Source: Deltaproteobacteria bacterium (lineage in GTDB: Bacteria; Desulfobacterota; Desulfomonilia; UBA1062). From it: DNA of 64,000 bases. Made by a program: the position numbers and the translations under genes. The DNA lies in contig JAKPQL010000076.1 in assembly GCA_029547045.1 (NCBI GenBank), positions 1,442 to 65,441 on the forward strand, given 5' to 3'. This document shows positions 1 through 64,000 of the stretch, one piece after another (positions within the stretch are counted from its first letter, which is position 1; every line of letters begins with the position of its first letter). The notes under the pieces were generated by a model. It did no database searches, was not told the DNA's origin, and saw only the letters and a list, made by a program, of their open reading frames with translations.

Positions 1-3121
<3,121 letters not shown>

Positions 3122-3230
3122 GCTTTTCCTTCAGAACAGTCTTCCGTTTCTGTAGCCCTTCGAGACCCGCCGTGCGCACCTCACCGGGCAGCGCACGGAA
3201 GGCCTCGTATCCCTCTCCGGGGAAAGCTGT

Positions 3231-4190
3231 TCAGTTCAGCTCTTTGATCTTCATCCCTTTGGCGGTCAGGGCCTTCCTGTTGGCGAGCAGGTCCCTGGCG
3301 GCGATCCTGTCCAGCACGTAGATCATATCGCCTCCTCGCGCTGCGTATGTCTGGCTGTAGGAGATCGGGATGTCCGGCGTCGGGTCTCCGAGCAGCGAGA
3401 GGGCCACCGGCTCGACCTTGCGCTCGCCGTTGGCAAGGAGGATGACGGTCTTTGCCTTGTAGACGAGTTCCGCGCCCATGGACACGGCATAGTTGGGGGA
3501 CTCCTTCTTCGTGGCGAAGTGGCCGTCCGCCACCGCGTTGGCCACGGTGTTGTCATCGAGCTTCACGAGCATGACGCTGCTCCCCTTGAAGGGGATGCCG
3601 GACTCGTGGAAGGCCACGTGTCCTCTGCCTCCCACGCCTATGATCTGGAGGTCGATGCCGCCCGCCTTTCTGATCTTTTTCGCATAGCCGTCCAGGATCT
3701 CCCTCTTCACCCATGCGAGGTAGGCGGACTTCGCGCTGTCGCTGATGGCGATGGACTTTCCTTTGTCCGTTCCCAGCGCAACCCAGTCCTTCGGGTTCGC
3801 CTTCAGCTCGGCAATGAGCCTTTTCTGCTCGACGAGCGAGCCGAAGGGCACGTTTGTCTCCATGAACTTGTCCCTGAGGAGGCTGAAAAACTCCTGGATC
3901 ATGAAAAAGGCATAACTCTCGGGGTGCATGACCCGCTGCTGGACATTCTCTCCGGGCAGGCCCACGTACTCGTCCAGGTTGAAGCTCATGCAGGCCTTCG
4001 CGTCGAACTCACCCTTGTTGGCGGACTTTGCCAGGTGCTTGTAGAGCCCGGTGGGCGAATTGCCCGTCGCAAGACCGAGGACGGCCCGCCCCTTCTGCTT
4101 CAGCGTCTGCTGGATCTTCTTCTTGGCGATGTCCGCAGCCACCTCGCTCATTGCTGCGAAGTCCTTTGTGACGATGATCTGTATGCCCAT
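3231..4190 (-). CDS. glucosamine-6-phosphate deaminase / 6-phosphogluconolactonase superfamily protein (long NagB-like form)
   Basis: 319 aa. Carries the motifs GLATGNSPTGLY, NLDEYVGL and GVGGRGHVAFHESG typical of the NagB/Pgl fold. An extra internal segment makes it longer than classical NagB. RBS GGGGAGG precedes ATG 4190. Confidence 0.8.
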   Translation of the reverse strand: MGIQIIVTKDFAAMSEVAADIAKKKIQQTLKQKGRAVLGLATGNSPTGLYKHLAKSANKGEFDAKACMSFNLDEYVGLPGENVQQRVMHPESYAFFMIQEFFSLLRDKFMETNVPFGSLVEQKRLIAELKANPKDWVALGTDKGKSIAISDSAKSAYLAWVKREILDGYAKKIRKAGGIDLQIIGVGGRGHVAFHESGIPFKGSSVMLVKLDDNTVANAVADGHFATKKESPNYAVSMGAELVYKAKTVILLANGERKVEPVALSLLGDPTPDIPISYSQTYAARGGDMIYVLDRIAARDLLANRKALTAKGMKIKELN

Positions 4191-4248
4191 GTCCGAAACC
4201 TCCCCTGTAGATGGAATGTGCTGCCGGATGGTGATGCCGCACCCGTGC

Positions 4249-5598
4249 TCAGCCGATTGTCTTCTTTACGAGTTCCGCCAGCTGAGTGCAATACTTCTCC
4301 GTCACGGCGTCCGTCGGGCCTTCCACCATGACTCGGCACATGTTCTGGGTCCCGGAGTAGCGGATCAGCACCCTTCCCTCCTCGCCAAGCTCCCTTTCCA
4401 CCTGGGCGATGGCCTCCTTCAGCTCGGGCACCGTGCCGATGTCCGGTTTGCTCTTCACGTTCACGTTGATGAGCTTCTGCGGGAAGACGTCCATGAGCCT
4501 GGCAAGCTCGGACAGCGGCTTGCCTGTCTTCACCATGGCCGAAACCAGCTGCATGGCCGTGAGGATGCCGTCCCCCGTGGTGTGGTGGTTGAGGAAGATC
4601 ATGTGCCCTGACTCTTCCCCGCCGATGACGCCGCCCATGCTGAGCATGTCCTCGAGCACGTAGCGGTCACCGACCTTGGATGCGTGGTGCTTGAATCCGT
4701 ATTTCCTGCACGCCACCCGCAGCCCGAGGTTGCTCATCACCGTGCTCACGAGGAGGTCGTTCTTCAGCTTTCCCTCCTCCTTGAGGATCTTTGAGCAGAT
4801 GAGGAGGATCTGGTCGCCGGTGATCTCGTTGCCCTTCTCGTCCACCGCGATGAGGCGGTCGCCGTCGCCGTCAAATGCGAGACCGATGGAGGCCCCGTTT
4901 TCCAGCACCTTCTTCTTCAGGTCGCCCGTGTGCTGCGACCCGCACTTCTCATTGATGTTCAGTCCGTTGGGCTTGTTGTGGATGACCTCCACATCCGCGC
5001 CGAGCTCTGTGAACGCCTCGGGCGCAACGCGGTAGGTCGCCCCGTTCGCCGTGTCCAGGACCATCTTCATCCCTTCCATGGAGAGTTCGCGGGGGAAGGT
5101 GTTCTTCAGGAAGACCACGTACCGTCCGTTCACGTCCTCCATGCGGAATGCCTGCCCCATGTCCTTCGAGGCGGGCAGGTAGTCTGCCAGCTTGCCCCCC
5201 AGCATGAGGTCCTCGATGGTGTTCTCCTGTTCGTCGGAGAGTTTGAACCCGTTTCCGCCGAAGATCTTGATCCCGTTGTCCTCGTAGGGGTTGTGGGAGG
5301 CCGAGATGACGATGCCCGCGTCGGCCCGCATGCTGTTGGCGATGAAGGCGATGCCGGGCGTGGGGAGTACGCCCACCAGGTAGGGGTTGCCGCCCATGGA
5401 GGTGATGCCCGCCTCCAGGGAGCTCTCGAGCATATAGCCAGAAATGCGCGTGTCCTTGCCGATGATGATGCGCGTGCGGTGGTTCTCCTTCCGGAGAAGG
5501 TACGTCACTGCCTGGCCGACCTTGAAGGCGATGTCCGCGGTCATGGGGTAGCGGTTCGCCTCGCCGCGTATCCCGTCAGTTCCGAAAAGCTTTCCCAT
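4249..5598 (-). CDS. glmM: phosphoglucosamine mutase
   Basis: 449 aa. Starts MGKLFGTDGIRG, with phosphoserine loop SASHNPYEDNGIK and metal loop FDGDGDR. RBS GAGGAGG. Confidence 0.93.
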   Translation of the reverse strand: MGKLFGTDGIRGEANRYPMTADIAFKVGQAVTYLLRKENHRTRIIIGKDTRISGYMLESSLEAGITSMGGNPYLVGVLPTPGIAFIANSMRADAGIVISASHNPYEDNGIKIFGGNGFKLSDEQENTIEDLMLGGKLADYLPASKDMGQAFRMEDVNGRYVVFLKNTFPRELSMEGMKMVLDTANGATYRVAPEAFTELGADVEVIHNKPNGLNINEKCGSQHTGDLKKKVLENGASIGLAFDGDGDRLIAVDEKGNEITGDQILLICSKILKEEGKLKNDLLVSTVMSNLGLRVACRKYGFKHHASKVGDRYVLEDMLSMGGVIGGEESGHMIFLNHHTTGDGILTAMQLVSAMVKTGKPLSELARLMDVFPQKLINVNVKSKPDIGTVPELKEAIAQVERELGEEGRVLIRYSGTQNMCRVMVEGPTDAVTEKYCTQLAELVKKTIG

Positions 5599-5638
5599 TG
5601 CATCCTCCTCGTAATAGCCGGGTACAACCCGGAATTTT

Positions 5639-6889
5639 CTACTTCCTGAACAGCTCCAGGCCGGGCATGGCTGCCGATACCGCCCTGCAGCAGCTATCCA
5701 CTACACCCTGGAGCCATTTCGTGCCCGTTGCAGAGACGTCCAAGCCCAACCCCTGTATGGTTTCTACGTAGGTGCCCGCTCCGCCCTGCCTCGCCTTTTC
5801 CAGTTCCCTGAGGAATGCATCTCTCCATGCGTTGCTCTCGGAGTCCAGGTAGTCATTCCCCTCGAATACCTCCTGTACTTTGCCCATGGCGCTTCCGAGC
5901 TCCCTCCTCTGGGCGGCTGCCTTCCCGGATACCGGAGGCTGTTCCGCAGAGGCCTGCCTGGCCATGGCCTCGAGCCTCTTGAGCCGCTCTGCCCTGCCCA
6001 GCGAGAGCTTGTCCAAGAGCCCCGCGTGGATGAGCTCCCCGAACTCGGTGCCTGCGAGGAACGGCCTGCGCACGTGGATGTACCACTCCTTCAGGGCAGC
6101 CAGGTTGGCGAGGTAGATGATGTTGTTCTCCACCACGCGGGCCAGGTTCGGGTAGAGTGCCCGCCGGTAGTCCTTCACGCTCCCGGAGGGAACCTTGCCC
6201 GGGATCAGCATGTTGTCGGAGGTGCAGTCCTCCCTCAGTACCGTTCCTGCCGCCACCACATTGCCGAAGCCCATGCGCACGGGACCCACGATGCCCCCCT
6301 GCCCCCCCAGGAAGATGGCCGGCTGGTTCAGCATGACCCCCCGGGGGACATCGCCGATGAGGGAGGCGGTGGTCTTGTCGCCGTCAGGGGTGAAGTTGAA
6401 GTGGATATAGGAGCTCCCCACCTCGCTGTGGTCCTTGCGGCTGGTGCCCCCTGCCATGAGGCAGTCGCAGAAGTTGATGAGGCTGCCCAGCGTCACGAAG
6501 GGGAAGAGGATGGTCTGCTTGAGGCCCACGCAGTGGGCGCCGCCCGCCTCCTCCTCCAGGATGGACCCTTCCCGTACATGGGCGCCGAACCCCATGTTCG
6601 CCTTGTCGAGGAACACAGACTTGCTGAAGTAGCCGCCCTTGAGCTCCACGTTACGACCGATCTGGCAGTTCTCGATGGTGACGGTCCCCTCACGGCCGAG
6701 CTGAGTGCCCGACGATATGAGCGTGTCCTTGCCGTAAATCCTGCAGCCGGGAAAGATCTTGACCTTGTGGCTGGAAATCCGGTCGACGTTCACCTCGTCT
6801 CCGATGTCCAGGGTCAGGGGATTGGGGATGTCCACCCCCTTTTCGATCAGGTGCATGATCTTCTCATGACAGCGTGGCTTCAGTTCCAT
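5639..6889 (-). CDS. left-handed beta-helix (hexapeptide) acyltransferase-like protein related to the GlmU acetyltransferase half, with no nucleotidyltransferase domain
   Basis: 416 aa. A hexapeptide-repeat region (GAHVREGSILEE..., NFTPDGDKTTASLIGD..., GNVVAAGTVLRED) aligns by eye with the GlmU C-terminal domain. It is followed by a helical tail of about 150 aa. Strong RBS GGGGAGGA. Confidence 0.6.
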   Translation of the reverse strand: MELKPRCHEKIMHLIEKGVDIPNPLTLDIGDEVNVDRISSHKVKIFPGCRIYGKDTLISSGTQLGREGTVTIENCQIGRNVELKGGYFSKSVFLDKANMGFGAHVREGSILEEEAGGAHCVGLKQTILFPFVTLGSLINFCDCLMAGGTSRKDHSEVGSSYIHFNFTPDGDKTTASLIGDVPRGVMLNQPAIFLGGQGGIVGPVRMGFGNVVAAGTVLREDCTSDNMLIPGKVPSGSVKDYRRALYPNLARVVENNIIYLANLAALKEWYIHVRRPFLAGTEFGELIHAGLLDKLSLGRAERLKRLEAMARQASAEQPPVSGKAAAQRRELGSAMGKVQEVFEGNDYLDSESNAWRDAFLRELEKARQGGAGTYVETIQGLGLDVSATGTKWLQGVVDSCCRAVSAAMPGLELFRK

Positions 6890-6936
6890 GCGTTCCTCCC
6901 CTCAAGGGTTGTTCTTCATCCGCTACTCTTCTGTTC

Positions 6937-9900
6937 TCAATGATCAGCCTTCCCGATCTGCTCGAAAATCCTGTTCTTGATGACCTCCACGTCCTCGCCC
7001 AGCAGGAACTTCACCGTCAGGCCGTCGAGGTACTCGTCTTTCCAGGGGATGTTGTACTCGTTGATGAGGTTCGTGATGTCGTTGATCTTCACGCCCATGA
7101 TCTCCTTCTTCTGTGCCGTGGTGAGCGTCTCGTCGAAGTCCACCTGGAGCAGGAGCAGGTGGGTGATGTCCCGCTTTGTGCCCTGGATGGGGATGATGAT
7201 GATGGATGCATCGTCAAAGCGGCCCGTTCCCGCATACACCTTGCGTGTGCGGACAATGGTGTTCTTGGTGCCCTTCAGCGGTGCCTTCCGGTCATACCTG
7301 GACTGCATGCCGGAAGCGACGCCCTGGCGCTTCACGATGGAGAGGGTCGTCTGTGGAGTTGGCATGCCCACCTCGTCCAGGCCCTCCACCGCGTACAGGG
7401 TGTACCCCTTGACCCTCCCGACCGCGGTCTGCAGGTTCTTGAGCGTCAGCATGTCCTTGGCTCGCACGCTCTCCGGCGAGTACCCGAGTTCCGAGAACAC
7501 GGCGAAGATGGGCCCCTTGGGCGCCTCGACCTTCCTGCTGGTGCCCACCGTTACGGTCTTGGCCTGGTGGCGGATTGCGTCCACCGGCCGCGAGAGCTCT
7601 TCGATGGCGCGCTTCATGGTGAGGTCCAGCATGTCTATGGGCGAAGACGATATTCTCCTGCCCTCGAACTCCATCCAGAAATCCTCCACAGGGAGCTTGC
7701 CCTTGGCATACTTGAGCAGGAGCCTGATGTCCGAGGACACGTCGTTGCTCAGGGAGGTAAGGGACCCGCTGTCCAGGCACTTCTTGTACTCAGCCTCGAA
7801 GGCGTCAACCACAAGGTGGAGCCCCTTGTCCGCTATGCTCTCGTAGACGGTATATTCCCGCTTCCGGTGTTCCCGCGCGATCTCTGCGAGGGTGGTACGG
7901 AACCCCTTCAGCGTTGCGGCCAGCGCGTCCAGGCTGCAGGCCGCGTAATAGCCCCAGATGTGCCCGGCCAGGGTGTTGAAGATGACTGAGAGCGGGAACG
8001 CGGCGCGGGGAACACGTATGACCGCGTCCGCAATGGTGTCGAACCGGTGCTCGCCCTCGTCGGTGATGACCACTACACTGGCCGCATGGGCCTTGAAGAT
8101 GGCCACGTCCTTGACGATGTCCTCCACGACGATCTCCGGGCTCCCTGCGGCGCACACGAGGATGAGCGGTTCCGAGGACAGGTCGATGTGCTTCTTGTCC
8201 TCGATGATGTCCGACGAGATGGTCTTGTAACAGAGCTCGGAGAGCTTGATGCGGATCTCGTCGGACGCCACCTTGTTGATGCCGCTTCCCACCACGGCCC
8301 AGTACTGCTTCCTCCGGACCAGTTCCCACGCGGTCTTCCTGATGGCATCCCTGCCCTGGATCACCTCCCTCATGAGGCCGGGGGCATCCTCAAGGGTCAT
8401 CAGGTCCCGGGCGATGGCCTCATCAGACATGGTCTTCATGGTCTGCGCGAAGAAGAGCGCGAGTACGTACCCAGCCACGATTTGCGCGTAGAACGCCTTG
8501 GTGGAGGCCACGGACATTTCGATGTCCCGCCCGTCGCTCGTGTAGAACACGCCGTCGACCTTGGTGGTGATGTCCGACTGCCTGCGGTTCACGATGGCGA
8601 TGAGCCGCGCGCCCCTCTGCCTGGCCATGCTCACGGCGCGGTTCGTGTCCGTGGTGGTCCCGGACTGGGTGATGGCGATGACCAGGGTGTCCGACATGTC
8701 CTCCTCGAGCAGGAACCCGCTCAGGTCCGTGGCCTTCCGGGCCTGGACGTTGACGGTCGCGGGCCTGAGGTAGGCGGAGATGGCCTCGGCCACGGCGGAG
8801 GCGGCCACTGCGGCCGTGCCCTGCCCCACCACGTAGATGTTCCTGATCCTGCCCCCACCCATCGCCTCCCTGGTTGCGGGGTCCACGATGCCGTCGTCCA
8901 GGTTGAACACCGCCTTGCCGCCTGCTCCGATACGGTACTTGCCCCGCAGGGTCTTGCGGATGGAGTCGGGGGCGTCGAGGATTTCCTTGATGAGGAAGTG
9001 GGGATGGTCACCCCTGTCGATGTCGCGGGTGGTCATCTGGGCCAGGCCGATGTCCTTCCCGGTGAGGCACAGGGGATGCCCGTCGTAGGACATGGCCTCG
9101 ATGCCGGCAAGCCCGGGGCCCCGGTCATGGTGCAGCACGAACAGCTGGCCCTGGGTTGCCGGGTCGTCCGGCACGCGAGGGGTCTCGCCGTCCATCTTGA
9201 TGAACCTCTGGGTCTCTTCCACCAGACCGTATATCTCGGAGGCGAACATGTAGCCGTTCTCGAGGAGGCCCACGTAGATGGTCTGTCCGCTGCCCTTCTG
9301 GGCGAGGTATATCGTGCCCGGCTCCAGGTTGCTCTCCATGGCGATGGCATGGGAGCCCTCGAAGTCGCACACAGCCCTGCGGAAGGCCTCCTTCAGGTCA
9401 TGGCCCTTGAGGAGGTATCGTTCGATCTGCAGGGGGATGACCTTGGTGTCGGTGGTCACGTCCGGGCTCACGTGCGTGCCTGCCGCCTCGATGTCGTTCC
9501 TGATCCGGTGGTGGTTGTCGATGTCCCCGTTGAGCACCGCGCTGATGGTCCACGCGCCCTGCCCGTAAAAGGGGTAGTCCCTGAGGGCCACGGGGATGCC
9601 TTGGTCCTCCCCGGGCCTTTGGTCCACGGTGTGGCTGTCCACCGGGTGGCAGTTGACCTCGTTGATGGCGCCCACAGAGGCCCAGCGTGTATGGGTGAGG
9701 TACGCCTCCGTGGCGCAGTCCAGACCCAGGGTGACCCTGAGGATGCTGTCCCGGCAGATGTACGCGCGCAGCTTGGCCGTGTTCTCGCCGAGCTCGCCGG
9801 TGATCTGGGCGGTCTTGTACGTAAAGGAGACACTGGATCCGCCCAGGCGTATGGATCCGTTCATCAGGTCACCGGGCCCGGACCGGGAGAGAAACTCTTC

Positions 9901-10776
9901 CAGGTGCCCTTCCTGGGCGAGCATCTGTCTCAGGCCTGCAGCGGCATCCTTTCCCCTGAGCTCCACCATGACCTGGAGTCCGGCAGAGTCGCGCCCCCGC
10001 ACCTCGAGCCGGTCCAGGGCGTTGAGACAGGCATTGATCCTCAGGTACCGGCCGAACAGTGACGGATTCTCGAAGATCCCGGGCCCGGCCAGGTCCTGGA
10101 TCTTGTCGAGATTCCCGATGATGTCAGTCCTCAGTGACCAGGACACGTCCTTCAGCGTGATGAGGCGGGCCGTCATGGCCTCCAGTTCCCCTGGCGGGAT
10201 GCCCCCTGCCTCCCTCTCCAGGGCCTCGTCCTCACTGTCCACAAAGGTCTTGAGCCGCTGCGACACTTCCCTGAGACGGCCGAGGCCGCCGCCGGAGAGC
10301 AGGGCATGCTGAAGGTCCGAGTCCTGCTTGATCAGCGTGATCCCACGGTGAAGCTCCTCCAGGGATCCCGGGTCCAGGTATGCCTCTTTCCCGGTCCTGC
10401 CGGAGATCAGGGATGCCATGCCATGGCCGTACACGGCACCTGCGGCCCTCTCCAGGTCCTCAAGGATGGAACCGTGCGCTGCGGATGAGGCCCGTCTGAT
10501 GCACACGAAGCCGGCAAGCCCGCAGCAGAGCAGGTGGTCCTGGATGGGGAGGAAAACGACGGCCGGCCCGCGAAGGGTCCTCGGGTCTTTCCCGACATAC
10601 ACCCTCCATCCCTGTTTCCTGCGCTCTCCGGCTGTAAACACCTTGAACATGGGGGCCCTCATCCGCCACCGGTCCCTGATGGCAGTGTGGAGACCGTCCA
10701 CCCACCGCCTCAGATGTCCCTTCGACTGCCCTCTATAGCATCCGGAAGACATGACAGGCAATCCCCTATGCCCCAT
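6937..10776 (-). CDS. giant glutamine--fructose-6-phosphate aminotransferase (GlmS)-like protein: Ntn amidotransferase + 2 SIS domains + extra domains
   Basis: 1279-aa ORF. Class II amidotransferase motifs CGLAGFV, RLEVRGRDSAGL, HTRWASVG and NGDIDNH. Two SIS domains (VVGQGTAAVAA...ITQSGTTTDT; VVGSGINKVASDE). A GlmS C-terminus-like AKTVTVG is followed by about 200 more residues. The start is uncertain: ATG 10776 overlaps the carA stop, and ATG 10752 and 10650 have RBS-like AGGGGA/GAGGG. Confidence 0.8.
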   Translation of the reverse strand: MGHRGLPVMSSGCYRGQSKGHLRRWVDGLHTAIRDRWRMRAPMFKVFTAGERRKQGWRVYVGKDPRTLRGPAVVFLPIQDHLLCCGLAGFVCIRRASSAAHGSILEDLERAAGAVYGHGMASLISGRTGKEAYLDPGSLEELHRGITLIKQDSDLQHALLSGGGLGRLREVSQRLKTFVDSEDEALEREAGGIPPGELEAMTARLITLKDVSWSLRTDIIGNLDKIQDLAGPGIFENPSLFGRYLRINACLNALDRLEVRGRDSAGLQVMVELRGKDAAAGLRQMLAQEGHLEEFLSRSGPGDLMNGSIRLGGSSVSFTYKTAQITGELGENTAKLRAYICRDSILRVTLGLDCATEAYLTHTRWASVGAINEVNCHPVDSHTVDQRPGEDQGIPVALRDYPFYGQGAWTISAVLNGDIDNHHRIRNDIEAAGTHVSPDVTTDTKVIPLQIERYLLKGHDLKEAFRRAVCDFEGSHAIAMESNLEPGTIYLAQKGSGQTIYVGLLENGYMFASEIYGLVEETQRFIKMDGETPRVPDDPATQGQLFVLHHDRGPGLAGIEAMSYDGHPLCLTGKDIGLAQMTTRDIDRGDHPHFLIKEILDAPDSIRKTLRGKYRIGAGGKAVFNLDDGIVDPATREAMGGGRIRNIYVVGQGTAAVAASAVAEAISAYLRPATVNVQARKATDLSGFLLEEDMSDTLVIAITQSGTTTDTNRAVSMARQRGARLIAIVNRRQSDITTKVDGVFYTSDGRDIEMSVASTKAFYAQIVAGYVLALFFAQTMKTMSDEAIARDLMTLEDAPGLMREVIQGRDAIRKTAWELVRRKQYWAVVGSGINKVASDEIRIKLSELCYKTISSDIIEDKKHIDLSSEPLILVCAAGSPEIVVEDIVKDVAIFKAHAASVVVITDEGEHRFDTIADAVIRVPRAAFPLSVIFNTLAGHIWGYYAACSLDALAATLKGFRTTLAEIAREHRKREYTVYESIADKGLHLVVDAFEAEYKKCLDSGSLTSLSNDVSSDIRLLLKYAKGKLPVEDFWMEFEGRRISSSPIDMLDLTMKRAIEELSRPVDAIRHQAKTVTVGTSRKVEAPKGPIFAVFSELGYSPESVRAKDMLTLKNLQTAVGRVKGYTLYAVEGLDEVGMPTPQTTLSIVKRQGVASGMQSRYDRKAPLKGTKNTIVRTRKVYAGTGRFDDASIIIIPIQGTKRDITHLLLLQVDFDETLTTAQKKEIMGVKINDITNLINEYNIPWKDEYLDGLTVKFLLGEDVEVIKNRIFEQIGKADH

Positions 10777-11914
10777 TCGGGGTATGTCTCTCCATCAGCT
10801 CCATGAACTCCCTGAAGAGATATCCGGCATCCCTGGGGCCCGGGGCGGCCTCGGGGTGGTACTGAACACTGAAGGCCTTCAGGTCCGGCGCCCTGAATCC
10901 CTCCAGGGTGCCGTCGTTCAGGTTGATGTGGGTCACCTGTGTGTCGCGGGGAAGCGTCTCCCTGAGCACCACGAACCCGTGGTTCTGAGAGGAGATCTCC
11001 ACGCGGCCCGTGATCAGGTTCTTTACGGGCTGGTTTATCCCATGGTGGCCGAACTTGAGCTTGGCGGTCCTGGCGCCCAGTGCCTGGCCCAGGATCTGGT
11101 GTCCGAGGCAGATCCCGAAGACGGGCAGCCTGCCCAGGAGTTCCCTCACCGTGTCCACCAGGCAGGTGAGCGGCGCCGGGTCCCCGGGACCGTTGGAGAG
11201 CAGCAGGCCGTCCGGCTCAAAGGCCAGCACGTCGTGGGGTCCTGTCGCTGCGGGGACCACCACGACCTCGCACCCCTGGGCCTCGAGCATGCGGAGGATG
11301 TTGAGCTTGACACCGCAGTCCATGACCACCACCCGGGGTCTGTCCTTCTTCTCAGGCATTGCGTCAAGGGGCATCCTGGCGTTGCCCTTCCAGATGCAGG
11401 GCGCATCGCAGGTGACGCCCTGCACGATGTCCCTGCCGACGAGCCCCGGATAGGCCCGGACAGCATCCAGGAGGCCCCTGATGTCCCCAGTGTCCGTGGA
11501 GACGACACCCCGCATGGCGCCCATGGTGCGGATGCGCCGGGTGAGCGCCCTGGTGTCGACGCCCTCGATGCCGATGCGTCCGTTCTCCTGAAGGTACGCT
11601 GCCAGGCTCTTCCTGGACCGGTGGTTGCTTGGGAACGGCTGGTATTCACGTACCACGAGGCACTCCAGGTGGATGCCAGCCGACTCAACGTCCTCGTCGT
11701 TGATGCCGTAGTTCCCGATGAGGGGATACGTCATGACCAGGATCTGTTCCCTGTAGGAAGGGTCCGTGAGGCACTCCTGGTACCCGGTCATGCCCGTGTT
11801 GAACACGACCTCGCCGAAGCGGGAGCCCTCTCCGGCAAAGACCCGCCCCCGGTACACGGTGCCGTCTTCGAGCACCAGAACGGCGGGTCCTGTGGAGTTG
11901 CCAGTCAATCCCAT
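10766..11914 (-). CDS. carA: carbamoyl-phosphate synthase small (glutaminase) subunit
   Basis: 382 aa. Contains VFNTGMTGYQE and the catalytic region VFGICLGHQIL (class I amidotransferase). Confidence 0.93.
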   Translation of the reverse strand: MGLTGNSTGPAVLVLEDGTVYRGRVFAGEGSRFGEVVFNTGMTGYQECLTDPSYREQILVMTYPLIGNYGINDEDVESAGIHLECLVVREYQPFPSNHRSRKSLAAYLQENGRIGIEGVDTRALTRRIRTMGAMRGVVSTDTGDIRGLLDAVRAYPGLVGRDIVQGVTCDAPCIWKGNARMPLDAMPEKKDRPRVVVMDCGVKLNILRMLEAQGCEVVVVPAATGPHDVLAFEPDGLLLSNGPGDPAPLTCLVDTVRELLGRLPVFGICLGHQILGQALGARTAKLKFGHHGINQPVKNLITGRVEISSQNHGFVVLRETLPRDTQVTHINLNDGTLEGFRAPDLKAFSVQYHPEAAPGPRDAGYLFREFMELMERHTPNGA

Positions 11915-11942
11915 AGCGCCTCGGAAGGTTTCGTATGCCCGT

Positions 11943-11977
11943 CAGGCAGCCCGGTCCATCGAGGGCCGGGCTGCCTG
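11943..11977 (-). other. perfect 12-bp GC-rich stem-loop between glnA and carA (no U-tract)
   Basis: CAGGCAGCCCGG-N11-CCGGGCTGCCTG read directly. No T-run follows on either strand, so it is not a classical intrinsic terminator. Confidence 0.5.
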
Positions 11978-11989
11978 GTCTGCCATGAT

Positions 11990-13321
11990 CTATAGTACGG
12001 CAAGGTAGGTGTCAATCTCGTACTTGCTGACATGGATGCGGAAGTTGTCCCACTCCTTCTTCTTGTTCTCGATGAACTTCTCGAAGATGTGGTCGCCCAG
12101 GGCCTCGCGGACCAGAGAACTCCTGGAGACCTCCTGGATGGCCTCGAAGAGGTTGCCGGGCAGCGAGGTGATGCCGGCCTCCTCCCGCGCGTGCTCGTCC
12201 ATCTCGAAGATGTCCTGCTCCACGGGTTCAGCCAGGGGGTACTTCCTGGTGATGCCCTCGAGGCCGGCAGCGATCTGGACCGCAAAGGCCAGGTACGGGT
12301 TGCATGCAGGGTCCGGGGCCCTGAACTCGATGCGGGTGGCGTTGGCCTTGCCCGGCTTGTACATGGGCACGCGCACCATGGCAGAGCGGTTCCTGCGGGC
12401 CCAGGATATGTAGACCGGCGCCTCGTAGCCGGGCACGAGCCGCTTGTAGGAGTTCACCCACTGGTTCGTCACGGCCACGATCTCGCGGGCGTGCTTGAGG
12501 ATGCCGGCGATGTAGCTCTTGCCGACCTTGGAGAGGTGGTACTTGTCCTTGGCGTCGAAGAACGCGTTCTCGTCCCCCTTGAAGAGCGACTGGTGCACGT
12601 GCATGCCGCTGCCGTTCCCCCCGAAGATGGGCTTGGGCATGAAGGTGGCGTAAACGCCCTTCTGGCGGGCGATCTCCTTCACCGCGGTGCGGTAGGTCAT
12701 GACGATGTCCGCCATCCTGAGTGCCTCGGCGTACCTCAGATCGATCTCGTGCTGGGAAGGCGCCACCTCGTGGTGGCTGTACTCCACCCGGATGCCCATG
12801 TTCTGCAGGGCGAAGATGGTCTCGCGCCGGAGGTCCGTGCCAAGGTCTATGGGCAACCCGTCGAAGTAGCCGCCCCGGTCTATGATCTCCGGGCACGTGC
12901 TGTTGGCGAAGTAGAAGTACTCGAGCTCGGGTCCGAGGTATGCGGTGTAGCCCAGCTTGGCGGCCTTCCTGAGCACGCGCTTCAGGGCGTAGCGGGGGTC
13001 ACCGTCGTACGGCGTGCCGTCCGGGTTTACAATGTCGCAGATCATGCGTGCCACCGGCTTCTCCGCGGGTCTCCAGGGGAGCATCTGGAAGGTGGTGAGG
13101 TCGGGTTTGGCGATCATGTCGCTCTCGTGGATGCGGGCGAACCCCTCGATGGAGGAACCGTCGAACCCCATTCCCTCCTCGATGCCTTCGTCGAGCTCGG
13201 AAGGGGTGATCTGGAAGCTCTTCAGCCTCCCGATGACATCCGTGAACCAGAACTGGATGAAGCTTATGTTGTACTCCTTCACCGCCTTCAGTACATCCGC
13301 TTTCGTCTTGCAGTTGAACAT
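11990..13321 (-). CDS. glnA: glutamine synthetase type I (short, GSI-alpha-like)
   Basis: 443 aa. N-terminus ...ISFIQFWFTDVIGRLKSF, plus MPKPIFGGNGSGMHVHQS and NRSAMVRVP motifs. Confidence 0.93.
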   Translation of the reverse strand: MFNCKTKADVLKAVKEYNISFIQFWFTDVIGRLKSFQITPSELDEGIEEGMGFDGSSIEGFARIHESDMIAKPDLTTFQMLPWRPAEKPVARMICDIVNPDGTPYDGDPRYALKRVLRKAAKLGYTAYLGPELEYFYFANSTCPEIIDRGGYFDGLPIDLGTDLRRETIFALQNMGIRVEYSHHEVAPSQHEIDLRYAEALRMADIVMTYRTAVKEIARQKGVYATFMPKPIFGGNGSGMHVHQSLFKGDENAFFDAKDKYHLSKVGKSYIAGILKHAREIVAVTNQWVNSYKRLVPGYEAPVYISWARRNRSAMVRVPMYKPGKANATRIEFRAPDPACNPYLAFAVQIAAGLEGITRKYPLAEPVEQDIFEMDEHAREEAGITSLPGNLFEAIQEVSRSSLVREALGDHIFEKFIENKKKEWDNFRIHVSKYEIDTYLAVL

Positions 13322-13378
13322 AGATCATCGTCCTCCGTAATGGTGTTGTGCGCCTACCTGCACGCGTAAGGCATCGCC

Positions 13379-15718
13379 CTATCCTATTGGAACGTTCTCC
13401 CTGAGCTCCCAGATCCCGCACGGGCACGCCCCGGCGCAGAAGCCGCACCCGATGCACCGATCCGCATCCACCACATATTCGAACCCGCCGCCCTCAAGCG
13501 TTTTCCTGGATATGGCACTGCCCGGGCAGAGCGTCTCGCACAGGCCGCAGTCCCTGCAGCCCCCGCACGAGGCGCACTGCACTGAGCAGGCATGGATGTC
13601 AGGCAGTTCCTTCACCGACGGGTCATAGTATTCGAGGTGGATGCGTGCCGTGTCGATGACCGAGAGCTGGTCATGGGTCTCCTGCTGACCTCTCAGTGCG
13701 GCATCTATTGCGGAAGCCACCTTCCTGCCCGCTCCTATGGCATCCGTGATGAGACCAGGACGGACGCTGTCACCGATGGCGAAGACCCGGGGGTCGGAGG
13801 TCCGATAGTCATCGCCCACCCTGATGAACCCGCCCTGCGTGTCGATGGAATCGGGGAGGAAGGAGAGGTCCGGCCTGTCCCCGATGGACGCCACTACCAG
13901 GTTCGCCGGGATCTCTGTCCCGTCGGACAGGACCACGCCCTTCTTGGTGATGGCCTCGGTCTTCACAGGCCAGACGAACCTGGCGCCCGCGGCTTCGGCG
14001 GCTGCCCTCTCCTTGCCGAAGGATGCGGGTTTCTGGATGTCGATGAGCGTGACTTCCTTGGCACCGAGGCGATATGCCTCTGTAGCCGCATCGCAGCCAA
14101 CATTGCCCGCTCCGATGATCACGACGCGCTCACCCACGCCGATCCTGTTTCGTTTGGCGGACCGGAGGAAGTCGAGTGCCGGCATTGCCCTGTCATACCC
14201 CTTGACCCTGAGTTCCCGGGGATTCTGCGCCCCCACTGCAATGACGGTATACTCATACCGATCGCGAATGTCCATGAAAAGCTCTTCCGTGACGCCCCCC
14301 TCGTCGAGCTTCACCCAGGCAACCCTGTCACGCAGGCGCTTCAGCTCGTGCTCGAACACGTCCTTCGGGATCCGGCTGAAGGGGATGACGCTGCGGATCT
14401 TTCCGCCCAGATCCTCGGCCCTGTCATGGATGACCGGCTCGTGGCCCTTGAGCCACAACTGCCACGCTACGGAGAGTCCTGCGGGCCCTCCGCCGATGAT
14501 GGCCACCTTCTTCCCCGTGGGCTGGAGCGGTTCCGGTTCAACGGCGTCGAGGCTCGCCCTGCCGAGAAGGGCCGTATCGACGGGAACCAGGTTCGCCTTT
14601 CCTCTGGTGCACCCTTCCATGCACAGGTTCGGGCACAGATGGCCGCACACCGTGGCAGGGAAAGGGGTGTATTCCAGCGACAGGTTCACCGCCTTGTCGA
14701 GCTCACCCTTGCGGATGAGCTCCCACCTCTTCTGCACCGGGATCCCGGTGGGACAGCTCGCCTGGCAGGGCGGGAGATACTTGTGGTTCTCCCACGAGGG
14801 CACGAACCTCCTCAGATCGCCCGTGGTGATGACCGGGATCTGTCCCCGATCGAGGTTGGTGAGGTCTCCGATGAGTCCGCCTGCGCCCAGTTCCCTGTCC
14901 CAGACCTCGGTATGGAACTGGCGCATGGTGGATCTTCGTATGGACAGCTTCTCCGATGGCGCGCGGGCCGTGATGAGCTGCCATGTGGACCGGTCATGGG
15001 TGAGCTCTTCAAAGATGTATTCCTTGCCCGCCACCTGGAGGAAGTCCTTGAGGCCTTTTCTCAGCCACTCCCACTCTTCGTCCGTGATGCGCACGATCTT
15101 CGCGTCCGCCTCACTGTAGGACTTCTGGTGACCGTGGAAGAAGATCTTCCCCCCCACCATGCCCACGCACGGCCGGGTACCCAGGATGCTGTTCCGCCGG
15201 TAGTGAGAGCCGTGACCGCACACCACGGCGACGCCGCCGGCCATGAACTCTGCGAACGAGTCCCCCACCCCACCCAGGACCCAGAGCTCGGGCGGCTCGA
15301 AGCGGGGGTTCTGCTTGGTCATGGTCATGCCCCGGGCACCGATGTCGCCGGCCACGTAGATCCTGCCCTGGGCCATGGCGTTGGCCACCCCGTTGGTGGC
15401 ATCGCCGTGCACGATGATGGTGGCCCCTGCATTGAGCCAGCCCACGTCGTCGGAGGCGGACCCGTGCACCTCGATGGTGGTGCCGGGCGCACCCATGGAA
15501 CCTATGCGCTGCCCTGGGAAGCCCCTGATTTCCACCTTGACGGGCTTCCCGTCAGTGTTCCACAGCCTGCCCCCGATGCCGTGCTGGCCGTGGGCCTGCA
15601 CCTCGATTCGGTGGTACCCCTCGGCCACAGCCCGCTGGATGCGCTCCTCGAGGATGCGGGACTCGATGCGGCGGTCGTCCTCCATGCCGGCTATGAATAT
15701 GCTGTCATGCTGTGCCAT
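13379..15718 (-). CDS. glutamate synthase GXGXG (GltB C-terminal) domain fused to a GltD-like NAD(P)H/FAD oxidoreductase and a 2x[4Fe-4S] ferredoxin tail
   Basis: 779 aa. N-terminal GXGXG beta-helix (HGQHGIGGRLW..., GDATNGVANAMAQGRIYVAGDIGARG). Central GltD-type region (KKVAIIGGGPAGLS, VVIIGAGNVGCD, FAIGDS). C-terminal CxxCxxCxxxCP x2 (CGGCRDCGLCETLCP, CIGCGFCAGACP). Confidence 0.85.
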   Translation of the reverse strand: MAQHDSIFIAGMEDDRRIESRILEERIQRAVAEGYHRIEVQAHGQHGIGGRLWNTDGKPVKVEIRGFPGQRIGSMGAPGTTIEVHGSASDDVGWLNAGATIIVHGDATNGVANAMAQGRIYVAGDIGARGMTMTKQNPRFEPPELWVLGGVGDSFAEFMAGGVAVVCGHGSHYRRNSILGTRPCVGMVGGKIFFHGHQKSYSEADAKIVRITDEEWEWLRKGLKDFLQVAGKEYIFEELTHDRSTWQLITARAPSEKLSIRRSTMRQFHTEVWDRELGAGGLIGDLTNLDRGQIPVITTGDLRRFVPSWENHKYLPPCQASCPTGIPVQKRWELIRKGELDKAVNLSLEYTPFPATVCGHLCPNLCMEGCTRGKANLVPVDTALLGRASLDAVEPEPLQPTGKKVAIIGGGPAGLSVAWQLWLKGHEPVIHDRAEDLGGKIRSVIPFSRIPKDVFEHELKRLRDRVAWVKLDEGGVTEELFMDIRDRYEYTVIAVGAQNPRELRVKGYDRAMPALDFLRSAKRNRIGVGERVVIIGAGNVGCDAATEAYRLGAKEVTLIDIQKPASFGKERAAAEAAGARFVWPVKTEAITKKGVVLSDGTEIPANLVVASIGDRPDLSFLPDSIDTQGGFIRVGDDYRTSDPRVFAIGDSVRPGLITDAIGAGRKVASAIDAALRGQQETHDQLSVIDTARIHLEYYDPSVKELPDIHACSVQCASCGGCRDCGLCETLCPGSAISRKTLEGGGFEYVVDADRCIGCGFCAGACPCGIWELRENVPIG

Positions 15719-15736
15719 GGTTGTTCTCCGGCCTCC

Positions 15737-17371
15737 CTACACCACGTACCGAATGCCCAGGCGCTCCGCTGCGTTACGGTCGTCGATGCCTAAGGCATCC
15801 GCCATGCCTATGGGCAGCGACGTGGACCTGCCGAGCGGTGCAAGAATCTTCTTGAGCTCTGCATCGAAGCTCACAAACACGTCCACCAGCCTCTGGGCGA
15901 CATCTTCCGGGTCGAGCCGCCGGTAGATCCGGGGGTCCTGGGAGGTGATGCCCTTGGGACAGAGCCCTATGTTGCAGATGTTGCAGCGGTCCGCCTCCGA
16001 ACCAACGCAGCCCCCGCAGGCCTGCATGATGTACTTGCCCGCCTGGATCCCGCTGGCACCGAGCATGATGAGCGCCGCCGCGTTTGCGGCCAGGTTCCCG
16101 TTCTTGCCCACCCCTCCGCCGGCAAGGATCGGGATTTCGTTCTGCTTGCCTATCTTCACCAGGTTGAGATAGGCGTCGCGGATATTGCTGGCGATGGGAT
16201 GGCCCATGTGGTTCATGGACACGTTGTAGGCCGCGCCCGTGCCGCCATCCTCCCCGTCGATGGCGAGGCCTGCGGCGTAGGGGTTCCGGGCCAGGTTGTT
16301 CAGCACGGCGAGCGTCGTGGTTGTGGCCGAAATCTTCGGGTACACAGGCACCCTGAAGCCCCAGGCCATGCACATGGACTGGATCATCTTGGCCACGGAC
16401 TCCTCGATGGAGTACTTCGTCTGGTGCGTGGGCGGCGACGGCAGACTCACGCCCGTGGGCACGCCCCGGATGGCCGCGATGAGCTTGTTTACCTTGTACC
16501 ACATGAGCAGACCGCCGTCCCCGGGCTTGGCCCCCTGTCCGTACTTGATCTCGATGGCGCAGGGGTCTTCCTTCATCTCGGGCAGGGCGTGGATGATCTC
16601 ATCCCACCCGAAGTATCCGCTGGCGATCTGGAGAATGACGTACTTGAGGAACCGCGAACGCAGGAGCCTCGGCGGGCACCCTCCCTCGCCGGTGCACATG
16701 CGCACGGGCATGCCCAGTTCCTCGTTCAGGTAGGCTACGCCCATCTGGAGGCCTTCCCACATGTTCGGGGACAGTGCGCCGAAGGACATGCCTCCCACCA
16801 TGAGGGGATAGATCTCCCGCACGGGCGGTATCCACAGGTTTTCCCGCTGGGCTCTGAGGGACTCCTCCGGCGAGAGGATCCTCCCCAGCAGGGTCCTCAC
16901 CTCGAACTCGTGCCTGCCGGCGTCAAGGGCTGGGTCGGTGAGCATGGAGATTCGCACGAACTTGATCCTGTCCAGCACGCTCCCCGGGTCGTTGCGCCTG
17001 CCCCCCCTGCGCCTGGGCTCGCCGCCCTTGTTGACATGGAAGCGGAGCTTGTCGGCCTCGTCGCTGCGCAACGCCATGATGGCCCCGTTGGGGCATACCT
17101 GGGTGCACAGTCCGCACCCGATGCATGCCCGGGCCGGGTCCGTCACCTGGTCGATGCCGTGATAGACCTGGTAGAGGTTCGAGGGCTTCGTGGCGAGACC
17201 CACGGAGACCTCCATGGTGCGCTTGCGGTGAACGCCGAGTCCGATGGCCCTCACCGGGCAGGCTGCCGTGCACCTGCCGCACAGGGTGCACTTCTCCCTT
17301 TTCCACAGGACCCGCCAGGGCAGGTCCCTGGTGCTCAGTGTGGACGGATGCAGGTTTCCCACTGGTTCCAT
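15737..17371 (-). CDS. glutamate synthase FMN/synthase domain subunit with N-terminal 4Fe-4S ferredoxin domain (archaeal-type GltB2)
   Basis: 544 aa. CTLCGRCTAACP and CIGCGLCTQVCP ferredoxin motifs, then a Glu_synthase TIM-barrel region (IKYGQGAKPGDGG, EDGGTGAA, LAGGGV). Confidence 0.9.
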   Translation of the reverse strand: MEPVGNLHPSTLSTRDLPWRVLWKREKCTLCGRCTAACPVRAIGLGVHRKRTMEVSVGLATKPSNLYQVYHGIDQVTDPARACIGCGLCTQVCPNGAIMALRSDEADKLRFHVNKGGEPRRRGGRRNDPGSVLDRIKFVRISMLTDPALDAGRHEFEVRTLLGRILSPEESLRAQRENLWIPPVREIYPLMVGGMSFGALSPNMWEGLQMGVAYLNEELGMPVRMCTGEGGCPPRLLRSRFLKYVILQIASGYFGWDEIIHALPEMKEDPCAIEIKYGQGAKPGDGGLLMWYKVNKLIAAIRGVPTGVSLPSPPTHQTKYSIEESVAKMIQSMCMAWGFRVPVYPKISATTTTLAVLNNLARNPYAAGLAIDGEDGGTGAAYNVSMNHMGHPIASNIRDAYLNLVKIGKQNEIPILAGGGVGKNGNLAANAAALIMLGASGIQAGKYIMQACGGCVGSEADRCNICNIGLCPKGITSQDPRIYRRLDPEDVAQRLVDVFVSFDAELKKILAPLGRSTSLPIGMADALGIDDRNAAERLGIRYVV

Positions 17372-18465
17372 ATCTGTACCTCTGTCCGCGCGGCATCAAC
17401 GTATGCCACGTCGTACTTCATGGGCTGGTATTCCAGCTTTCTGTCTCGGTCCGGGATGGCCTCGTCCAGTCCGCACATCTCCGAGGAAAAGGCATACCTC
17501 CCCTTTTTACCTCCAATGACGCCAGGCCTGAGCTTCTTGGAATCCTGCACCATGAACAGGGTCTTGTCCGGCAGGCACCCGATCACGCAGTTTGGTCCGT
17601 CGACGGTGAGGAACCGGCACGCATGCTTCAGGTTCCGAAGATAGGATGCATCCGGGTGTCGCAGGAGTTCCTCGTCCTTGAGCGGGGTGATGATATGCTT
17701 GTATTCGGGCAGCCCCAGGCCCAGGGTGTTCTTCGTGTAGTGGAGGATGTGGGCAAAGACCTCGGAGTCCGACTGGTAACCCATGTACCCCGGGAAACCC
17801 CGGGACATGAGGTATTCCCTGTTGGGCACGAAAGCGGTGTTCTCCCCGTTGGTCATGGTGGCATATCCCTGGATGAAGAAGGGGTGGCAGGCATAGAGCG
17901 TGATGGCATAGTTCGTGTTCTGGCGGCCCTGGGCAAGGAGGACCCTGGCCCTGAGCCCGTTGTTGTCCAGACCGAGGTACTGGGCCACCTCCATGGGGTC
18001 TCCCACCTCCTTGATCATGATGGTGTCCGGCCAGAATGAGAAGACCACCATGGACTGGTCTTCCTCGCCGAGACGCCTCAACTCCACGCGGATGTTCATG
18101 AGCCGGTCCGCGATCTCAGCAGGGGAGAATCCCTCCCACTCGTACGGGTATTCGTAGACGCGGATGAGATAGGCGTCTCGTTTGGGCGTCCCCGCGGGCG
18201 GCTTCCCGCTGGGTCTGATGGAGAGCTTGAACTTGGTGAGCAGACCTATCTCCATCATGTAGCGGTCGAGCTTCTTGATTCCCTCCTGGGAGAAGATCCC
18301 GGACAGGATGGGAAAGTCCCTGAACTGCTCCAGCTCACCCCCAAGGTCCGTGAGCATGAGCCCTACCCCGGACCCGTCATGACCTTCCTTCATGGCGTTG
18401 AGCGCTCGGATGGCCACCATGGGGGAAAGGGCATCTTCACTGGTGATGGCAAAGAGACGGCACAC
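17335..18465 (-). CDS. glutamate synthase class II glutamine amidotransferase subunit (archaeal-type GltB1)
   Basis: 376 aa. GTG start followed by Cys (M-CRLFAITS), as expected for an Ntn nucleophile. RBS GGGAGGA 6 nt upstream. The 3' end overlaps the next gene by 37 nt. Confidence 0.85.
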   Translation of the reverse strand: MCRLFAITSEDALSPMVAIRALNAMKEGHDGSGVGLMLTDLGGELEQFRDFPILSGIFSQEGIKKLDRYMMEIGLLTKFKLSIRPSGKPPAGTPKRDAYLIRVYEYPYEWEGFSPAEIADRLMNIRVELRRLGEEDQSMVVFSFWPDTIMIKEVGDPMEVAQYLGLDNNGLRARVLLAQGRQNTNYAITLYACHPFFIQGYATMTNGENTAFVPNREYLMSRGFPGYMGYQSDSEVFAHILHYTKNTLGLGLPEYKHIITPLKDEELLRHPDASYLRNLKHACRFLTVDGPNCVIGCLPDKTLFMVQDSKKLRPGVIGGKKGRYAFSSEMCGLDEAIPDRDRKLEYQPMKYDVAYVDAARTEVQIWNQWETCIRPH

Positions 18466-18507
18466 GCATGTTCCTCCCTGGGCTTCTTGTCATGCTCCTT
18501 CAGTATA

Positions 18508-18522
18508 GCCATAACTATGCCA
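18508..18522 (-). promoter_or_regulatory. candidate sigma-54 (-24/-12) promoter of the GOGAT-glnA operon
   Basis: The minus strand reads TGGCATAGTTATGGC. GG-N10-GC spacing is correct, but the -12 element is TGGC rather than TTGC. It lies about 40 nt upstream of the GTG start at 18465. Confidence 0.45.
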
Positions 18523-18764
18523 GGCTGGGCATGGCTGTATCTTTTCCACGATATTGTGCCGCTGATGTCTGCACAGGTGCTTCATTTCGTTGTTATCTAT
18601 TTACAGTGTTGTTCATGGTTACAGGTACAGTTACTGCTACCATGCCATGCTGTCTGATGCATTCTTGTGCAGCAGGCCTGTCTTGATACATAATTGTTGA
18701 CATTCTGGACCCTCATCCAGAAAGCCATTCACTGTATGGGGTGGGGATGGTATGTTTCGGTGTG

Positions 18765-20285
18765 CTAGGCCTTCTTGGCCTTGAAGCGCCTCGTGTCGAT
18801 GCCGTACTTCTCCACCTTGTACTGGATTATGCGCTTGGTGGTGCCCAGGAGTCGCGCTGCCTGGCTCTGGTTCCCCTTGGCGTCCTTCATGGCGTCGATG
18901 ATGAGGGAGCGCTCGTAGGTGTTCACCAGGCTTTCGAGCTTGCCGTGCTGCTTCTTCTCCTGGCCGGAGGTCTTCATCTGGAGAGACGGCGGGAGGTGGA
19001 TCCCGTCGATGGTGTCGCCGCCTGCGATGAGTACTGCACGTTCGATGCAGTTCTCCAGTTCCCGGACATTGCCGGGCCAGTGGTAGGCGAGCAGCATGTC
19101 GATGGCGGGCGTGGAGATGCGCTTGACGGTCTTCTTGAACTGCCTGGCATACTTGTCCACGAAATAGTCTGCCAGCAGCATGATGTCCCCTCCCCGCTCC
19201 CGGAGCGGCGGCATGTAGATGGGGAACACGTTGAGCCGGTAGTAGAGGTCCGACCTGAAGGTGCCCGATGCCACGTCCTGATCGAGGTCGCGGTTGGTGG
19301 CCGTGATGATCCTCACGTTCACCTTGATCATGGCGTTGGAGCCGAGCGGCTGGATCTGGCGCTCCTGGATCACGCGCAGGAGCTTCGCCTGGGCCATGGC
19401 GGAGAGCTCCCCCACCTCGTCGAGGAAGATGCTGCCGCCGTTCGCCTCCTCGAAGCGGCCACGCCTCTTCTGGCTGGCCCCGGTGAAGGCGCCCCGCTCG
19501 TGTCCGAACAGCTCGCTCTCGATGAGGGTGTCCGGCATGGCGGCGCAGTTCACCTCGATGAAGGGCCCTCCTGCGCGCGGGCTGTTCTTGTGGATGGCCC
19601 TGGCCACGAGCTCCTTGCCCGTTCCGGTCTCGCCGTGGATGAGCACCGTGGTGTTGGAGTCGGCCACCTGGGAGACGAGCCCGAACACCTCCTTCATGCT
19701 CTTGGAATTTCCGATGATCTCCTCTGAGGGACGCTGGCTCTTGCCGATGATGTTCTTGAGGCGCCGGTTCTCCTCCTCGATGGCGCGGGTGTGGACGGCC
19801 TTGGCGATGAGGTCCGCCACCGCGCCGAGGAGCTGCAGCTCGTACTCCTGGCTGTTCACCTCATGTGCCACCTTGTCGGCGGAGAGCACGCCCACCACCC
19901 TGTCGTCGTACATGATGGGCACGCAGAGAAAGGCAAGCTCGCACTGGTTCAGGTTCTTCCTCGCCCCGGTGCGGTCGAGAAACTGCTTGTCCTTGCCAAG
20001 GTTGGTGATGACCATGGGCTTTCCCGTCTGCGCCACCTGGCCGGTAATGCCCTCCCCGGGCATGTAGGTGATCTCCATTCCATCGATGTCGATCCCGTGC
20101 GCCACGTCGAGGATGGCAACGCCGGAGTCCCTGTCCAGGATGGAGATCATGCCGCGGTTCATGCCCGTGCCGGTGCTGAGCTCGTCGAGGACCCGCTCCA
20201 GCTGCACACGGAGATCCAGCGGTGTGGCCAGTATCATTGCCAGGTCGTGGAGCACCTTGAGATCGTCATAACTGAACGGCACCAT
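18765..20285 (-). CDS. sigma-54-dependent transcriptional activator, GAF-AAA+-HTH (NifA/NtrC-like, no receiver domain)
   Basis: 506 aa. N-terminal GAF-like domain, Walker A GETGTGKE, GAFTGA loop ESELFGHERGAFTGA, and a Fis-type HTH QSQAARLLGTTKRIIQYKVEKYGI. Confidence 0.9.
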   Translation of the reverse strand: MVPFSYDDLKVLHDLAMILATPLDLRVQLERVLDELSTGTGMNRGMISILDRDSGVAILDVAHGIDIDGMEITYMPGEGITGQVAQTGKPMVITNLGKDKQFLDRTGARKNLNQCELAFLCVPIMYDDRVVGVLSADKVAHEVNSQEYELQLLGAVADLIAKAVHTRAIEEENRRLKNIIGKSQRPSEEIIGNSKSMKEVFGLVSQVADSNTTVLIHGETGTGKELVARAIHKNSPRAGGPFIEVNCAAMPDTLIESELFGHERGAFTGASQKRRGRFEEANGGSIFLDEVGELSAMAQAKLLRVIQERQIQPLGSNAMIKVNVRIITATNRDLDQDVASGTFRSDLYYRLNVFPIYMPPLRERGGDIMLLADYFVDKYARQFKKTVKRISTPAIDMLLAYHWPGNVRELENCIERAVLIAGGDTIDGIHLPPSLQMKTSGQEKKQHGKLESLVNTYERSLIIDAMKDAKGNQSQAARLLGTTKRIIQYKVEKYGIDTRRFKAKKA

Positions 20286-20466
20286 GCATGTTCTCCTTTC
20301 TTCCTACAGCCATATTCCCTGCTATATAGGACAGGATCGGCACTTGTCCACATTATTATTCAGTTTTGTGCCGTATTTTTATAATATGCACGATATTGTA
20401 CCTTCTGAAACCTCTTGAGATATACAATCATTCTTAATTTCCAGATGTTATGAACTCAATGAGCAG

Positions 20467-20482
20467 TGGCATTCACATTGCT
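20467..20482 (+). promoter_or_regulatory. sigma-54 (-24/-12) promoter of amtB-glnK(-glnD)
   Basis: TGGCATTCACATTGCT matches TGGCAC-N5-TTGCW in spacing and in both the GG and GC elements. It lies 35 nt upstream of ATG 20517. Confidence 0.7.
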
Positions 20483-20516
20483 TTCAAGGTGCCCAGACAT
20501 CCCAAAGGAGGAACGT

Positions 20517-21722
20517 ATGATCAGTTCAGGAGATACAGCGTGGATGCTGGTGGCGACCGCCCTTGTCATGCTCATGACGCCGGGGCTCGCCCTGTTCTAC
20601 GGCGGCATGGTGCGTTCGAAGAACGTGCTGGGCACCATGATGCACAGCTTCATGTGCCTCGGTCTCGTTTCCGTGCTCTGGGTGCTCTTCGGATACAGTA
20701 TGGCCTTCGGTCCGGATCTTGGGGGGGTCATCGGCACCCTCGACTGGGCGGGACTGTCCGGGGTCGGCATGGATCCTGGTCCGTATTCCGACAAGATCCC
20801 CCACCTTGTCTTCTGCGCCTTCCAGCTCATGTTCGCCATCATCACCCCGGCGCTCATCACGGGGGCCTTTGCAGAACGCATGAAGTTCAGCGCCTTTGTC
20901 CTCTTCACCATCCTCTGGACCACGCTGGTGTACTTCCCGGTATGCCACTGGGTCTGGGGCGGGGGATGGCTGGGAAAGATGGGGGCCCTCGACTTTGCAG
21001 GCGGAACGGTCATCCACATCAACTCCGGCGTTGCTGCCCTGGCCGCGGCGATCATCATGGGCAGGCGCAGGGGGTACCGCCAGGAACCCTTCTATCCCAA
21101 CAACATCACCCTCACCATGCTGGGTGCGGGACTGCTCTGGTTCGGATGGTTCGGGTTCAACGCCGGGAGCGCGGTGGCAGCCAACGGTGTTGCGGGACTC
21201 GCCTTCTTCACCACCCATGTGGCAACCGCATCGGCGGCGCTGTCGTGGATCATCTTCGAGTATATCATCCGGAAGAAACCCACGAGCCTCGGTTTCGCAT
21301 CGGGCGCCGTGGCAGGGCTGGTGGCCATAACCCCGGGAGCGGGGTTCGTCACGCCGCTTCCCGCCATGATCATCGGGTTCGTAGCAGGCATGCTCTGCTA
21401 CTTCGCCATCCTTGCCAAGGAGAGACTCGGGTATGACGACTCCCTCGACGTGGTGGGCGTGCACGGCGTCGGCGGCCTCTGGGGAGCCCTGGCCACGGGT
21501 CTTTTCGCATCGGTCGGCGGAACGGGCCTGTTCTACGGGAACCCCCACCAGTTCCTTGTGCAGCTCATCGGGGCCCTGGCCGCCATCGTCTTTTCCCTTG
21601 TCATGACCTCGGTCATTCTCTTCGCCATCAAGAAAATCGTCGGCCTGAGGGTGGAAGAGGAGGACGAGGTGCAGGGGCTCGACCAGAGCGTGCACGGCGA
21701 AACGGGCTACTATCTGACATAG
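20517..21722 (+). CDS. amtB: ammonium transporter
   Basis: Amt family (ISSGDTAWMLVATALVMLMTPGLALFYGG..., FAGGTVIHINSG, VHGVGGLWG). ATG 20517 has RBS AAAGGAGG. The track's GTG 20466 lies inside the sigma-54 promoter. Confidence 0.93.
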   Translation: MISSGDTAWMLVATALVMLMTPGLALFYGGMVRSKNVLGTMMHSFMCLGLVSVLWVLFGYSMAFGPDLGGVIGTLDWAGLSGVGMDPGPYSDKIPHLVFCAFQLMFAIITPALITGAFAERMKFSAFVLFTILWTTLVYFPVCHWVWGGGWLGKMGALDFAGGTVIHINSGVAALAAAIIMGRRRGYRQEPFYPNNITLTMLGAGLLWFGWFGFNAGSAVAANGVAGLAFFTTHVATASAALSWIIFEYIIRKKPTSLGFASGAVAGLVAITPGAGFVTPLPAMIIGFVAGMLCYFAILAKERLGYDDSLDVVGVHGVGGLWGALATGLFASVGGTGLFYGNPHQFLVQLIGALAAIVFSLVMTSVILFAIKKIVGLRVEEEDEVQGLDQSVHGETGYYLT

Positions 21723-21775
21723 GTGCAGAAGTGACCACGGAAAGAGCGTACCCACACGAATACAGGAGAGGATAA

Positions 21776-22117
<342 letters not shown>

Positions 22118-22138
22118 CACGAACCGCGACTGCTCATG

Positions 22139-22182
22139 CCGGGTACGGGCTCGTCTCAGAGGGTCCCCGGGCCCGTACCCGG
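22139..22182 (+). other. perfect 12-bp stem-loop between glnK and glnD (no U-tract)
   Basis: CCGGGTACGGGC-N20-GCCCGTACCCGG read directly. Confidence 0.5.
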
Positions 22183-22212
22183 CCATGGTCATAGTTCGCT
22201 GCCATAGAGCGT

Positions 22213-24669
22213 ATGGACGGAAGATTACTCACCCGGCGACTCACCGAGAAAACCGATTCCCTGGTGAAGGATCTCACCATGGGTCTTTCCCATCATGGCA
22301 ACCCTCCATGGTGCATGGTCGCCGTGGGAGGGTACGGCCGGATGGAGCTCTGCCCCTACTCCGACATAGACCTCCTGCTCCTGGTCGATGGAAAGGCCCG
22401 GCAGGAAGACATCGAGGCAACCCTGCAGAAACTCCTGTACCCCCTCTGGGACCGGGGGTTCACGGTGGGATACAGCGTGCGCACCGTGAAACAGTCCCTC
22501 AGGGACACCAGAAACGACTTCTTCTTCAGAACCTCCCTCCTCGATGCACGGTATCTGTGCGGGAAACGGGAGCTCTTCGATGAGCTGATGCGGGCCTGTG
22601 AGGGGAACAGGGCGCTCAGGGACACGAGGAGGTTCTTCCTCGACCTCGAGGCACACATCGAAAAGCGACACCTGCGCTTCGGCGACGCATCGTACACCCT
22701 GGAGCCGGACATCAAGGAAGGAATGGGCAGTCTCAGGGACTACCACTGCCTCCTGTGGGTTACGAGGGTCGCTTCCCTTGACCGGGGGGTCCAGGTACTG
22801 TATCTCGCACGGGTGGACCACGACGAGTTGGAGGATGCAGCAGCGAACCTCCTGTACATCCGGTATGCCCTCCATGAACTCGCCGGGAGAAAGGTCGACC
22901 GTCTTTCCTTCGAATACCAGCAATCCCTTGCAGAACGGCTGGGATTCAAGGGCAACGGAAACGAGACAGCCTCAGAGCTGCTCATGCGGAGCTTCCACTG
23001 CTCCGCCCTTGCCATCAAGTCCATCACCGGTTCGTTCCGCGCCCAGCTCGGGGTGGAGTACAAGACTCGCTGGAGGACAAAGCCACGTCCCATGGGGAAA
23101 GACTTCCTCGTGTCTGCGAACCTCATCTCGTTTTCCCATCCGGATGAGGTCACCCGCAGGCCCGGCCTCGTCATGGACGCCTTCGGACTCGTGGCAGACC
23201 ACGGGTTGTCCCTGTCATACCATGCACGGAATATCGTCAGGAGATCCCTCGAAACCCTCGAGCCCCTGCGCCAGGATAATGGTGCAAAGCAGAAATTCAT
23301 CAGGATACTCAGGGGCAGGCAGTGTCTGGCTGCGCTCACCACCATGCTTGAGACTGGGATTCTCGAGCGGTTTCTGCCCGAGTTCGCACCACTGAAAGGC
23401 AGGACACAGGTCGATGTGTACCACACCTTCACCGCGGACCTGCACAGCATCCGCACGGTCCATGAGTTGAGGATCCTGGAAGAAGAGGAGTCCGACGTAT
23501 TCGGCCTCATCGAGGACAAGGATACCCTGTACCTCGCCGCCCTCCTCCACGACATCGGCAAGGGTTATGGCAGACCCCACGCCGTCATCGGAGCTTCCAT
23601 GGTGCACGACATCGCCGGGTGGCTGGGTTTTCCCGGAAAGTCGGCGGATCTCGCCGCGTTCCTGGTGCACCACCACCTCCTTCTGCCCGACATCGCCTAC
23701 CGGAGGGACCTGTCCGAGGAGAAGGTCTCCCTGGAGTGTGCCCGCATTGCCAGGGACAGACAGACGTTAGCCATGCTCTACCTTCTCAGCATCGCCGATT
23801 CGAGGGCCACCGGCCCACGGGCATGGGACGACTGGAAGGCAAGTCTCCTGCAGGAGCTCTTCCAGAAAGCCATGAACAGCCTCCAGCGCGGCGTGCTCCG
23901 TGACCCCCAGACCATGATCGTCCTGAATGCACGCTGGAGCGAGCTCATTGGAGACATACCTTCGGAGTCCCGCACGTACGGGGGCGGAAGGCTCTGGGTC
24001 CTTCCCCAGGCATACGTCATCCACACGGAGGCCGACCACATCAGGCGCCACCTCTCCCTGAGCTCGTCACTCAAGAGCCGGGACGACATCGCCCTGGACA
24101 TCATGAACAATGGAGGCCATACGAAGGTCACCATGATAACAAGAGACCGGCCAGGTCTCTTTGCCCTGCTCACCGGAATCCTCACGGTCAACCACCTCGA
24201 TATCCTGTCGTCACAGGTATTCACCTGGCTCGACGGGGTTGCCGTGGACACCTTTCATGTCCTCAGGCCGTGGGAGGATTTTTCAGGATGGGAAAAGATC
24301 AGAAGCCAGTTCAAAGCCGCGTGTTCGGGCGCCATGGACCTTGGAGCAGTGGTCGCAGAAACAAGGCCATTGAGGACAGGTCCCGCCATACGGTCGACAT
24401 CGCGGCCCTCGGTGTCCCTGGACAATGTCTTTTCAGACTTCTTCACCCTCATCGAGGTGCATGCGCCAAGAAGCTCAGGACTCCTCTATCGCATCGCCCG
24501 GTGCATTTCCACCCTGAAGCTGGATATCCACAGGGCCTTCCTTTCGCACACCGGCGACCCGTGCACGGATGTGTTCTACGTGGTGGACGAGTTCGGTGAA
24601 AAGATCGTGGAACCGGCTCGGATGCATACGGTGGAGAATGAGCTCATCAGGGCGATCGGGCAGTCCTGA
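22213..24669 (+). CDS. glnD: [protein-PII] uridylyltransferase/uridylyl-removing enzyme
   Basis: 818 aa. Nucleotidyltransferase core GGYGRMELCPYSDIDLLLL, HD domain AALLHDIGKG, and C-terminal ACT-like repeats. Confidence 0.9.
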   Translation: MDGRLLTRRLTEKTDSLVKDLTMGLSHHGNPPWCMVAVGGYGRMELCPYSDIDLLLLVDGKARQEDIEATLQKLLYPLWDRGFTVGYSVRTVKQSLRDTRNDFFFRTSLLDARYLCGKRELFDELMRACEGNRALRDTRRFFLDLEAHIEKRHLRFGDASYTLEPDIKEGMGSLRDYHCLLWVTRVASLDRGVQVLYLARVDHDELEDAAANLLYIRYALHELAGRKVDRLSFEYQQSLAERLGFKGNGNETASELLMRSFHCSALAIKSITGSFRAQLGVEYKTRWRTKPRPMGKDFLVSANLISFSHPDEVTRRPGLVMDAFGLVADHGLSLSYHARNIVRRSLETLEPLRQDNGAKQKFIRILRGRQCLAALTTMLETGILERFLPEFAPLKGRTQVDVYHTFTADLHSIRTVHELRILEEEESDVFGLIEDKDTLYLAALLHDIGKGYGRPHAVIGASMVHDIAGWLGFPGKSADLAAFLVHHHLLLPDIAYRRDLSEEKVSLECARIARDRQTLAMLYLLSIADSRATGPRAWDDWKASLLQELFQKAMNSLQRGVLRDPQTMIVLNARWSELIGDIPSESRTYGGGRLWVLPQAYVIHTEADHIRRHLSLSSSLKSRDDIALDIMNNGGHTKVTMITRDRPGLFALLTGILTVNHLDILSSQVFTWLDGVAVDTFHVLRPWEDFSGWEKIRSQFKAACSGAMDLGAVVAETRPLRTGPAIRSTSRPSVSLDNVFSDFFTLIEVHAPRSSGLLYRIARCISTLKLDIHRAFLSHTGDPCTDVFYVVDEFGEKIVEPARMHTVENELIRAIGQS

Positions 24670-24708
24670 TCGTCAGGGCGGTGCGCATGTCCCCCCTGAA
24701 TACTCTCC

Positions 24709-24749
24709 CATAAAAATGTGAAGGCAGCGATTTCCATCGCCGCCTTCAC
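24709..24749 (-). terminator. intrinsic terminator of glnN (stem also closes glnD)
   Basis: Stem GTGAAGGCAGCGAT/ATCGCCGCCTTCAC (13 of 14 bp paired, loop TTCC). On the minus strand it is followed by ATTTTTAT. Confidence 0.6.
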
Positions 24750-24778
24750 GGAGGAGGGTGTTGAATCGAGGGGGTTCT

Positions 24779-26947
24779 TCAACTGATGAACAGCATCTCC
24801 CAGTATTTGGGCATGGGCCACAGCTCGTTGTCCACGTAGTGCTCCAGCGTGTCCACCGTTTCCCTGACCGCGAGCATGGTCCCTTTGATCTCGTCGCAGA
24901 AGAAGGCGGCCTTCTGTTCCTCTGATTCTATGGACTTGGACTTTGCGAGCCTTTCCGTGAGCTCGCCGGTGAGCTTCTGCGCCTCGCCGATGAGGGAGCT
25001 CACCGTCTTCAGCAGGTCCTTCTGGTGTTTCAGGGCCTTGGTGTCGCCGAGGACATCGACAGCAGACCTGATGGAGGAACCCAGTGCTCCCTGATACTGC
25101 ACTGCGGCCGGTATGACCTGGTTCTGCACCATGTTGGCAAGGGTCGCAGCCTCGATGTCGATCTCCTTGACGTACCGCTCCAGGCGGATATGGTAGCGCG
25201 ACTTCAGCTCCGTGGCGGTGAGCACGCCGTACTTCTCGAAGAGCTTGAGTGCCTTTTCGGCCTTCAGGTCCTTCAGTGCCTCTGCGCTGGTCTTCTTGTT
25301 GGGCAACCCCCGCCTGGCCGCCTCCTTCTCCCATTCCCGGGTGTAGTTGTCTCCCATGAACAGGATGGCCTTGTTGGCCTTCACCTCTTCCCTGATCACA
25401 TCCAGGGCGGCCTGGTTCACGTTTCCTCCCCTGGACTTGATCTTCGCCGCGATGAGGTCGATGCTCTCGGCCACGATGGTGTTGAGGACGGTGGCCGGGA
25501 AGGAGATGGACTGGGAGGATCCCACGGCCCGGAACTCGAACTTGTTGCCCGTGAAGGCGAAGGGCGAGGTCCTGTTGCGGTCGGTGCTGTCCTTGCTGAG
25601 CACAGGGAGCTTTGACACGCCGAGGTCGATGATGGCTTCGTCGGTCGCCTTGGTGATCTTCCCCTTCTCGATGTCGTCCAGGATCCGGGTGAGCTGTTCC
25701 CCCAGAAAGATCGAGATGATGGCAGGAGGTGCCTCGTTGGCCCCGAGCCGGTGGTCGTTGCCCGCTGATGCCACGGATGCCCTGAGCAGGTCCGCGTGCA
25801 GGTGTACGGCCTTGATGGTGGCCATGAGGAACACCAGGAACTGGATGTTGTCGTGGGGGGTCCTGCCCGGGTTGAGCATGTTGTTGCCTTTGTCGTCCGA
25901 GAGCGACCAGTTCAGGTGCTTGCCCGAGCCGTTGATGCCCGCAAAGGGCTTCTCGTGGAGCAGCAGCCTGAGCTTGTGCAGCGGCGCGATGCGCTTCATG
26001 GTTTCCATGACGAGCTGGTTGTGGTCGGCGGCCAGGTTGGCCTCCTCGAAGATGGGGGCTATCTCGAACTGGCTTGGCGCCACCTCGTTGTGCCTGGTCT
26101 TTGCCGGAATGCCGAGCTTGTAGAGCTCTTCCTCGACGTCGTGCATGAAGGACAGGATCCTCTCCTTGATGCTGCCGAAGTACTGGTCCTCCAGCTGCTG
26201 GCCTTTGGGCGGTGTGGCGCCGAGAAGGCTTCTGCCGGACATGACAAGGTCCTGCCTCCGGTAGTAGTAGTCCTGGTCGATGAGGAAGTACTCCTGTTCC
26301 GGTCCTAGTGTCGCAAAGACCTTCTTCGCCTCGTTGTTGCCAAGCAGGCGCAGCAGGCCCAGCGCGCTCCTGTTGATGGCCTCGATGGAACGCAGCAGCG
26401 GGGTCTTCTTGTCCAGTGCCTCGCCGGTGTACGATATGAATATGGTCGGGATGCACAATGTCGTCCCGAGGCCGCTCTTGATGATGAAGGCCGGACTGGT
26501 GGGGTCCCATGCCGTGTAGCCCCTGGCCTCGAAGGTGGACCTGAGACCGCCGCTGGGGAAGCTGGACGCATCGGGCTCGCCCTGGATGAGCTGCTTGCCG
26601 GAGAAGCGCTCGATGATGTCGCCCTCGTCGGTGAACTCGATGAACGAGTCGTGCTTTTCCGCCGTGGCACCGGTCATGGGCTGGAACCAGTGGCAGTAGT
26701 GTGTGGCGCCCTTCTCGATGGCCCATTCCTTGATGGCGTGGGCGACGGCGTTGGCGGTGTCCAGGTCAAGCTTCCGCCCTTCGTGGATGATCTCTATGAC
26801 GCGCCTGTACACATCCTTGGGGAGCCTTTCCATCATGACCTTGACGCCGAAGGTGTCTTCTCCGAAGTACCTCGACACCTGTACATCCTTCTCCTTCTCG
26901 ACGGCATAGCTCCTCTCGTATGCAGCGACTGTGTTGCCGACCTTCAT
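24779..26947 (-). CDS. glnN: glutamine synthetase type III
   Basis: GSIII-type N-terminus (YFGEDTFG..., THYCHWFQPMTG) and a length of about 722 aa from ATG 26947, which has RBS GGAGGA. The track's upstream extension to 27040 lacks an RBS. Confidence 0.9.
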   Translation of the reverse strand: MKVGNTVAAYERSYAVEKEKDVQVSRYFGEDTFGVKVMMERLPKDVYRRVIEIIHEGRKLDLDTANAVAHAIKEWAIEKGATHYCHWFQPMTGATAEKHDSFIEFTDEGDIIERFSGKQLIQGEPDASSFPSGGLRSTFEARGYTAWDPTSPAFIIKSGLGTTLCIPTIFISYTGEALDKKTPLLRSIEAINRSALGLLRLLGNNEAKKVFATLGPEQEYFLIDQDYYYRRQDLVMSGRSLLGATPPKGQQLEDQYFGSIKERILSFMHDVEEELYKLGIPAKTRHNEVAPSQFEIAPIFEEANLAADHNQLVMETMKRIAPLHKLRLLLHEKPFAGINGSGKHLNWSLSDDKGNNMLNPGRTPHDNIQFLVFLMATIKAVHLHADLLRASVASAGNDHRLGANEAPPAIISIFLGEQLTRILDDIEKGKITKATDEAIIDLGVSKLPVLSKDSTDRNRTSPFAFTGNKFEFRAVGSSQSISFPATVLNTIVAESIDLIAAKIKSRGGNVNQAALDVIREEVKANKAILFMGDNYTREWEKEAARRGLPNKKTSAEALKDLKAEKALKLFEKYGVLTATELKSRYHIRLERYVKEIDIEAATLANMVQNQVIPAAVQYQGALGSSIRSAVDVLGDTKALKHQKDLLKTVSSLIGEAQKLTGELTERLAKSKSIESEEQKAAFFCDEIKGTMLAVRETVDTLEHYVDNELWPMPKYWEMLFIS

Positions 26948-27107
26948 GCGTTCCTCCGTATGCTGGTATGGTTGTGCCCCATGGGTGCCGGATCCCACCC
27001 GTGGCTGACTCACCCGTAACCCTCTTAGGTCAGTCAGCATGTCTGTTCAATACAAAATCATGGAAACGGGTGCGGGGCATCCTTTCGTCTCCTTGTGCCC
27101 CCCTACA

Positions 27108-27122
27108 GCAAGGACGGTGCCA
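27108..27122 (-). promoter_or_regulatory. sigma-54 (-24/-12) promoter of glnN
   Basis: The minus strand reads TGGCACCGTCCTTGC, a perfect TGGCAC-N5-TTGC. It lies about 160 nt upstream of ATG 26947. Confidence 0.7.
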
Positions 27123-27358
27123 GGGACCGGCAAGGACAGTTATGCGATATCATTAAATAATTGCCGCACCGCACCCTTTGACCTGTAACAATAGCGGGTC
27201 ATTCCTGTCAGGTTGGGTCATTTTTGTTTCAAAAGCCTGCCACATAGAGACCCTGCGGGGAAGCACAGGGGAGACGGTGTGCATACCGTGCATTCATCCA
27301 TGCCCATTTCTACAGATTCATCTTGAAGTACGGGAGTCATTTCTTTTAAGTAGTGTGC

Positions 27359-29980
27359 ATGAAAAGAGCATTCAGCCCATTCAGCACCGGCATTTCCGGC
27401 CTCGATGAGACCCTGAGCGGCCTCAGGCCTGGAGATAATGTCGTATTCCAGGTGGACAGCATCGAGGACTATGCGGCCTTCGTGCACCCCTTCTGCATCC
27501 GGGCGAACAAGGAGAAGCGGGTACTCGTCTACTTCCGCTTCGCCAGGCACGAGCCGCTTCTGCCCGAAGGCGTCGAGGCCCAGGTCTTTCACCTGCACCC
27601 TGAGCAGGGGTTCTCCAACTTCGTGTCCGACATCTTCGATGTCATCGAACAGGTCGGCCTGGAGGCCTACTACGTCTTCGACTGCCTCTCCGAGCTGGCC
27701 GTGGACTGGTACTCCGACCGCATGCTGGGCAACTTCTTCATGCTCACCTGCCCCTACCTCTACATCTACGAGACCATCGCCTACTTTGCCCTTTTGAGGA
27801 ACCGCAACACCGCCCAGGCCGTGGACGCGATTCACACCACCGCACAGGTGGTGATGGATGTCTACCGCAACCGGGACACCCTGTACCTGCAGCCCCTGAA
27901 GGTCTACAAGCGCAACTCGGAGACCATGTATATGCTGCACGCCTGGGAGGGTGACCGCTTCGTGCCGGTGAGGAAGAGCGTGGTGAATGCCGAGATCCTC
28001 TCCAGCTCGCCCCAGCGCTGGCTCGACTTCACCTTCCAGCGCGACGTGTGGTCGCGCATGTTCATGCTGGCCCAGGACCTCCTGCACAGGGCCCGCCGGG
28101 GCAAGCCCAGGCCGCGGGCGGAGAAATACGTGCTGCGGCGCCTGCTGCGCATGATGGTCACCCGCGACGAGCGCCTCCTTGAGCTGGCGGAGAGGTGTCT
28201 CGAGCTTTCCGACCTCATCGAGATCGGCAAGCGCATGATCGGCACGGGCATGATCGGCGGCAAATCCGCCGGCATGGTGATCTCCAGGGCCGTCCTGAGC
28301 AAGGCCTCTCCACACTGGAAGGATATCCTGGAATCCCATGACTCGTTCTACGTGGGCTCCCACGTCTTCTACACCTATCTCATCCGGAACGGCTGCTGGG
28401 CAGCCTACCGCGAGACGAGGAAGCCCGGCATGAACGGCGACAGCCTGCGCGAGGCACGCCACCGCATGCTGAACGGCACCTTCCCGGATGACATCCTGGA
28501 GCAGTTCAAGGAGATGCTCAACTATTTCGGCCAGACGCCCATCATCGTGCGCTCCTCCAGCCTGCTCGAGGACGCCTACGGCAACGCCTTCTCCGGCAAG
28601 TACAACAGCTACTTCCTGGCCAACCAGGGCACGCCCGAGGAACGACTGGAGGTCTTCGTCGAGGCGGTACGCAAGGTGTACACGAGCACCATGAACAAGG
28701 ACGCCCTCATGTACCGCGAGCATTGGAACCTGCTGGACAAGGAAGAGCAGATGGCACTGCTGGTGCAGCGAGTCTCCGGAGAGGACTTCGGCACCTTCTA
28801 CTATCCCCATGTGGCTGGCGTGGGGTTTTCCTTCAACCCCTTTGCGTGGAGCGCGGATATCGATCCCAAGAGCGGCTTCCTCCGCATGGTCTTCGGACTG
28901 GGCACCCGCGCCGTTGACCGCACCGATGACGACTACACCCGCATCATCGCGCTGAACGCGCCGCAGAAACGGCCCGAGTCTTCGTACTCGGAGATGCGCA
29001 GGCACACCCAGCGCCGCATCGACGTGCTGGACCTGAAGCAGAACCAGCACATCGCGCAGCCCTTCGAGGACGTGGTGTTGAATTCGGACGGGTTGCCCAT
29101 CGACCTTTTCGCCTCGCAGGACACCGAGGCACGGCAGCGGGCCGCTGAAATGGGACACGAGGACGCCTTCACCTACTACCTGTCCTTTGATGAACTGCTG
29201 GGCAGGACCACCTTCGTGAGCACCATGCGGTCCATGCTGGAAACCCTGGACAGGGCCTACGAATACCCGGTGGACATCGAATTCACCGCCAACTTCATCG
29301 ACGGGAGCAATTACCGCATCAACCTCCTCCAGTGCCGCCCCTTCCAGGTCAAGAGTCCCACCGGAAAGGCCGAGGTGCCCGAGGGCATCGCAGAGGAGCA
29401 CGTGGTGCTCTACACCGAGAGCACGGTGGTGGGCAACAGCCGCGTGCTTCCCGTGGACCGCATCATCTACGTGGTGCCCGAGGCCTACAAGGACCTCAGC
29501 CAGCAGGAGCGCTACACCCTTGCGCGCATGGTGGGCAGGATCGCCCATGCGGGCGATCCGCGCAAGCCCATGTCCATCATGATCATCGGTCCGGGACGAT
29601 GGGGCACCACCACTCCCTCCCTGGGGGTGCCGGTGAGCTTTGCGGACATCAACACGGTGTCGGTCCTGTGCGAGCTCGGCGTCATGCACGAGGGACTGGT
29701 GCCCGAGGTGTCCCTGGGAACCCACTTCTTCAACGACCTGGTGGAGATGGACATGCTCTACCTCGCCGTGCACCCGGAACGGGACCGCCATGTGTACAAC
29801 CGGGCCTTTCTGAACAGCGCCCCCAACCGGCTGTCCGAGGTGGTGCCACAGGCCGCGTCCTGGGAACATGCCATCCGCGTCATCGATTCCGGCGTGAACG
29901 AGAAGGGACTCAGGGTCTTCCTCAATGCGGACGCCATCCAGCAGAGGGCCATGTGCTACCTGGCCGAGGAAGAGAAGTGA
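27359..29980 (+). CDS. multidomain protein: P-loop-less KaiC/RecA-like domain + PPDK-N type ATP-grasp (PEP/pyruvate-binding) domain + C-terminal domain lacking the phosphohistidine
   Basis: About 873 aa. The N-terminus TGISGLDETLSGLRPGDNVVFQVDS resembles KaiC/RadA, but GxxxxGKT is absent. The PPDK_N motifs GGKSAGM, IIVRSSSLLEDAYGNAFSGKY and ALLVQRV are present. The tail GPGRWGTTTPSLGVPV resembles the swivel domain without His. ATG 27359 versus GTG 27353 is uncertain. Confidence 0.8.
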   Translation: MKRAFSPFSTGISGLDETLSGLRPGDNVVFQVDSIEDYAAFVHPFCIRANKEKRVLVYFRFARHEPLLPEGVEAQVFHLHPEQGFSNFVSDIFDVIEQVGLEAYYVFDCLSELAVDWYSDRMLGNFFMLTCPYLYIYETIAYFALLRNRNTAQAVDAIHTTAQVVMDVYRNRDTLYLQPLKVYKRNSETMYMLHAWEGDRFVPVRKSVVNAEILSSSPQRWLDFTFQRDVWSRMFMLAQDLLHRARRGKPRPRAEKYVLRRLLRMMVTRDERLLELAERCLELSDLIEIGKRMIGTGMIGGKSAGMVISRAVLSKASPHWKDILESHDSFYVGSHVFYTYLIRNGCWAAYRETRKPGMNGDSLREARHRMLNGTFPDDILEQFKEMLNYFGQTPIIVRSSSLLEDAYGNAFSGKYNSYFLANQGTPEERLEVFVEAVRKVYTSTMNKDALMYREHWNLLDKEEQMALLVQRVSGEDFGTFYYPHVAGVGFSFNPFAWSADIDPKSGFLRMVFGLGTRAVDRTDDDYTRIIALNAPQKRPESSYSEMRRHTQRRIDVLDLKQNQHIAQPFEDVVLNSDGLPIDLFASQDTEARQRAAEMGHEDAFTYYLSFDELLGRTTFVSTMRSMLETLDRAYEYPVDIEFTANFIDGSNYRINLLQCRPFQVKSPTGKAEVPEGIAEEHVVLYTESTVVGNSRVLPVDRIIYVVPEAYKDLSQQERYTLARMVGRIAHAGDPRKPMSIMIIGPGRWGTTTPSLGVPVSFADINTVSVLCELGVMHEGLVPEVSLGTHFFNDLVEMDMLYLAVHPERDRHVYNRAFLNSAPNRLSEVVPQAASWEHAIRVIDSGVNEKGLRVFLNADAIQQRAMCYLAEEEK

Positions 29981-30023
29981 TTCGCCTCACCATTGCGTGA
30001 TGCCACGGGGGAGGTCAGCCAGC

Positions 30024-31211
30024 ATGCAGGCCATGAATCCCGACAGGATCGCCATCATCGGGCCCGGGCGGCTGGGGACCGCCTTTGCCTACAAGTGGGG
30101 GCGTGACGGCAGGCAGATCACCATCTACTACCACGACGAGGCCCTGTGCCATGCCATCAACACCACCCGCCTGAACCCGAAGCACCTCACCGAAGACCTG
30201 GGAAGGATCTTCGGCGGCATGGACAAAGTGCCGAGGCTTTCCCCTCGGGTGCGGGCGACCAACGATCTGGACGAGATCGTCTCCGAACATGACTTCATCA
30301 TGCTCGCCATCAACATGAAGGGGCTTCCGGACTTCCTGGGCCACCTGAAGCCCCGCATCGCGAGGAAGAAACGCAGGACCTGTATCATCTCCCCCATCAA
30401 GAGCCTCGCCTCGGCGGGGCGGAAGAACGAGCTCATCACGCCGTCGCAGATGATCAACTCCCACTTCTTCGACCTCCAGCGATGCTACGACATCGTCTGC
30501 ATCGGCGGGCCCTTCTTCGACGTGGACCTTGCTGCGGGCCACCCGGTCTGCGTCGCCGTGGCCGGAAACGCTCAGGTCGCAGCAACGGTGAGGCGGGAGT
30601 TCTTCGCGCGGAACAGGGACGAGCTGAGCTCCTACTACAACTGCGACACCGTTGGCGTGGAGGCCTGCGGCGCACTCAAGAACATCGTGGCGAACATCAA
30701 GGGAATCGCGGACTGCTGCGGCCTGGGGAACTCGTTCCCCGGGACCATCTTCGCCCGGGCCGGCGTGGAGATGCGGGCCATATCGAAGATCCTCGGCGGC
30801 CACTTCCTCACCTTTCTCGGCCAGGCGGGCGTGGGAGACATGTACGTGACGCTGTCCTCGAACGCCAGCAAGAACTACCGGTACGGGAGGGATTTCTACG
30901 AGCACTACACCGGGAACACCATCGAGACCCACCGCAGGGTCGTAGCGGGCATCGACGGCACGCCCGAGGGTCCCGGAACCCTGAAGAACGTGTACCGGTA
31001 CCTGGAGGGCAAGAACATGTACAGCCCCATCTTCCGCAGCGCCTACAGGATATTCAACGAGGCCGGCACCAGGGAGGAGATCCGGGAGCAGATCATCCAT
31101 GCCTGCCAGTTCGACCGCAGGAGCAACGAGTACATCGGACCGTTCTCGGGCCTGGTCTACAACCTGTTTCCGCACTTCTGGTACCGGCGTCAGAAGGGGT
31201 GGCTGGGCTGA
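30024..31211 (+). CDS. divergent NAD(P)H-dependent glycerol-3-phosphate dehydrogenase (GpsA)-like oxidoreductase
   Basis: About 395 aa from ATG 30024 (RBS GGGGGAGG). Rossmann IAIIGPGRLGTAFA, plus GALKNIVANIKG and GQAGVGDMYVTLSS, which parallel the GpsA motifs. It has a longer C-terminal tail. Confidence 0.7.
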   Translation: MQAMNPDRIAIIGPGRLGTAFAYKWGRDGRQITIYYHDEALCHAINTTRLNPKHLTEDLGRIFGGMDKVPRLSPRVRATNDLDEIVSEHDFIMLAINMKGLPDFLGHLKPRIARKKRRTCIISPIKSLASAGRKNELITPSQMINSHFFDLQRCYDIVCIGGPFFDVDLAAGHPVCVAVAGNAQVAATVRREFFARNRDELSSYYNCDTVGVEACGALKNIVANIKGIADCCGLGNSFPGTIFARAGVEMRAISKILGGHFLTFLGQAGVGDMYVTLSSNASKNYRYGRDFYEHYTGNTIETHRRVVAGIDGTPEGPGTLKNVYRYLEGKNMYSPIFRSAYRIFNEAGTREEIREQIIHACQFDRRSNEYIGPFSGLVYNLFPHFWYRRQKGWLG

Positions 31212-31271
31212 GCGGAGATGCAGGAATACGGCGCTCCCCCTGGCGTATGATCTGCCGGGCCAGGCACATCG

Positions 31272-31472
31272 TCATCCACACCGTGTCAGGTCGAGGAGCA
31301 GGGATCCGGCTTGTTCGCGAACACGTACGCCCTCTGGCTTGCATACTCTGTAGAATCTGCTCAGGATCTCACGGTCCCTGGGCTTCTTTTCGTGTTCACC
31401 GGTGAAGGCTGCAGCGTATTCTGCTGGAATGTCGTCGTATGTGCCCACGATATTTTGCAGGTCCTGTTCCAT
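31272..31472 (-). pseudogene. possible remnant of a class I SAM-dependent methyltransferase (N-terminal fragment)
   Basis: MEQDLQNIVGTYDDIPAEYAAAFTGEHEKKPRDREILSRFY...LLLDLTRCG* resembles a methyltransferase N-terminus, with the stop inside motif I. A shifted frame continues ARQIIRQGERRIPASPLSPA (compare ARxLAxRGxxVxGxDLSPxM). It then runs into the antisense of the gpsA-like 3' end. Confidence 0.3.
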
Positions 31473-31552
31473 TCGTGCCGGCCTGGATACGCGGTAAGAG
31501 CCCTCTGTCCGTAGCCTGCCGTTCCCGGGGAGAACCCTCTCCGTGTCCCGAG

Positions 31553-32776
31553 CTAGAACAGGAAGATCGGGTACGTGTCCGGGTTCTTGCCGAAGCACGT
31601 GACGTCGTCGATCTTCTCGATCCTGGCGCCCTTGAGCAGTGCGTAGAGCGACCGCTCCACGCCGATGCCAGCGCCCATGGTCTCGGGGAAGTAGGGTCTG
31701 CCCTGCTCGTCCTTCATGTGCACCGCGGTGAGGAACGGCCCGTAGCCGTCCAGGCTGGCGATGTTCTCCAGCATGCCGCCCTCGAAGCGCGGGGCCTCGG
31801 GGAGAATCCTGTTGTCGATGAGGCGGTAGATGATGGGCTCGTAGAGCCATTCCCGGATGGCACCGGACAGGATCTCCAGGGCAGGGGTGAATTTAGCGGT
31901 CTGACGGATGATTGACTTGGCGCAGATGTCGTAGTTGTAGATCATGTCCGAGGTGAACGACGATATGGGGATCCTCGTGCCGTCGGGCTTCACGTAGGGA
32001 TAGATGAGGTCGTAGTTCTCCCGCATGAGGCCCGTGACCCAGAAGAACTGGCCCTTGACGTCCTCACCGGCCTTGGCGTCCAGGTCCACCTTGCCGTGCT
32101 TCCTCAGGGCCTCGTCGTGCCGAACCCTCGGGAAGGGCTGCTTCGGCACCTCCAGCGCCACGCCCAGATCCCTGAGGTTGTCTTCGTTCTTCTCCACGAT
32201 GGACGCCGTGGCCGCGATGATCATACGCTCGAAGAAGTCGATGATCTTCTCGTAGTCCTCCTTCAGTACTGCCTTCACCTTTTCGGGCTCTTTCAGGTAC
32301 TGCCCGTAGTCTATGCCGCGGTTCCTCCGGAGCTCCACGTCGATCTGGGAGAAGTCGATGAGGTACTTGCCCCGCTGCTTGCGCTGGGGGCTCTCGATCT
32401 CCAGGCGGATGTTGGGCGAGTCTATGAAGATGCCCTTGATCTTGGGGTTGAAGCAGGCCAGGAACTTCATATAGATCATGGAGTGGGTCGCCACGTAGGG
32501 CATGCCCTTGTAGTGGATGGTCGGCACGTGCTCCACGTCGTGGGCCAGGGGGTCGGTCACCGGGCTCATCTCCACGCGTTCCAGGTTCAGCAGGCCTTCA
32601 TTCACGAGGAAGTTGTTGATGGCGGTCACGAAGGTGGTGCGGATGCTCATGGCATTGTATATGTCGTCGTTCACCCACTTGTTCACATAGTTGTCGCGCA
32701 CGAACTCCTCGAAGGTGGAACCGGACTGACCGATGGTGGCCTGGAAATGGAACAGGTCTTCGCCGATGAAACCCAT
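31553..32776 (-). CDS. stand-alone class IIb aminoacyl-tRNA synthetase catalytic-core paralog (AsnA/archaeal asparagine synthetase A-like)
   Basis: 407 aa from ATG 32776 (RBS GAGGAGG). Motif-2-like SPNIRLE...KYLIDFSQIDVEL, EILSGAIRE, and motif 3 GAGIGVERSL. There is no anticodon-binding domain. Confidence 0.7.
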   Translation of the reverse strand: MGFIGEDLFHFQATIGQSGSTFEEFVRDNYVNKWVNDDIYNAMSIRTTFVTAINNFLVNEGLLNLERVEMSPVTDPLAHDVEHVPTIHYKGMPYVATHSMIYMKFLACFNPKIKGIFIDSPNIRLEIESPQRKQRGKYLIDFSQIDVELRRNRGIDYGQYLKEPEKVKAVLKEDYEKIIDFFERMIIAATASIVEKNEDNLRDLGVALEVPKQPFPRVRHDEALRKHGKVDLDAKAGEDVKGQFFWVTGLMRENYDLIYPYVKPDGTRIPISSFTSDMIYNYDICAKSIIRQTAKFTPALEILSGAIREWLYEPIIYRLIDNRILPEAPRFEGGMLENIASLDGYGPFLTAVHMKDEQGRPYFPETMGAGIGVERSLYALLKGARIEKIDDVTCFGKNPDTYPIFLF

Positions 32777-32892
32777 TGTGTTACCTCCTCGCGTATTGTT
32801 GCCCGTACAGGGCATTTCCGTGAATGTCCGATTATCAGCAAACCTTATGCCACGGAGGAGCCGTTGATTGCAAGGACGGGCACGCACCCGCT

Positions 32893-34290
32893 TCAGATGC
32901 AGTACTTGTCGAAGGCGGCGGGGACCGGGGTGCGGTACTCGCCGCTGAAGCAGGCGGTGCAGTAGTCCTGCGGGTTGTCCACGGTGCTGAGCATGCCCTC
33001 GATGGTGAGGTAGCCCAGGGAATCCGCGCCCAGGTAGGCCCGTATCTCCTCGATGGATTTCTCGCTGGCGATGAGTTCAGAGTGCCTGGAGATGTCGATG
33101 CCGTAGTAGCAGGGGTGCTTGATGGGGGGCGAGCTGATGCGGACGTGCACCTCGCGGGCGCCCTTGTCGCGGAGGATCTGCACGATCTGGCGCATGGTGG
33201 TGCCCCTCACGATGGAGTCGTCCACGAGGACCACACGGCGATCGTCCAGCACGCCGGTCACGGGGTTGAGCTTCACCTTGACGTCCAGCTTTCGTTTGTC
33301 CTGGTGGGGCGCGATGAAGGTGCGGCCCACGTAGTGATTCCTGATGAGCCCGATCTCGTAGCGCAGGCCCGAGACCCGCGCATACCCCAGGGCCGCGGTG
33401 TTGCCCGAGTCGGGCACGGCGATGACGATGTCGGCTTCCGCGGGCGAATCCTCGGCGAGCCTCTTGCCGAGCCTCCTGCGGATCTTGTCCACCTTTTCCG
33501 AGAAGATGAGGCTGTCGGGCCTGGAGAAGTAGATGTGCTCGAAGATGCACAGGCTCTTCTGTGGCGCCTCGGGAAGCCTGCTCGACCTCAGGCCGCTCCT
33601 GTCGACGATGATGACTTCGCCGGGCTCCACGGACCTGACATACTCGGCGCCCATGATGTCGAAGGCGCAGGACTCGGACGCCACCAGCCAGGCATCGCCG
33701 TGTCTGCCGAGATTCAGCGGCCTGAAGCCCTGCGGGTCTCGGGCAGCGATGAGCATGTCCCTGGTGAGGAACACGAAGCAGTAGGCGCCCACGAGCTGCT
33801 TCAGGGCATCCATGACCGCTTCCGTCACGTCGGTCTTCCGGGAGCGTGCGACGAGGTGCAGCACGATCTCGCTGTCGGAGGTGGTCTGGAAGATGGACCC
33901 GGTGTCCTGCATCTCCCTCCTGAGCTGGGAGGCATTGGTGATGGTCCCGTTGTGAGCCACCGCTATGGTGCCGGTCCTGCACTCTATGACAATGGGCTGG
34001 GCATTGACCAGGGTGGAGCCTCCCCGGGTGGAGTAGCGGTTGTGGCCGATGGCCGCGTGTCCCTTGAGCCTGGGCATGACGGCAGGGTCGGCAAAGACCG
34101 ACCACACGAGCCCCATGCCCCTGTGGTGCTCCACGCAGGCGCCGTCCGTGGCGGCGATGCCGGCGCTCTCCTGCCCCCTGTGCTGGAGGGCGTAGAGCCC
34201 GAGGTATGTCTGCTCTGCGGCCCGGGGGTCGCCGTAGATGCCCACAATGCCGCATTCCTCGCGCCAATGGTCGTCAAGATGATCATCCAT
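32893..34290 (-). CDS. purF: amidophosphoribosyltransferase (with short propeptide)
   Basis: 465 aa. MDDHLDDHWREE-CGIVGIYG (nucleophile Cys after a 12-residue leader), HRGQESAGIA, and the PRTase loop VVLVDDSIVRGTT. Confidence 0.93.
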   Translation of the reverse strand: MDDHLDDHWREECGIVGIYGDPRAAEQTYLGLYALQHRGQESAGIAATDGACVEHHRGMGLVWSVFADPAVMPRLKGHAAIGHNRYSTRGGSTLVNAQPIVIECRTGTIAVAHNGTITNASQLRREMQDTGSIFQTTSDSEIVLHLVARSRKTDVTEAVMDALKQLVGAYCFVFLTRDMLIAARDPQGFRPLNLGRHGDAWLVASESCAFDIMGAEYVRSVEPGEVIIVDRSGLRSSRLPEAPQKSLCIFEHIYFSRPDSLIFSEKVDKIRRRLGKRLAEDSPAEADIVIAVPDSGNTAALGYARVSGLRYEIGLIRNHYVGRTFIAPHQDKRKLDVKVKLNPVTGVLDDRRVVLVDDSIVRGTTMRQIVQILRDKGAREVHVRISSPPIKHPCYYGIDISRHSELIASEKSIEEIRAYLGADSLGYLTIEGMLSTVDNPQDYCTACFSGEYRTPVPAAFDKYCI

Positions 34291-34451
34291 GCCCAGGTAC
34301 TGTGCAAGCCAGGGGCCAGTCCTGTTTCAGAACTGCGACCTCGTGGAGCCGCAGGGTTTCACGATGCATGGCCCATGGTACGTCCGGGTCGAGGGACATT
34401 TTCGTCCATTCATGCGCTTTTGGCTCAATATTGTTTCAACGAACACCTGCA

Positions 34452-36119
34452 CTACTTGTAGCTGTCCTTGTGCACGTCCTTAACGGCCCTGCCGGAGGGG
34501 TCGATCATCTTCGCGAACGCCTCGTCCCACTTGATGGCAGTGGGCGTGGAGCAGGCCACGGACGGCCCCTCGGGCACGCAGCGGGCCGCGCTGTCAAGGG
34601 GGAAGAACTCCTGGAAGATGGCGCGGTAGTTGTACGCCTCCTTGGTGACGGGCGTGTTGATGGGGAACCGGAACCGGGCGTTCGCCATGTGGGTGTCGCT
34701 CACCTCGCGTTCAGCCACCTCCCGCAGGGCGTCGATCCAGCCGTAGCCCACTCCGTCGGAGAACTGCTCCTTCTGGCGCCAGGCCACCTCTGCAGGCAGG
34801 TAGTCCTCAAAGGCCTTTCTCAGGATGTGTTTCTCCATCCTGCCGCCCGTGCACATCTTGTCCGCAGGGTTCAGGCGCATGGCAGTGTCCAGGAATTCCT
34901 TGTCCAGGAACGGTACGCGACCCTCCACGCCCCATGCGGCGAGCGACTTGTTGGCGCGGAGGCAGTCGTATTTGCTCAGCATGGAGAGCTTCCGCACGGT
35001 CTCCTCGTGGAACTCCCTGGCATCGGGCGCCTTGTGGAAGTAGAGGTATCCACCGAAGATCTCGTCCGCCCCCTCTCCGGAGAGCACCATTTTGACCCCC
35101 ATGGACTTGATCTTGCGCGCCATGAGGTACATGGGCGTGGAGGCGCGGATGGTGGTCACGTCATAGGTCTCGATGTGGTGGATCACGTCCCTGAGCGCGT
35201 CGAGACCCTCCTGGATGGTGAAGGTGAAGTTGTGGTGGATGGAACCGATGTGGTCCGCCACCTTCTGTGCCGCGGCCAGGTCAGGGGAGCCCTCAAGACC
35301 GATGGCGAACGAGTGCAGCTGGGGCCACCATGCGTCTTTCAGGCCGCCGGTCTCGATGCGCTTGGCCGAGAACTTCCTGGCTATGGCCGAGATGATAGAA
35401 CTGTCCAGCCCCCCCGAGAGCAGCACTCCGTAGGGCACGTCGCTCATGAGCTGGCGCTCCACCGCATCCTCCAGGGCATGCCTGAGGTCCCTGATGCAGC
35501 TCGCGTTGTCCTTCACGGCGTCGTACTCCATCCAGTCACGCACATAGTATCGCCGGGCAGCGCCCTCGGTGCTCAGGAGCAGGTGGCCGGGGGGGAACTC
35601 CTCCACATGGTTGCACACCCCCATGAGGGCCTTCATCTCGGACGCCACGTAGAAGTTGCCGTGCTCGTCGTGTCCCGTGTACAGGGGACAGATGCCTATG
35701 TGGTCGCGTCCGACGAGGTAGAGGTCCTTGTCGCTGTCGTACAGGGCAAAGGCGAAGATGCCGTTCAGGTCCTCGAGGAAATCCGGACCCTTCTGGCGGT
35801 ACAGGGCCAGGATGATCTCACAGTCGGACTCGGTGAGAAAGTGATAGGGCTCGGCAAGGCCCTTCCTGAGCTCCTGATGGTTGTAGATCTCGCCGTTGAC
35901 CGCCAGTGCGACCTTGCCGTCGCCGGTGTAGAGCGGCTGGGCCCCGGAGTTCAGCCCCACGATGGAGAGCCGCTCGTGGGCGAGGATGGCACGGTCGTGC
36001 ACATAGATGCCGCTCCAGTCGGGCCCCCTGTGGCGCTGGGTGCGGCTCATGACCAGGGCCTGGGCGCGGAGCTCCTTGATGTCCGTCTTGATGTCGAAGA
36101 TGCCGAGTATGGAGCACAT
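34452..36119 (-). CDS. asnB: asparagine synthase (glutamine-hydrolysing)
   Basis: ATG 36119 gives M-CSILGIFD (Ntn Cys2) with RBS GGGGGAG. PP-loop SGGLDSS. About 555 aa. Confidence 0.92.
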   Translation of the reverse strand: MCSILGIFDIKTDIKELRAQALVMSRTQRHRGPDWSGIYVHDRAILAHERLSIVGLNSGAQPLYTGDGKVALAVNGEIYNHQELRKGLAEPYHFLTESDCEIILALYRQKGPDFLEDLNGIFAFALYDSDKDLYLVGRDHIGICPLYTGHDEHGNFYVASEMKALMGVCNHVEEFPPGHLLLSTEGAARRYYVRDWMEYDAVKDNASCIRDLRHALEDAVERQLMSDVPYGVLLSGGLDSSIISAIARKFSAKRIETGGLKDAWWPQLHSFAIGLEGSPDLAAAQKVADHIGSIHHNFTFTIQEGLDALRDVIHHIETYDVTTIRASTPMYLMARKIKSMGVKMVLSGEGADEIFGGYLYFHKAPDAREFHEETVRKLSMLSKYDCLRANKSLAAWGVEGRVPFLDKEFLDTAMRLNPADKMCTGGRMEKHILRKAFEDYLPAEVAWRQKEQFSDGVGYGWIDALREVAEREVSDTHMANARFRFPINTPVTKEAYNYRAIFQEFFPLDSAARCVPEGPSVACSTPTAIKWDEAFAKMIDPSGRAVKDVHKDSYK

Positions 36120-36159
36120 GGTCTCCCCCTTCAAGCTTCATTGTTTCAGGGAGACGACT

Positions 36160-36174
36160 GCAATTGCCCTGCCA
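36160..36174 (-). promoter_or_regulatory. sigma-54 (-24/-12) promoter of asnB-purF-(aaRS-like) operon
   Basis: The minus strand reads TGGCAGGGCAATTGC (TGGCA-N6-TTGC, correct spacing). It lies about 40 nt upstream of ATG 36119. Confidence 0.7.
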
Positions 36175-36281
36175 ATCCGATCCGGATGGACCGGGTTTGC
36201 ATACCTTTCAGTACAGGGTAACCAGCACGCGGGACAGGCTGCCTGCTTTGAGACCGTCCGAACGGTATTCTCTCGACACCC

Positions 36282-36596
36282 TCAATCACAGGTTGATCCT
36301 GTTGGAAGAAACAACTCGGGCACCCGGCACTGCTTCACCTCGATCTCCTGCCAGACCTTGCCGCACATGTACGGTTCATCCGCGAGGTACTGGTCGAACT
36401 CCTCCCGCGACCCGAAACTCATGATCAGGACAGACCCTCTCATCGTACCGTCCTCATCGATGAGCGCGGCCCCGTACAGCGCCTTGCCCTCGGCCTTGAG
36501 CCTGGTGATGGATGCGAGGTGCCGCTCACGGCTGGCGAGCCTGCGCTCCAGGGCCTTTTCGTCGGTGCCGTCTCGGGCGATGAGGAGAAAATGCAT
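36282..36596 (-). CDS. YciI-like (YCII domain) protein
   Basis: 104 aa from ATG 36596 (RBS GGAGGA). MHFLLIARDG...RERHLASITRLKAEGKALYGAAL...SREEFDQYLADEPY fits the YCII pattern. Confidence 0.6.
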   Translation of the reverse strand: MHFLLIARDGTDEKALERRLASRERHLASITRLKAEGKALYGAALIDEDGTMRGSVLIMSFGSREEFDQYLADEPYMCGKVWQEIEVKQCRVPELFLPTGSTCD

Positions 36597-36674
36597 GACA
36601 GTCCTCCGTGCGATTGGTTTCGTGCAACAATACCATCTGACCATTCTTATGAACAGGGCCGGAATACATCCTTC

Positions 36675-36688
36675 TTGACTCAGGTCAA
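36675..36688. promoter_or_regulatory. CRP/FNR-type palindrome upstream of hcp (candidate HcpR/FNR-like operator)
   Basis: TTGACTCAGGTCAA is a perfect TTGAC-N4-GTCAA, centred about 70 nt upstream of the hcp ATG. Confidence 0.55.
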
Positions 36689-36750
36689 GTACTTCCTATC
36701 TTTTCTCCGGTATCCCTCTCTCATACCAAAAGCCAAGGAGGAAAAACGAC

Positions 36751-38382
36751 ATGTTCTGTTTTCAGTGCCAGGAAACGGCGAAGAACCAGGGGTGCACGGT
36801 GAGGGGCGTATGCGGCAAGAGCGAGGAGACAGCGAACCTCATGGACCTGCTCATCCACGTGCTCAAGGGGGTCTCCCTGTACGGTGAGGCGGTCATGGCC
36901 AGAGGATCCATCGACCACTCCCACGGCAGGTACCTCACGGACGCCCTGTTTGCTACCCTGACCAACACGAACTTCGATACTGCACGGATCGTTGCGTACA
37001 TCAACGAGGGGTTCACGCTCCGCGACGAACTCAGGGCAAAAGCCGGGGATGCCGCCAGGACCATCACCCATGACAGCGCCCTCTGGAAGGGTTCCGAGGC
37101 AGACTTCGCCGCCAAGGCTAAGGAGGTGGGCGTGCTTGCCACTGCGCACGAGGATATCCGCTCGCTCCGCGAGCTCCTCGTCTACGGCCTCAAGGGGATC
37201 GCGGCCTATGCCCACCACGCCATGGTTCTGGGCTACGAGGATGAGGACATCTACCGCTTCGTGGTGGAAGGCCTGGCTGCCACCACCAAGGACAAGACCG
37301 CGGACGAGCTCGTGGGTCTGGTCATGAGGGCCGGCGAGACCGCGGTGAAAACCATGGCCCTGCTGGACAAGGCCAACACCACCACCTACGGCAGCCCTCA
37401 GGTAACCAGGGTGAACATCGGGGTCAGGACCAACCCGGGCATCCTCATCTCGGGCCACGACCTCAAGGACCTCGAGGAACTTCTCGAGCAGACAAAGGGC
37501 ACCGGCGTGGACGTGTACACCCACGGCGAGATGCTGCCCGCCCACTACTACCCCTTTTTCAGGAAGTACGACAATCTCGTGGGCAACTACGGCGGCTCGT
37601 GGTGGCACCAGCGTGAGGAGTTCGAGGCCTTCGGCGGACCCATCCTCATGACCACCAACTGTATCGTGCCCGTGAAGGAGACTTACGCGAACCGCATCTT
37701 CACCACCGGCACCACGGGCTATCCCGGAGTGCAGCACATTCCCGGCAGATCCAGGGGCACGGCGAAAGACTTCACCGCCATCGTCAAGCTCGCCAAAACC
37801 TGCCCGCCGCCCAGACAGCTGGAGACCGGGCAGATCGTGGGCGGATTCGGCCACGGCCAGGTCCTGGCCCTGGCGGATAAGGTGGTGGATGCGGTGAAGT
37901 CGGGCGCCATCAAGCGCTTCGTGGTCATGGCCGGATGCGACGGCCGCCACAAGGAACGGGACTACTTCACCAGGGTGGCCGAGCAGCTGCCCGCCGACAC
38001 GGTCATCCTCACCGCCGGCTGCGCGAAATACCGCTACAACAAGCTGAATCTCGGTGACATCGGCGGCATCCCGAGGGTTCTGGACGCGGGTCAGTGCAAC
38101 GACTCTTACTCTCTGGCCGTCATCGCGCTCAAGCTCAAGGAGGTCTTCGGGCTGGACGACATCAACAAGCTGCCCATCTCGTTCGACATCGCCTGGTACG
38201 AGCAGAAGGCTGTGGCCGTGCTGCTCGCCCTGCTCTCCCTGGGCGTCAAGGGCATCCGGCTCGGTCCCACGCTCCCGGGCTTTCTCTCGCCGAACGTGGC
38301 CAATGTGCTGGTGGAGAAGTTCAACATCAGGCCCGTCTCCACTCCCGAAACGGACATCCCGGCCATTATGACGGGGAATTAG
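36751..38382 (+). CDS. hcp: hybrid-cluster protein / hydroxylamine reductase
   Basis: 543 aa. N-terminal Cys cluster [23 protein letters not shown]. Hcp-like along its full length. Confidence 0.93.
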
Positions 38383-38392
38383 CGCAAACCAG

Positions 38393-38430
38393 GGGGAGGG
38401 GAGCCCGAAACGCCCCCTCCCCTCTCTTTT
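38393..38430 (+). terminator. intrinsic terminator after hcp
   Basis: Stem GGGGAGGGG / CCCCTCCCC (9 bp, 12-nt loop) followed by TCTCTTTTCC. Confidence 0.6.
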
Positions 38431-38526
38431 CCGGCAACAAAGAACCTTGACCCGGTGTGCACGGCCTGCTACCACTCAGTCCACCGACATCAGGAACACC
38501 TCACAATCCAAGAAGGGAGAACCGTC

Positions 38527-39063
38527 ATGAAAAAGGTATTGGTACTCACTGCCCTGTGCTGCATGCTCCTCACCGCGGGCCCCGTCCTTGCGGCCAGACC
38601 CCTGTATCTGGGCATCCAGCTCGGTCCGGAGTTCATCACCGACGACGACAGTGGCCTCGACGATGCAGTGGCCTTCGGGGTCTACGGTGGGTACCGCCTC
38701 GACGAACTGCTGAGCCTGGAGATGTCTCTTACCAGCGCGAGCCACGACGCTGACCGCCGCAGCGACGTTGAACTCGACAACACGGCCCTGCTCTTCGGGC
38801 CCCGCCTGAACGCCAGCGTGGGCCGTGGCGCCTCCCTGTATGCCGGGGCCGGGCTCGGCGTGTATTTCTTCGAACTGGACACACCGGTGGGGGACGACGA
38901 CGAGACAGAGACCGGACTCTACCTGGGTGCGGGCATGGAATTTCCCCTCCAGAGCAACGTGAAGCTGGGGCTGGACTTCAAATATCACGCCATGTTCGAC
39001 AGCGACGATTCCATCGACTCGGACCTTCTCACCCTGCTGTTCCGGGTGGGGTTCGACATCTAG
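38527..39063 (+). CDS. small outer-membrane beta-barrel protein (OmpW/OmpA-beta-barrel-like)
   Basis: 178 aa from ATG 38527. Signal peptide MKKVLVLTALCCMLLTAGPVLA, and an alternating Gly/aromatic beta-strand pattern (LYAGAGLGVYFFE, LYLGAGMEF, LGLDFKYHAMF). Confidence 0.55.
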   Translation: MKKVLVLTALCCMLLTAGPVLAARPLYLGIQLGPEFITDDDSGLDDAVAFGVYGGYRLDELLSLEMSLTSASHDADRRSDVELDNTALLFGPRLNASVGRGASLYAGAGLGVYFFELDTPVGDDDETETGLYLGAGMEFPLQSNVKLGLDFKYHAMFDSDDSIDSDLLTLLFRVGFDI

Positions 39064-39104
39064 GCGCTTCCGGCGGTGTCCGGCCCGGTGCCGGACGCCC
39101 CGTT

Positions 39105-39467
39105 TCACTCCCTGTTCCCGGTATCGCTCACCGAGATGAGAAAGAACGGGAAATGGTCCTGGACAACGTCCGTGTTCCCGGTCTCCAGGCACCACGCATA
39201 GGCTTGCTCAACGCTGATTGTCCTGACGTACCTGCCGCCGAACCACGACTCCACGCCCGGCAGGTCGTGGAACCCCGAGGTGAGCCCCCCCTCGTACACG
39301 AGGTAGTACTCGCCCTGCTCGTTGAGGTAGAGCGTCTCCGAGTCGTTCCTGAGGCTGCCCGAGTGGTCTGCGCTGGTCCATTCGGCGAGCCTGCGTGACT
39401 TGTCCGGGTTGAGTTCCTTCTCTACGAGCCGCTGCTCGACCTTTTCATAGAGGATGTCCTTGAGCAT
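39105..39467 (-). CDS. hypothetical protein (last gene of the RND operon)
   Basis: 120 aa from ATG 39467. I recognise no family. A TTG start at 39518 is an alternative. Confidence 0.45.
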   Translation of the reverse strand: MLKDILYEKVEQRLVEKELNPDKSRRLAEWTSADHSGSLRNDSETLYLNEQGEYYLVYEGGLTSGFHDLPGVESWFGGRYVRTISVEQAYAWCLETGNTDVVQDHFPFFLISVSDTGNRE

Positions 39468-39524
39468 GTGCGCACCGCCTGTGCGGGCATGATAGCGCGC
39501 AGGGCGGTCCCTGCGCAAGCCTTC

Positions 39525-39815
39525 TCAGACGATCTGCTCCATGGGCAGGACAAAGGCCTTGATGCCCGAGCGGGGATGATCCTTCTTTATGGCCCTGATG
39601 ACCTCGAGGACCGAAGGCATATCCTCGTCCTGCAGGGCGAGGAAGAGCACGCAGTTCTCGCCCGGCCAGGTGTGGGTCTGGAGCTTGGGTTCGGTCTCCA
39701 TCCCCTCTCCGCACGCCTTTTCCACCTTGGTGTATCCCTTGATGCCCGATCTCCTGATGGCGTCCATCACGTCATAGTCGGCGGCGCGTGAATAAACCAC
39801 GAAGACCATTTTCAT
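39525..39815 (-). CDS. small PII-fold-like transporter-associated protein
   Basis: 96 aa. Its ATG overlaps the RND permease stop (ATGA). MKMVFVVYSRAADYDVMDAIRRSGIKGYTKVEKACGEG... has a beta-alpha-beta pattern like small PII-like proteins found next to RND pumps. Confidence 0.55.
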   Translation of the reverse strand: MKMVFVVYSRAADYDVMDAIRRSGIKGYTKVEKACGEGMETEPKLQTHTWPGENCVLFLALQDEDMPSVLEVIRAIKKDHPRSGIKAFVLPMEQIV

Positions 39816-42800
39816 GGATTACCCCCTCCTTGCATGTTCGACAATGCCCCTCCCCTCCCCTTCATCCTGCTCCAAAGCCATTCCTTCCAGCTCTCAAAGG
39901 TGTCGTAGGCCGCGGGCACCACGGCCAGGGTGAGGAACAGTGAAGTGAGGAGCCCCCCGATGACGATGATACCCATGGGCGACCGGATGTCCGAGCCCTC
40001 ACCGATGCCGAGCGCCACGGGGAGCATGCCGAAGATCATGGCAAAGGTAGTCATGAGGATGGGCCGCAACCTCACCGGACCTGCCTGCAGGATGGCCTCG
40101 CGCCTGGACATGCCCCGTTCCCGCAGGGTGTTCGTGTAGTCCACCAGCAGGATGGAGTTCTTCTTCACCAGGCCCATGAGCAGGATCAGGCCGATGAAGC
40201 TCACGATGCTGATGGTCTTGCCCGTGATGAGCAGCGCCCCGAAGGCGCCGATGAAGGAAAGCGGCATTGCCAGCAGGACCGTGACGGGGTGCATGAAGCT
40301 CTCGAACTGGGACGCCAGCACCATGTAGGCAAGGACGATGCCCAGGACAAGGGCCAGCATGAGAAAGAGGAACGATTCCTTCATGGTCTCGGCCTGCCCC
40401 ACGTAGGCGGTGTTGTAATCCGGCGGCAGGATCTTCGCAGAGATGGAATCGAGGGCGTCCATGGCCTCGGCAAGAGGCTTGTTCTCGAGGTTCGCGAAGA
40501 CCCAGATGGAGCGCTGCCGGTTGTATCGGCTGATGCTGGTGGGCCCCCCGCCCTCCTCGATGCGCACGATGTTGGAGAGCTCCACCATGCTCCCGTCCCG
40601 GGACCGCACGCTGATGCGTCCGAGGTCAGCGGGGTTCATCCTGTCCTGGGGATTCAGCCGCATCCGCACGTCGTAGCGCCTGGAGCGCGTCTCGTCCTTG
40701 AACTTTGTGATCTCCACCTCGCCGCTGAAGAGCAGGTTCACCGCCTCTGCGATGGACGCCACGCTCACGCCGAGGTCAGCTGCCTTGTCGCGGTCGATGA
40801 AGACCTTGAGTTCGGGCTTGCCCGCCTCGAAGGAGGTGTCAACGTCCACGATGCCCGGCACCTTGGCGAGCTCCTTCATGACCAGCCTGGTGTTCTTCTG
40901 GAGGTTCTCCATGTCGCCGCTGCTGATGATGTACTGGATGGGCACCTCCCGGATACCCCCGCCCAGCATGGAGACCATCTCGGTGGTAGCCTTGATCCCG
41001 GGGATCACGCCCAGCGACGTACGGAGCTCGGCCATGATCTCGTGCTGTTTCAGGCTCCGCTGGTTCCTGGGAACAAGGCGGGTGAACACGACTGCCTTGT
41101 TCACCTGTCCGGAGCCCCCCTGGCCCATCCCCTGTGCGAAGAAGGCGCCGACAACCTCGGGACGGTCACGTACGATCTTCTCCGCCTCCAGGAACATTGC
41201 CCGGGCCTGGTCGAACGAGTAGTCGATGGGCGCTTCAAGCCTCACGATGAACTGGGCCTGGTCCTCTGGCGGCACGAACTCCTTGCCTATGAAGCGCACC
41301 ATGTACATGCTGAGCACGAATACGACCAGGGAGCCCGTGAGAACGAGCGCCCGGTGGTCAAGGGAGAAGGCCAGGATGGGACGGTATGCCGCCTCGATTT
41401 TCTTGTACAACCGCTCCAGGGAATCGCCGAAACGTTTCAGCACCCCGTTCGTGCCCTTGTCGTGCGCGTGAGTGGGCTTGAGAAAGATGGACGAGAGCAT
41501 GGGCGTGAGGGTAAGGGAGACCAGCAGCGAGACACCTACCGAGAACACCACGGTGAGCGCGAACTGCATGAAGAATCTCCCGATGATACCCTTCATGAAG
41601 GCCACGGGCAGGAAGATGACCATGATGGCGAGCGTGGTGGCCATGACCGCGAGCCCTATCTCGGATGTGGCGAAGGATGCGGCCTCACGCGGAGCCATGC
41701 CCTCCTCGATGTGCCGGTAGATGTTCTCGATGACGATGATGGCGTCGTCGATGAGGATGCCCACGGAGAGCGTCAGCGCCAGCATGGTGAGGTTGTTGAA
41801 GGTGAAGTCGAAGGCCCGTATCAGGGTGAAGGTTGAGATGATGGACACGGGCAGGGCCACGGCACTGATCAGCGTGGTCCTGACGTTCCTGAGGAAGATG
41901 AACACGGCCACCACGGCCAGGATGGAACCGATGACGAGGTGGTGCCGCACCTGGTCGATGGAGTCCTGGATGAAGACGGACTGGTCGAAGGCGGTATTGA
42001 TCTTCATGCCCGGCGGCAGGGTCTTATTGATGCGCTCGAGCTCTTTCTTCACGCGCCTGATGACCTGCACGGTGTTGGTTCCGGTCTGCTTCCGGATGCC
42101 GATGCCCACACAGGGCATGCCATTGTACTGGGTATAGGAGCGCCGTTCGCTCACCCCGTCCTCGGCCCGGCCGATGTCCCTGATCCTCACCAGGGTTCCC
42201 TGACGATTCGCCACCACCAGGTCGTTGAACGCCGCGGCGTCTTTGAGGTTGCCTTTGACCTTGACGGCGTACTCCTTCGTCCCGCTCTCGATGCGGCCGC
42301 CCGGCAGTTCGATGTTCTCGTGGCCGATGACTGCCGCCACCTCGTCCGGGGCGACGTTGTAGGCCTTGAGCTTGTCAAGGTCAAGCCAGATGCGGATCTG
42401 CCGGCGCTGCAGCCCTCCCAGCCACAGGGAACCCACGCCCTCGATGCGCTGGAGCTGCTCCTTGAGGATTTCGTCCGCATAGGTTGACAGCTCAGGGATG
42501 GACTTCTGGCCGGTGAGATTCAGCCACAGGATGGGTGTGGAGTCAGGGTTCACCTTCTGGATGACCGGCTCGTCGATGTCTTCGGGCAGGGATCTGCGGA
42601 CTGCGGCGATCTGCTCGCGCACGTCCTGCACGGCCAGGTCGATGTCGCGCTCCAGCTGAAACTCCACGATCATGCTGGACACGCCCTCTGAGCTCGTGGA
42701 GGTGATGGTCTTCACGCCGTTGATGGTATTGATGGCCTCCTCGATCCGGTCCGTGACGTCGATGTCCACCACCTCGGGGCTGGCGCCCTTGAGGATCGTG

Positions 42801-42943
42801 GTGACGCTCACAATGGGGAAGTCCACCTTGGGGAAGAGGTCTACGCCGATCTCCGGGTAGCTCACGATGCCCAGTACCACCAGGGCAAGGAGGACCATGG
42901 TGGCGAAGACCGGCCGCTTGATAGAGGTGTCAGAGATCCACAC
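39812..42943 (-). CDS. RND efflux transporter permease (AcrB/HAE1 family)
   Basis: 1043 aa. Starts MWISDTSIKRPVFATMV, with 12-TM/two-large-loop RND organisation. Confidence 0.93.
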   Translation of the reverse strand: MWISDTSIKRPVFATMVLLALVVLGIVSYPEIGVDLFPKVDFPIVSVTTILKGASPEVVDIDVTDRIEEAINTINGVKTITSTSSEGVSSMIVEFQLERDIDLAVQDVREQIAAVRRSLPEDIDEPVIQKVNPDSTPILWLNLTGQKSIPELSTYADEILKEQLQRIEGVGSLWLGGLQRRQIRIWLDLDKLKAYNVAPDEVAAVIGHENIELPGGRIESGTKEYAVKVKGNLKDAAAFNDLVVANRQGTLVRIRDIGRAEDGVSERRSYTQYNGMPCVGIGIRKQTGTNTVQVIRRVKKELERINKTLPPGMKINTAFDQSVFIQDSIDQVRHHLVIGSILAVVAVFIFLRNVRTTLISAVALPVSIISTFTLIRAFDFTFNNLTMLALTLSVGILIDDAIIVIENIYRHIEEGMAPREAASFATSEIGLAVMATTLAIMVIFLPVAFMKGIIGRFFMQFALTVVFSVGVSLLVSLTLTPMLSSIFLKPTHAHDKGTNGVLKRFGDSLERLYKKIEAAYRPILAFSLDHRALVLTGSLVVFVLSMYMVRFIGKEFVPPEDQAQFIVRLEAPIDYSFDQARAMFLEAEKIVRDRPEVVGAFFAQGMGQGGSGQVNKAVVFTRLVPRNQRSLKQHEIMAELRTSLGVIPGIKATTEMVSMLGGGIREVPIQYIISSGDMENLQKNTRLVMKELAKVPGIVDVDTSFEAGKPELKVFIDRDKAADLGVSVASIAEAVNLLFSGEVEITKFKDETRSRRYDVRMRLNPQDRMNPADLGRISVRSRDGSMVELSNIVRIEEGGGPTSISRYNRQRSIWVFANLENKPLAEAMDALDSISAKILPPDYNTAYVGQAETMKESFLFLMLALVLGIVLAYMVLASQFESFMHPVTVLLAMPLSFIGAFGALLITGKTISIVSFIGLILLMGLVKKNSILLVDYTNTLRERGMSRREAILQAGPVRLRPILMTTFAMIFGMLPVALGIGEGSDIRSPMGIIVIGGLLTSLFLTLAVVPAAYDTFESWKEWLWSRMKGRGGALSNMQGGGNP

Positions 42944-42983
42944 GGATGTTCATCCTTTCATGCCGGATGGCAGTGCCGGGCCT

Positions 42984-44111
42984 TCATTGCACAACGTTCA
43001 CCCTCACCCCGTCCGTCAGGGTGTTCTGGCCCACCACGATGAGCTGTTCCTTGGCCTGAAGGCCCCCGAGCACCTCCATCACCTCGCCGTATTTGCCCCC
43101 GAGTTCGAGTACCCGCTCCCGGGCAACTCCCTTTTCCAGGATAAAGACCCTCGTCCTGGTGCCCTCGTAGAGGATGGACGTGACAGGTACAACGATGGTG
43201 TCGCGTGCAGCCCCTGTATAGAGCCTCACCCGGGAAAAAATGCCCGGTTTGAGCTCCCCGGACCGGTTGGGCACCGTTGCCTCGGCCCTGAGCATGCGGC
43301 TCCGCTCGTCGAGGCTCGGGTAGATGATGCTCAGGGTCCCGGTGAACTCCTTCCGGGGATAGGGGTCTACGGTGAAGACCACGTCCTGTCTCACCTTGAG
43401 CAGGGAAATATCCTTTTCGGGCACGGAGAATACGAGCTTCAGCGGGTTGATGACCATGACGACCGCGAGCGGCTGGCCCGCCTTGATGAAATCACCCGCG
43501 TTCACCATGCGCTGCTTCACCACGCCGGAGATGGGAGATCGTATGGTGGTCTTGCCCAGGCGCTCTCTCGCCAGGTCCAGCGAGGCCCGTGCGCGCTCCA
43601 TATCCTGTCCTGCCACGTCCAGCCTGGTCTTTGCATTATCGTACTCCTGTTTGGAGATCGCCTGTTTCCCAAACAGGGCTTTCATGCGACCATACAGGGT
43701 GTCCGCGTTTTCCAGATTCGCTCTGGCCTGGCCCAGCGCCGCGTCCGCTGCCTGCACCGCGAGCCGGTAATCAATGTCGCTGATCCTCCCCAGGACCGAA
43801 CCGCTCTTGACCAATGTGCCCTCGTCCACAAGGATTTCCTTTAGGACCCCGTCAACCTCGGAGCTCACGATGACCTGGTCGTGGGGCTCAAGATTCCCCA
43901 CCGCCTCAATATAGGGTCTCAGTGACTGCTTCTGGACCGTCATGGTCTTCACGTTGAAAACCTTCTCTTCCTTGGTTTCTGGTTTCTCCCCGCACCCGGC
44001 CACAAGGACAGTGCCTGACATGAAGAAGACCGTGAGGAGGACCACAGCCGCCCTCTGCAGGGCTCTGCCGTGGCCCTGCGCACCCCCGTGACGTTTGCCA
44101 TGCCGATCCAT
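42984..44111 (-). CDS. RND efflux periplasmic adaptor (membrane fusion protein), lipoprotein
   Basis: 375 aa. Lipobox LVAGC, then coiled-coil and beta-barrel regions typical of the HlyD_D23/MFP family. Confidence 0.9.
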   Translation of the reverse strand: MDRHGKRHGGAQGHGRALQRAAVVLLTVFFMSGTVLVAGCGEKPETKEEKVFNVKTMTVQKQSLRPYIEAVGNLEPHDQVIVSSEVDGVLKEILVDEGTLVKSGSVLGRISDIDYRLAVQAADAALGQARANLENADTLYGRMKALFGKQAISKQEYDNAKTRLDVAGQDMERARASLDLARERLGKTTIRSPISGVVKQRMVNAGDFIKAGQPLAVVMVINPLKLVFSVPEKDISLLKVRQDVVFTVDPYPRKEFTGTLSIIYPSLDERSRMLRAEATVPNRSGELKPGIFSRVRLYTGAARDTIVVPVTSILYEGTRTRVFILEKGVARERVLELGGKYGEVMEVLGGLQAKEQLIVVGQNTLTDGVRVNVVQ

Positions 44112-44312
44112 CAGAACCTCCCCCCCCTTTCCTGCACCACGCCGTGAGAGAACAGCCTCCCATCGAGATGAGAACGTACGAACAAATGTTTTTGAAGTTC
44201 ATTGTCATGCCGCATCCTGCCCTGTCAAATGAAATGTCCGAAGAAATGAGAGACAGCGTCGCAGCATGTCAGGATTATTTTCATTGACCACGAGCCCTCG
44301 AAGGTATATTTA

Positions 44313-44325
44313 TACTGACACAGTA
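44313..44325. promoter_or_regulatory. candidate TetR operator palindrome in the divergent RND/tetR promoter region
   Basis: TACTG-ACA-CAGTA inverted repeat. A TATAAT box at 44333-44338 lies only 8 nt before the tetR ATG. Confidence 0.3.
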
Positions 44326-44346
44326 CATTTAGTATAATGATATAGA

Positions 44347-44931
44347 ATGAAATCTTCCAATGATGCCATCAGAGACAGGGTAATCCGCACAGTGCGCGAA
44401 CTTCTGCGCAGGCACGGCCTCAAGGGCTGGAACATGGACGACCTGGCCCGGGAAGCTGGACTTGCCAAGAACACCCTGTACAAGATCATCGGCTCCAAGG
44501 AGAGCCTCCTGGAGCAGGCCATCCTGTCCAAGATGAGGGATGATCATGCCCACATCGAGACCATCATCCAAGAAGAACAGGACTACATGACGGCAGTGGC
44601 CAGGATGACCGAGTGCTTCGCGGACCTCGTGAAGAACAACTTCGACTATGTCATTCCAAGCATCTTCCTGGAGTACCCTGATATAGAAAAGAATGTCAGA
44701 AATTCACGGAAGGAAATCCTTACGTCATTGAGCGCCTTCATCGAACGGGGGGTCGAGATCGGCCTGGTGCGCGACGACATGCCACCGGACTTCATCATCG
44801 ACCTGCTGGAGGGCATTGTCCTGCACTACTACCGCACCGGCCTCACCGGAGACCGGTTCGAGATGTCTTTCCAGTGCGCCATGGACTGCCTGGTGCACGG
44901 TTTGAAGAAGAGAGAAAACGGGCTGAGGTAA
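44347..44931 (+). CDS. TetR/AcrR family transcriptional regulator
   Basis: 194 aa. N-terminal HTH (VRELLRRHGLKGWNMDDLAREAGLAKNTLYKI). Divergent from the RND operon. Confidence 0.88.
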   Translation: MKSSNDAIRDRVIRTVRELLRRHGLKGWNMDDLAREAGLAKNTLYKIIGSKESLLEQAILSKMRDDHAHIETIIQEEQDYMTAVARMTECFADLVKNNFDYVIPSIFLEYPDIEKNVRNSRKEILTSLSAFIERGVEIGLVRDDMPPDFIIDLLEGIVLHYYRTGLTGDRFEMSFQCAMDCLVHGLKKRENGLR

Positions 44932-45004
44932 GTGATCGTCCTGTTCCGGACGCATGATCCATCAGTCACCGAGCAGCCCAATGCAATGGGGTAACGAGGT
45001 GTAT

Positions 45005-45976
45005 ATGGCAAACACGAGGAGGTTTCTCAAGAGGGGGATCCTGGCCTTCGGGCTGCTGGCCCTCATCGCTGTCCTGGCATTTCACATCGTGTCCGACAGG
45101 GGAAGGCGGGGGCTTGCCCAGGGCTTTGCCAAGGGCAACGGCCGCATGGAGGCCACCGAGGTGGACATCGCCACCAAGATACCGGGCCGTCTGGCCGAGG
45201 TCTTGGTGAAGGAGGGAGACTTGGCGCAAAAGGGCCAGGTGGTGGCCCGGATGGACACGTCAGCCCTTGATGCACAGCTCAGACAGGCCCAGGCCGAGGT
45301 GGCGCGATTGAAGCAGACACGGCTCACGGCCCTTTCCCGGGTTGAGAGCATACGACTGAGGCTGGTCCTTGCCGGCAAGGAGCTGGAGCGCTCACGGCAG
45401 CTCCACGCCCAGGGAATCGTTGCCCAGCAGCAGTATGACCGCGACCTCACGGCCAGACAGACCCTTCAGGCCGACCACGTGGCGGCCCAGTCCGCCGTGG
45501 CCGAGGTGGACGCCGCCATCACGGCGGCCCAGGCCCAGGCGGAACGTCTCCAGGTCGAGATCAGCGACTGCATGCTGAAGAGCCCCATCTCGGGGCCGGT
45601 GCTCACCCGCCTGGCCGAACCGGGAGAGGTCCTGCCCGCCGGCGGCAAGGTGCTCACCGTCGTGGACCCCACGGACATCTACATGAACGTCTACCTGTCG
45701 GATAACCTCGCAGGGGTCGTCCCGCTCGGCGCTGAAGCCAAGGTGGTGCTTGACGCCATTCCAGACAGGCCCTTCGCTGCGAGGGTGGCCTATGTCTCGG
45801 AAAAGGCCCAGTTCACGCCCAAGGAGGTCGAGGCGGTGGAGGAGCGGCAGAAGCTGGTGTTCAGGGTCACCGTGAGCTTCACCGAATACGGCGATCCCCG
45901 CCTGAAACCGGGCATGCCGGGCACCGCCTACATCCGCTTCGACCCTGCCGCGAAGTGGCCGGATAATCTGCAATGA
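45005..45976 (+). CDS. HlyD-family membrane fusion protein (YhiI-like)
   Basis: ATG 45005, N-terminal TM segment, a long coiled coil (LDAQLRQAQAEVARLKQ...), and a C-terminal beta domain. Confidence 0.85.
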   Translation: MANTRRFLKRGILAFGLLALIAVLAFHIVSDRGRRGLAQGFAKGNGRMEATEVDIATKIPGRLAEVLVKEGDLAQKGQVVARMDTSALDAQLRQAQAEVARLKQTRLTALSRVESIRLRLVLAGKELERSRQLHAQGIVAQQQYDRDLTARQTLQADHVAAQSAVAEVDAAITAAQAQAERLQVEISDCMLKSPISGPVLTRLAEPGEVLPAGGKVLTVVDPTDIYMNVYLSDNLAGVVPLGAEAKVVLDAIPDRPFAARVAYVSEKAQFTPKEVEAVEERQKLVFRVTVSFTEYGDPRLKPGMPGTAYIRFDPAAKWPDNLQ

Positions 45977-48729
45977 ACGCCCCCGTGCCTGTGCGCGAAC
46001 CCATAGCCACCCTCAGGGGACTGAGCCACCGCTACGGGAAGAAGACCGCCCTGGGCCCGGTGGATCTCGACATACCGTCCGGGTGCGAGGTGGGGTTCAT
46101 CGGACCCGATGGCGTGGGGAAATCCACCATCCTGGGCCTCATCGCGGGGCAGAAGAAGATCCAGCAGGGCTCGGTGACGGTGCTGGGCGGGGACATGCGC
46201 TCCGGCATCCACCGCCACAACGTGTGCTCCGAGATCGCCTACATCCCCCAGGGGCTCGGCCAGAACCTGTATGCCACCCTGTCCGTGTTCGAGAACGTGG
46301 ATTTCTTCGGCCGGCTCTTCGGGTTCACGCCCTCCGAACGCGAGGAGCGGATCCGCCGCCTCCTCCATGCCACCAACCTCTCACACTTTGCCGACAGGCC
46401 GGCAGGCCAGCTCTCGGGCGGCATGAAGCAGAAGCTCGGCCTGTGCTGCGCCCTGATCCACAACCCGGAGCTGCTCATCATGGACGAACCCACCACGGGC
46501 GTGGACCCCCTGTCCCGCCGCCAGTTCTGGGAGCTCGTGAAGGAGATGGGCACCCACCACGGAGGCATGAGCATCCTCGTCGCCACGGCCTATATGGAAG
46601 AGGCCGAGCACCTGGACTGGCTCGTCATGATGGAGGGCGGCCGCGTGCTTGCCGCCGGAACGCCGGCAGAGCTGAAGGCGCTGACCGCCACCACCACCAT
46701 CGAGGCCGCCTACATAGCCCTGCTCCCCGAGGAGATGCGCGCGGGACACCGCACCTTCGTGGCCGTCGAGCGCGTCGACCATCACGACGGCTCGGCCATC
46801 GAGGCGCACCATCTCACCAAGCGCTTCGGCGACTTCACGGCAGTGGACGACGTGTCCTTCACCATCCCCAAGGGCGAGATCTTCGGGTTCGTGGGCTCAA
46901 ACGGCTGCGGCAAGACCACCACCATGAAGATGCTCACTGGCCTGCTCCACCCCACCCACGGGGAGGCACTCATCTTCGGGAGCACGGTGGAGGCCGGCAG
47001 CATCGAGCTCAAGAAGCGCATCGGCTACATGTCCCAGACCTTTTCGCTCTACGGCGAGCTCACGGTGCGGCAGAACCTGGACATGCACGCCCACCTCTTC
47101 GACCTGAGCGCGGAGGAGGTGCCGGCGCGGGTCGATGAGATGGCCCGCACCTTCGAGCTCACCCAGGTCATGGAGGACCGCACGGAAAGCCTGCCCCTGG
47201 GGATCCGGCAGCGCCTCTCGCTCGCCGTGGCGACCATCCACTCCCCGGAGATTCTCATCCTCGACGAGCCGACCTCAGGGGTGGACCCGGTGGCCAGGGA
47301 CCACTTCTGGGAGCTGCTCGTCAAGCTTTCCAGGGAGAACGGCGTAACCATCTTCGTGACCACCCACTACATGAACGAGGCCTTCCGCTGCGACCGGGTG
47401 GCCCTCATGAGCATGGGGCGGGTGCTGGCCTGCGCGGCCCCGGACGAGCTCATCGCCATGCGCGGGTGCTCCACCCTGGAGCAGGCCTTCATCGCCTTCA
47501 TGAAGGATGACATCATGATGCACGGCGGCATGCTCGATGCGGACGACGAGAAGCAGAGCATACCCTTCATGCTCGCCCCTGAGCGGGAACACAGGCAGGG
47601 ACGGATCTTCGACATCCACCGTCTGGCCGCCCTTGCCAGGAGGGAGACCGTGGAGCTGTTCCGGGACCCGGTGCGACTCGTCACGTCCTTCATCGTCGCC
47701 CCCTTCCTCCTCATCGTGTTCGGGTTCGGCATCTCCACGGACATCGAGAAGATCACCTTCAGCACCCTGGACTACGACCAGAAGCCCTGGGGCAGGGAAT
47801 ACCTGGAGTACTATGCCGGCTCCCGCCTCTTCAGCGAGACCCCTGCCATCGACTCGCCATCCCGGATCGACGAGGGGTTCCGGAAAAGCGAGTTCAAGTT
47901 CGTCGTGGAGCTACCGCCCGGGTTCGAAGAGGACATCAAACGCGGCAGGTGCCCCACGGTGGGCATCTGGATCGACGGCACCATGCCGTTCCGAGCAGAG
48001 ACCACCAAGAACTACGTGGACGCGGTGCACCTGTCCTACCTCATGGACCTTGCCGGGTACACCGGGTCCGCCGTGTCATACGCAACCGCCGACGTGGAGC
48101 CGCGGTACTGGTACAACCCCATGGTGCGCAGCCGCTTCTCCATCGTCCCCGGGCTCATGGCCGTGGTCCTCATGCTGGTCCCGTCCATGCTCACGGCCAT
48201 CGGCGTGGTGAGGGAAAAGGAGCTGGGCTCCATCACGAACTTCTACTCCAGCCCCATGACAAGGCTGGAATTCCTCTGGGGCAAGCAGATCCCCTACGTC
48301 GTGCTGAACTCCATCAGCTTCCTCATCCTGGTGGCCACCATCATGTTCCTGTTCCAGCTCCCCTTCCGGGGAAGCTGGACCGCCCTGTGCTTGGGCGCGT
48401 TCCTGTACATCGTGACCAGCACCGGCGTCGGGCTCCTCATCTCCACCTTCACCCAGACGCAGATCGCCGCACTGGTGGCCGCCTTCGTCATCACCATCGT
48501 ACCGTCCTTCGAGTTCTCCGGGCTCACCACCCCTGTTTCGGCGCTCGTGGGGGGGGCCGAGGTGATGTCGTGGATCTTCCCCGCGCGCTATTTCCTGAGC
48601 ATCAGCGTGGGCACGTTCACCAAGGGTATCGGGTTCGCGGAGCTCGGCATGAACTTTGTGTACCTCCTGACGGCGTACGTGATCATCCAGACCATGACGG
48701 TATTCCTCCTGAAGAAACAGGGTGCGTAG
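45973..48729 (+). CDS. fused double-ATPase + ABC-2 permease (RbbA/YhiH-like)
   Basis: 918 aa. Two ABC cassettes (GPDGVGKST...LSGGMKQK; GSNGCGKTT...) followed by an ABC-2 membrane domain. The start overlaps the upstream stop (ATGA-type coupling). Confidence 0.88.
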   Translation: MNAPVPVREPIATLRGLSHRYGKKTALGPVDLDIPSGCEVGFIGPDGVGKSTILGLIAGQKKIQQGSVTVLGGDMRSGIHRHNVCSEIAYIPQGLGQNLYATLSVFENVDFFGRLFGFTPSEREERIRRLLHATNLSHFADRPAGQLSGGMKQKLGLCCALIHNPELLIMDEPTTGVDPLSRRQFWELVKEMGTHHGGMSILVATAYMEEAEHLDWLVMMEGGRVLAAGTPAELKALTATTTIEAAYIALLPEEMRAGHRTFVAVERVDHHDGSAIEAHHLTKRFGDFTAVDDVSFTIPKGEIFGFVGSNGCGKTTTMKMLTGLLHPTHGEALIFGSTVEAGSIELKKRIGYMSQTFSLYGELTVRQNLDMHAHLFDLSAEEVPARVDEMARTFELTQVMEDRTESLPLGIRQRLSLAVATIHSPEILILDEPTSGVDPVARDHFWELLVKLSRENGVTIFVTTHYMNEAFRCDRVALMSMGRVLACAAPDELIAMRGCSTLEQAFIAFMKDDIMMHGGMLDADDEKQSIPFMLAPEREHRQGRIFDIHRLAALARRETVELFRDPVRLVTSFIVAPFLLIVFGFGISTDIEKITFSTLDYDQKPWGREYLEYYAGSRLFSETPAIDSPSRIDEGFRKSEFKFVVELPPGFEEDIKRGRCPTVGIWIDGTMPFRAETTKNYVDAVHLSYLMDLAGYTGSAVSYATADVEPRYWYNPMVRSRFSIVPGLMAVVLMLVPSMLTAIGVVREKELGSITNFYSSPMTRLEFLWGKQIPYVVLNSISFLILVATIMFLFQLPFRGSWTALCLGAFLYIVTSTGVGLLISTFTQTQIAALVAAFVITIVPSFEFSGLTTPVSALVGGAEVMSWIFPARYFLSISVGTFTKGIGFAELGMNFVYLLTAYVIIQTMTVFLLKKQGA

Positions 48730-49849
48730 CATGAAGAGGAAGCTCTGGCACATCTACCGTCTCGGGTTGAAGGAGCTCATCAGCTTCCGCTACGACTACG
48801 TGCTGGTTGTCCTGGTGGCCTATTCCTTCACGGTCATGGTCATCGTCCCCTCCAAGGGGACGGGACTGCAGGTGCGCAACTCGTCCGTGGCCTACGTGGA
48901 CGAGGACCGCTCCGCCCTGTCGGCACGCATCATCGACGCCGTGCAGGAACCCTACTTCATGAAGCCCCGGCCCATCGAGTACCACGAGATCGACCGCGTC
49001 CTGGACCGTGCGGAGTATATCTTCGTGCTCCACATACCGGCCGGGTTCCAGCGGGACATCCTGGCGGGCAGGGTACCACAGGTGCGCATCGACGTGGACG
49101 GCACTGCCATCGGCCATGCAAAGCTCGGGACGAGCTACCTCACCCGCATCATCAACGACGAGATCACCTCCTTCCTCCTGGGCAACCAGGCAGCCCCGGA
49201 GCCGCCCATCCGCCTGGTCACCCGGGTCCTGTACAACCAGAACCGGGAAAGCGCATGGTTCATGAGCATGGTGTTCCTCACCCACATGATCACCCTGTTG
49301 TCCATCATCCTGCCTGCCGCTGCATTGATAAAGGAGAAGGAGCGGGGCACCGTGGAACACCTGCTCGTCATGCCCCTCATTCCAGTGGAGATCACCCTGG
49401 CCAAGGTCTGGGCCAACAGCTTCATCGTGGTGGCGGGGGCCATGTTCTCCCTCTTCTTCTCCGTGAAGTGGGTGGTCGGCGCGCCCATCCACGGCTCCAT
49501 AGGACTCTTCTTCCTGGGCACCATCGTGTTCCTCTACGCCACCACCGAACTGGGCGTCTTCCTGGCAACCATCGCGAAAAACCAGCCCCAGGCAGGCCTC
49601 CTGAGCATGCCCATCATCGTACCCATCTCCATGCTCTCCGGCGGCACCACGCCGCTGGAATCCATGCCGACCTTCCTCCAGACCATCATGCGGTTCGCTC
49701 CCACCACGCACTATGTGGAGTTCTGCGCACGGGTGCTCTTCAGGAACGCCGGGCTCGATGTGGTATGGCCACAGCTCGCAGCCATGGCCGCCATCGGCAC
49801 GGTCCTGTTCATCGGCGCCATGATCCGGTTCAGGGCAACCTTCCGTTGA
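48722..49849 (+). CDS. ABC-2 type transporter permease (YhhJ-like)
   Basis: 375 aa. Large N-terminal periplasmic loop plus a C-terminal 5-6 TM ABC-2 domain. Overlaps the upstream gene by 8 nt. Confidence 0.85.
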   Translation: MRSMKRKLWHIYRLGLKELISFRYDYVLVVLVAYSFTVMVIVPSKGTGLQVRNSSVAYVDEDRSALSARIIDAVQEPYFMKPRPIEYHEIDRVLDRAEYIFVLHIPAGFQRDILAGRVPQVRIDVDGTAIGHAKLGTSYLTRIINDEITSFLLGNQAAPEPPIRLVTRVLYNQNRESAWFMSMVFLTHMITLLSIILPAAALIKEKERGTVEHLLVMPLIPVEITLAKVWANSFIVVAGAMFSLFFSVKWVVGAPIHGSIGLFFLGTIVFLYATTELGVFLATIAKNQPQAGLLSMPIIVPISMLSGGTTPLESMPTFLQTIMRFAPTTHYVEFCARVLFRNAGLDVVWPQLAAMAAIGTVLFIGAMIRFRATFR

Positions 49850-50087
49850 CATGGATGCCGGGTCACAGCGCCAGGATTGCTTTGCTGTTTTTTCTCCCAC
49901 GACAGGGGATATCTTTGTCCATAGTAGGTAATTAATTTCCACTTTCCGCCTTGTCGCCAGATCATTTAGTCGTTGATATTCTTAATTTATAATCTATTCA
50001 ATATGTTCTATGATCATGGCTTCCTGGCACGCCCCGTGTATACCAGAACCCAGGTGTGCTGTATATTTATTGGTTGCGGAGAGTGAC

Positions 50088-50876
50088 ATGGCTTCATCGA
50101 GAAAGAGTGCACCACCAGAAGACCTTTCACAGCATCCTGTGGTAGCTGCCACATACCCGGGATTCGCGGTCCGGCCGGACACCCAGGTTCCCCTGAGAGA
50201 ACAGGCCTCATCCGTCCTGGAACGACTGCTCTCCCTGCGGGATCCCATGAGCGGCCTGACCCACTTCGTAGGCGGCGTGATGGCCCTGGCAGGCCTTCCC
50301 GTGCTCCTGGCAACGGTCGCCAACCCCTTCAGGCCATGGCACTTCGTATCCTTTGCCGTGTTCGGCACGGCCCTGTTCCTGCTCTATGCGGCAAGCACCC
50401 TGTTCCACTGGCTGCCAGCGTCCCGGGAAGGCATCGTGCGGCTGCGGAAGCTCGATCATATCATGATCTTCATCTTCATCGCCGCCACCTACACCCCCTT
50501 CTGCCTGGTCCCCTTCCGGGGGCCCTTCGGGTGGACCATGCTGTGCTGCATATGGACCATCGCCCTGTGCGGCTCCGTGTTCAAGCTCTTCTGGATCCAC
50601 GTGCCCAAGTGGCTGTGCCTCTCCCTGTACCTCTGTGCGGGCTGGTTTTCCCTGGTCGGGACAGGCCACATCCTCAGGACCCTGCAGCCCGGTGCCATCA
50701 TGTGGCTGCTGGGGGGCGGTGCTTCATACTGCCTCGGTGCTCTGTTCTACGCCCTGGAGAAGGCCGATGACCCGCCGGTGCTGTTCGGGTACCACGAGGT
50801 GTTCCACCTCTTCGTCATCCTGGGGAGTTGCGCCCATTTCTGGGTCATGTACCGGTATATCACCGCATTCTCGTGA
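50088..50876 (+). CDS. hemolysin III / PAQR family membrane protein
   Basis: 7-TM pattern with STLFHW...KLDHIMIFIFIAATYTP...HEVFHLFVILGSCAHF motifs. ATG 50088 has RBS GGAGAG. Confidence 0.8.
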   Translation: MASSRKSAPPEDLSQHPVVAATYPGFAVRPDTQVPLREQASSVLERLLSLRDPMSGLTHFVGGVMALAGLPVLLATVANPFRPWHFVSFAVFGTALFLLYAASTLFHWLPASREGIVRLRKLDHIMIFIFIAATYTPFCLVPFRGPFGWTMLCCIWTIALCGSVFKLFWIHVPKWLCLSLYLCAGWFSLVGTGHILRTLQPGAIMWLLGGGASYCLGALFYALEKADDPPVLFGYHEVFHLFVILGSCAHFWVMYRYITAFS

Positions 50877-50910
50877 TAAGAGCCATCCGCGACCGCCCAG
50901 CGCTGCATTT

Positions 50911-51834
50911 CTAGAGCCTCTTCTCCTGTCTCAACCTGGCAATGATCTTCTGGATCTCCGGCATTGCCGCAAAGGCCGCCTTCTCCCCCTCGAGGATGGC
51001 CTGGTGCCGCTTTTTCATCTCCGTGGAGCCGATGTTACGCACATTGGGCCTGATGACCACGTCCGCCTTCCTGAGCTGGTGCTCCGCAATCTTGGCGTAC
51101 ATGACATCCACGGACTTCAGGATGGTGTCCATGGCCCCTTCCGGAACCTCACCGTCGATGCCGCCGGATATGTCCACCGCGATGACCACGTCGGCATCGT
51201 ACCTCCGGGCCACCTCCACCGCCACCGGGCTGACCACGCCGCCGTCCACATAGGTCCTGCCGGACATCTTCACCGGCTGGAACACCCCGGGCACCGAGCA
51301 GCTCGACCGCACCGCCTTGCCGGTGTTGCCGGACACGAAGACGGCCTCCTGTCCTGTGGCGATGTCCGTGGCAACAGCATAGAACCGCAGGGGGAGCTTT
51401 TCCATGGGCATGTTCCGGACGGACCTGTTGATGAACGCCTCGAGCTTTTCCCCCTTGATGAAGCCGTTGTCCGGGATAGTGTAGTCGATGACGTCCTTCT
51501 TCTCGATCTTGAGCGCCATGTCCTGGATCTGGAAGGCGTCGAGGCCCGAGGCATAGAGGCTCCCCACCAGACTTCCGGCACTGGTGCCCACCACCATGTG
51601 GATGGGGACCTTCTGCCCTTCGAGGACCTTCAGAACCCCGATATGCGCAAACCCCTTGGAAGCTCCCGCCCCGAGCACCAGGGCCACCTTGGCGGGCCTT
51701 GGAGGCGGCGTCGTATCCACCGGCGGCGGTGTGGTCGCGGTGGAACACCCTGTGATGATCATGGCACAGGCACCGATGAGGAGGTGCCCATACCATCGTG
51801 ACTTGTCTCTGTGCCGATTCATATGCCCGTTCAT
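50911..51834 (-). CDS. patatin-like phospholipase, lipoprotein
   Basis: LVLGAGASKGFAHIGV (oxyanion Gly-rich loop), GTSAGS (GxSxG), and lipobox ITGCS after the signal peptide. Start ATG 51834 (RBS GGAGAGAGGG) or 51822. Confidence 0.85.
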   Translation of the reverse strand: MNGHMNRHRDKSRWYGHLLIGACAMIITGCSTATTPPPVDTTPPPRPAKVALVLGAGASKGFAHIGVLKVLEGQKVPIHMVVGTSAGSLVGSLYASGLDAFQIQDMALKIEKKDVIDYTIPDNGFIKGEKLEAFINRSVRNMPMEKLPLRFYAVATDIATGQEAVFVSGNTGKAVRSSCSVPGVFQPVKMSGRTYVDGGVVSPVAVEVARRYDADVVIAVDISGGIDGEVPEGAMDTILKSVDVMYAKIAEHQLRKADVVIRPNVRNIGSTEMKKRHQAILEGEKAAFAAMPEIQKIIARLRQEKRL

Positions 51835-52205
51835 GTCCCTCTCTCCATCTCCTTTCCCAGCGTTCGCATGGAGCACAGCCCCGACCCCGGATACGTCCGC
51901 CGTCACTCCTGCGTGAAAACAGCTGGCAGTCCTGATAGCCCCATCCGTCTGCCCCGTCAAATGGAATCATTGCCCGGTCGGGATTGATGGATTACCTGGG
52001 GCACCAGGGGACGCAACTCCTTGGTATTATGTGAAAAGAACATGGCATCAGGGCGAACTAGGATACTGCATTAATCCTGTAAATCTATTACTCGGGCTTA
52101 GTGCTCAATCATCTGCATGTTATTCCTTTTTCTTGTAAATTGAATCCACATCAAATAGAGTGCATCTAAGTAGTGAGCAACTACTTTCCGAAAGGAGCAA
52201 CGGCT

Positions 52206-52445
52206 ATGGGAACGAGAGGGAGAAAGCCGCTTGATCTCCGGTCAAGTGACAAGAACGTGAAGCTCATCAAGCGGAATTATTACATCGAGGAACGCTATAC
52301 CAAGGCCCTCACTGTCCTTTCAGCCCTTACCGGAAAGGAGCTGTCGCTTCTGGTGAACGAGGCCATCGGGGGATTGATAAAGAAGTATCAGCCCCAGACC
52401 GACATCGATCTGCTCAAGCTCAAGAGCATCGACAAGCAGGGGTGA
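52206..52445 (+). CDS. small hypothetical protein, possibly ribbon-helix-helix-like
   Basis: 79 aa from ATG 52206 (RBS AAAGGAG). IKRNYYIEERYTKALTVLSALTGKELSLLVNEAIGGLIKKY has a strand-helix-helix pattern. Lies in a lower-GC region. Confidence 0.4.
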   Translation: MGTRGRKPLDLRSSDKNVKLIKRNYYIEERYTKALTVLSALTGKELSLLVNEAIGGLIKKYQPQTDIDLLKLKSIDKQG

Positions 52446-52602
52446 CAGCAGCGGCAAAGCGCCTCCCGCATAAGGGCAGTGCTTCACCACCGCGTATCAG
52501 CCGTCTCTCACGGCAGACCGTTTACGGGATACGTCAGGGGAGATTATCGTCCCCGTAATTTTTCCCTCAGGTATTCCCGTCAGTTGGCCGAATACATCCC
52601 GT

Positions 52603-53586
52603 ATGAAAGGGATTTCAGGAAGCTCCACTACACGGAATGTGGTGCGGCACCTCACCTGGGTACTGCCGGTAATCATTTCTTTTCTCCTCCTGGCCTTTTT
52701 CCAGACGCAGGGTCCGGGCCCCGGCCAGTTGCCGATATCCTACCGGATCGGGTCCGTGGACGAACGGTTCGGACTGACCCGCCAGGAAGTTGCTGAAGCG
52801 GTGGAACAGGCGGCATCCCTCTGGGAGAAAGCCTGCGGGCGTGACCTCTTCTGCGAGCTGGGCGACGCTCACATGGACATTAACCTGGTCTATGACTACC
52901 GCCAGGAAACATCGGACAAGCTCAAGGGGATCGGTGGCAGGATCGACAACACCAGGGGTTCCTACGAAGCGCTGAACGCCCATATCGAACAGCTCCAGGC
53001 AGAGTACCGCCAGGTGAAGGCGGACCTCTCGGCGGACATAGACTCCTACAACGATCATGTGGAGGCCTTTCATGTCCGGAGCGCACAGGCCATGCGGCTC
53101 GAATCCTCGTCCGGTGATCTCACCCGGGAGTTGGACATCGAGCGGTCTTCCCTGGAAGAGATGCGCGAACAACTCCAGGTCCGCCAGGAAGAGCTGAAGG
53201 CCATGGCGGAGACATTGAAAGGCATGGTGGCGGTGGCCAACGAAATCGCGAACAACCTGAACATCCGGGTCAGGGATTACAATTCCACGGGGAAAGACCT
53301 GGGCAAGGAGTTCAGCGAGGGGTGCTACGAACGCAGGAACGGCACCCAGAGCATCACCGTCTTCCACTTCAGCGACCGTGCCAAGCTGGTGCGGGTCCTT
53401 GCCCACGAGCTCGGGCATGCCCTCGGCCTGAAGCACGTGGACAACCCGGAGGCGATCATGTACCGCCTCAACCAGTCCGATTCGCTGGACCCCGCGCCCG
53501 ACGACATCGCCGCCCTGCACCAGGCCCTGGGGATCACTGACAAGGGACGGCCCACGTCCGTGGCCGTGCGCTCCCCTTCCCATTGA
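52603..53586 (+). CDS. membrane-anchored matrixin-like (metzincin M10) zinc metalloprotease with coiled-coil insertion
   Basis: 327 aa. N-terminal TM segment (WVLPVIISFLLLAFF), zinc motif HELGHALGLKH followed by the Met-turn AIMY. A heptad-rich segment of about 120 aa sits between the N-terminal strands and the catalytic helix. Confidence 0.7.
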   Translation: MKGISGSSTTRNVVRHLTWVLPVIISFLLLAFFQTQGPGPGQLPISYRIGSVDERFGLTRQEVAEAVEQAASLWEKACGRDLFCELGDAHMDINLVYDYRQETSDKLKGIGGRIDNTRGSYEALNAHIEQLQAEYRQVKADLSADIDSYNDHVEAFHVRSAQAMRLESSSGDLTRELDIERSSLEEMREQLQVRQEELKAMAETLKGMVAVANEIANNLNIRVRDYNSTGKDLGKEFSEGCYERRNGTQSITVFHFSDRAKLVRVLAHELGHALGLKHVDNPEAIMYRLNQSDSLDPAPDDIAALHQALGITDKGRPTSVAVRSPSH

Positions 53587-53659
53587 CCCTTCCCCGGTAG
53601 GGTGATACAGGGAGGCATACCCGGTCCACACCTGTCTGTTGGGAAGAGAACGCCACGGC

Positions 53660-55480
53660 ATGACACCTATTGAACTCCTGGCCCCTGCACGTGACCTCGC
53701 GTGCGGCAGGGCCGCCATAGACCACGGGGCCGACGCGGTCTACATGGGCGGTCCCGCCTTCGGCGCCCGTGCGGCCGCCTGCAATGCCATGCAGGACCTT
53801 CACGAACTGGCCCGCTACGCGCACCGCTTCCGGGCCAGGCTCTACATGACGCTGAACACGATCCTCTTCGACCACGAGCTGGACCAGGCGGAAAGACTGT
53901 GCCGGCAGGCCTGGGACGCCGGCGTGGACGGACTTATCATCCAGGACCCGGGGCTGTTGGAGCTCGACCTGCCGCCCCTGCCGCTCATCGCCAGCACCCA
54001 GATGCACAATACAGATGCCGCCCATATCCGTTTCCTGGAGCAGGTGGGGTTCCAGCGGGCAATCCTCGCCCGGGAGCTCTCCCTGGAGGAGATATCCGCC
54101 ATCCGGCGCAGCACCACCCTGGAGCTCGAGGCCTTCGTGCACGGCGCCCTGTGCGTGAGCTACAGCGGCCGCTGCTACCTGAGCGCCTGCCTGGGAGACA
54201 GGAGCGCCAACCGCGGCCAGTGCGGACAGCCCTGCAGGCTGCCCTGGAACCTGGTGGATGCGGACGGCTGTTTCCTGGAGCGTGGAAGACACCTTCTGAG
54301 TCTCAAAGACATGGACAGGGGCGCCTTTCTGGGGGACCTCATCGACGCGGGCATCACCTGTTTCAAGATCGAGGGCCGTCTCAAGGATGCGGCCTATGTG
54401 AAGAACGTCACGGCCTGGTACCGGAAACGGCTGGATGAGGTCCTTCATGGCAGACAAGGCCTGTGCCGCGCTTCGAGCGGTGAGGTGGAGTTCTCCTTCT
54501 CCCCTGACCCGGCAAAGACCTTCCGCCGTTCAGGCACGACCTTCTTCCTGCACGGCGAGGACGACGGCATCTGGTCGCCCGACACGCCCAAGTCGACGGG
54601 TGAGGAACTGGGAACGGTAACGGAATGCGGGCCGGACTGGTTTTCCCTGGATTCCGGGCAGGGCATCAATCCGGGGGACGGCCTGTGTTTCCTCGACAGG
54701 AACCGGGTGCTCCAGGGTCTCCAGGTGGTTGGGTCGGACGGGACGCGGATCAGGGTGCACCAGGGGTGCGGCACGCTGAGGCCGGGCACGCGGGTCTTCC
54801 GCAACCGTGATCACCGGTTCTGGAAGCTGCTCGAGGGAAAAACCGCAGTGCGCAGGGTGCCCCTCGACCTCTCCTTTCACGAGACGGGCAACGGGTTTGC
54901 CCTCCATGGACAGGATGCCGACGGCGTGCAGGCACAGGTCGCCCTGAAGACGCAGAAAGTGAAGGCGGACAACCCCGGGGCTGCCCTGGACACCATCAGG
55001 AAGCAGCTCTCCAGGTTGAACGGCACCATGTTCTCCCTGGCCTCCCTCACCCTGGACACCAGCCCCTGCTTCCTGCGCACCTCCGAGCTGAACAGGCTCA
55101 GGCGAGACCTCGTGGATGCACTGCTTGATGCCCGGGACAGGGCATACGTACGCCCCCTGCGCACGAAGGCGCCCGATCCCGACGCCACCTATCCCGCCAC
55201 TGGTCTCGACTACCGCTTCAACATCGCAAACCAGAAGGCCGCAGCCTTCTACCGCAGGCACGGGGTGACTTCCCTGAAGCCCGCCTTTGAGCTTGAACGG
55301 CCGGGTCCAGGCGCAGTCATCATGACCACCCGGCACTGCCTGCGCCGCTGTCTGGGCTGCTGCCTGAGAGAGGGAACCGCTGAGCGCCTGAAGGGCCCCC
55401 TGTTCATGGAGCACGAGGGGCACCGCTTTTGCCTTGAGTTCGATTGCGCACGATGCGTGATGCTCGTGGTCATGGAATGA
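53660..55480 (+). CDS. peptidase U32 family protein (RlhA/TrhP/UbiU-type family)
   Basis: About 606 aa. IELLAPARDL...GADAVYMGG, E-AFVHGALCVSYSGRCYLS signature, and IEGR motif KIEGRLK. Confidence 0.85.
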   Translation: MTPIELLAPARDLACGRAAIDHGADAVYMGGPAFGARAAACNAMQDLHELARYAHRFRARLYMTLNTILFDHELDQAERLCRQAWDAGVDGLIIQDPGLLELDLPPLPLIASTQMHNTDAAHIRFLEQVGFQRAILARELSLEEISAIRRSTTLELEAFVHGALCVSYSGRCYLSACLGDRSANRGQCGQPCRLPWNLVDADGCFLERGRHLLSLKDMDRGAFLGDLIDAGITCFKIEGRLKDAAYVKNVTAWYRKRLDEVLHGRQGLCRASSGEVEFSFSPDPAKTFRRSGTTFFLHGEDDGIWSPDTPKSTGEELGTVTECGPDWFSLDSGQGINPGDGLCFLDRNRVLQGLQVVGSDGTRIRVHQGCGTLRPGTRVFRNRDHRFWKLLEGKTAVRRVPLDLSFHETGNGFALHGQDADGVQAQVALKTQKVKADNPGAALDTIRKQLSRLNGTMFSLASLTLDTSPCFLRTSELNRLRRDLVDALLDARDRAYVRPLRTKAPDPDATYPATGLDYRFNIANQKAAAFYRRHGVTSLKPAFELERPGPGAVIMTTRHCLRRCLGCCLREGTAERLKGPLFMEHEGHRFCLEFDCARCVMLVVME

Positions 55481-55698
55481 GGGGCTGTGACAAAAAAGGG
55501 GGAAGCGTTGCGCTTCCCGTATGAGGAGGTTAGAAGTCTTGTGCTGCACAACCTATAAGGTCACGAACCTCCTGTTTCAATCCCCCGGCACCGTCTTTTC
55601 ATATCTTTTACCCGGCCCTTGCTTTTCTCATCGGATGCCCTGATAGTAGTTAGGTATAACGATTCGGGCGCATGACCTGTGCCAGAGGAGGGAACCCC

Positions 55699-55980
55699 AT
55701 GGTAACCGCGATCATCCTGCTGAACGTTGTCCGCGAACACATCAACGAGACTGCCCAGGAACTCTCCGACCTGGAAGGCATGACCGAGGTCTTTTCCGTG
55801 AGCGGCAGGTACGACCTGGTGGCCGTTGCCCGGGTGAACAGCAACGAGGACCTTGCAGAGCTCGTCACCGGGAAGATGCTCAAGGTCAGGACCATAACGG
55901 GGAGCGAGACCATGCTGGCCTTCAGGACCTACTCCCGTCACGACCTGGAGGGCATGTTCTCTGTGGGTTTCGAGGGCTGA
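55699..55980 (+). CDS. stand-alone Lrp/AsnC ligand-binding (RAM) domain protein
   Basis: 93 aa from ATG 55699 (RBS GAGGAGGG). VTAIILLNV...LSDLEGMTEVFSVSGRYDLVAVARV fits the AsnC_trans_reg fold without an HTH. Confidence 0.65.
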   Translation: MVTAIILLNVVREHINETAQELSDLEGMTEVFSVSGRYDLVAVARVNSNEDLAELVTGKMLKVRTITGSETMLAFRTYSRHDLEGMFSVGFEG

Positions 55981-56414
55981 TCCAGGCCCGGTAACCCTGC
56001 GCCATGCCTGACATGCGCTGCCTCTCCATGAAGACACGGACCTCGGGAGATACCTCCACCGGGGACCAGGGGGCGACCCCGTAGAACATCTTCGGGTCGA
56101 AGGGGTCCTGCTTCAGCGAAAAGCATACAGACCCGTCTTCCAGCGCGAGCAATGAGAGCAAGATGTTGGCAGGTGTATCAAACCCTAAGGATTCATGGTT
56201 CGGACCGAGGTTTTCGTCCAAGGATCCTCCCGGAATCGTCAAACAGGAAGACGTCAAAGCTGCCCGTGATGACCAAGACGCATTCCCATGTGTCTGGATG
56301 GCGAAGGGGGCGGAAGTATGCATTCCTCATGGAGGCTATAAGGAGCCTTTGAACCGGGTCGGCATGTGTCTCGTGCATGGTGTGGTGCGCACCTTCGCAC
56401 AGAGGACTCTGCAC
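55922..56414 (-). pseudogene. WbuC-like cupin, interrupted by a 1-nt frameshift (or sequencing error)
   Basis: The N-terminal frame (56193-56414) reads ...VQRLLIASMRNAYFRPLRHPDTWECVLVITGSFDVFLFDDSGRIL. The C-terminal part continues in another frame (from about 56225 downward): DENLGPNHESLGFDTPANILLSLLALEDGSVCFSLKQDPFDP...APW. The frames switch within GGGAGGATCCTTGGACG. Confidence 0.5.
56396..56413 (+). repeat. 18-bp perfect direct repeat, copy 1 (CGCACAGAGGACTCTGCA)
   Basis: Identical to 57180-57197. Covers the 5' end of the WbuC-like reading frame. Confidence 0.9.
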
Positions 56415-56747
56415 GGCGCACGAGGTCGGTGATCATTACCGAGTCTACCGGTTTCAAGGAAACCGATCTTTCGTGCCTCCCGTGCATCTCAACACCATGA
56501 GGATACCATGGTCTGTGCTGGGATGATCCCCAGGGCGCACCCGTTGCCCGCGATGAGGTCGACTGTTACTCATAAGTACGGGCCACCTCGAATAATGCTC
56601 TTTTTCAAAAGTAGTCATCTCTGTATTGATTTTTCCATGCACTCCCTGTGAGGAATACCCTCCGAGGAGCACTTTCAGCTGATATTGATCATCTGTTTTG
56701 TGCTCTATGATCTCTTTGGAAACCGATCCCGACATTATGGACGCACC

Positions 56748-57035
56748 TCACCTGACTGTTGCCAGTGTCTGAAAACGGAACATGTTGTAGGCTAGGTTCC
56801 TCAAGCCGATCTTGACCCATGCCCGAGCAATTCCTATCGTGCTCAACAGCAGATCTCCAGCCATCATGGCTTGGACTCCAAATACATGCTCGATGCGGGA
56901 CCGTACCTTCGACCGGGTGCGGTTCCCTCGTTTCTCCCAGTCCGTCAGCTTCCGGTGCCGATTACCACCTCCAGGGTCTTCACGGGCCTCCCTCTCTGAT
57001 GCTCGATTCTTTGTATCTTCTCCCTTCATCGTCAT
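56748..57035 (-). mobile_element. IS5-family DDE transposase, C-terminal remnant only
   Basis: 95-aa ORF ...SKVRSRIEHVFGVQAMMAGDLLLSTIGIARAWVKIGLRNLAYNMFRF matches the conserved C-terminus of IS5-group transposases (xVEHVFG...GLxKN...NLxR). No N-terminal catalytic region or inverted repeats were found. Confidence 0.6.
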
Positions 57036-57179
57036 CAGAGAGCCTGTTCCCTCCAGGCCCGCGCGGTCTGGGGGTACCCCCAGACCAGGGTTGCTTCCTT
57101 CTCCTTGTCTACCCCCTTAACCCCGAAAGTGGACTACTTTTAAATTCCCATTTCTGGCCTGGTTTATCATGCCCATTTA

Positions 57180-57197
57180 CGCACAGAGGACTCTGCA
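57180..57197 (+). repeat. 18-bp perfect direct repeat, copy 2 (CGCACAGAGGACTCTGCA)
   Basis: Identical to 56396-56413. On the minus strand it is preceded by ATGAACATG, i.e. a second copy of the WbuC-like 5' end. Confidence 0.9.
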
Positions 57198-57338
57198 TGT
57201 TCATACGGGAAAACAGTCATTGTCCTGGAGGACGGCCAGGCGATTGACCCGGCGACGTGGCAGATGCTCAATTACGAGGTCGTGAAGGCCACGGAGAAGG
57301 AACGTGCGGCCCTGCGACGGATCGGGCTGTGAGACCGG

Positions 57339-57377
57339 GGCCCGGTGGGGGATGCTCGCCGGGCCGTGTTGTTTTTT
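57339..57377 (+). terminator. orphan intrinsic terminator after a 3' gene fragment
   Basis: Stem GGCCCGG / CCGGGCC (13-nt loop) followed by GTGTTGTTTTTT. It comes directly after an in-frame stop at 57330-57332. Confidence 0.45.
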
Positions 57378-57433
57378 AGGATTTGGGTATCTATAGGGTA
57401 GCTATCAATTTTATCGATCACCCGGAAATCAAG

Positions 57434-57505
57434 AGCCAGCGCAGGGATTTGAACCCTGGACCTGCTGATTACGAATCAGCTGCTCTACCACTGAGCTACG
57501 CTGGC
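57434..57505 (-). tRNA. tRNA-Thr (anticodon CGU)
   Basis: Hand-folded cloverleaf: acceptor GCCAGCG/CGCTGGC, D arm GCTC-AGTGGTA-GAGC, anticodon arm GCTGA-TTCGTAA-TCAGC, variable AGGTC, T arm CAGGG-TTCAAAT-CCCTG, discriminator U. No encoded CCA. Confidence 0.9.
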
Positions 57506-57605
57506 ACAGGAGATGTTTTTGACACAGACCCCTCGGGGTTGTCAATGGATTAAAGGGCTCTGCCGGTGTGGGTAGGCAGGTATGAAGGGACGGAACAGAC
57601 GCCCC

Positions 57606-58328
57606 TTACAGGATCTGCCGCATGAACTGCTGGGCCCGCTCGTGCGTCGGGTTGGCGAAGAAGTGTTCGGGGGATCCCTCCTCCAGGATGACGCCATAGT
57701 CCATGAAGATGACACGGTCCGCCACCTCGCGGGCAAAGCCCATCTCGTGTGTCACCACGATCATGGTCATACCCTCCCTGGCCAGGTTCACCATGACGTC
57801 GAGCACCTCGCCGATCATCTCCGGGTCCAGGGCGGACGTCGGTTCGTCGAAGAGCATGAGCCGCGGCTGCATGGCGAGCGCCCGGGCGATGGCCACCCGC
57901 TGCTGCTGGCCGCCCGAGAGCTTGGTGGGGTACACGTGCGCCTTTTCCCGGATGCCCACCTTGTCCAGGAGTCTGAAGGCGACCTGTTCGGCCTCGGCCT
58001 TCGAGCGCTTGCGGACCACCTGCTGGGCAAGGGTGAGGTTCTGCAGCACGGTCTTGTGGGGGAACACGTTGAACTGCTGGAACACCATGCCAACCTCCAC
58101 CCGCACCTTGTTGATGTCCACAGCCGGGTCGTAGATGTCGAAGCCGTCCACGACGATGGTGCCGCCGTTGATCTCCTCCAGCCGGTTCACCGAGCGCAGC
58201 AGGGTGCTCTTTCCCGAGCCCGAGGGGCCGATGATGACCACCTTCTCCCCCTCGTAGACGTCCAGCGACACGCTGTCCAGGGCCTTGAGCGCGCCGAAGT
58301 ACTTGGTGACGCCCTTCATCTCCACCAT
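57606..58328 (-). CDS. polar amino-acid ABC transporter ATP-binding protein (GlnQ-like)
   Basis: [36 protein letters not shown]. Start at ATG 58328 ([12 protein letters not shown]) or the upstream ATG 58352. Confidence 0.92.
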
Positions 58329-58341
58329 CTTCTTCCGGCCG

Positions 58342-59160
58342 TCATTCCGCACTGATCTTTTCCTCCATGATGCTGATGAGCTTCGAGAAGAACAGGGTGA
58401 TCATGAGGTACACGAGCGCCACCATGGTGTAGGTCTCGAAATAGGCGAAGCTCTGGGATGCGAATTCGCGGCCCCTTCTCAGCAGGTCGGCAACTGCCAG
58501 GATGGAGACCAGGGATGAATCCTTCAGGAGCGCCACGAACTCGTTGCCCACGGGCGGCAGGATGGTCTTGACCGCCTGGGGAAGGATGACATGGTACATG
58601 GACTGGGCGGGCGTCATGCCCAGCGACCGTGCCGCCTCTGTCTGGCCCTTGGGGATGGCCTGGATGCCGGCCCGGAAGATCTCGCCCATGTACGCCCCGT
58701 AGCACACACCCATGGCGATGACCGCGCTGGGCAGGGGCGGAAGCTGGACGAACCTCCCCAGGGCGAAGTAGATGTAGAAGAGCTGTGCCAGCAGGGGTAT
58801 GCCCCGGATGACCTCCACGTACAGCGACGCGGTGCCGTTGATGAGCCTGTTCTTCGAGATCCTGCCCAGGCCCGTGAACAGGCCGATCACCAGTGCCAGA
58901 AGGATGGACAGCACCGTGACCTCGAAGGTCACCAGGATGCCGTCCGGCACGAACTTCATGATCTCCAGATACGGGTCCGGCTTGAAAATGCACAGACCCG
59001 CCGAGATCCCGATGGCGCCGAAGAATGCCACCCGCCAGGCAGTGAAGAGGCCGACATCCTCTTTTGAGGGGATGGCGGCCCCGTCGCCTACGTCGATGAG
59101 TACCTTCTTCGGTTCCTCGTTCTTCTTCTTCCTGAACCTCTTGGGTGCTATCTCAGCCAC
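58342..59160 (-). CDS. polar amino-acid ABC transporter permease (His/Glu/Gln/Arg family)
   Basis: 272 aa. EAA-loop region [23 protein letters not shown]. Confidence 0.9.
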
Positions 59161-60011
59161 TTCTTCTCAAGCTCTTTGTCGATGCCCTTTTCCTGCACGG
59201 CCTTGATGCCCTTGTTGAGAAGGTCCACGAGCTGCTTGTTGCCCTTCTTCACCACGATGCCGTACTGCTCCTTCGTGAAGGGCTCTCCCACGATCATGAA
59301 CTTGGCCTTGTACTCGGCGCGCTGCAGGGCATAGTCGGCGGCCACCGGGGTGTCGCAGACCACGCCGTGCACCCTGCCGGCTGCCATGTCCTCGAAGGCC
59401 AGGCCGATCTCGTCGTAGTTCTTGAGCTCGATGCCCTTCACCTTCTGGACCTCCATGGCGCCGGTGGTGCCGATCTGTGCGCCCACCTTCTTGCCCTTGA
59501 GGTCGGCGAGCGTCTTCACGCCCTTGGCGGTCTTGGGCACCACGAGGACCTGGCCTGCATTGATGTAGGGCTCCGAGAAGTCATACTTCTGCTTGCGCTC
59601 GTCCGTGATGGTGACCGACGAGATGACCGCGTGGTAGTTCCCCGTGTCCAGGCCTCCGAAGATACCGTCCCAGGCGACGTTCTTGAACTCCACGGTGAAG
59701 CCCGCCTCCTTGGCCACCGCGTTGAGGAAATCGATGTCGAACCCGATGATGTTCTTGTTTGCGTCGAGCATCTCCATGGGGGGCCAGGTGGCGTCCGTGG
59801 CCACGACCACCACCTTGGGAACTCCTCCGGCCTCCGCGGGTTGGGCAGCCTCTTCGCCGGGCGCTGCGGCCTGCTCGCCTGAAGGGGCCGCTCCCTCCGT
59901 CACCGCCGGCTGCTCGGTGGCCTTGTCCTGCTTCTGGCAACCGGAAACGAACATCAGAAGCCCGAACACCACTCCAAAACAGACTGCTGCAAAGAGTGTT
60001 TTGCTCCTCAT
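59148..60011 (-). CDS. amino-acid ABC transporter substrate-binding lipoprotein (family 3 SBP)
   Basis: ATG 60011 (RBS GAGGGGGA), lipobox FVSGCQ, a low-complexity Ala/Glu/Pro linker, then an SBP_bac_3-like core (GFDIDF..., WDGIFGGLDTGNYHAVIS). Confidence 0.88.
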   Translation of the reverse strand: MRSKTLFAAVCFGVVFGLLMFVSGCQKQDKATEQPAVTEGAAPSGEQAAAPGEEAAQPAEAGGVPKVVVVATDATWPPMEMLDANKNIIGFDIDFLNAVAKEAGFTVEFKNVAWDGIFGGLDTGNYHAVISSVTITDERKQKYDFSEPYINAGQVLVVPKTAKGVKTLADLKGKKVGAQIGTTGAMEVQKVKGIELKNYDEIGLAFEDMAAGRVHGVVCDTPVAADYALQRAEYKAKFMIVGEPFTKEQYGIVVKKGNKQLVDLLNKGIKAVQEKGIDKELEKKWLR

Positions 60012-60227
60012 AGAGTTTTCCCCCTCATACAAGATTTTGGTGCGTTCTGTACGTTGCTGCGGAAAGGCTTTCACTGGTGAGTACCATAAATTCTCAGGCC
60101 AGTCCATAGCCTTGCACCCTCCGGCGATCTTCTCTTCAGCGGCATTTTGCTTGACATCTGGACGGCAAGGTCCTATCTTCCATGCAGCATTTTTTGCGTA
60201 TCCGTTTCAATGAGTTAGGCGGGAAGA

Positions 60228-60908
60228 ATGGCAAAGGCCTCGGAGAAGCGCAGGGAAGAGACCAGAGACCGCATCATCATGGCGGCCTGCGAGCTCTTCA
60301 GCAAGTACGGATACCACAACACCCAGGTCATGGACATCGTCAAGGCCGTGGGCATGTCGGCCGGCACCTTCTACAACCATTTCAAAGACAAGCGCGACCT
60401 CTTCGAGCAGATCACCATCGAGAGCCTGGAGACGCTCAGGGTGACGGTAAAGAGCCTGCGCGAACCCATCGACATCTGGAGTCCCGAAGCACGCTTCGAG
60501 ACACTGCTGAACACCTTCAACGCCATCTACGACTATGTTGACTCCAATCCCCAGCAGATCCTCATGCTCCTGCGGGTGAGCTTCGGAGTGGACGAGAAGC
60601 TCGACGGCAGTGTGTGGGACTATTTCCGGGGATTCGCCCAGGACGCAGGCGAGGACATCCAGCGCTGGATCGACGAAGGGGTCATCGAGGGCATCGATCC
60701 CATGATCTTCGGCACCGCGGTGATCGGCATGGTGTTGCAGCTCATCCACAACTACCTGGTGGAGAAGCGCTTCAAGCGCGAAGACATCATCGCCAGCCTC
60801 ATCAAGATGATCATGGCCATGTTCGAGACCTACCTCACCGAGGAGGGCAGAAAGGCCGTGGACATGGCCCTGCTCAAAAGCCAGTACCCCGGCACCACGT
60901 CGTCGTAG
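60228..60908 (+). CDS. TetR family transcriptional regulator
   Basis: 226 aa. HTH IIMAACELFSKYGYHNTQVMDIVKAVGMSAGTFYNHF. Confidence 0.85.
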   Translation: MAKASEKRREETRDRIIMAACELFSKYGYHNTQVMDIVKAVGMSAGTFYNHFKDKRDLFEQITIESLETLRVTVKSLREPIDIWSPEARFETLLNTFNAIYDYVDSNPQQILMLLRVSFGVDEKLDGSVWDYFRGFAQDAGEDIQRWIDEGVIEGIDPMIFGTAVIGMVLQLIHNYLVEKRFKREDIIASLIKMIMAMFETYLTEEGRKAVDMALLKSQYPGTTSS

Positions 60909-61083
60909 AGGCATCGGCGGAAGCTGCCCCCGAACCACCTCCCTTGAATTTTCCCCCAGCTGTGATATGATATGACCCGGTTGAGGCTACAGCCTCCGCC
61001 GCCCCTGAAAGGCCATCTCCGGGCTGTTGCACTCGGGATGCGCTGACAGGGGATTTTATCACGATTCAATAGAAGAGGTCATC

Positions 61084-61656
61084 ATGAAGCCGTTCTCATT
61101 GGTTGTATCCTTCGTGTGTATGCTCATGCTTGTCGGGTGCTCCACGATCAATATGGACTGGGAGAGGGCCCTGTCCATCAACACCCTGGAGGCCTACGAC
61201 GAGTTCCTTAGGAAATACCCGGACAGCGAATATACTCAGCAGGCCCTCCAGAAGGTGGAGCCCATGCGCTTCCAGAAGGCAAAGGATGAGGGCACCACCA
61301 GGGGCTACTCCCTGTACCTCATGAGGTACCCGGACGGATCGTCCGCCAGGAAGGCCAGGGCCCAGCTCAAGGCGCTCCGCTGCGCAGACAAGACCCTAGT
61401 GAAGCAGGGATCGCCGGCCTGGCTGAAACGGGGTGACGACTCCCACCCGTTGCGCAGGACGAGCTTCTACCTCGACAACTCCTACATCGGCGTTGAACCG
61501 AGCGACATCGGGAGGGGGTACAAGGCCTGCTGCGACGACCCCGACTTCCCCCTTGACCTTATGTGGGAGCAGGATCATCTGGTGTATTTCGGCGGCAAAG
61601 GGGTGATCGTGGGTCCGGACGGCACGCCCATGCTCATGGGGTATGACTGCAGATAG
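61084..61656 (+). CDS. hypothetical lipoprotein
   Basis: 190 aa from ATG 61084. Signal peptide plus lipobox MLMLVGCS. I recognise no family. Confidence 0.5.
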   Translation: MKPFSLVVSFVCMLMLVGCSTINMDWERALSINTLEAYDEFLRKYPDSEYTQQALQKVEPMRFQKAKDEGTTRGYSLYLMRYPDGSSARKARAQLKALRCADKTLVKQGSPAWLKRGDDSHPLRRTSFYLDNSYIGVEPSDIGRGYKACCDDPDFPLDLMWEQDHLVYFGGKGVIVGPDGTPMLMGYDCR

Positions 61657-61744
61657 CCCGGCAGGCACCGCCACTGGTTGACAAAGACGGCGCATCCCGC
61701 TACACCTGAACGCAGAGCCGAATCGCCTATTCAAGGGAGGTTCC

Positions 61745-62557
61745 ATGAATCTCGTCTATGAGAAGACCGGGCACATTGCAAGGATCGGACTGAACCGCCC
61801 CCAGCAGCTCAATGCCCTGGATCCGGGCATCCTCCTCGAACTGCACAAGACCTGGATCGACGTCAACGAAGACCCGCAGGTCCGGGTGGCCGTTCTGTAC
61901 TCGGCCCTGCCCAGTATCTTCTGCGCGGGCATGGACCTGAAGACCGCCATCCCCATCCTCACCGGCGCACGCCAGCCCGAAAACGAGGCAGAGAAGTGGA
62001 TTGCCTGCGGGTGGGACGGTTGCGGCGTGGGCGAGGCCATGCTCAAGATGAGCTTCGTGAACAAGCCCGTCATCGCTGCCATCCACGGCTACTGCCTCAC
62101 CGGGGGGTTCGAGATGGTCATGGGCGCCGACCTGAGGGTGGCGTCCTTCGACGCGGTCTTCCAGATGCGCGAGGCAAGCCTGGGCATCATGCCCACGGGC
62201 GGCGGCAACGTCTTCCTCCCCCGCCACGTGGGGACCTGCAGGGCCCTGGAGATCCTGCTCACCGCGGGCAATTACGACGCGAAAACCATGTACGAGTGGG
62301 GCTTCCTCAACCGCGTGGTGGAAAAAGAGAAGCTCATGGACACCGCCATGGAGCTCGCCGGGAAGATCGCGGACAACGGGCCGCTCGCCACCCAGGGCAT
62401 CATCCGCTTCAACCGGGAGATGCGCATGAGAGAGCTCAGGGACCTCTTCATCCGTGAGGTGGAGATCGGCATGCCCATCTTTGCCAGCCAGGACGCCCGC
62501 GAGGGCGTGCGCGCCCAGAAGGAGAAGAGGAAACCCGACTTCACCGGCACGTACTGA
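61745..62557 (+). CDS. enoyl-CoA hydratase/isomerase (crotonase) family protein
   Basis: 270 aa. IARIGLNRPQQLNAL, FCAGMDLK, AAIHGYCLTGGFEM. Confidence 0.88.
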   Translation: MNLVYEKTGHIARIGLNRPQQLNALDPGILLELHKTWIDVNEDPQVRVAVLYSALPSIFCAGMDLKTAIPILTGARQPENEAEKWIACGWDGCGVGEAMLKMSFVNKPVIAAIHGYCLTGGFEMVMGADLRVASFDAVFQMREASLGIMPTGGGNVFLPRHVGTCRALEILLTAGNYDAKTMYEWGFLNRVVEKEKLMDTAMELAGKIADNGPLATQGIIRFNREMRMRELRDLFIREVEIGMPIFASQDAREGVRAQKEKRKPDFTGTY

Positions 62558-62566
62558 ACGCACCCC

Positions 62567-64000
62567 ATGACCGGCGGCACCGACCTGAAAAGCCTCTTCG
62601 AGCCGAGGAACATCGCCTTCATCGGCGCATCCACCAATGTGTTCAAGTGGGGGTTCAACATCCTCCACCACCTGGTGAACCGCGGGTTCACGGGCGGGAT
62701 CTTCCCGGTGAACCCCAGGGGTGGTGAGTGGTTCGGACGCAGGGTGTACACGAGCCTGGACGAGATCCCCCAGGCCGTGGACCTGGCGGTGATCGTGGTG
62801 GCGGACTCCCTGGTCCTCGATTCCATCGCCCAGTGCGCGGCAAAAGGCATCCCGGCGGCCATCGTCATCACGGCGGGGTTCTCCGAGACTGGACAGGAAG
62901 GCGCCCGTCTTGAACGCCGGGTGGTGGAGGCGGCGCGCTCGGGCGGGATGCGCATCGTCGGGCCCAACACCATGGGCGTGTACAGCGCCTACCCGAGCAC
63001 CATGCACGTCCTCATGGGATCCATGCCCCTGCAGCCCGGCTGCGTCGCTCTCGCGGTCCAGAGCGGCAACCTGGGAACATCCATCTCGTATCGTTTCCTG
63101 CGGAGAAAGGTCGGGATCAGCAGGCTCATCAGCACCGGGAACGAGGCGGACCTCACCATGGAGGACTTCCTGGAGTACCTCGAGCGCGACGAGCAGACGC
63201 GGATCATCTGCCTCTACGTGGAGGGCCTCCGGCGGCCGCGCCGGTTCTTCGAGACCGCCCGGAGGGTGTCGCCGGCCAAGCCCATCGTGCTCATCAGGGG
63301 CGGCAGGACAGCCCAGGGTGCCGCCGCCGCCCTTTCCCACACCGGCGCCCTGGCGGGTGACGATGCTGTGTTCAGCGCCATGTGCCGCCAGTCCGGCATC
63401 ATCGAGGTGTCCACCATGGACGAGATGATAGACGTGACGGGCATGCTCATGCAGCCCCCCATGCCCGGCCGCAGGGTGGCCATCATCACCCTGGGCGGCG
63501 GCTGGGGTGTGCTGGCGACGGATGCCTGCGCAGCGGGCGGACTTTTTGTGGAACCCCTCTCGCAGGATCTGGTGCAGACCCTCGATACCATCCTGCCCCC
63601 CTACTGGAGCAGGGGCAACCCCATCGACCTGGTGGCCCCCTCCCGGGTGAGCGTCATCACGGACACCATCACCGAGCTCATGGAACATGCCAGCGTGGAT
63701 GCCGTCCTCCTCATGGGCCTGGGCTACATGTCGCTGCGTGCCCGGAGCTGGATGCGCTCGGAAACCATACCGAAGGAGGCGGTGCAGGAGGCCTCCGAAC
63801 TCATGATGGAGGAGGAGGCGCGACTCTTCGGTCTCGTGGCCGGGCTCATCGGGACCTACCGCCGTCCCATCGTGCCGGTCATCGACATCATGAGCTTCGA
63901 CATCCGCTTCGACAACAACCCGGTGGATTTCCTGGACAGCCGCGGCATCATGTCCTACAGCGCACCTGACAGGGCTGTGGCAGCCCTTGCAAAGGCCGCC
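62567..64000 (+). CDS. ADP-forming acyl-CoA (acetate--CoA ligase family) synthetase, CoA-binding/alpha part (3' end outside window)
   Basis: Absent from the ORF track because it is open at the window edge. Hand translation from ATG 62567 gives MTGGTDLKSLFEPRNIAFIGASTNVFKWGFNILHHLVNRGFTGGIFPVNPRG...GMRIVGPNTMGV...VQSGNLG...LSHTGALAG. Confidence 0.85.
   Translation, partial: MTGGTDLKSLFEPRNIAFIGASTNVFKWGFNILHHLVNRGFTGGIFPVNPRGGEWFGRRVYTSLDEIPQAVDLAVIVVADSLVLDSIAQCAAKGIPAAIVITAGFSETGQEGARLERRVVEAARSGGMRIVGPNTMGVYSAYPSTMHVLMGSMPLQPGCVALAVQSGNLGTSISYRFLRRKVGISRLISTGNEADLTMEDFLEYLERDEQTRIICLYVEGLRRPRRFFETARRVSPAKPIVLIRGGRTAQGAAAALSHTGALAGDDAVFSAMCRQSGIIEVSTMDEMIDVTGMLMQPPMPGRRVAIITLGGGWGVLATDACAAGGLFVEPLSQDLVQTLDTILPPYWSRGNPIDLVAPSRVSVITDTITELMEHASVDAVLLMGLGYMSLRARSWMRSETIPKEAVQEASELMMEEEARLFGLVAGLIGTYRRPIVPVIDIMSFDIRFDNNPVDFLDSRGIMSYSAPDRAVAALAKAA

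Follow-up and report, generated by a model that had tools for sequence, protein, structure and literature searches.

Amino-sugar genes separate carA from carB in Deltaproteobacteria bacterium UBA1062, an observation that our analysis confirms, and the pairing of a GlmS-like with a NagB-like protein among these genes is conserved. It had been predicted that the four genes form a single module wedged into carAB. This did not hold: the order carA, GlmS-like gene, carB represents the older state, and the other three genes constitute a separate, widely conserved cassette. The window, i.e. the whole stretch of DNA analysed, comprises 64,000 nt (assembly GCA_029547045.1, contig JAKPQL010000076.1, positions 1,442–65,441, forward strand). 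We refer to the giant GlmS-like gene as GlmSL, to the NagB-like gene as NagBL, and to loci of relatives by L-numbers.

Organization of the locus

On the minus strand the genes are ordered carA, GlmSL, LbH, GlmM, NagBL and carB (Table 1), and the four inner ORFs, all of amino-sugar type, occupy positions 3231–10776. From carA to carB, the spacers measure 115, 47, 40, 58 and 109 nt, and a minus-strand terminator-like site was found in none of these five gaps. The adjacency of the usual carAB operon is replaced by a distance of 7.6 kb and four genes. Interrupted carAB pairs occur in Pseudomonas (carA-orf-carB) and Neisseria (carA/carB spacer), where the two genes likewise lie apart on the same strand, but here 7.6 kb with four unrelated metabolic genes lie between them. 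The carA product clears its family cut-off (472.5 versus 307.35 bits, TIGR01368), and carB of relatives is 77–94% identical to that of the window. In contigs of the same organism pyrG lies downstream of carB, and in L109 a carB of 1066 aa is followed by CTP synthase. Among the four inner proteins GlmM alone clears its family cut-off (588 versus 448 bits), while the other identifications are sub-threshold (GlmS 244 versus 381 bits, nagB 133 versus 237, glmU 52 versus 367). Domain and profile searches matched no NTP-transferase domain in any of the four proteins, as had been predicted for a uridylyltransferase domain, and tblastn against the window and 111 related loci detected no GlmU N-domain.

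The nitrogen setting that the original prediction assumed is borne out by a NifA-like sigma-54 activator, GS, GOGAT and amtB-glnK-glnD in the window. The order of glnA and GOGAT upstream of carA is conserved in L001–L008, L016, L018 and L030. The activator scores 505.8 bits against TIGR01817 (nifA), below the cut-off of 528.85, and in L027, L028 and L030 a regulator of the same type likewise precedes the GlmSL string. Several of the source samples are from anaerobic digesters or sludge, environments that are taken to be ammonium-rich.

Table 1. Positions of genes, protein regions and candidate signals in the window
Feature	Position	Strand	Remarks
carB, large subunit of carbamoyl-phosphate synthase	1..3121	-	Starts MPKRTDL; first 1040 codons, C-terminus beyond window
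GC-rich hairpin CCGTGCGC...GCGCACGG	3170..3198	-	NagBL-carB spacer, without T-run
NagBL, divergent NagB-family protein, 319 aa	3231..4190	-	NF001684 138 bits, TIGR00502 133 bits
GlmM, phosphoglucosamine mutase, 449 aa, canonical	4249..5598	-	TIGR01455 587.6 bits
LbH protein, 416 aa	5639..6889	-	TIGR01173 E=6e-14, GlmU C-terminal half only
GlmSL, giant GlmS/GFAT-like amidotransferase	6937..10650, ORF to 10776	-	Pfam SIS, GATase_6/7; NF001484
GlmSL leader	ORF residues 43–84 (~42 aa)	-	Conserved, N-terminal to nucleophilic Cys
GlmSL nucleophile Cys85	10522–10524	-	
GlmSL helical insert 1	ORF residues ~104–257 (~155 aa)	-	After first strand
GlmSL class-II glutaminase domain	Extends to ORF residue ~565	-	
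GlmSL two SIS subdomains	ORF residues ~590–925	-	
GlmSL helical insert 2	ORF residues ~930–1075 (~140 aa)	-	Carries AKTVTV Lys1073 motif
GlmSL C-terminal alpha/beta domain	ORF residues ~1090–1279 (~190 aa)	-	
Promoter-like element TTGCCT, 18 nt, TGcTATAGA (-35 + extended -10)	10732..10761	-	5 nt past carA stop
carA, small glutaminase subunit of carbamoyl-phosphate synthase, 382 aa	10766..11914	-	TIGR01368, Pfam CPSase_sm_chain + GATase
GC-rich hairpin, conserved	11943..11977	-	Just past glnA stop
glnA	11990–13321	-	Upstream of carA in same string
Archaeal-type glutamate synthase, three ORFs	13379–15718, 15737–17371, 17335–18465	-	Pfam Glu_synthase, GXGXG, Pyr_redox_2
Sigma-54 -24/-12-like site TGGCATAGTTATGGCT	18507..18522	-	Pattern match, 2 mismatches
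NifA-like sigma-54 activator, head of string	18765..20285	-	GAF, AAA+, HTH_8; Pfam Sigma54_activat

Conservation of the arrangement

The six-gene order from carA to carB recurs in seven species-level relatives (L002, L003 in part, L008, L030, L033, L193 and L195), with GlmSL 56–93% identical, and is therefore not a chance juxtaposition. Relatives commonly show carA-GlmSL-carB uninterrupted by the other three genes (L001, L004–L007, L016, L018), and the order carA-GlmSL-carB holds down to about 56% GlmSL identity. LbH, GlmM and NagBL stand alone as a cassette in L107 and L108 and in 26 of 80 loci. The position next to this cassette is taken by either the giant or the canonical GlmS (L209 and L233 versus L192–L197).

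GlmSL is carried by at least 592 species-level genomes. Its neighbours in 62 loci were pyrG (30), LbH (27), GlmM (15), NagBL (12), carB (11), glnA (10) and carA (9), with hisH/hisF/nadE and purF as further ones; in a Desulfobacterales group it occurs without any of these. GlmSL usually adjoins further glutamine amidotransferases within gene strings for nitrogen assimilation, and carAB turned out to be one of several such neighbours, along with pyrG, hisH, nadE and purF. As carA follows glnA and GOGAT and carB precedes pyrG, the organizing theme is glutamine use rather than a carAB unit.

NagBL is carried by at least 566 species-level genomes and, across the span from Desulfobacterota to Asgard archaea, keeps 62–68% identity in biosynthetic clusters. 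In 60 NagBL loci GlmM was present in 58, LbH in 50 and a GlmS-type gene in 29 (18 giant, 11 canonical), the last counted within 7 kb and lacking from the other 31; no nagA turned up in any of the 60 neighbourhoods. Hundreds of anaerobic bacteria, and Asgard archaea as well, share the pairing of synthase and deaminase, and this recurrence indicates that the predicted GlmS-like/NagB-like pairing is real and conserved. The Asgard locus L213 clusters GlmU-type, LbH, GlmS, NagBL and GlmM-type genes, and variations of this are found in other Asgard loci.

Hexosamine operons such as glmM-glmS of Bacillus and glmU-glmS of many bacteria (here L112–L120) resemble these loci in clustering GlcN6P-forming with GlcN6P-using enzymes, and in L209 and L233 the cassette adjoins glmU-glmS. 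They differ in that NagB-family and LbH proteins are constant members here, GlmS is often giant, and most bacterial loci are without GlmU within flanks of 7–10 kb.

The giant GlmS-like protein

By its sequence, GlmSL is a heavily decorated, uncharacterised relative of GlmS with a complete set of catalytic residues, and a predicted GlcN6P synthase. The ORF encodes 1279 aa, and homologues and a GAGGG ribosome-binding site make a start at M43 (10650) likely, giving a product of 1237 aa. As in GlmS/GFAT (EC 2.6.1.16; 1JXA, 2J6H, 6R4E), a class-II (Ntn) glutaminase domain is followed by two SIS subdomains, the relative placement of the domains is the same, both sites retain their catalytic residues, and a counterpart of the C-tail Lys motif can be aligned. 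GlmSL differs in being twice as large, with a conserved leader of ~42 aa ahead of Cys1, two helical inserts and an extra C-terminal domain of ~190 aa.

Among 118 family members, each of the 18 key GlmS catalytic residues examined is invariant, in agreement with the original GlmS-like label. They include, in E. coli numbering, R26, R73, W74, H86, N98, G99 and D123 of the glutamine site and T302, Q348, S349, T352, S401, K485, E488 and H504 of the isomerase site. Four conservative substitutions fall at substrate-contact positions (T76S, H77V, S303A and S347T). Lys1073, in the invariant motif HQAKTVTVGTSRK, aligns with the Schiff-base Lys of E. coli, K603. The motif is internal rather than C-terminal, with ~200 residues after it, because a helical insert of ~140 aa precedes it and a domain follows; it is the lowest-confidence stretch of the AF2 model. 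Cys85 is present in 117 of the 118 aligned members and the remaining one has a gap there. Relatives in Solirubrobacteraceae begin directly at M/V-CGI, which supports Cys as the N-terminal nucleophile; cleavage of the leader in GlmSL is conjectural. A leader ahead of the nucleophilic Cys is also found in GltB and in the PurF encoded in the window.

The AF2 model of GlmSL (pLDDT 85.3, pTM 0.74) gave full-length GFAT-1 and GlmS as top Foldseek matches (TMt 0.65–0.70), and the isomerase domain alone reached TMt 0.86–0.88, although the structural alignments give only ~20% sequence identity with GFAT-1 and E. coli GlmS. The extra regions (~500 residues) had no Pfam match, and the protein scores below curated cut-offs (NF001484, 243.9 versus 381; TIGR01135, 225.4 versus 418).

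The LbH-GlmM-NagBL cassette

GlmM contains all four PGM/PMM domains and the phosphoserine active-site motif SASHNP, and exceeds the TIGR01455 cut-off of 447.55.

The original description of LbH as GlmU-C-like holds for the beta-helix relationship, but the active site may differ. The N-terminal region of LbH shares ancestry with the beta-helix of the GlmU acetyltransferase, with residues 11–229 matching positions 241–435 of TIGR01173 far under the cut-off, and a helical bundle makes up the C-terminal ~170 aa. In a weak PDB profile alignment (E=5.6e-5), which covers GlmU residues ~241–455, R106, K124 and N165 align with GlmU Arg333, Lys351 and Asn386, and the catalytic His363 is aligned to Phe140. 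AF2 modelled LbH poorly (pLDDT 60, with a low-confidence conserved core), and the model had no fold match. The GlmU C-terminal GlcN-1-P acetyltransferase (TIGR01173; 2V0H, 5VMK) is nevertheless the best left-handed beta-helix family match, and LbH is genomically tied to glmM. It differs from GlmU by lacking a uridylyltransferase domain and carrying the extra helical bundle and an invariant Cys/His/Asp cluster (H119, C141, D142, C143, H154, H163) that is absent from GlmU. LbH adjoins GlmSL in 20 of 62 loci, directly follows a GlmU-type gene in Asgard archaea, and occurs together with full-length GlmU in L209, L233 and L213. This coexistence and the catalytic His missing in the alignment speak against regarding LbH as no more than the C-terminal half of GlmU.

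By profile, NagBL belongs to the same fold family as NagB (EC 3.5.99.6; TIGR00502; 1DEA, 2BKV). It retains equivalents of E. coli D72, H143 and E148 and of the phosphate-binding K208, and 95% or more of 120 aligned family members conserve its motifs NLDEY, GH(V)AFHE and GERK. It differs in having three conserved insertions (about 7, 7 and 26 aa), His at the position of E. coli R172, and scores under the cut-offs (NF001684, 137.7 versus 326; TIGR00502, 132.6 versus 236.9). It also differs in its place, nearly always immediately behind glmM in biosynthetic clusters and with nagA absent nearby. The E. coli GlcNAc6P allosteric site (S151, R158, K160, T161) is not kept, with I199, V206, L208 and V209 in NagBL. 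The allosteric residues are likewise absent from B. subtilis NagB; NagB of this type outscores E. coli NagB as a match and is not known to be allosteric. A role as 6-phosphogluconolactonase, which some databases assign to family members, is disfavoured, since pgl (TIGR01198) scores 43.1 bits against a cut-off of 124.45, compared with 133–138 bits for NagB, and the catalytic Asp, His and Glu are present; the NagB assignment of the original prediction stands in this respect. NagB-type enzymes are used anabolically in Giardia (Gln6PI), in mammals (GNPDA) and in E. coli glmS suppressors.

Spacer elements

The promoter-like element after carA is the only well-conserved block of the carA-GlmSL spacer (window, L001, L002, L006, L008, L017, L018) and occurs once in the window. 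It may act as a promoter, which makes strict co-transcription uncertain. The expectation that nothing insulates these genes from carAB thus agrees with the lack of terminator-like sites in the gaps and is put in doubt by this candidate element. Hairpins analogous to that in the NagBL-carB spacer are located in this spacer in L002 and L033 too. The stem of the hairpin past glnA is found in 11 species, with both-sided changes in two of seven pairs and an A/T-rich tract after it in some relatives; it is possibly a partial terminator or stabilizer between glnA and carA. Both the sigma-54 and the sigma-70-like site were recognised by consensus only. Sigma-54 matches in the window are not above chance, so that the TGGCATAGTTATGGCT site is supported by its position only, with 42 nt between it and the first GOGAT ORF downstream. 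Neither a glmS ribozyme nor another known RNA regulator is present.

Proposed role and alternatives

We tentatively propose a two-entry GlcN6P node, with GlmSL working via glutamine and NagBL as a reversible ammonia-linked shunt, and give this reading somewhat less than an even chance. The region would be the hexosamine-phosphate branch of a long nitrogen-assimilation string (NifA-like activator, GOGAT, glnA, carA, GlmSL, LbH, glmM, NagBL, carB, pyrG) that would group glutamine consumers with glutamine synthetase. GlmSL would have to shed its leader, exposing the Cys nucleophile, and would convert Gln and Fru6P to GlcN6P and Glu. The cassette would dock beside a GlmS-type enzyme, giant or canonical; GlmM would convert GlcN6P to GlcN1P and NagBL would act at the same node (Fru6P + NH4+ <-> GlcN6P). 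When ammonium is plentiful, NagBL could supply GlcN6P without glutamine or ATP cost, and it could drain surplus GlcN6P when GlmSL overshoots. LbH, a relative of the GlmU acetyltransferase, would have an accessory function in acyl transfer or in regulation, and uridylylation would fall to an enzyme encoded elsewhere. Gene content, gene order, conservation, catalytic residues and folds are observed here, and the activities, the direction of NagBL, the leader cleavage, the LbH role and the transcription units are inferred. In favour of this reading, besides the residues, folds and neighbourhoods described above, the window contains a second Gln/NH3 pair, AsnB beside an AsnA-like gene, together with the nitrogen-sensing set. 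Counting against the two-entry node, the conserved leader could hold the glutaminase inactive; GlmSL, NagBL and LbH are all under curated cut-offs; and LbH, without the GlmU catalytic His in the alignment, occurs beside full-length GlmU. Moreover, the characterised NagB of Akkermansia was unable to aminate Fru6P under physiological conditions (PMC5902328).

The presence of GlmSL and NagBL in one string would by itself predict a futile cycle, in which the two oppose each other simultaneously (sum Gln -> Glu + NH3) without net GlcN6P from NagBL, as a sensitive setting of the GlcN6P level or a regulated glutaminase. Short gaps without terminator-like sites, the GlmS-type gene in 29 of 60 NagBL loci and the preference of characterised NagB enzymes for deamination (PMC5902328) would fit this, and the absence of known RNA regulators makes another homeostatic device plausible. 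We nevertheless consider it unlikely, as these are energy-limited anaerobes that would spend one ATP per turn to remake glutamine, 31 of the 60 loci are without a GlmS-type gene within 7 kb, and the E. coli-type allosteric residues that could gate such a cycle are not kept. Alternatively, NagBL may be an ordinary catabolic or recycling deaminase that channels wall-derived or surplus GlcN6P into glycolysis, and its place beside biosynthetic genes would reflect shared metabolites only. NagB enzymes are typically catabolic and the catalytic residues are kept, and in a string headed by a NifA-like activator and glnA the release of ammonia under nitrogen limitation would make sense. The lack of NagA in all 60 neighbourhoods, the place of NagBL, in nearly every case immediately behind glmM and LbH, the 62–68% identity from Desulfobacterota to Asgard archaea in biosynthetic clusters, and the sub-cut-off scores with conserved insertions render this improbable.

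It is also quite unlikely that the locus has no special carAB or nitrogen link, with GlmSL and the cassette under their own promoter in a neutral, lineage-specific position among housekeeping genes. The conserved sigma-70-like element right after carA, the hairpin after glnA, the many unrelated contexts of the cassette (L107, L108) and the varying neighbours of GlmSL, absent in the Desulfobacterales group, would be expected in that case. However, GlmSL neighbours are overwhelmingly glutamine amidotransferases or GS/GOGAT, the same sigma-54 activator type often precedes GlmSL strings in distant lineages, carA-GlmSL-carB persists to about 56% GlmSL identity, and no terminator was found between the genes. 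Very improbable, in our judgement, is that GlmSL is not a GlcN6P synthase and either aminates another ketose phosphate or, with an uncleaved leader blocking Cys85, is a sugar-phosphate/glutamine sensor whose extra domains form a signalling complex with LbH. Such a role would accommodate the scores well under GlmS equivalog cut-offs, the four substrate-contact changes, ~500 extra residues without known domain, the conserved leader and the frequent adjacency to the equally unexplained LbH. It is opposed by the catalytic residues of both half-reactions, Schiff-base Lys included, being invariant in 118 members, by the two-domain arrangement as in GFAT/GlmS, by GlmSL taking the position of canonical glmS with respect to glmM and the cassette, and by PurF, including the window copy, as a precedent for a pre-Cys leader.

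Extending the two-entry node, LbH and NagBL might represent an unrecognised, horizontally shared UDP-GlcNAc accessory pair in anaerobes, with a giant zymogen-like GlmS as a nitrogen-sensing switch; we regard this as doubtful. If true, the pair would span Desulfobacterota, Acidobacteriota and Asgard archaea, NagBL would be an ATP-sparing, ammonia-dependent entry to GlcN6P, and leader cleavage, the extra domains or the LbH partner would couple hexosamine synthesis to nitrogen status, unlike the known RNA-based controls (glmS ribozyme, GlmY/GlmZ) or UDP-GlcNAc feedback.

Organization of the gene string

Positions 1-20285 of the window form a single minus-strand gene string, and four amino-sugar genes lie between carA and carB, as the original prediction had it. 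These encode a giant GlmS-like protein (GlmSL), a GlmU-related left-handed beta-helix protein (LbH), GlmM and a NagB-like protein (NagBL). A GGAGG-type ribosome-binding site is present at every gene, and the intergenic gaps from carA to carB measure 115, 47, 40, 58 and 109 nt. In contigs of the same organism, a 1066 aa carB is followed by pyrG. The genes amtB, glnK and glnD are located on the opposite strand, and farther along the window come the gene for a type-III glutamine synthetase, the AsnA-like gene, purF and asnB. GlmM is canonical (TIGR01455, 588 bits versus a cut-off of 448); GlmSL, NagBL and LbH belong to known superfamilies but fall under the curated thresholds.

Features of the window with their coordinates
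Feature	Position	Strand	Remark
carB	from 3121, past window edge	-	
NagBL	3231-4190	-	
GlmM	4249-5598	-	
LbH	5639-6889	-	
GlmSL	6937-10776	-	start most likely M43 (10650)
Sigma-70-like element	10732-10761	-	putative
carA	10766-11914	-	
GC-rich hairpin	11943-11977	-	just past glnA stop codon
glnA	11990-13321	-	
Glutamate synthase (GOGAT)	13379-18465	-	three ORFs
NifA-like sigma-54 activator	18765-20285	-	
Sigma-54-like site, amtB	20467-20482	+	just upstream
Sigma-54-like site, glnN	27107-27122	-	perfect match
PPDK_N protein	27353-29980	+	875 aa
AsnA-like gene	31553-32887	-	below cut-off
Sigma-54-like site, AsnA-like gene	32837-32852	-	just upstream
purF	32893-34290	-	
Sigma-54-like site, purF	34303-34318	-	just upstream
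asnB	34452-36134	-	glutamine-dependent
Sigma-54-like site, asnB	36159-36174	-	just upstream
Hybrid-cluster protein	36751-38382	+	837 bits

The AsnA-like gene, of the ammonia-dependent type, adjoins purF and, with asnB beside purF, makes up a second glutamine/ammonia enzyme pair in this nitrogen island. A protein with PPDK_N (ATP-grasp-like) as its sole domain is encoded beside the nitrogen genes; in a relative from Desulfobacterales, a similar protein adjoins the sigma-54 activator (L028, 3240-5834). The hybrid-cluster protein (hydroxylamine reductase) is located at the border of the island.

The giant GlmS-like protein

GlmS profiles match GlmSL at residues 357-948 of the 1279 aa ORF only, with 244 bits versus a cut-off of 381. 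Across 118 family members aligned to E. coli GlmS, all residues checked were invariant: those of the glutaminase site (C1, R26, R73, W74, H86, N98, G99, D123), those of the isomerase site (T302, Q348, S349, T352, S401, K403, K485, E488, H504) and the equivalent of the Schiff-base K603. The AlphaFold2 model of residues 85-1279 was confident (pLDDT 85.3, pTM 0.74); the structures closest to it were human GFAT-1 and E. coli GlmS at full length (TMt 0.65-0.70), together with isomerase domains on their own, for which the TMt was 0.86-0.88. No canonical glmS or glmU was found in the window or in 106-111 related loci.

Four additions distinguish the protein: a conserved leader of ~42 aa preceding the nucleophilic Cys85, a helical insert of ~155 aa directly past the first strand, a helical insert of ~140 aa that moves the tail motif HQAKTVTV to the interior, and an alpha/beta domain of ~190 aa at the C-terminus. 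None of the four had a Pfam match; for the two inserts and the C-terminal domain the search extended to E<=10. M43 is the most likely translation start: homologues begin at this residue, and a GAGGG-N5-ATG site marks it. Actinobacterial relatives from Solirubrobacteraceae (~1150 aa, 39-40% identical) have no leader and begin with M/V-CGI (L024, 9677-13129; L025, 9764-13228), which supports the cysteine as the true N-terminal nucleophile. Such starts would imply removal of the leader in GlmSL, as in PurF, and the family is apparently made as a precursor. The PurF of the window itself has a 12 aa leader, MDDHLDDHWREE, ahead of the nucleophilic CGIVG and is thus an in-window precedent for the processing of class-II amidotransferases.

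The NagB-like and beta-helix proteins

NagBL scored 133-138 bits on NagB models versus 43 on 6-phosphogluconolactonase. It retains residues corresponding to Asp72, His143, Glu148 and Lys208 of E. coli NagB, has His in place of Arg172, has lost the allosteric-site residues and contains three conserved insertions.

LbH resembles the C-terminal half of GlmU only (TIGR01173, E=6e-14; family profile against PDB GlmU, E=5.6e-5). The equivalents of Arg333, Lys351 and Asn386 are retained, Phe is aligned at the catalytic His363, and GlmU has nothing that corresponds to an invariant H/C/D cluster of LbH. The AlphaFold2 model was poor (pLDDT 60, <50 in the most conserved part), the fold search returned only generic helical bundles, with no specific match for the C-terminal helical bundle, and no Pfam match to the C-terminal domain was found at E<=10. 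Equating LbH with the C-terminal half of GlmU, as was done earlier, needs correction: because full-length GlmU coexists with LbH, the protein is not simply a detached acetyltransferase half, and we rejected it as a plain substitute for that half.

In one related protein of 750 aa (P0416), a full LbH-family protein is fused to a uridylyltransferase domain of the GlmU type plus a short beta-helix; the fusion may reflect either genuine domain replacement or chimeric assembly. As a Rosetta-stone sign of a split GlmU it was set aside as weak evidence, since its only source is one metagenome contig of 3.6 kb, and the N-terminal part has ordinary full-length GlmU proteins as its relatives.

Distribution and gene neighbourhoods

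GlmSL was found in at least 592 species-level genomes, mostly of Desulfobacterota (Syntrophales, Desulfomonilia, Desulfobacterales), with further carriers in Acidobacteriota, Aminicenantes and Solirubrobacteraceae. Records with GlmSL include OY761459.1, CAXXWJ010000001.1 and CP070673.1, the last of which encodes NagBL as well (L271). At 62 loci with flanking DNA of sufficient length, the genes on the same strand within 6 kb of GlmSL were pyrG (30 loci), LbH (27), GlmM (15), GOGAT (14), NagBL (12), carB (11), glnA (10), carA (9), hisH/hisF (4), nadE (2) and purF (2). Example strings are sigma-54 activator, glnA, GOGAT, pyrG, GlmSL (L027); sigma-54 activator, pyrG, GlmSL, hisH, hisF, nadE (L028); and GlmSL, GlmM, LbH in Aminicenantes (L029). 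We therefore conclude that GlmSL is habitually strung with glutamine amidotransferases and GS/GOGAT.

In the wider clade of the window, carA, GlmSL, carB without the other three genes is a common order (L001, L004-L007, L016, L018), and the six-gene order of the window recurs in L002, L003, L008, L030, L033, L193 and L195. The region therefore consists of two layers rather than the one module wedged between carA and carB that had been proposed: GlmSL flanked by carA and carB forms the older one, to which an LbH-GlmM-NagBL cassette was added.

A Desulfobacterales branch of GlmSL (41-43% identity) hints at a different sugar-modifying context. Judged by eye from N-terminal sequences only, the two genes upstream of GlmSL in L101 (7096-9635) resemble a DegT-like aminotransferase and an iron-type dehydrogenase/dehydroquinate synthase, of which only the latter type is found upstream in L079 (8726-9805).

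NagBL was detected in at least 566 species-level genomes, with LbH, GlmM, NagBL as the main arrangement. Within 7 kb of NagBL, at 60 loci with room upstream, we found GlmM at 58 (immediately upstream at 41), LbH at 50, a GlmS-type gene at 29 (18 giant, 11 canonical), a GlmU N-domain at 9 and NagA at none. The cassette stands alone in L107 and L108, and a canonical glmU-glmS pair lies divergently beside it in two Desulfobacterota genomes (L209, L233). Relative to the cassette, the giant GlmS is placed just as the canonical one is, which is further indirect support for GlmSL doing the job of GlmS. In L108, the stand-alone cassette adjoins a divergent gene (2895-5096, minus strand) for a 733 aa protein of the CofD family, which we take to be that of the B. 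subtilis GlmS regulator GlmR/YvcK.

In Asgard archaea (Promethearchaeota, Hermodarchaeota, Hodarchaeota), several long contigs encode a NagBL 62-68% identical to that of the window and, where present, an LbH that is ~50% identical (L213, L224, L231, L239, L242, L244, L250, L254, L260). In their hexosamine clusters NagBL occurs with an archaeal-type GlmM, a canonical-size GlmS, or both; in the fullest, L213, a GlmU-type enzyme of 428 aa is clustered with LbH, a canonical-size GlmS of 616 aa, NagBL and an archaeal GlmM-type mutase. These occurrences point to transfer between Desulfobacterota and Asgard archaea. Taken together, the survey places NagBL outside amino-sugar catabolic operons and makes the pairing of a NagB-family protein with a biosynthetic GlmS-type enzyme a recurrent cross-domain design, no quirk of the window. 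The nitrogen-linked pairing of the original prediction is borne out in part, and is far more general than the window suggests.

Transcription

Consensus scans detected neither a terminator-like site on the minus strand of the module gaps nor a sigma-70 promoter in its intergenic gaps. When the carA-GlmSL spacers of seven species were compared, conservation was confined to ~45 nt that immediately follow the carA stop. Here, 5 nt past the stop, TTGCCT and TGcTATAGA are separated by 18 nt (TGnTATA(C/G)A across species); this element, unique in the window and kept in the spacers of six other species, plausibly represents a sigma-70-like -35 and extended -10. The hairpin past glnA is conserved in 11 species with some compensatory changes, is followed by an A/T-rich tract in some relatives, and may either act as a partial terminator or stabilise the transcript.

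Sigma-54-like sites precede amtB, the type-III glutamine synthetase gene glnN, the AsnA-like gene, purF, asnB and the GOGAT genes; none lies inside the four-gene module. Matches to this pattern are no more numerous than chance and suggestive only by their position upstream of nitrogen genes, which suggests a putative sigma-54 nitrogen regulon over about 36 kb. Read-through from a nitrogen-regulated upstream promoter, together with an internal promoter serving GlmSL to carB and pyrG, is likely. At gathering thresholds, Rfam yielded only a tRNA in the window, and no glmS ribozyme or glutamine or other riboswitch.

Proposed role of the NagB-like protein

From the gene content and order, conservation, catalytic residues and folds observed, we infer the following activities. 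GlmSL, once its leader is removed, would convert Fru6P and glutamine to GlcN6P, from which GlmM would form GlcN1P. At the same node as GlmSL, NagBL would catalyse the reversible reaction Fru6P + NH4+ <-> GlcN6P, supplying GlcN6P at high ammonium with scarce glutamine or ATP and draining it when GlmSL overshoots. That NagBL serves biosynthesis as such an ammonia-linked shunt and buffer is a tentative reading, somewhat short of probable. It is suggested by the exclusively biosynthetic neighbours, the absence of nagA from the neighbourhoods of NagBL, the slot that NagBL fills in the cassette, one expected of an enzyme forming GlcN6P, the second Gln/NH3 pair (AsnB, AsnA-like), the nitrogen-sensing context, the origin of several source samples in anaerobic digesters, and an equilibrium constant of the NagB reaction modest enough to make amination feasible at tens of mM ammonium. 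Against it counts that the characterised NagB of Akkermansia did not aminate Fru6P under physiological conditions (PMC5902328).

Co-expression with GlmSL, moreover, predicts a futile cycle, which also counts against the shunt. We consider a deliberate GlmSL/NagBL substrate cycle controlling GlcN6P unlikely, if conceivable. The conserved element after carA would suit genes with their own promoter and no real link to carAB or nitrogen; set beside the recurrent carA-GlmSL-carB order and the GS/GOGAT strings, this is decidedly unlikely. A shade more so is a plain recycling deaminase, with which the Akkermansia result would agree and against which the lack of nagA nearby and the biosynthetic neighbours argue. 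That GlmSL is not a GlcN6P synthase at all, as its score below the GlmS cut-off might suggest, is improbable given the invariant catalytic residues.

Peptidoglycan, lipopolysaccharide and the glycans of archaea and eukaryotes all have GlcN6P synthesis as their committed step, and how this step is controlled is a classic question. The superfamilies of these proteins are already known, and GlmM is ordinary. We found no literature description of the giant GlmS form, of the LbH family, of a NagB-family protein as a fixed component of gene clusters for hexosamine biosynthesis, or of hexosamine synthesis embedded in glutamine-amidotransferase strings. The GlmSL family is a GlmS doubled in size by domains without known counterpart, NagBL and LbH accompany glmM and a GlmS-type gene in hundreds of anaerobes as well as in Asgard archaea, and the strings of glutamine-using enzymes beside GS/GOGAT have hexosamine synthesis built into them. 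Were NagBL biosynthetic, it would provide an energy-saving ammonia route for organisms near the thermodynamic limit and would change the reconstruction of hexosamine pathways from genomes. Database labels for GlmSL, NagBL and LbH proteins are inconsistent, naming them deaminase, lactonase, GlmU or merely SIS-domain protein.

Follow-up and report, generated by a model that had tools for sequence, protein, structure and literature searches.

The open reading frame (ORF) on the minus strand at 6937..10776 of the window, a stretch of 64,000 nucleotides from a Deltaproteobacteria bacterium (GCA_029547045.1 JAKPQL010000076.1:1442-65441), encodes a homologue of GlmS, the glutamine:fructose-6-phosphate amidotransferase, as judged by alignment and by a predicted structure. 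The gene is a double-length variant of that for the enzyme making glucosamine-6-phosphate (GlcN6P) for cell walls, and belongs to a long-form family that is widespread yet unstudied. The explanation that we favor, with moderate confidence, is that its product would be a working GlcN6P synthase, made as a proenzyme and regulated allosterically, that feeds GlmM together with a GlmU-like acetyltransferase. Coordinates of the relevant features are summarized in Table 1.

Table 1. Features of the long-form glmS gene and its neighbors (all on the minus strand; residues numbered from the longest ORF)
Feature	Coordinates	Basis or remark
Long-form GlmS, longest ORF, 1279 aa	6937..10776	stop codon 6937-6939
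Two likely start codons	10648..10662	ATG 10662 = M39 (MRAPMFKV); ATG 10650 = M43
Pre-cysteine leader, residues 39-84	10525..10662	conserved motif in last 27 residues
Cys85 codon, homologue of GlmS N-terminal nucleophile Cys1	10522..10524	alignment
Class II (Ntn) glutaminase domain, residues 85-545 including insertions	9142..10524	profiles, E. coli GlmS alignment, Foldseek to GFAT1/GlmS
Insertion 1, residues 96-248, ~150 aa	10033..10491	alignment and AlphaFold2: all-helical, long helical hairpin
Insertion 2, residues 268-325, inside glutaminase domain	9802..9975	two helices and two strands (AlphaFold2)
Isomerase part, two SIS subdomains, residues 586-946	7939..9021	Pfam, E. coli GlmS alignment, Foldseek
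Insertion 5, residues 947-1053, ~105 aa, all-helical	7618..7938	between last SIS helix and catalytic C-tail
Catalytic C-tail, residues 1054-1084, RPVDAIRHQAKTVTVGTSR	7525..7617	K1073 (=K603) in QAKTVTVG
C-terminal extension, residues 1085-1279, ~195 aa alpha/beta domain	6940..7524	AlphaFold2 pLDDT ~90
GlmU-like LbH gene, 416 aa	5639..6889	GlmU models, profile positions ~241-452
glmM (phosphoglucosamine mutase), next pathway step	4249..5598	TIGR01455, 588 bits vs cut-off 448
nagB-like gene (glucosamine-6-P deaminase/isomerase family)	3231..4190	below cut-off, two-piece match
carA, directly upstream of long GlmS	10766..11914	profile match

GlmS identity of the long ORF

The base composition of the ORF is coding-like (GC of 0.60, 0.43 and 0.87 at codon positions 1, 2 and 3, respectively). 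Translation from the likely starts would yield ~1237-1241 aa; inspection of the sequence places GAGGG five bases 5' of ATG 10650, and the closest homologues use the same start site (MRDPMF.. or MRNLMPRSW..). The longest ORF overlaps carA in codons 1-38, which are probably untranslated. A sequence search found no glmS ribozyme at the gene.

Profile searches delimit the known domains narrowly: the only Pfam matches in the 1279-aa ORF are GATase_6/7 (residues 355-518) and one SIS domain (645-774), while the curated NCBIfam GlmS models cover only residues 357-948 and miss their cut-offs (PRK00331, 244 bits vs 381; TIGR01135, 225 bits vs 418). Identity to solved GlmS and GFAT structures is only ~20%, and NCBI annotates the relatives only as 'SIS domain-containing protein'. 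The catalytic residues are nevertheless kept. E. coli GlmS (609 aa; PDB 2j6h, 1jxa, 4amv) resembles the long form in having an Ntn glutaminase and two SIS subdomains in a matching arrangement, as well as the C-tail motif AK[ST]VTV. Alignment of the two identified the glutaminase residues R260 (=R26), R364/W365 (=R73/W74), H377 (=H86), N416/G417 (=N98/G99) and D443 (=D123), the phosphate-binding loop T703-Q704-S705..T708 (E. coli S347-Q348-S349..T352), and the isomerase residues E840/K844/E847 (=E481/K485/E488) and H863 (=H504). Sixteen of 18 catalytic or binding residues of the E. coli enzyme are identical, a seventeenth, Ser347, is conservatively replaced by Thr, and Ser303 is Ala; this pattern is common to the query and 50 of 51 aligned full-length relatives. 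The glutamine-site and channel residues R26, R73, W74, H86, N98, G99 and D123 are all identical in the query and 50 of 51 relatives, and many catalytic and binding residues are invariant across 116 sequences. The catalytic C-tail, which forms an internal loop in the long form rather than the chain end, has 17 positions that are at least 97% conserved in the family alignment.

AlphaFold2 returned one confident multi-domain model of the full mature protein (pLDDT 85.7, pTM 0.74). Among PDB structures, Foldseek ranks GFAT1 and E. coli GlmS highest, each aligning across both domains (E ~1e-27, TM 0.65-0.67). For 6r4h, 2j6h and 1jxa, E is 2e-27 to 2e-25 and the target-normalised TM score 0.63-0.67, and the isomerase part reaches 0.81-0.86 against solved GlmS/GFAT isomerase domains. 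Three segments were modeled with low confidence (ORF residues 366-374, 848-864 and 1072-1084); they fall on the Q-loop, His-loop and C-tail, the mobile catalytic elements of GlmS, and the pLDDT below 50 at 1072-1084 fits a mobile lid. Taken together, these findings uphold the first-pass annotation of the ORF as a 1279-aa GlmS homologue.

Extra modules and the long-form family

The long form is twice the length of E. coli GlmS, from which it differs by a leader of 42-46 aa in place of Met-Cys. Two helical insertions, of ~150 aa and ~105 aa, follow the first strand and precede the C-tail, respectively; smaller ones are at residues 268-325, 383-410 and ~550-575, and a domain of ~195 aa comes after the C-tail. 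Earlier estimates of these dimensions proved accurate. The distance from the cysteine to the next strand, put at ~170 residues compared with ~20 in E. coli, is 171 (Cys85 to R256 of RLEVRGRDSAGL) versus 21, so that the proposed helical insertion of ~150 aa in the Ntn domain corresponds to insertion 1, which includes the invariant residues D210, W213 and N248. The ~100 aa segment noted after the second SIS domain is insertion 5, and the ~200 residues said to follow AKTVTVG number 201 after QAKTVTVG. The length of insertion 2 is conserved (gap fraction 0.01 in the family alignment).

As the first-pass annotation had also stated, the extra parts match no sequence family. Pfam searches with three extra segments at E<=10 gave nothing credible: two had no match whatsoever, and insertion 5 had a single chance-level match (Pertussis_S1, E=0.16). 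PDB profile searches with the extra segments gave nothing meaningful; insertion 1 retrieved only designed helix bundles and HAMP-DHp chimeras, a generic helical similarity. For the C-terminal domain, the query had no Pfam match at E<=10, GAF or PAS was matched by none of 25 family members at E<=1, and no meaningful PDB sequence match was found. A phmmer search of 1.84 billion representatives found this domain almost only at the C-terminus of the long GlmS family.

The description of the last ~200 residues as an unknown fold stands with respect to sequence families, but is modified by the structural prediction. The domain, which begins 4-10 residues past the invariant C-tail, is predicted to have a 5-stranded antiparallel sheet against which helices pack, in the order two helices, long beta-hairpin, helix, three strands and further helices. 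Its top Foldseek matches are mutually consistent, comprising GAF (5hl6, 3lfv, 1f5m), PAS/Cache and IclR ligand-binding domains, with the KinD and chemoreceptor sensor domains and LOV domains among them. None of these is a strong match (E 5e-3 to 0.1, none at E<=1e-3; probability up to 0.99; TM 0.26-0.47 for single-domain targets), and the predicted fold weakly resembles GAF/PAS sensor domains, a likeness of fold and not of Pfam membership. The predicted topology agrees with the 5-6-stranded antiparallel sheet and flanking helices of such domains. Its loops carry the invariant residues S1159-R1160, G1169-x-K1171, G1183-x-G1185 and D1188.

Identity to the query is 50-76% among the 120 best database relatives, nearly all of which are full length (~1200-1290 aa), and at the best 80 loci nearly all cover the whole mature protein. 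Relatives were found in at least 594 species-representative genomes, the same architecture occurring mostly in Thermodesulfobacteriota and also in Acidobacteriota, and we place the size of the long-form family at ~1150-1260 aa. In the family alignment gap fractions are near zero in all modules except the variable insertion 3. The extra segments are absent from characterised GlmS and GFAT proteins and are not ordinary linkers; on the evidence of the alignments they are conserved features of the family. Literature searches found no biochemical study of any member.

An artefactual ORF, whether genes fused by sequencing or assembly error or an over-extended reading frame, would account for the unusual length and for the overlap of the first 38 codons with carA. 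Nonetheless, the uninterrupted architecture with near-zero gaps recurs in independent assemblies of at least 594 species, and AlphaFold2 yields a single confident multi-domain model. An error of this kind is for practical purposes ruled out.

The eukaryotic enzymes GFAT1 and GFAT2 (~680-700 aa; PDB 6r4e and others) offer the closest structural comparison, GFAT1 being the best match (E 2e-27). According to PDB entry titles, the glutaminase domain of GFAT contains an additional regulatory insertion, and the enzyme is subject to allosteric feedback by UDP-GlcNAc. The GFAT1 insertion is short and placed differently from those of the long form, and GFAT lacks a leader, a helical insertion after the Cys strand and a domain beyond the C-tail, all three of which are present in long GlmS.

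The pre-cysteine leader

Cys85, in CCGLAGFV, sits 42 residues (from ATG 10650) or 46 residues (from ATG 10662) inside the predicted translation product, close to where it had first been placed (about residue 85, or 43 from ATG 10650). Inspection of the sequence revealed no start codon adjacent to Cys85, and the leader is read in frame. Cys85 is invariant in 116 sequences; its counterpart in the alignments is Cys1 in E. coli GlmS and Cys2 in long forms that start Met-Cys-Gly. Such a start, combined with the same extra modules, is found in 27 of the 43 full-length cluster representatives. What is new here is therefore a broader long-form family, most of whose cluster representatives begin Met-Cys-Gly and have no leader; leader-bearing proteins form one derived clade within it, and the leader is, by its distribution, a derived addition in that clade. 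Given the leaderless relatives and the single derived clade, Cys85 is homologous to Cys1 and would have to be exposed.

The last 27 residues of the leader (58-84; 10525-10605) carry the motif W-x-V-x-x-G-[RK]-x-P-x-x-[VL]-P-x-x-[SA]-[IV]-[IV]-x-F-P-x5-L-x, immediately followed by the Cys. Among 56 loci this motif is kept down to ~40% overall identity, and it is absent from the leaderless relatives; its conservation indicates that selection acts on the leader in relatives as distant as 40% identity.

Ntn catalysis relies on the free alpha-amino group of Cys1 as its general base, and an internal Cys cannot hydrolyse glutamine. The pre-Cys peptide must accordingly come off, or the glutaminase is inactive, an either-or that the first-pass annotation had set out. 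The internal position of the Cys stands, while inactivity appears unlikely because the family keeps C85, R260, R364/W365, N416/G417 and D443 with little or no variation. We propose that the long form may be a proenzyme, whose leader of 42-46 residues would be cut, most likely autocatalytically at the X-Cys85 bond, by analogy with other Ntn amidotransferases; removal would leave Cys85 with the free alpha-amino group on which glutamine hydrolysis depends. Class II amidotransferases with an autocatalytically cleaved pre-Cys peptide are known (PMC9140057). In PurF and GltS, as in long GlmS, a peptide precedes the catalytic Cys and must be removed to create the N-terminal nucleophile. Literature searches found no GlmS or GFAT with a propeptide. 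To our knowledge none is known.

Alternatively, the leader may never be removed and may serve as a structural or regulatory element docked on the glutaminase, the enzyme using free ammonia or becoming active upon leader displacement. The conserved 27 residues indeed look like a folded element, with beta-strand-like W-x-V-x-V-G and [SA]-[IV]-[IV]-x-F-P segments, in contrast to PurF propeptides, which are short and poorly conserved, and PMC9140057 gives the size of known propeptides in the superfamily as 'a few amino acids'. The location of the gene among amtB, glnA and GOGAT likewise makes ammonia supply a theme of the locus. Yet the glutamine-site residues are all invariant in the leader-bearing clade, just as in the leaderless one, which is not expected of a silent glutaminase, and by the established mechanism an internal Cys would be incapable of hydrolysing glutamine. 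We consider permanent retention of the leader rather unlikely, and the proenzyme remains the reading that we prefer.

Propeptides of known enzymes differ in length, that of B. subtilis-type PurF being 11 residues and the presequence of the glutamate synthase large subunit ~36-42. The PurF encoded in the window has 12 residues before its Cys (MDDHLDDHWREE followed by CGIVG), as had been remarked, and its pre-Cys peptide differs from the long GlmS leader with its conserved 27-residue motif.

Gene neighborhood and proposed function

Downstream of the long form lie genes for later steps of the pathway, a linkage to glmM/glmU-type genes that it has in common with other bacterial GlmS. The GlmU-like protein is a left-handed beta-helix (LbH) that corresponds to the acetyltransferase half of GlmU only, with a C-terminal extension of ~190 aa; its orthologues (46-50% identity) adjoin long GlmS in other phyla, and the gene is adjacent in 36 of 84 loci. 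The corresponding figures are 17 of 84 for adjacency of glmM and 12 of 84 for co-occurrence of the nagB-like gene. From this context, long GlmS would make GlcN6P by the GlmS reaction and pass it to GlmM and the GlmU-like acetyltransferase.

The same cluster bears on whether the protein is instead a paralogue with another job, such as aminating a different ketose phosphate, catalysing a catabolic reaction of the deaminase type or acting chiefly in regulation, with a canonical 600-aa GlmS elsewhere supplying GlcN6P. The nagB-like gene would oppose GlmS, degenerate relatives exist (P0217 and ~1540-aa forms), and the missed curated cut-offs, the generic NCBI name and the ~20% identity to solved structures point the same way. 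Against this, the long form retains residues specific to GlmS chemistry (K603, E488, H504, the phosphate loop and channel W74), the gene occupies the usual glmS position beside glmM or glmU in several phyla, and its presence in at least 594 species genomes fits a housekeeping enzyme. A different job is improbable, and the long form is best read as a hexosamine-pathway GlmS that is probably regulated allosterically.

The regulation that we envisage involves the C-terminal alpha/beta domain, a putative small-molecule sensor by its predicted GAF/PAS-like shape; its conserved Gly/Lys/Arg/Asp loops count toward such a role. In E. coli GlmS the C-tail acts as a lid that covers the sugar site on closure and contributes to the ammonia channel. 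Since the C-terminal domain is joined directly to this lid, with K1073, binding of an effector would control lid closure and hence enzyme activity. The two helical insertions may provide scaffold or oligomerisation surfaces for regulation.

Given the nitrogen-assimilation setting, the effector may be a signal of nitrogen status or a hexosamine end product. A sigma-54 activator gene precedes what looks like an operon of GOGAT genes, glnA, carA and long GlmS, and the locus also holds amtB among its ammonium-assimilation genes. Because the carA stop codon lies 115 bases before ATG 10650, carA probably shares an operon with long GlmS. Conservation of the order glnA-carA-long GlmS extends to 10 loci, and one leaderless relative lies 2 kb from a full-length glmU.

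Catalytic core and extent of the long-form GlmS family

The synthesis of amino sugars for peptidoglycan and lipopolysaccharide is committed at the reaction of GlmS, an enzyme that has long served as a drug and regulation model. To our knowledge, all characterised forms are 600-700 aa in length and start Met-Cys. The long-form GlmS is instead encoded by an uninterrupted ORF of 1279 codons, the codon-position GC of which (0.60/0.43/0.87) follows the same pattern as that of the window's other genes. Pfam matches were limited to a segment of class II glutamine amidotransferase type (residues 355-518, numbered along the longest ORF) and one SIS domain (645-774), while the NCBIfam GlmS models covered residues 357-948 only, with 244 and 225 bits, under both of their cut-offs (381 and 418 bits). 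The protein departs from the definition of GlmS only in falling short of the curated score and, in the precursor form, in a Cys that is not residue 1. The nearest solved structures by sequence, at an E of about 1e-21, were human GFAT1 and E. coli GlmS.

E. coli glmS was added to the family alignment. The first-pass annotation had described a GlmS homologue with an internal nucleophile Cys, a large insertion in the Ntn domain and extra C-terminal parts, and every number in it was borne out by this alignment. Cys85, within CCGLAGFV, pairs with E. coli Cys1. RLEVRGRDSAGL begins 171 residues past Cys85, compared to 21 in E. coli, corresponding to an insertion of ~150 aa (insertion 1, residues 96-248). 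A second insertion of ~105 aa (insertion 5, 947-1053) lies between the last SIS helix and the catalytic C-tail, K1073 of the C-tail motif QAKTVTVG corresponds to K603, and 201 residues follow this motif. Smaller insertions relative to E. coli GlmS were located at 268-325, 383-410 (insertion 3) and about 550-575.

We checked 18 residues of E. coli GlmS (C1, R26, R73, W74, H86, N98, G99, D123, S303, S347, Q348, S349, T352, E481, K485, E488, H504 and K603), which have known roles in binding and hydrolysing glutamine, in channelling ammonia, in holding the phosphate and in isomerising the sugar. Sixteen are identical in the query, Ser347 is replaced by Thr and Ser303 by Ala, and the same pattern was found in 50 of 51 aligned full-length relatives. 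A confident AlphaFold2 model of the mature chain (Cys85 to the end, 1195 aa; mean pLDDT 85.7, pTM 0.74) found its best PDB matches in full-length GFAT1 and E. coli GlmS, spanning both domains (E 2e-27 to 2e-25), with TM scores of 0.63-0.67 normalised to the target and 0.81-0.86 for the isomerase domains. Five segments had a pLDDT below 50. Three of these (ORF residues 366-374, 848-864 and 1072-1084) align with the Q-loop, the His504 loop and the C-tail, respectively, which in the E. coli enzyme become ordered only upon substrate binding; the other two are a 3-residue stretch adjoining 848-864 and the last three residues of the chain. Taken together, the residues, the predicted fold and the gene neighbours discussed below indicate that function and core fold are those of GlmS, and the protein is very probably a GlcN6P synthase.

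The best 120 matches among 5.8 billion proteins were 50-76% identical, nearly all full length (about 1200-1290 aa), and came from Deltaproteobacteria/Thermodesulfobacteriota and Aminicenantes assemblies. In a scan of one genome per species, at least 594 genomes carried a relative, defining a GlmS family of roughly twice the usual size. Its members belong mostly to Thermodesulfobacteriota (Syntrophales, Desulfomonilia, Desulfobacterales) and Acidobacteriota; the best 80 of the at least 594 were from Syntrophales/Smithella/Syntrophus, Desulfomonilia, Desulfobacterales (Desulfatibacillum, Desulfonema, Desulfosalsimonas, Desulfatitalea) and Acidobacteriota, and relatives without a leader ahead of the Cys include one from a Planctomycetota genome. 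Automatic annotation by JGI and UniRef labels the relatives GlmS, while NCBI names them only 'SIS domain-containing protein'. Because of the latter label, glmS may look missing in metabolic reconstructions of syntrophs and sulfate reducers.

The annotation had allowed that the extra segments could be ordinary linkers, or that the ORF could be two genes fused by a sequencing error. In 56 full-length genes, the most distant at 40% identity, the extra modules were constant in length (gap fractions 0.00-0.02), apart from insertion 3, which is short and variable; sequence conservation was intermediate in the modules, and the C-tail hardly varied. Since module lengths are kept in this way, the main modules are not loose linkers, and the same architecture in relatives from at least 594 species genomes rules out a fusion or assembly artefact. 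A few divergent relatives retain the C-terminal domain: P0182, P0196 and P0221 (about 1540 aa) keep it and have none of the diagnostic motifs (N-terminal Cys, RLE..RG and QAKTVTV), and P0217 (1152 aa) keeps it together with a Met-Cys start and has lost many other catalytic residues. These four may be non-enzymatic offshoots of the family.

The leader preceding Cys85

Through its first 38 codons the longest ORF overlaps or adjoins carA, which ends at 10766, and the closest homologues begin at a position equivalent to the ATG at 10662 or 10650. As these are the plausible starts, 42-46 residues precede Cys85. An internal start yielding Met-Cys was ruled out, since a TGC codon precedes Cys85 and the amino-acid sequence of the leader is conserved. 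Its last 27 residues carry the motif W-x-V-x-x-G-[RK]-x-P-x-x-[VL]-P-x-x-[SA]-[IV]-[IV]-x-F-P-x5-L-x directly before the Cys, kept across leader-bearing relatives down to 40% identity; the position immediately ahead of Cys85 is variable. A signal peptide or lipoprotein reading of 'LLCCG' was ruled out by inspection, there being no hydrophobic core and the pre-Cys residue being variable.

A phmmer search with the C-terminal 200 residues yielded 43 full-length cluster representatives that carry the C-terminal extension. Twenty-seven start Met-Cys-Gly without a leader and nonetheless possess the C-tail motif as well as insertion 1, marked by an RLE motif at about 155-177; 12 bear leaders of 17-71 residues. 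In a neighbour-joining tree rooted with E. coli GlmS, the 22 leader-bearing sequences and one leaderless Planctomycetota protein formed a single derived clade nested inside the leaderless long forms. This nesting indicates that Cys85 is homologous to the N-terminal nucleophile and that the leader was acquired later. The exception, P0130 (1189 aa, from a Planctomycetota MAG), starts Met-Cys-Gly yet falls within the otherwise leader-bearing clade, and may have lost its leader secondarily, or its start may have been called wrongly.

By established mechanism, an Ntn cysteine requires its own free amino group. The glutamine-site residues are still invariant within the leader clade. Together with this requirement and with the precedent of class II amidotransferases, in which pre-Cys residues are described as autocatalytically cleaved (PMC9140057), their invariance makes a propeptide that would be cleaved off the likeliest reading of the leader, one that we favour with some reserve. 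Given how strongly the leader is conserved, it may instead be retained as a regulatory element.

The extra modules and a possible mode of control

Compared to every characterised GlmS or GFAT, the long-form GlmS has four additions, namely the leader and three modules. Searches of Pfam and the PDB found no family model or solved structure for any of the four, and the annotation's failure to assign the extra parts to a family was thereby upheld: at E<=10, Pfam returned nothing usable for the leader plus insertion 1, for insertion 5 or for the C-extension (residues 1085-1279), and PDB profile searches gave chance or generic matches only. Insertion 1, which had been expected to be helical, was all-helical in the AlphaFold2 model and includes a long helical hairpin, with pLDDT mostly above 90; three of its positions (D210, W213, N248) are conserved at >=97%. 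As a profile against the PDB it matched only HAMP-DHp chimeras and designed bundles of four helices, at E 1e-6 to 0.1, which we take as generic amphipathic-helix likeness rather than homology. Insertion 5 is likewise predicted to be all-helical.

The C-extension is predicted (pLDDT about 90) to consist of two helices, a long beta-hairpin, a helix, three strands and further helices. Foldseek found no match for this model in the PDB at E<=1e-3. Its top matches, all weak, fell into one structural class, comprising GAF, KinD/chemoreceptor PAS/Cache, LOV and IclR ligand-binding domains; their E-values were 5e-3 to 0.1, the probability reached 0.99, and TM was 0.26-0.47 against single-domain targets. 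Neither Pfam nor the PDB backed this class by sequence: Pfam searches of 25 C-extension homologues gave only scattered single matches, and a PDB profile search one chance match. The phmmer search gave 169 representative clusters among 1.84 billion, nearly all in fragments or at the C-terminus of proteins of 1115-1260 aa, with two odd matches to repetitive, unrelated proteins (P0166 and P0242). We thus rejected the view that the C-extension is common to other protein families; its matches are essentially confined to the long-form GlmS family. Invariant residues (S1159-R1160, G1169-x-K1171, G1183-x-G1185 and D1188) lie in loops rich in Gly, Lys, Arg and Asp. We tentatively propose that the C-extension could be a ligand-binding regulator. 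Since it starts only a few residues past the invariant C-tail, its movement would act directly on the catalytic lid, providing a possible route of allosteric control.

A more speculative reading, which we consider rather unlikely as a whole, joins these elements into a metabolite-gated GlmS that is a zymogen in the leader clade and has a sensor domain of an undescribed kind fused directly to its catalytic lid. The sensor would read a nitrogen-status or hexosamine signal, such as 2-oxoglutarate, glutamine, GlcN6P or UDP-GlcNAc, and the conserved propeptide would add an irreversible activation step. Elsewhere glmS is controlled through RNA, by a ribozyme or the GlmY/GlmZ small RNAs; on this reading protein-level control would stand in for it in these bacteria, and the enzyme would be the first GlmS known to require proteolytic maturation. 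Neither a glmS ribozyme nor any other known RNA was found near the gene, Rfam showing one tRNA only in the window. Literature searches on long forms of GlmS, on propeptides in GlmS and on the enzyme in syntrophs gave nothing relevant, and we found no publication on any of the four additions. If the readings of the leader and the C-extension hold, the family would offer a new mode of direct allosteric control over hexosamine synthesis, a natural setting in which to study the acquisition of propeptides by Ntn amidotransferases, and a new small domain family for curation.

Gene neighbourhood

The long glmS gene lies in a dense island of nitrogen-assimilation and glutamine-amidotransferase genes, as summarized in the table.

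Features of the island and candidate sites, in window coordinates
Feature	Position	Strand	Remarks
Island	3231-36134		
nagB-like gene	3231-4190	-	319 aa
416-aa beta-helix protein	5639-6889	-	GlmU-acetyltransferase-like
Long glmS, longest ORF	6937-10776	-	1279 codons
Candidate start ATG	10662	-	begins MRAPMFKV
Candidate start ATG	10650	-	GAGGG five bases upstream
carA	10766-11914	-	
376-aa protein	17335-18465	-	
Probable PII gene	21779-22117		by size and position only
purF	32893-34290	-	
Upstream of long glmS		-	carA, glnA, split glutamate synthase (three genes), GAF-containing sigma-54 activator
Downstream of long glmS		-	416-aa protein, glmM, nagB-like gene
Other side			amtB, probable PII gene, glnD, type III glutamine synthetase
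Further on			purF, asnB
Sigma-54-type site	18507-18522	-	before GOGAT-glnA-carA-glmS string, GG-N10-GC match
Sigma-54-type site	27107-27122	-	before type III glutamine synthetase, perfect match
Sigma-54-type site	34303-34318	-	before purF, one mismatch
Sigma-54-type site	36159-36174	-	before asnB, one mismatch

Across 84 related loci, the neighbours included pyrG (46), the 416-aa protein (36), glmM (17), the nagB-like gene (12) and, in 10 loci each, glnA, GOGAT genes and carA; the long-form gene often lies near genes for other enzymes that use or make glutamine. Orthologues of the 416-aa protein occur at 46-50% identity across phyla, and it adjoins long GlmS at locus L003, from an Aminicenantes genome, and at locus L005. 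A full-length glmU lies 2 kb from the gene of a leaderless relative. These neighbours place the long-form gene in the usual glmS niche. In the 416-aa protein, GlmU is matched by its acetyltransferase half alone, a left-handed beta-helix; no family match was obtained for the C-terminal extension of about 190 aa, and no uridylyltransferase domain was seen in the gene cluster.

A scan for the sigma-54-type pattern TGGCAC-N5-TTGC gave 31 matches in the window against 30 expected, a total at chance level; the four sites in the table closely precede nitrogen genes and have the correct orientation.

GlcN6P deaminase models match the nagB-like protein in two pieces, implying an insertion, and below cut-off. 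A deaminase beside a GlcN6P synthase would create a futile cycle, barring regulation or a different activity of the protein. The glnA-carA-long glmS order is kept in 10 related loci, with pyrG at the neighbouring position in other relatives; carA, which encodes the small subunit of carbamoyl-phosphate synthase, lies between glnA and long glmS without a carB beside it. The 376-aa protein begins (V)CRLFA and has no Pfam or NCBIfam match. Its counterparts at the same position in close relatives are 77-84% identical to it, and a GATase_2 gene at another related locus (L002) is 26-28% identical. It is probably the Ntn glutaminase subunit, in divergent form, of the split glutamate synthase. Lastly, the pre-Cys peptide that had been suspected in the window's PurF comprises 12 residues, MDDHLDDHWREE followed by CGIVG, a putative short propeptide of the B. 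subtilis PurF type.

Follow-up and report, generated by a model that had tools for sequence, protein, structure and literature searches.

An 873-aa protein, here referred to as T and encoded in a window of 64,000 nucleotides of a Deltaproteobacteria contig (JAKPQL010000076.1), is by sequence comparison a member of a large, strongly conserved protein family, and its link to nitrogen metabolism is real and strong. The constant part of the family, as judged from the alignments, is a core composed of a PPDK_N ATP-grasp predicted to be catalytically intact and a family-specific C-terminal domain, preceded in T's branch by a domain modeled as a RecA/KaiC-fold pseudo-ATPase. A tentative proposal is that T uses ATP to drive phosphotransfer at the glutamate/glutamine node, probably by way of H789. 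Full-length homologs number more than 7,900, with 55–82% identity (55–60% across phyla), the C-terminal domain was carried by 1,866 clusters (50% identity), and the literature yielded no paper on the family.

The reading frame, its length and the strings quoted in the preliminary description (TGISGLDETLSGLRPGDNVVFQVDS, GGKSAGM, IVRSSSLLEDAYGNAFSGKY and GPGRWGTTTPSLGVPV) were all found in the translation as placed there (Table 1); an alternative GTG start is present at 27353. The architecture consists of three parts, namely, a RecA/KaiC-fold N-terminal domain without a P-loop, a PPDK_N ATP-grasp and a C-terminal domain of ∼195 aa. It is unusual, and T, as had been recognized, does not fit the normal pattern of PpsA, PPDK or rifampin phosphotransferase (NCBIfam scores of at most 50 bits against cut-offs of 600–1350). 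The AlphaFold2 model of T showed a pLDDT of 86.6 and a pTM of 0.85.

Table 1. Features of T and of the adjoining genes (positions in the window).
Feature	Position	Strand	Basis or remark
T, CDS of 873-aa protein	27359-29980	+	ORF list; stop codon 29978-29980
N-terminal domain, aa 1-297	27359-28249	+	Foldseek: RecA/KaiC-like fold, no Walker A loop
PPDK_N-type ATP-grasp, aa 298-679	28250-29395	+	Pfam PF01326, E 5e-49
C-terminal domain, aa 680-873	29396-29977	+	family-specific alpha/beta; domain model pLDDT 89.6
Motif GPGRWGT, aa 744-750	29588-29608	+	translation; glycine-rich loop after strand
Motif SLGTHFFNDLVE, aa 785-796	29711-29746	+	holds invariant H789, codon 29723-29725
GpsA-like NAD(P)-dependent dehydrogenase, 395 aa	30024-31211	+	both NAD_Gly3P_dh domains, N + C (Pfam)
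glnN, type III glutamine synthetase, divergent from T	24779-27040	-	Pfam GSIII_N, Gln-synt_C, Gln-synt_C-ter
Sigma-54 -24/-12 element TGGCACCGTCCTTGC, glnN-T intergenic	27108-27122	-	pattern search; exact TGGCAC-N5-TTGC

The PEP/pyruvate-binding ATP-grasp proposed earlier was recovered by Pfam as PPDK_N. Alignment to PpsA located the nucleotide-site motifs GGK302, VR398SSS-LED, D639-I-E641 and LQ658-C-R660, of which GGK302, R398-SSS-LED, D639/E641 and Q658/R660 were invariant in 120–200 sequences; the same motifs were also invariant in a second subfamily, which is only about 35% identical (32–38%). The best structural match of the ATP-grasp by Foldseek was the Listeria rifampin phosphotransferase (PDB 5hv3/5hv1, E 1e-12), in which, as in T, a further domain follows the ATP-grasp at the C-terminus, and the PPDK_N sequence motifs are common to T, this enzyme and PEP synthase/PPDK. 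However, T differs from these enzymes in the absence of the PF00391 phosphohistidine swivel domain (PEP-utilizers) and the PEP/pyruvate TIM barrel (neither found by Pfam), the GGxT[SC]H motif and the rifampin-binding domain, in its additional RecA/KaiC-like N-terminal domain, and in NCBIfam scores far under every cut-off. Foldseek also matched the stand-alone ATP-grasp subunit of the split dikinases (HpeI, PDB 9goj, E 6e-11). By analogy, split dikinases show that the carrier domain serving an ATP-grasp need not be covalently canonical or fused to it. Their His-carrier is a separate PEP-utilizers-type protein; no conserved partner of this type adjoins T.

The N-terminal domain had been described as KaiC-like without a P-loop, and structural comparison bore this out. 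Foldseek matched it to KaiC (7s65_B, E 6.5e-9), PH0284, FlaH and RecA (range E 1e-9 to 1e-7), with a target-normalised TM of up to 0.69 to KaiC, PH0284 and FlaH of the RecA superfamily, and like the KaiC family it begins with the typical 'STGIxGLDxxLxG' sequence. Unlike that family, it has no Walker A loop: the pattern G....GK[ST] had no occurrence in the whole of T, and in the model residues 33–34 alone join strand 27–32 to helix 35–51 at the place expected for the P-loop. The Pfam search of the domain gave no match, to KaiC/ATPase or any other model, even at E 10. It is therefore almost certainly neither an ATPase nor an autokinase, and the model suggests that it is probably a pseudo-ATPase with a scaffold or sensor role.

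The C-terminal domain likewise had no Pfam match even at E 10 and no match among PDB sequences, and its model had no neighbor in the PDB by Foldseek (best E 0.048, TM <0.3), so there is no detectable relative from which a mechanism could be borrowed. Comparison with five E. coli phosphohistidine domains by hhalign gave a probability of 0.3%, and the E. coli PtsP swivel domain, which was part of the profile, gave no alignment with T. Thus, the swivel-like tail of the preliminary description received no support from Pfam, hhalign or Foldseek. The domain contains two invariant motifs, GPGRWG[T/S] (the form taken by GPGRWGT across both subfamilies) and, 40 residues past it, G-T-H-F-F-N-D-L-V-E with H789 in its G-T-H-F-F-N-D part; both subfamilies keep GPGRW and GTHFFN without variation. 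The tail had also been called His-less. This holds for GPGRWGT, but the domain has seven histidines, of which H789 was shared by at least 98% of 200 relatives; for H777 and H730 the share was at least 90%. The segment 771–800 is the best-conserved part of the domain yet the least confident part of its model (pLDDT 60–71, lowest, about 60, at residues 781–790), and helix 788–796 begins at T788-H789. The claim that T cannot use a phospho-His relay is not supported, given this invariant histidine at a helix N-terminus after a strongly conserved, low-confidence loop. Sequence and model together suggest surroundings in which a phospho-carrier His would be expected, and H789 is a candidate catalytic or phospho-carrier residue on the basis of conservation and local structure.

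The tie to nitrogen metabolism was found to be broader than could be seen from one stretch of DNA. Among 81 loci, which were chosen by similarity, come mostly from metagenome-assembled genomes and do not represent phylogenetically independent events, 60 had an ammonium-assimilation gene within 7 kb of T, 44 had GDH, GltB or GltD within 500 bp, and 29 had GDH within 500 bp (13 divergent, 11 convergent and 5 co-directional). A further, independent set of 91 relatives, selected by motif, had GDH within an 8-kb stretch in 40 cases. The recurrent neighbors, whose identities were checked with Pfam, are genes that form glutamate or use glutamine: gdhA, gltB/gltD, nfnAB-like genes, glnN, amt-glnK, carA, purF and nadE, in many phyla and every orientation. 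Operon examples are nfnAB-gdh-T and gltBD-T-carA; in verrucomicrobial loci T follows gdhA with gaps of about 35 nt, and a gene-called Omnitrophota contig carries a run of nfnA-like, gltD-like, gdh and T genes, adjoining amt-glnK-glnN. About a quarter of the loci, including both Methanomassiliicoccales loci, had no nitrogen gene near T.

In the window, T lies between a sigma-54-type glnN and the asnB region, as described earlier: the element upstream of glnN is exact, and asnA-like, purF and asnB genes are located downstream on the minus strand. The element is oriented to glnN, not to T, and is kept in a sibling contig (L001). No sigma-54 site of T's own was found in the window; five neighboring nitrogen genes have one. 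A glnN gene is also near T in L001, L014, L016 and L017, and at greater distance in Omnitrophota loci.

A less likely reading is that T is a protein-directed regulator, which by ATP-dependent phosphorylation or other modification of GDH, GOGAT or a signaling protein would switch glutamate synthesis by nitrogen/energy status, with a logic similar to that of PknG-GarA or the EI-Ntr relay. GDH is the commonest and closest neighbor of T in both subfamilies, which pair with different GDH size classes; the second subfamily abuts a 417-aa GDH gene (the ORFs overlap in L093). Its N-terminus is different from that of T, and the N-terminal module is exchanged between the subfamilies, as sensor domains are. 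Tandem-duplicated forms exist, and in two cluster representatives, one with a GAF-like N-terminus (by eye), the core is fused to a Pol-beta nucleotidyltransferase domain, a fold used by GlnD/GlnE. These swapped domains, duplications and fusions would suit a regulatory protein better than a pathway enzyme, and LysR, NrpR, LuxR-type response-regulator and GAF-ANTAR genes adjoin T in several loci. EI-Ntr (PtsP) itself is a functional analogy only, as a nitrogen-wired phosphotransfer enzyme of the PEP-utilising family with an N-terminal sensor domain; it uses PEP, not ATP, has a canonical His domain and, unlike T, no ATP-grasp. Against a protein target, we know of no characterized PPDK_N enzyme that phosphorylates another protein, gltBD-carA-purF operons carry T without GDH, an arrangement easier to reconcile with a common metabolite than with a single target protein, 55–60% identity between phyla along 870 aa would be high for a regulator, and no conserved small carrier protein adjoins T in the loci.

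It is improbable that T serves, without catalysis, as a sensor of ATP/ADP/AMP or a scaffold, which would assemble with nitrogen enzymes and bind nucleotide in its ATP-grasp without phosphate transfer. The N-terminal pseudo-enzyme belongs to a ring-forming family, and the pTM of the model points to a compact arrangement that is not obviously swivelling. However, none of the catalytic-site motifs of the ATP-grasp varies, even between evolutionarily distant sequences, which is unusual for a mere binder, and the His-containing C-terminal loop is equally invariant.

The preliminary description had tied T and the GpsA-like dehydrogenase, as a candidate module, to nitrogen or C3 metabolism; the corresponding model, a conserved two-gene module with a C3/glycerol-phosphate substrate and a His-free kinase mechanism, is now very improbable. 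The 395-aa ORF was confirmed on the same strand, with a start 43 nt, not 44 nt, beyond the T stop codon, a Shine-Dalgarno sequence (GGGGGAGG) before it and no terminator-like site between the genes, and the two are probably co-transcribed at this locus. The pairing recurs only in L001, which at 95% identity is not independent. In the orthologue linkage census, set beforehand as the refuting test, the pairing was not kept: the gene was absent beside T from L002–L004 (78% identical) and from 76 other orthologous loci, that is, from all the other 79. Its relatives (84% and 77% identity) are located elsewhere, with no T within 6 kb and one adjoining a glycyl-radical enzyme. The protein scored under the cut-off of all NCBIfam GpsA models and was 26% identical to E. 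coli GpsA (E 2e-25). By sequence comparison, this gene is a lineage-specific passenger outside the conserved unit; the C3-metabolism idea falls with the pair, and the invariant His of the tail stands against a His-free mechanism.

Least credible of all is the identification of T with a standard PEP synthase or pyruvate phosphate dikinase, since despite the PPDK_N domain and relatives named 'pyruvate, water dikinase' or 'pyruvate, phosphate dikinase' in several databases, such an identity is contradicted by the domain content (neither PEP-utilizers nor PEP_utilizers_C, a RecA-like N-terminus), a best PpsA equivalog score of 50 bits, where the cut-off is 883, and the hhalign result for the swivel domain.

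For the phosphotransferase proposed here, a close biochemical parallel is Cj1418, the L-glutamine kinase of Campylobacter jejuni. It is presumably a member of the PPDK_N family within the ATP-grasp dikinase superfamily that retains, unlike T, the canonical catalytic His domain, and would therefore provide a precedent, a dikinase whose substrate is a metabolite of nitrogen assimilation. To our knowledge, all known PPDK_N enzymes phosphorylate small molecules or glucans. Cj1418 (EC 2.7.3.13) catalyzes the ATP-dependent N-phosphorylation of the amide of glutamine (PMC6429109). Its role is in capsule O-methyl-phosphoramidate synthesis, unlike the central nitrogen gene clusters of T; with NCBIfam model PRK05849, which is possibly related, T gave only a 65-residue match at E 0.0013. 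In the proposed mechanism, ATP would be bound by the ATP-grasp in the manner of PpsA, PPDK and rifampin phosphotransferase, and the phosphoryl group would pass to H789, or onward with its help. H789 would sit on a mobile loop in the C-terminal domain, and this domain would take the place of the canonical phosphohistidine swivel domain. The pseudo-KaiC domain would be an oligomerisation or sensor module and not the substrate site, because other domains replace it in sister subfamilies. The final acceptor would most likely be a small metabolite of ammonium assimilation (glutamine, glutamate, 2-oxoglutarate or ammonia), and the reaction would feed or tune glutamate synthesis.

The only Pfam domain detected in the 873-aa protein, hereafter T, was PPDK_N (PF01326; residues 298-679, E = 5e-49), an ATP-grasp domain that T has in common, together with its nucleotide motifs, with the PEP-utilising dikinases (PpsA, PPDK, and rifampin phosphotransferase). 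The motifs GGK302, VR398SSS-LED-x5-F-x-GK, D639-I-E641, and LQ658-C-R660, which correspond to the residues that bind nucleotide and Mg in PPDK, aligned with those of PpsA, and GGK302, R398, D639/E641, and Q658/R660 were invariant among 120-200 relatives of T and were also kept in a second subfamily. The AlphaFold2 model of T, built with 120 homologues, showed a pLDDT of 86.6 and a pTM of 0.85. In a Foldseek comparison of this model with the PDB, the middle part matched rifampin phosphotransferase (5hv3, E = 1.2e-12) and the stand-alone ATP-grasp protein HpeI, with E-values ranging from 1e-12 to 6e-11. Judged from its sequence, the ATP site looks catalytically competent, and T is predicted to behave like a dikinase at this site. 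The dikinases, however, also carry a PF00391 swivel domain with the His of GGxT[SC]H and an acceptor domain (PEP/pyruvate TIM barrel or rifampin-binding domain), neither of which is present in T, whose N-terminal 297 aa are RecA-like.

The N-terminal 230-250 residues of T matched KaiC, PH0284, FlaH, and RecA in Foldseek at E-values of 1e-9 to 1e-7 (KaiC 7s65_B, E = 6.5e-9; PH0284 2dr3, E = 4e-8 and TM to target 0.64; FlaH 4yds, TM to target 0.69), the RecA-like α/β core fold being common to T and these ATPases. In contrast to KaiC and RecA-like ATPases, the domain lacks a Walker A P-loop. A regular-expression search of all 873 aa found no GxxxxGK[ST], and in the AlphaFold2 model the junction of strand 1 and helix 1 reads QVDSIEDY, with residues 33-34 as the sole linker at the P-loop position. 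No Pfam KaiC/ATPase domain was found even at E 10, and hence the designation "P-loop-less KaiC-like domain" in the preliminary description is correct. KaiC carries FxxEE after strand 2; by eye, the stretch of T matching this catalytic-glutamate region is occupied by an invariant YFRFA-x-H (aa 58-64).

The C-terminal domain had been described as swivel-like and devoid of His, and neither statement held. Homology to swivel domains was rejected by four approaches: Pfam returned nothing at E 10, PF00391 included; a profile of the domain run against PDB sequences found no dikinase; Foldseek of the separately modelled residues 670-873 (pLDDT 89.6) gave no neighbour in the PDB (best E = 0.048, TM below 0.3), despite the many swivel domains deposited there; and hhalign of a 200-sequence alignment with the phosphohistidine domains of E. 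coli PpsA, PtsI, PtsP, FryA, and PtsA gave a probability of 0.3% (E = 0.2). A PurE-like stretch (E = 1.4) and weak flavodoxin-like Foldseek matches were at noise level. The domain contains seven His residues, of which H789, within S-L-G-T-H-F-F-N-D-L-V-E, was kept in at least 98% of 200 sequences and H777 and H730 in at least 90%. The GPGRWGT loop (aa 744-750) was as invariant as the H789 motif among 120-200 relatives. In the model, helix 788-796 has H789 at its N-terminus. Within the domain, conservation peaks at residues 771-800, yet model confidence is lowest there (pLDDT 60-71), which suggests a mobile functional loop. The conservation of H789 makes it a candidate residue for a covalent phospho- or pyrophospho-His intermediate.

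Full-length matches to the T family comprised more than 7,900 clusters at 90% identity, with 55-60% identity to T across many phyla, and the C-terminal domain profile matched 1,866 clusters at 50% identity. In the genome collection, members were found in Omnitrophota, Fibrobacterota/Chitinispirillaceae, Verrucomicrobiota, Planctomycetota, Lentisphaerae, Kiritimatiellia, Polyangiaceae, Syntrophaceae, Desulfobulbaceae, Chromatiaceae, Ectothiorhodospiraceae, Spirochaetes, Bacteroidales, Anaerolineales, Bryobacterales, and the archaeal Methanomassiliicoccales. Literature searches under family names, neighbours, and organisms found no published work on the family, and a paper on nitrogen in Prevotella does not mention it. 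Among ATP-grasp enzymes of the dikinase type, T is an uncharacterised variant with a wide distribution. The second subfamily (∼780-800 aa) begins with a different, non-KaiC N-terminus, aligns with T at 32-38% identity from aa 285 onward, and was found in Syntrophobacteraceae, Thermoanaerobaculales, Holophagae, and Chloroflexi. It retains the ATP-site motifs, GPGRWG[S/T], and GTHFFND; the presence of the last is biased because GTHFFND was the search key with which the set was retrieved, and GPGRW, E772, and P782 are free of this bias. A 417-aa ELFV-type glutamate dehydrogenase (GDH) adjoins this subfamily, the two ORFs overlapping in locus L093, and the gene occurs in two tandem copies in locus L159. 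Long forms of the T family are tandemly duplicated, with PPDK_N and the C-terminal domain each present twice. In two cluster representatives the C-terminal domain is followed by a Pol-beta-type nucleotidyltransferase domain, a putative fusion, and one of these two (P0269) also looked GAF-like by eye in its N-terminal region. No Rosetta-stone fusion joining T with GDH or any other enzyme of nitrogen metabolism was found among the longer members, which showed just short tails, mis-called starts, tandem duplications, or the nucleotidyltransferase domain.

The surroundings of T in the window are a nitrogen island, the features of which are listed in the table together with those of the family. The asparagine-synthetase-A-like (asnA-like) gene is kin to class II aminoacyl-tRNA synthetases and archaeal-type asparagine synthetase A (tRNA-synt_2, E = 3.7e-10; NF005054, 121 bits vs. 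a cut-off of 309). Its true start is probably further downstream, since a sigma-54-like site falls within the longest ORF. Matches of the TGGCAC-N5-TTGC type, exact or with one mismatch, numbered 9 in the window vs. 4.5 expected by chance; amt, glnN, the asnA-like gene, purF, and asnB each have such a site just upstream. From the placement of these sites, the island looks like a single sigma-54/NtrC-type regulon; no sigma-54-like site faces T in a pattern search of the window. The 30 nt directly 5′ of the T start (27329-27358; GTCATTTCTTTTAAGTAGTGTGC...) were identical between the window and L001, the locus of a 95%-identical sibling, the glnN-T spacer being ∼79% identical overall. No Shine-Dalgarno sequence was evident in these 30 nt, which may function as a conserved leader or in the control of translation.

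Features of the nitrogen island around T and members of the T family (L, genome loci with T relatives; P, protein cluster representatives)
Feature	Sequence	Position	Strand	Remarks
T	window	27359-29980	+	873 aa
GpsA-like ORF	window	starts 30024	+	395 aa, 43 nt past T
amt and glnB	window	upstream of T		
glnD	window	22213-24669	-	
glnN	window	24779-27040	-	type III glutamine synthetase
asnA-like gene, purF, asnB	window	downstream of T	-	
asnA-like gene	window	31553-32887	-	444 aa; end of asnB-purF cluster
sigma-54 element near amt	window	20467-20481	+	TGGCAC-N5-TTGC type, exact or one mismatch
sigma-54 element near glnN	window	27108-27122	-	exact
sigma-54-like site near asnA-like gene	window	32838-32852	-	one mismatch
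sigma-54-like site near purF	window	34304-34318	-	one mismatch
sigma-54-like site near asnB	window	36160-36174	-	one mismatch
Second subfamily	L093	663-4303		
Second subfamily	L106, L121, L135, L136, L159, L172, L180, L183, L190, L200, L203			
Long/fused family member	P0201			1654 aa
Long/fused family member	P0269			1077 aa
Long/fused family members	P0121, P0204, P0231			

To assess the gene neighbourhood, ORFs within 7 kb of T were clustered at 80 genome loci and the window (81 in total), and representatives were verified with Pfam. At least one ammonium-assimilation gene was present at 60 of the 81 loci, with GDH at 43, a GltD-like gene at 24, and GltB at 18; GlnN, Amt-PII, NadE, CarA, PurF, and NrpR were also recurrent. 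GDH, GltB, or GltD lay within 500 bp of T at 44/81 loci, and GDH did so at 29 (13 divergent, 11 convergent, and 5 co-directional). An independent sample of relatives retrieved by motif contained GDH inside an 8-kb stretch in 40 of 91 cases. Both samples bear out the link to nitrogen metabolism proposed in the preliminary description. About a quarter of the loci, both archaeal ones included, showed no nitrogen gene near T. Recurrent arrangements included nadE-gltB-gltD-T-carA-(carB)-purF in Omnitrophota, T-gltB-gltD in Chitinispirillaceae, Bacteroidales, and Verrucomicrobiota, gdhA ∼35 nt ahead of T in Verrucomicrobiae, gdh with a LysR-family gene and T, and T with gdh and nrpR. The row nfnA-like, gltD-like, gdh, T was also found on an independently gene-called Omnitrophota contig, beside amt-glnK-glnN. 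The association of the T family with glutamate synthesis is strong and so far undescribed.

Regulator-type genes were observed beside several of these rows. Bacterial homologues of the archaeal nitrogen repressor NrpR (PF01995, E = 1e-78 to 1e-80, with an HTH domain) adjoin gdh and T at L002 (14365-15381), L044 (6809-7813), L003, L045, L053, L069, and L071; the methanogen-type operator GGAA-N6-TTCC was not above background near T/gdh in the NrpR loci. On an Omnitrophota contig (L210, 10858-12093, minus strand), a GAF-GAF-ANTAR antiterminator-type regulator, convergent to T, sits directly downstream of the row nfnA-like, gltD-like, gdh, T. Clustering of 40-160-aa ORFs for a small carrier protein beside T gave just shadows of gdh and gltB, and PADLOC gave no match for a role in anti-phage defence.

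Three features bear on the mechanism: an intact dikinase-type ATP site joined to a family-specific C-terminal module (Gly-rich loop and His on a flexible loop), an N-terminal module exchangeable between subfamilies, and the persistent company of enzymes that make glutamate from 2-oxoglutarate or use or make glutamine. T would hold ATP as PpsA, PPDK, and rifampin phosphotransferase do, the phosphoryl group would move via H789 or with its aid, and it would end on an acceptor from the ammonium-assimilation node. By analogy, a small molecule is tentatively favoured as this acceptor over a protein target, because every characterised PPDK_N enzyme known to us acts on small molecules or glucans; L-glutamine kinase is a member of this family. 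The main rival is that T acts on proteins as a regulator of GDH or GOGAT, a reading favoured by domain swapping in the family, the putative nucleotidyltransferase and GAF-like fusions, and the regulator genes neighbouring T. The partners of T, however, are GDH in some lineages and GOGAT with amidotransferases, without GDH, in others, as would be expected if the link were a common metabolite and not a single target protein, and a regulatory role is considered less likely. As for a small-molecule acceptor, there is a modest chance that the family represents a so far unrecognised ATP-dependent step central to ammonium assimilation, using a new phospho-carrier/catalytic fold (GPGRWG[T/S] and G-T-H-F-F-N-D) that replaces the swivel domain. 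Candidate reactions would be N-phosphorylation of glutamine/ammonia, or phosphorylation of glutamate/2-oxoglutarate; L-glutamine kinase N-phosphorylates the amide of glutamine (PMC6429109). If true, the step would be widespread, occurring in Planctomycetota, Verrucomicrobiota, Omnitrophota, Fibrobacterota, Desulfobacterota, Spirochaetota, purple sulfur bacteria, and some archaea.

The preliminary description had paired T with the GpsA-like gene in a module tied to nitrogen or C3 metabolism. The strings it quoted were all present; the GpsA-like ORF is preceded by a ribosome-binding site (GGGGGAGG), and a search of the intergenic gap found no terminator-like site. The encoded protein shares its fold and key motifs (GxGxxG and GALKN) with GpsA, having NAD_Gly3P_dh N and C domains (Pfam E = 2.9e-14 and 4.2e-30) and 26% identity to E. 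coli GpsA in BLASTP (E = 2e-25; aligned pairs IGPGRLG/IGAGSYG, GALKN/GAVKN, and SKNYRYG/SRNRRFG), but falls below the cut-off in 14/14 GpsA NCBIfam models (best 160.6 bits vs. 257). The gene lies beside T at 1 of 80 loci, the 95%-identical sibling contig L001, and is absent next to T from the three 78%-identical loci and all others; T was not found near its relatives at 84% and 77% identity. A conserved partnership is thus rejected, and a module of T and the GpsA-like enzyme in C3 metabolism is very unlikely. In a delta-proteobacterial MAG (L082, 2949-7188), the 84% relative is divergent from, and 76 nt away from, a 991-aa PFL-like glycyl-radical enzyme, which hints at a role of the dehydrogenase unrelated to T. 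Taken as a whole, the preliminary description was largely right in what it observed and partly right in how it read it: the unusual architecture and the nitrogen link held, and its GpsA partnership, "swivel-like" label, and "no His" argument did not stand. Very unlikely, too, is that T is a PEP synthase, as databases name it: the NCBIfam models for PEP synthase, rifamycin phosphotransferase, and PigC/RedH matched only its ATP-grasp, at no more than 50 bits against cut-offs of 600-1350 (best score 50 vs. 883, far below equivalog level; rifamycin phosphotransferase 27.7 vs. 999).

To our knowledge, little is known about what controls or assists GDH and GOGAT in the PVC group, Fibrobacterota, Omnitrophota, many Desulfobacterota, and others, and several of these lineages are without the GlnE/NtrBC-type circuitry of enterobacteria. 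Many of them use type III glutamine synthetase. The T family is present in thousands of genomes, with ∼55% identity between phyla and recurrent operons with gdhA, gltBD, and nfnAB-like genes; this spread, conservation, and sharing of operons mark it as a candidate, concrete enough to test, for an enzyme or regulator that is missing at the glutamate node. Relatives of T are named "PEP/pyruvate-binding domain-containing protein" or "pyruvate, water dikinase" in databases; the latter label is wrong, and such names mislead metabolic reconstruction from metagenomes. The family indicates that a dikinase ATP-grasp can be coupled to another module in place of the canonical phosphohistidine domain, and it merits experimental follow-up.
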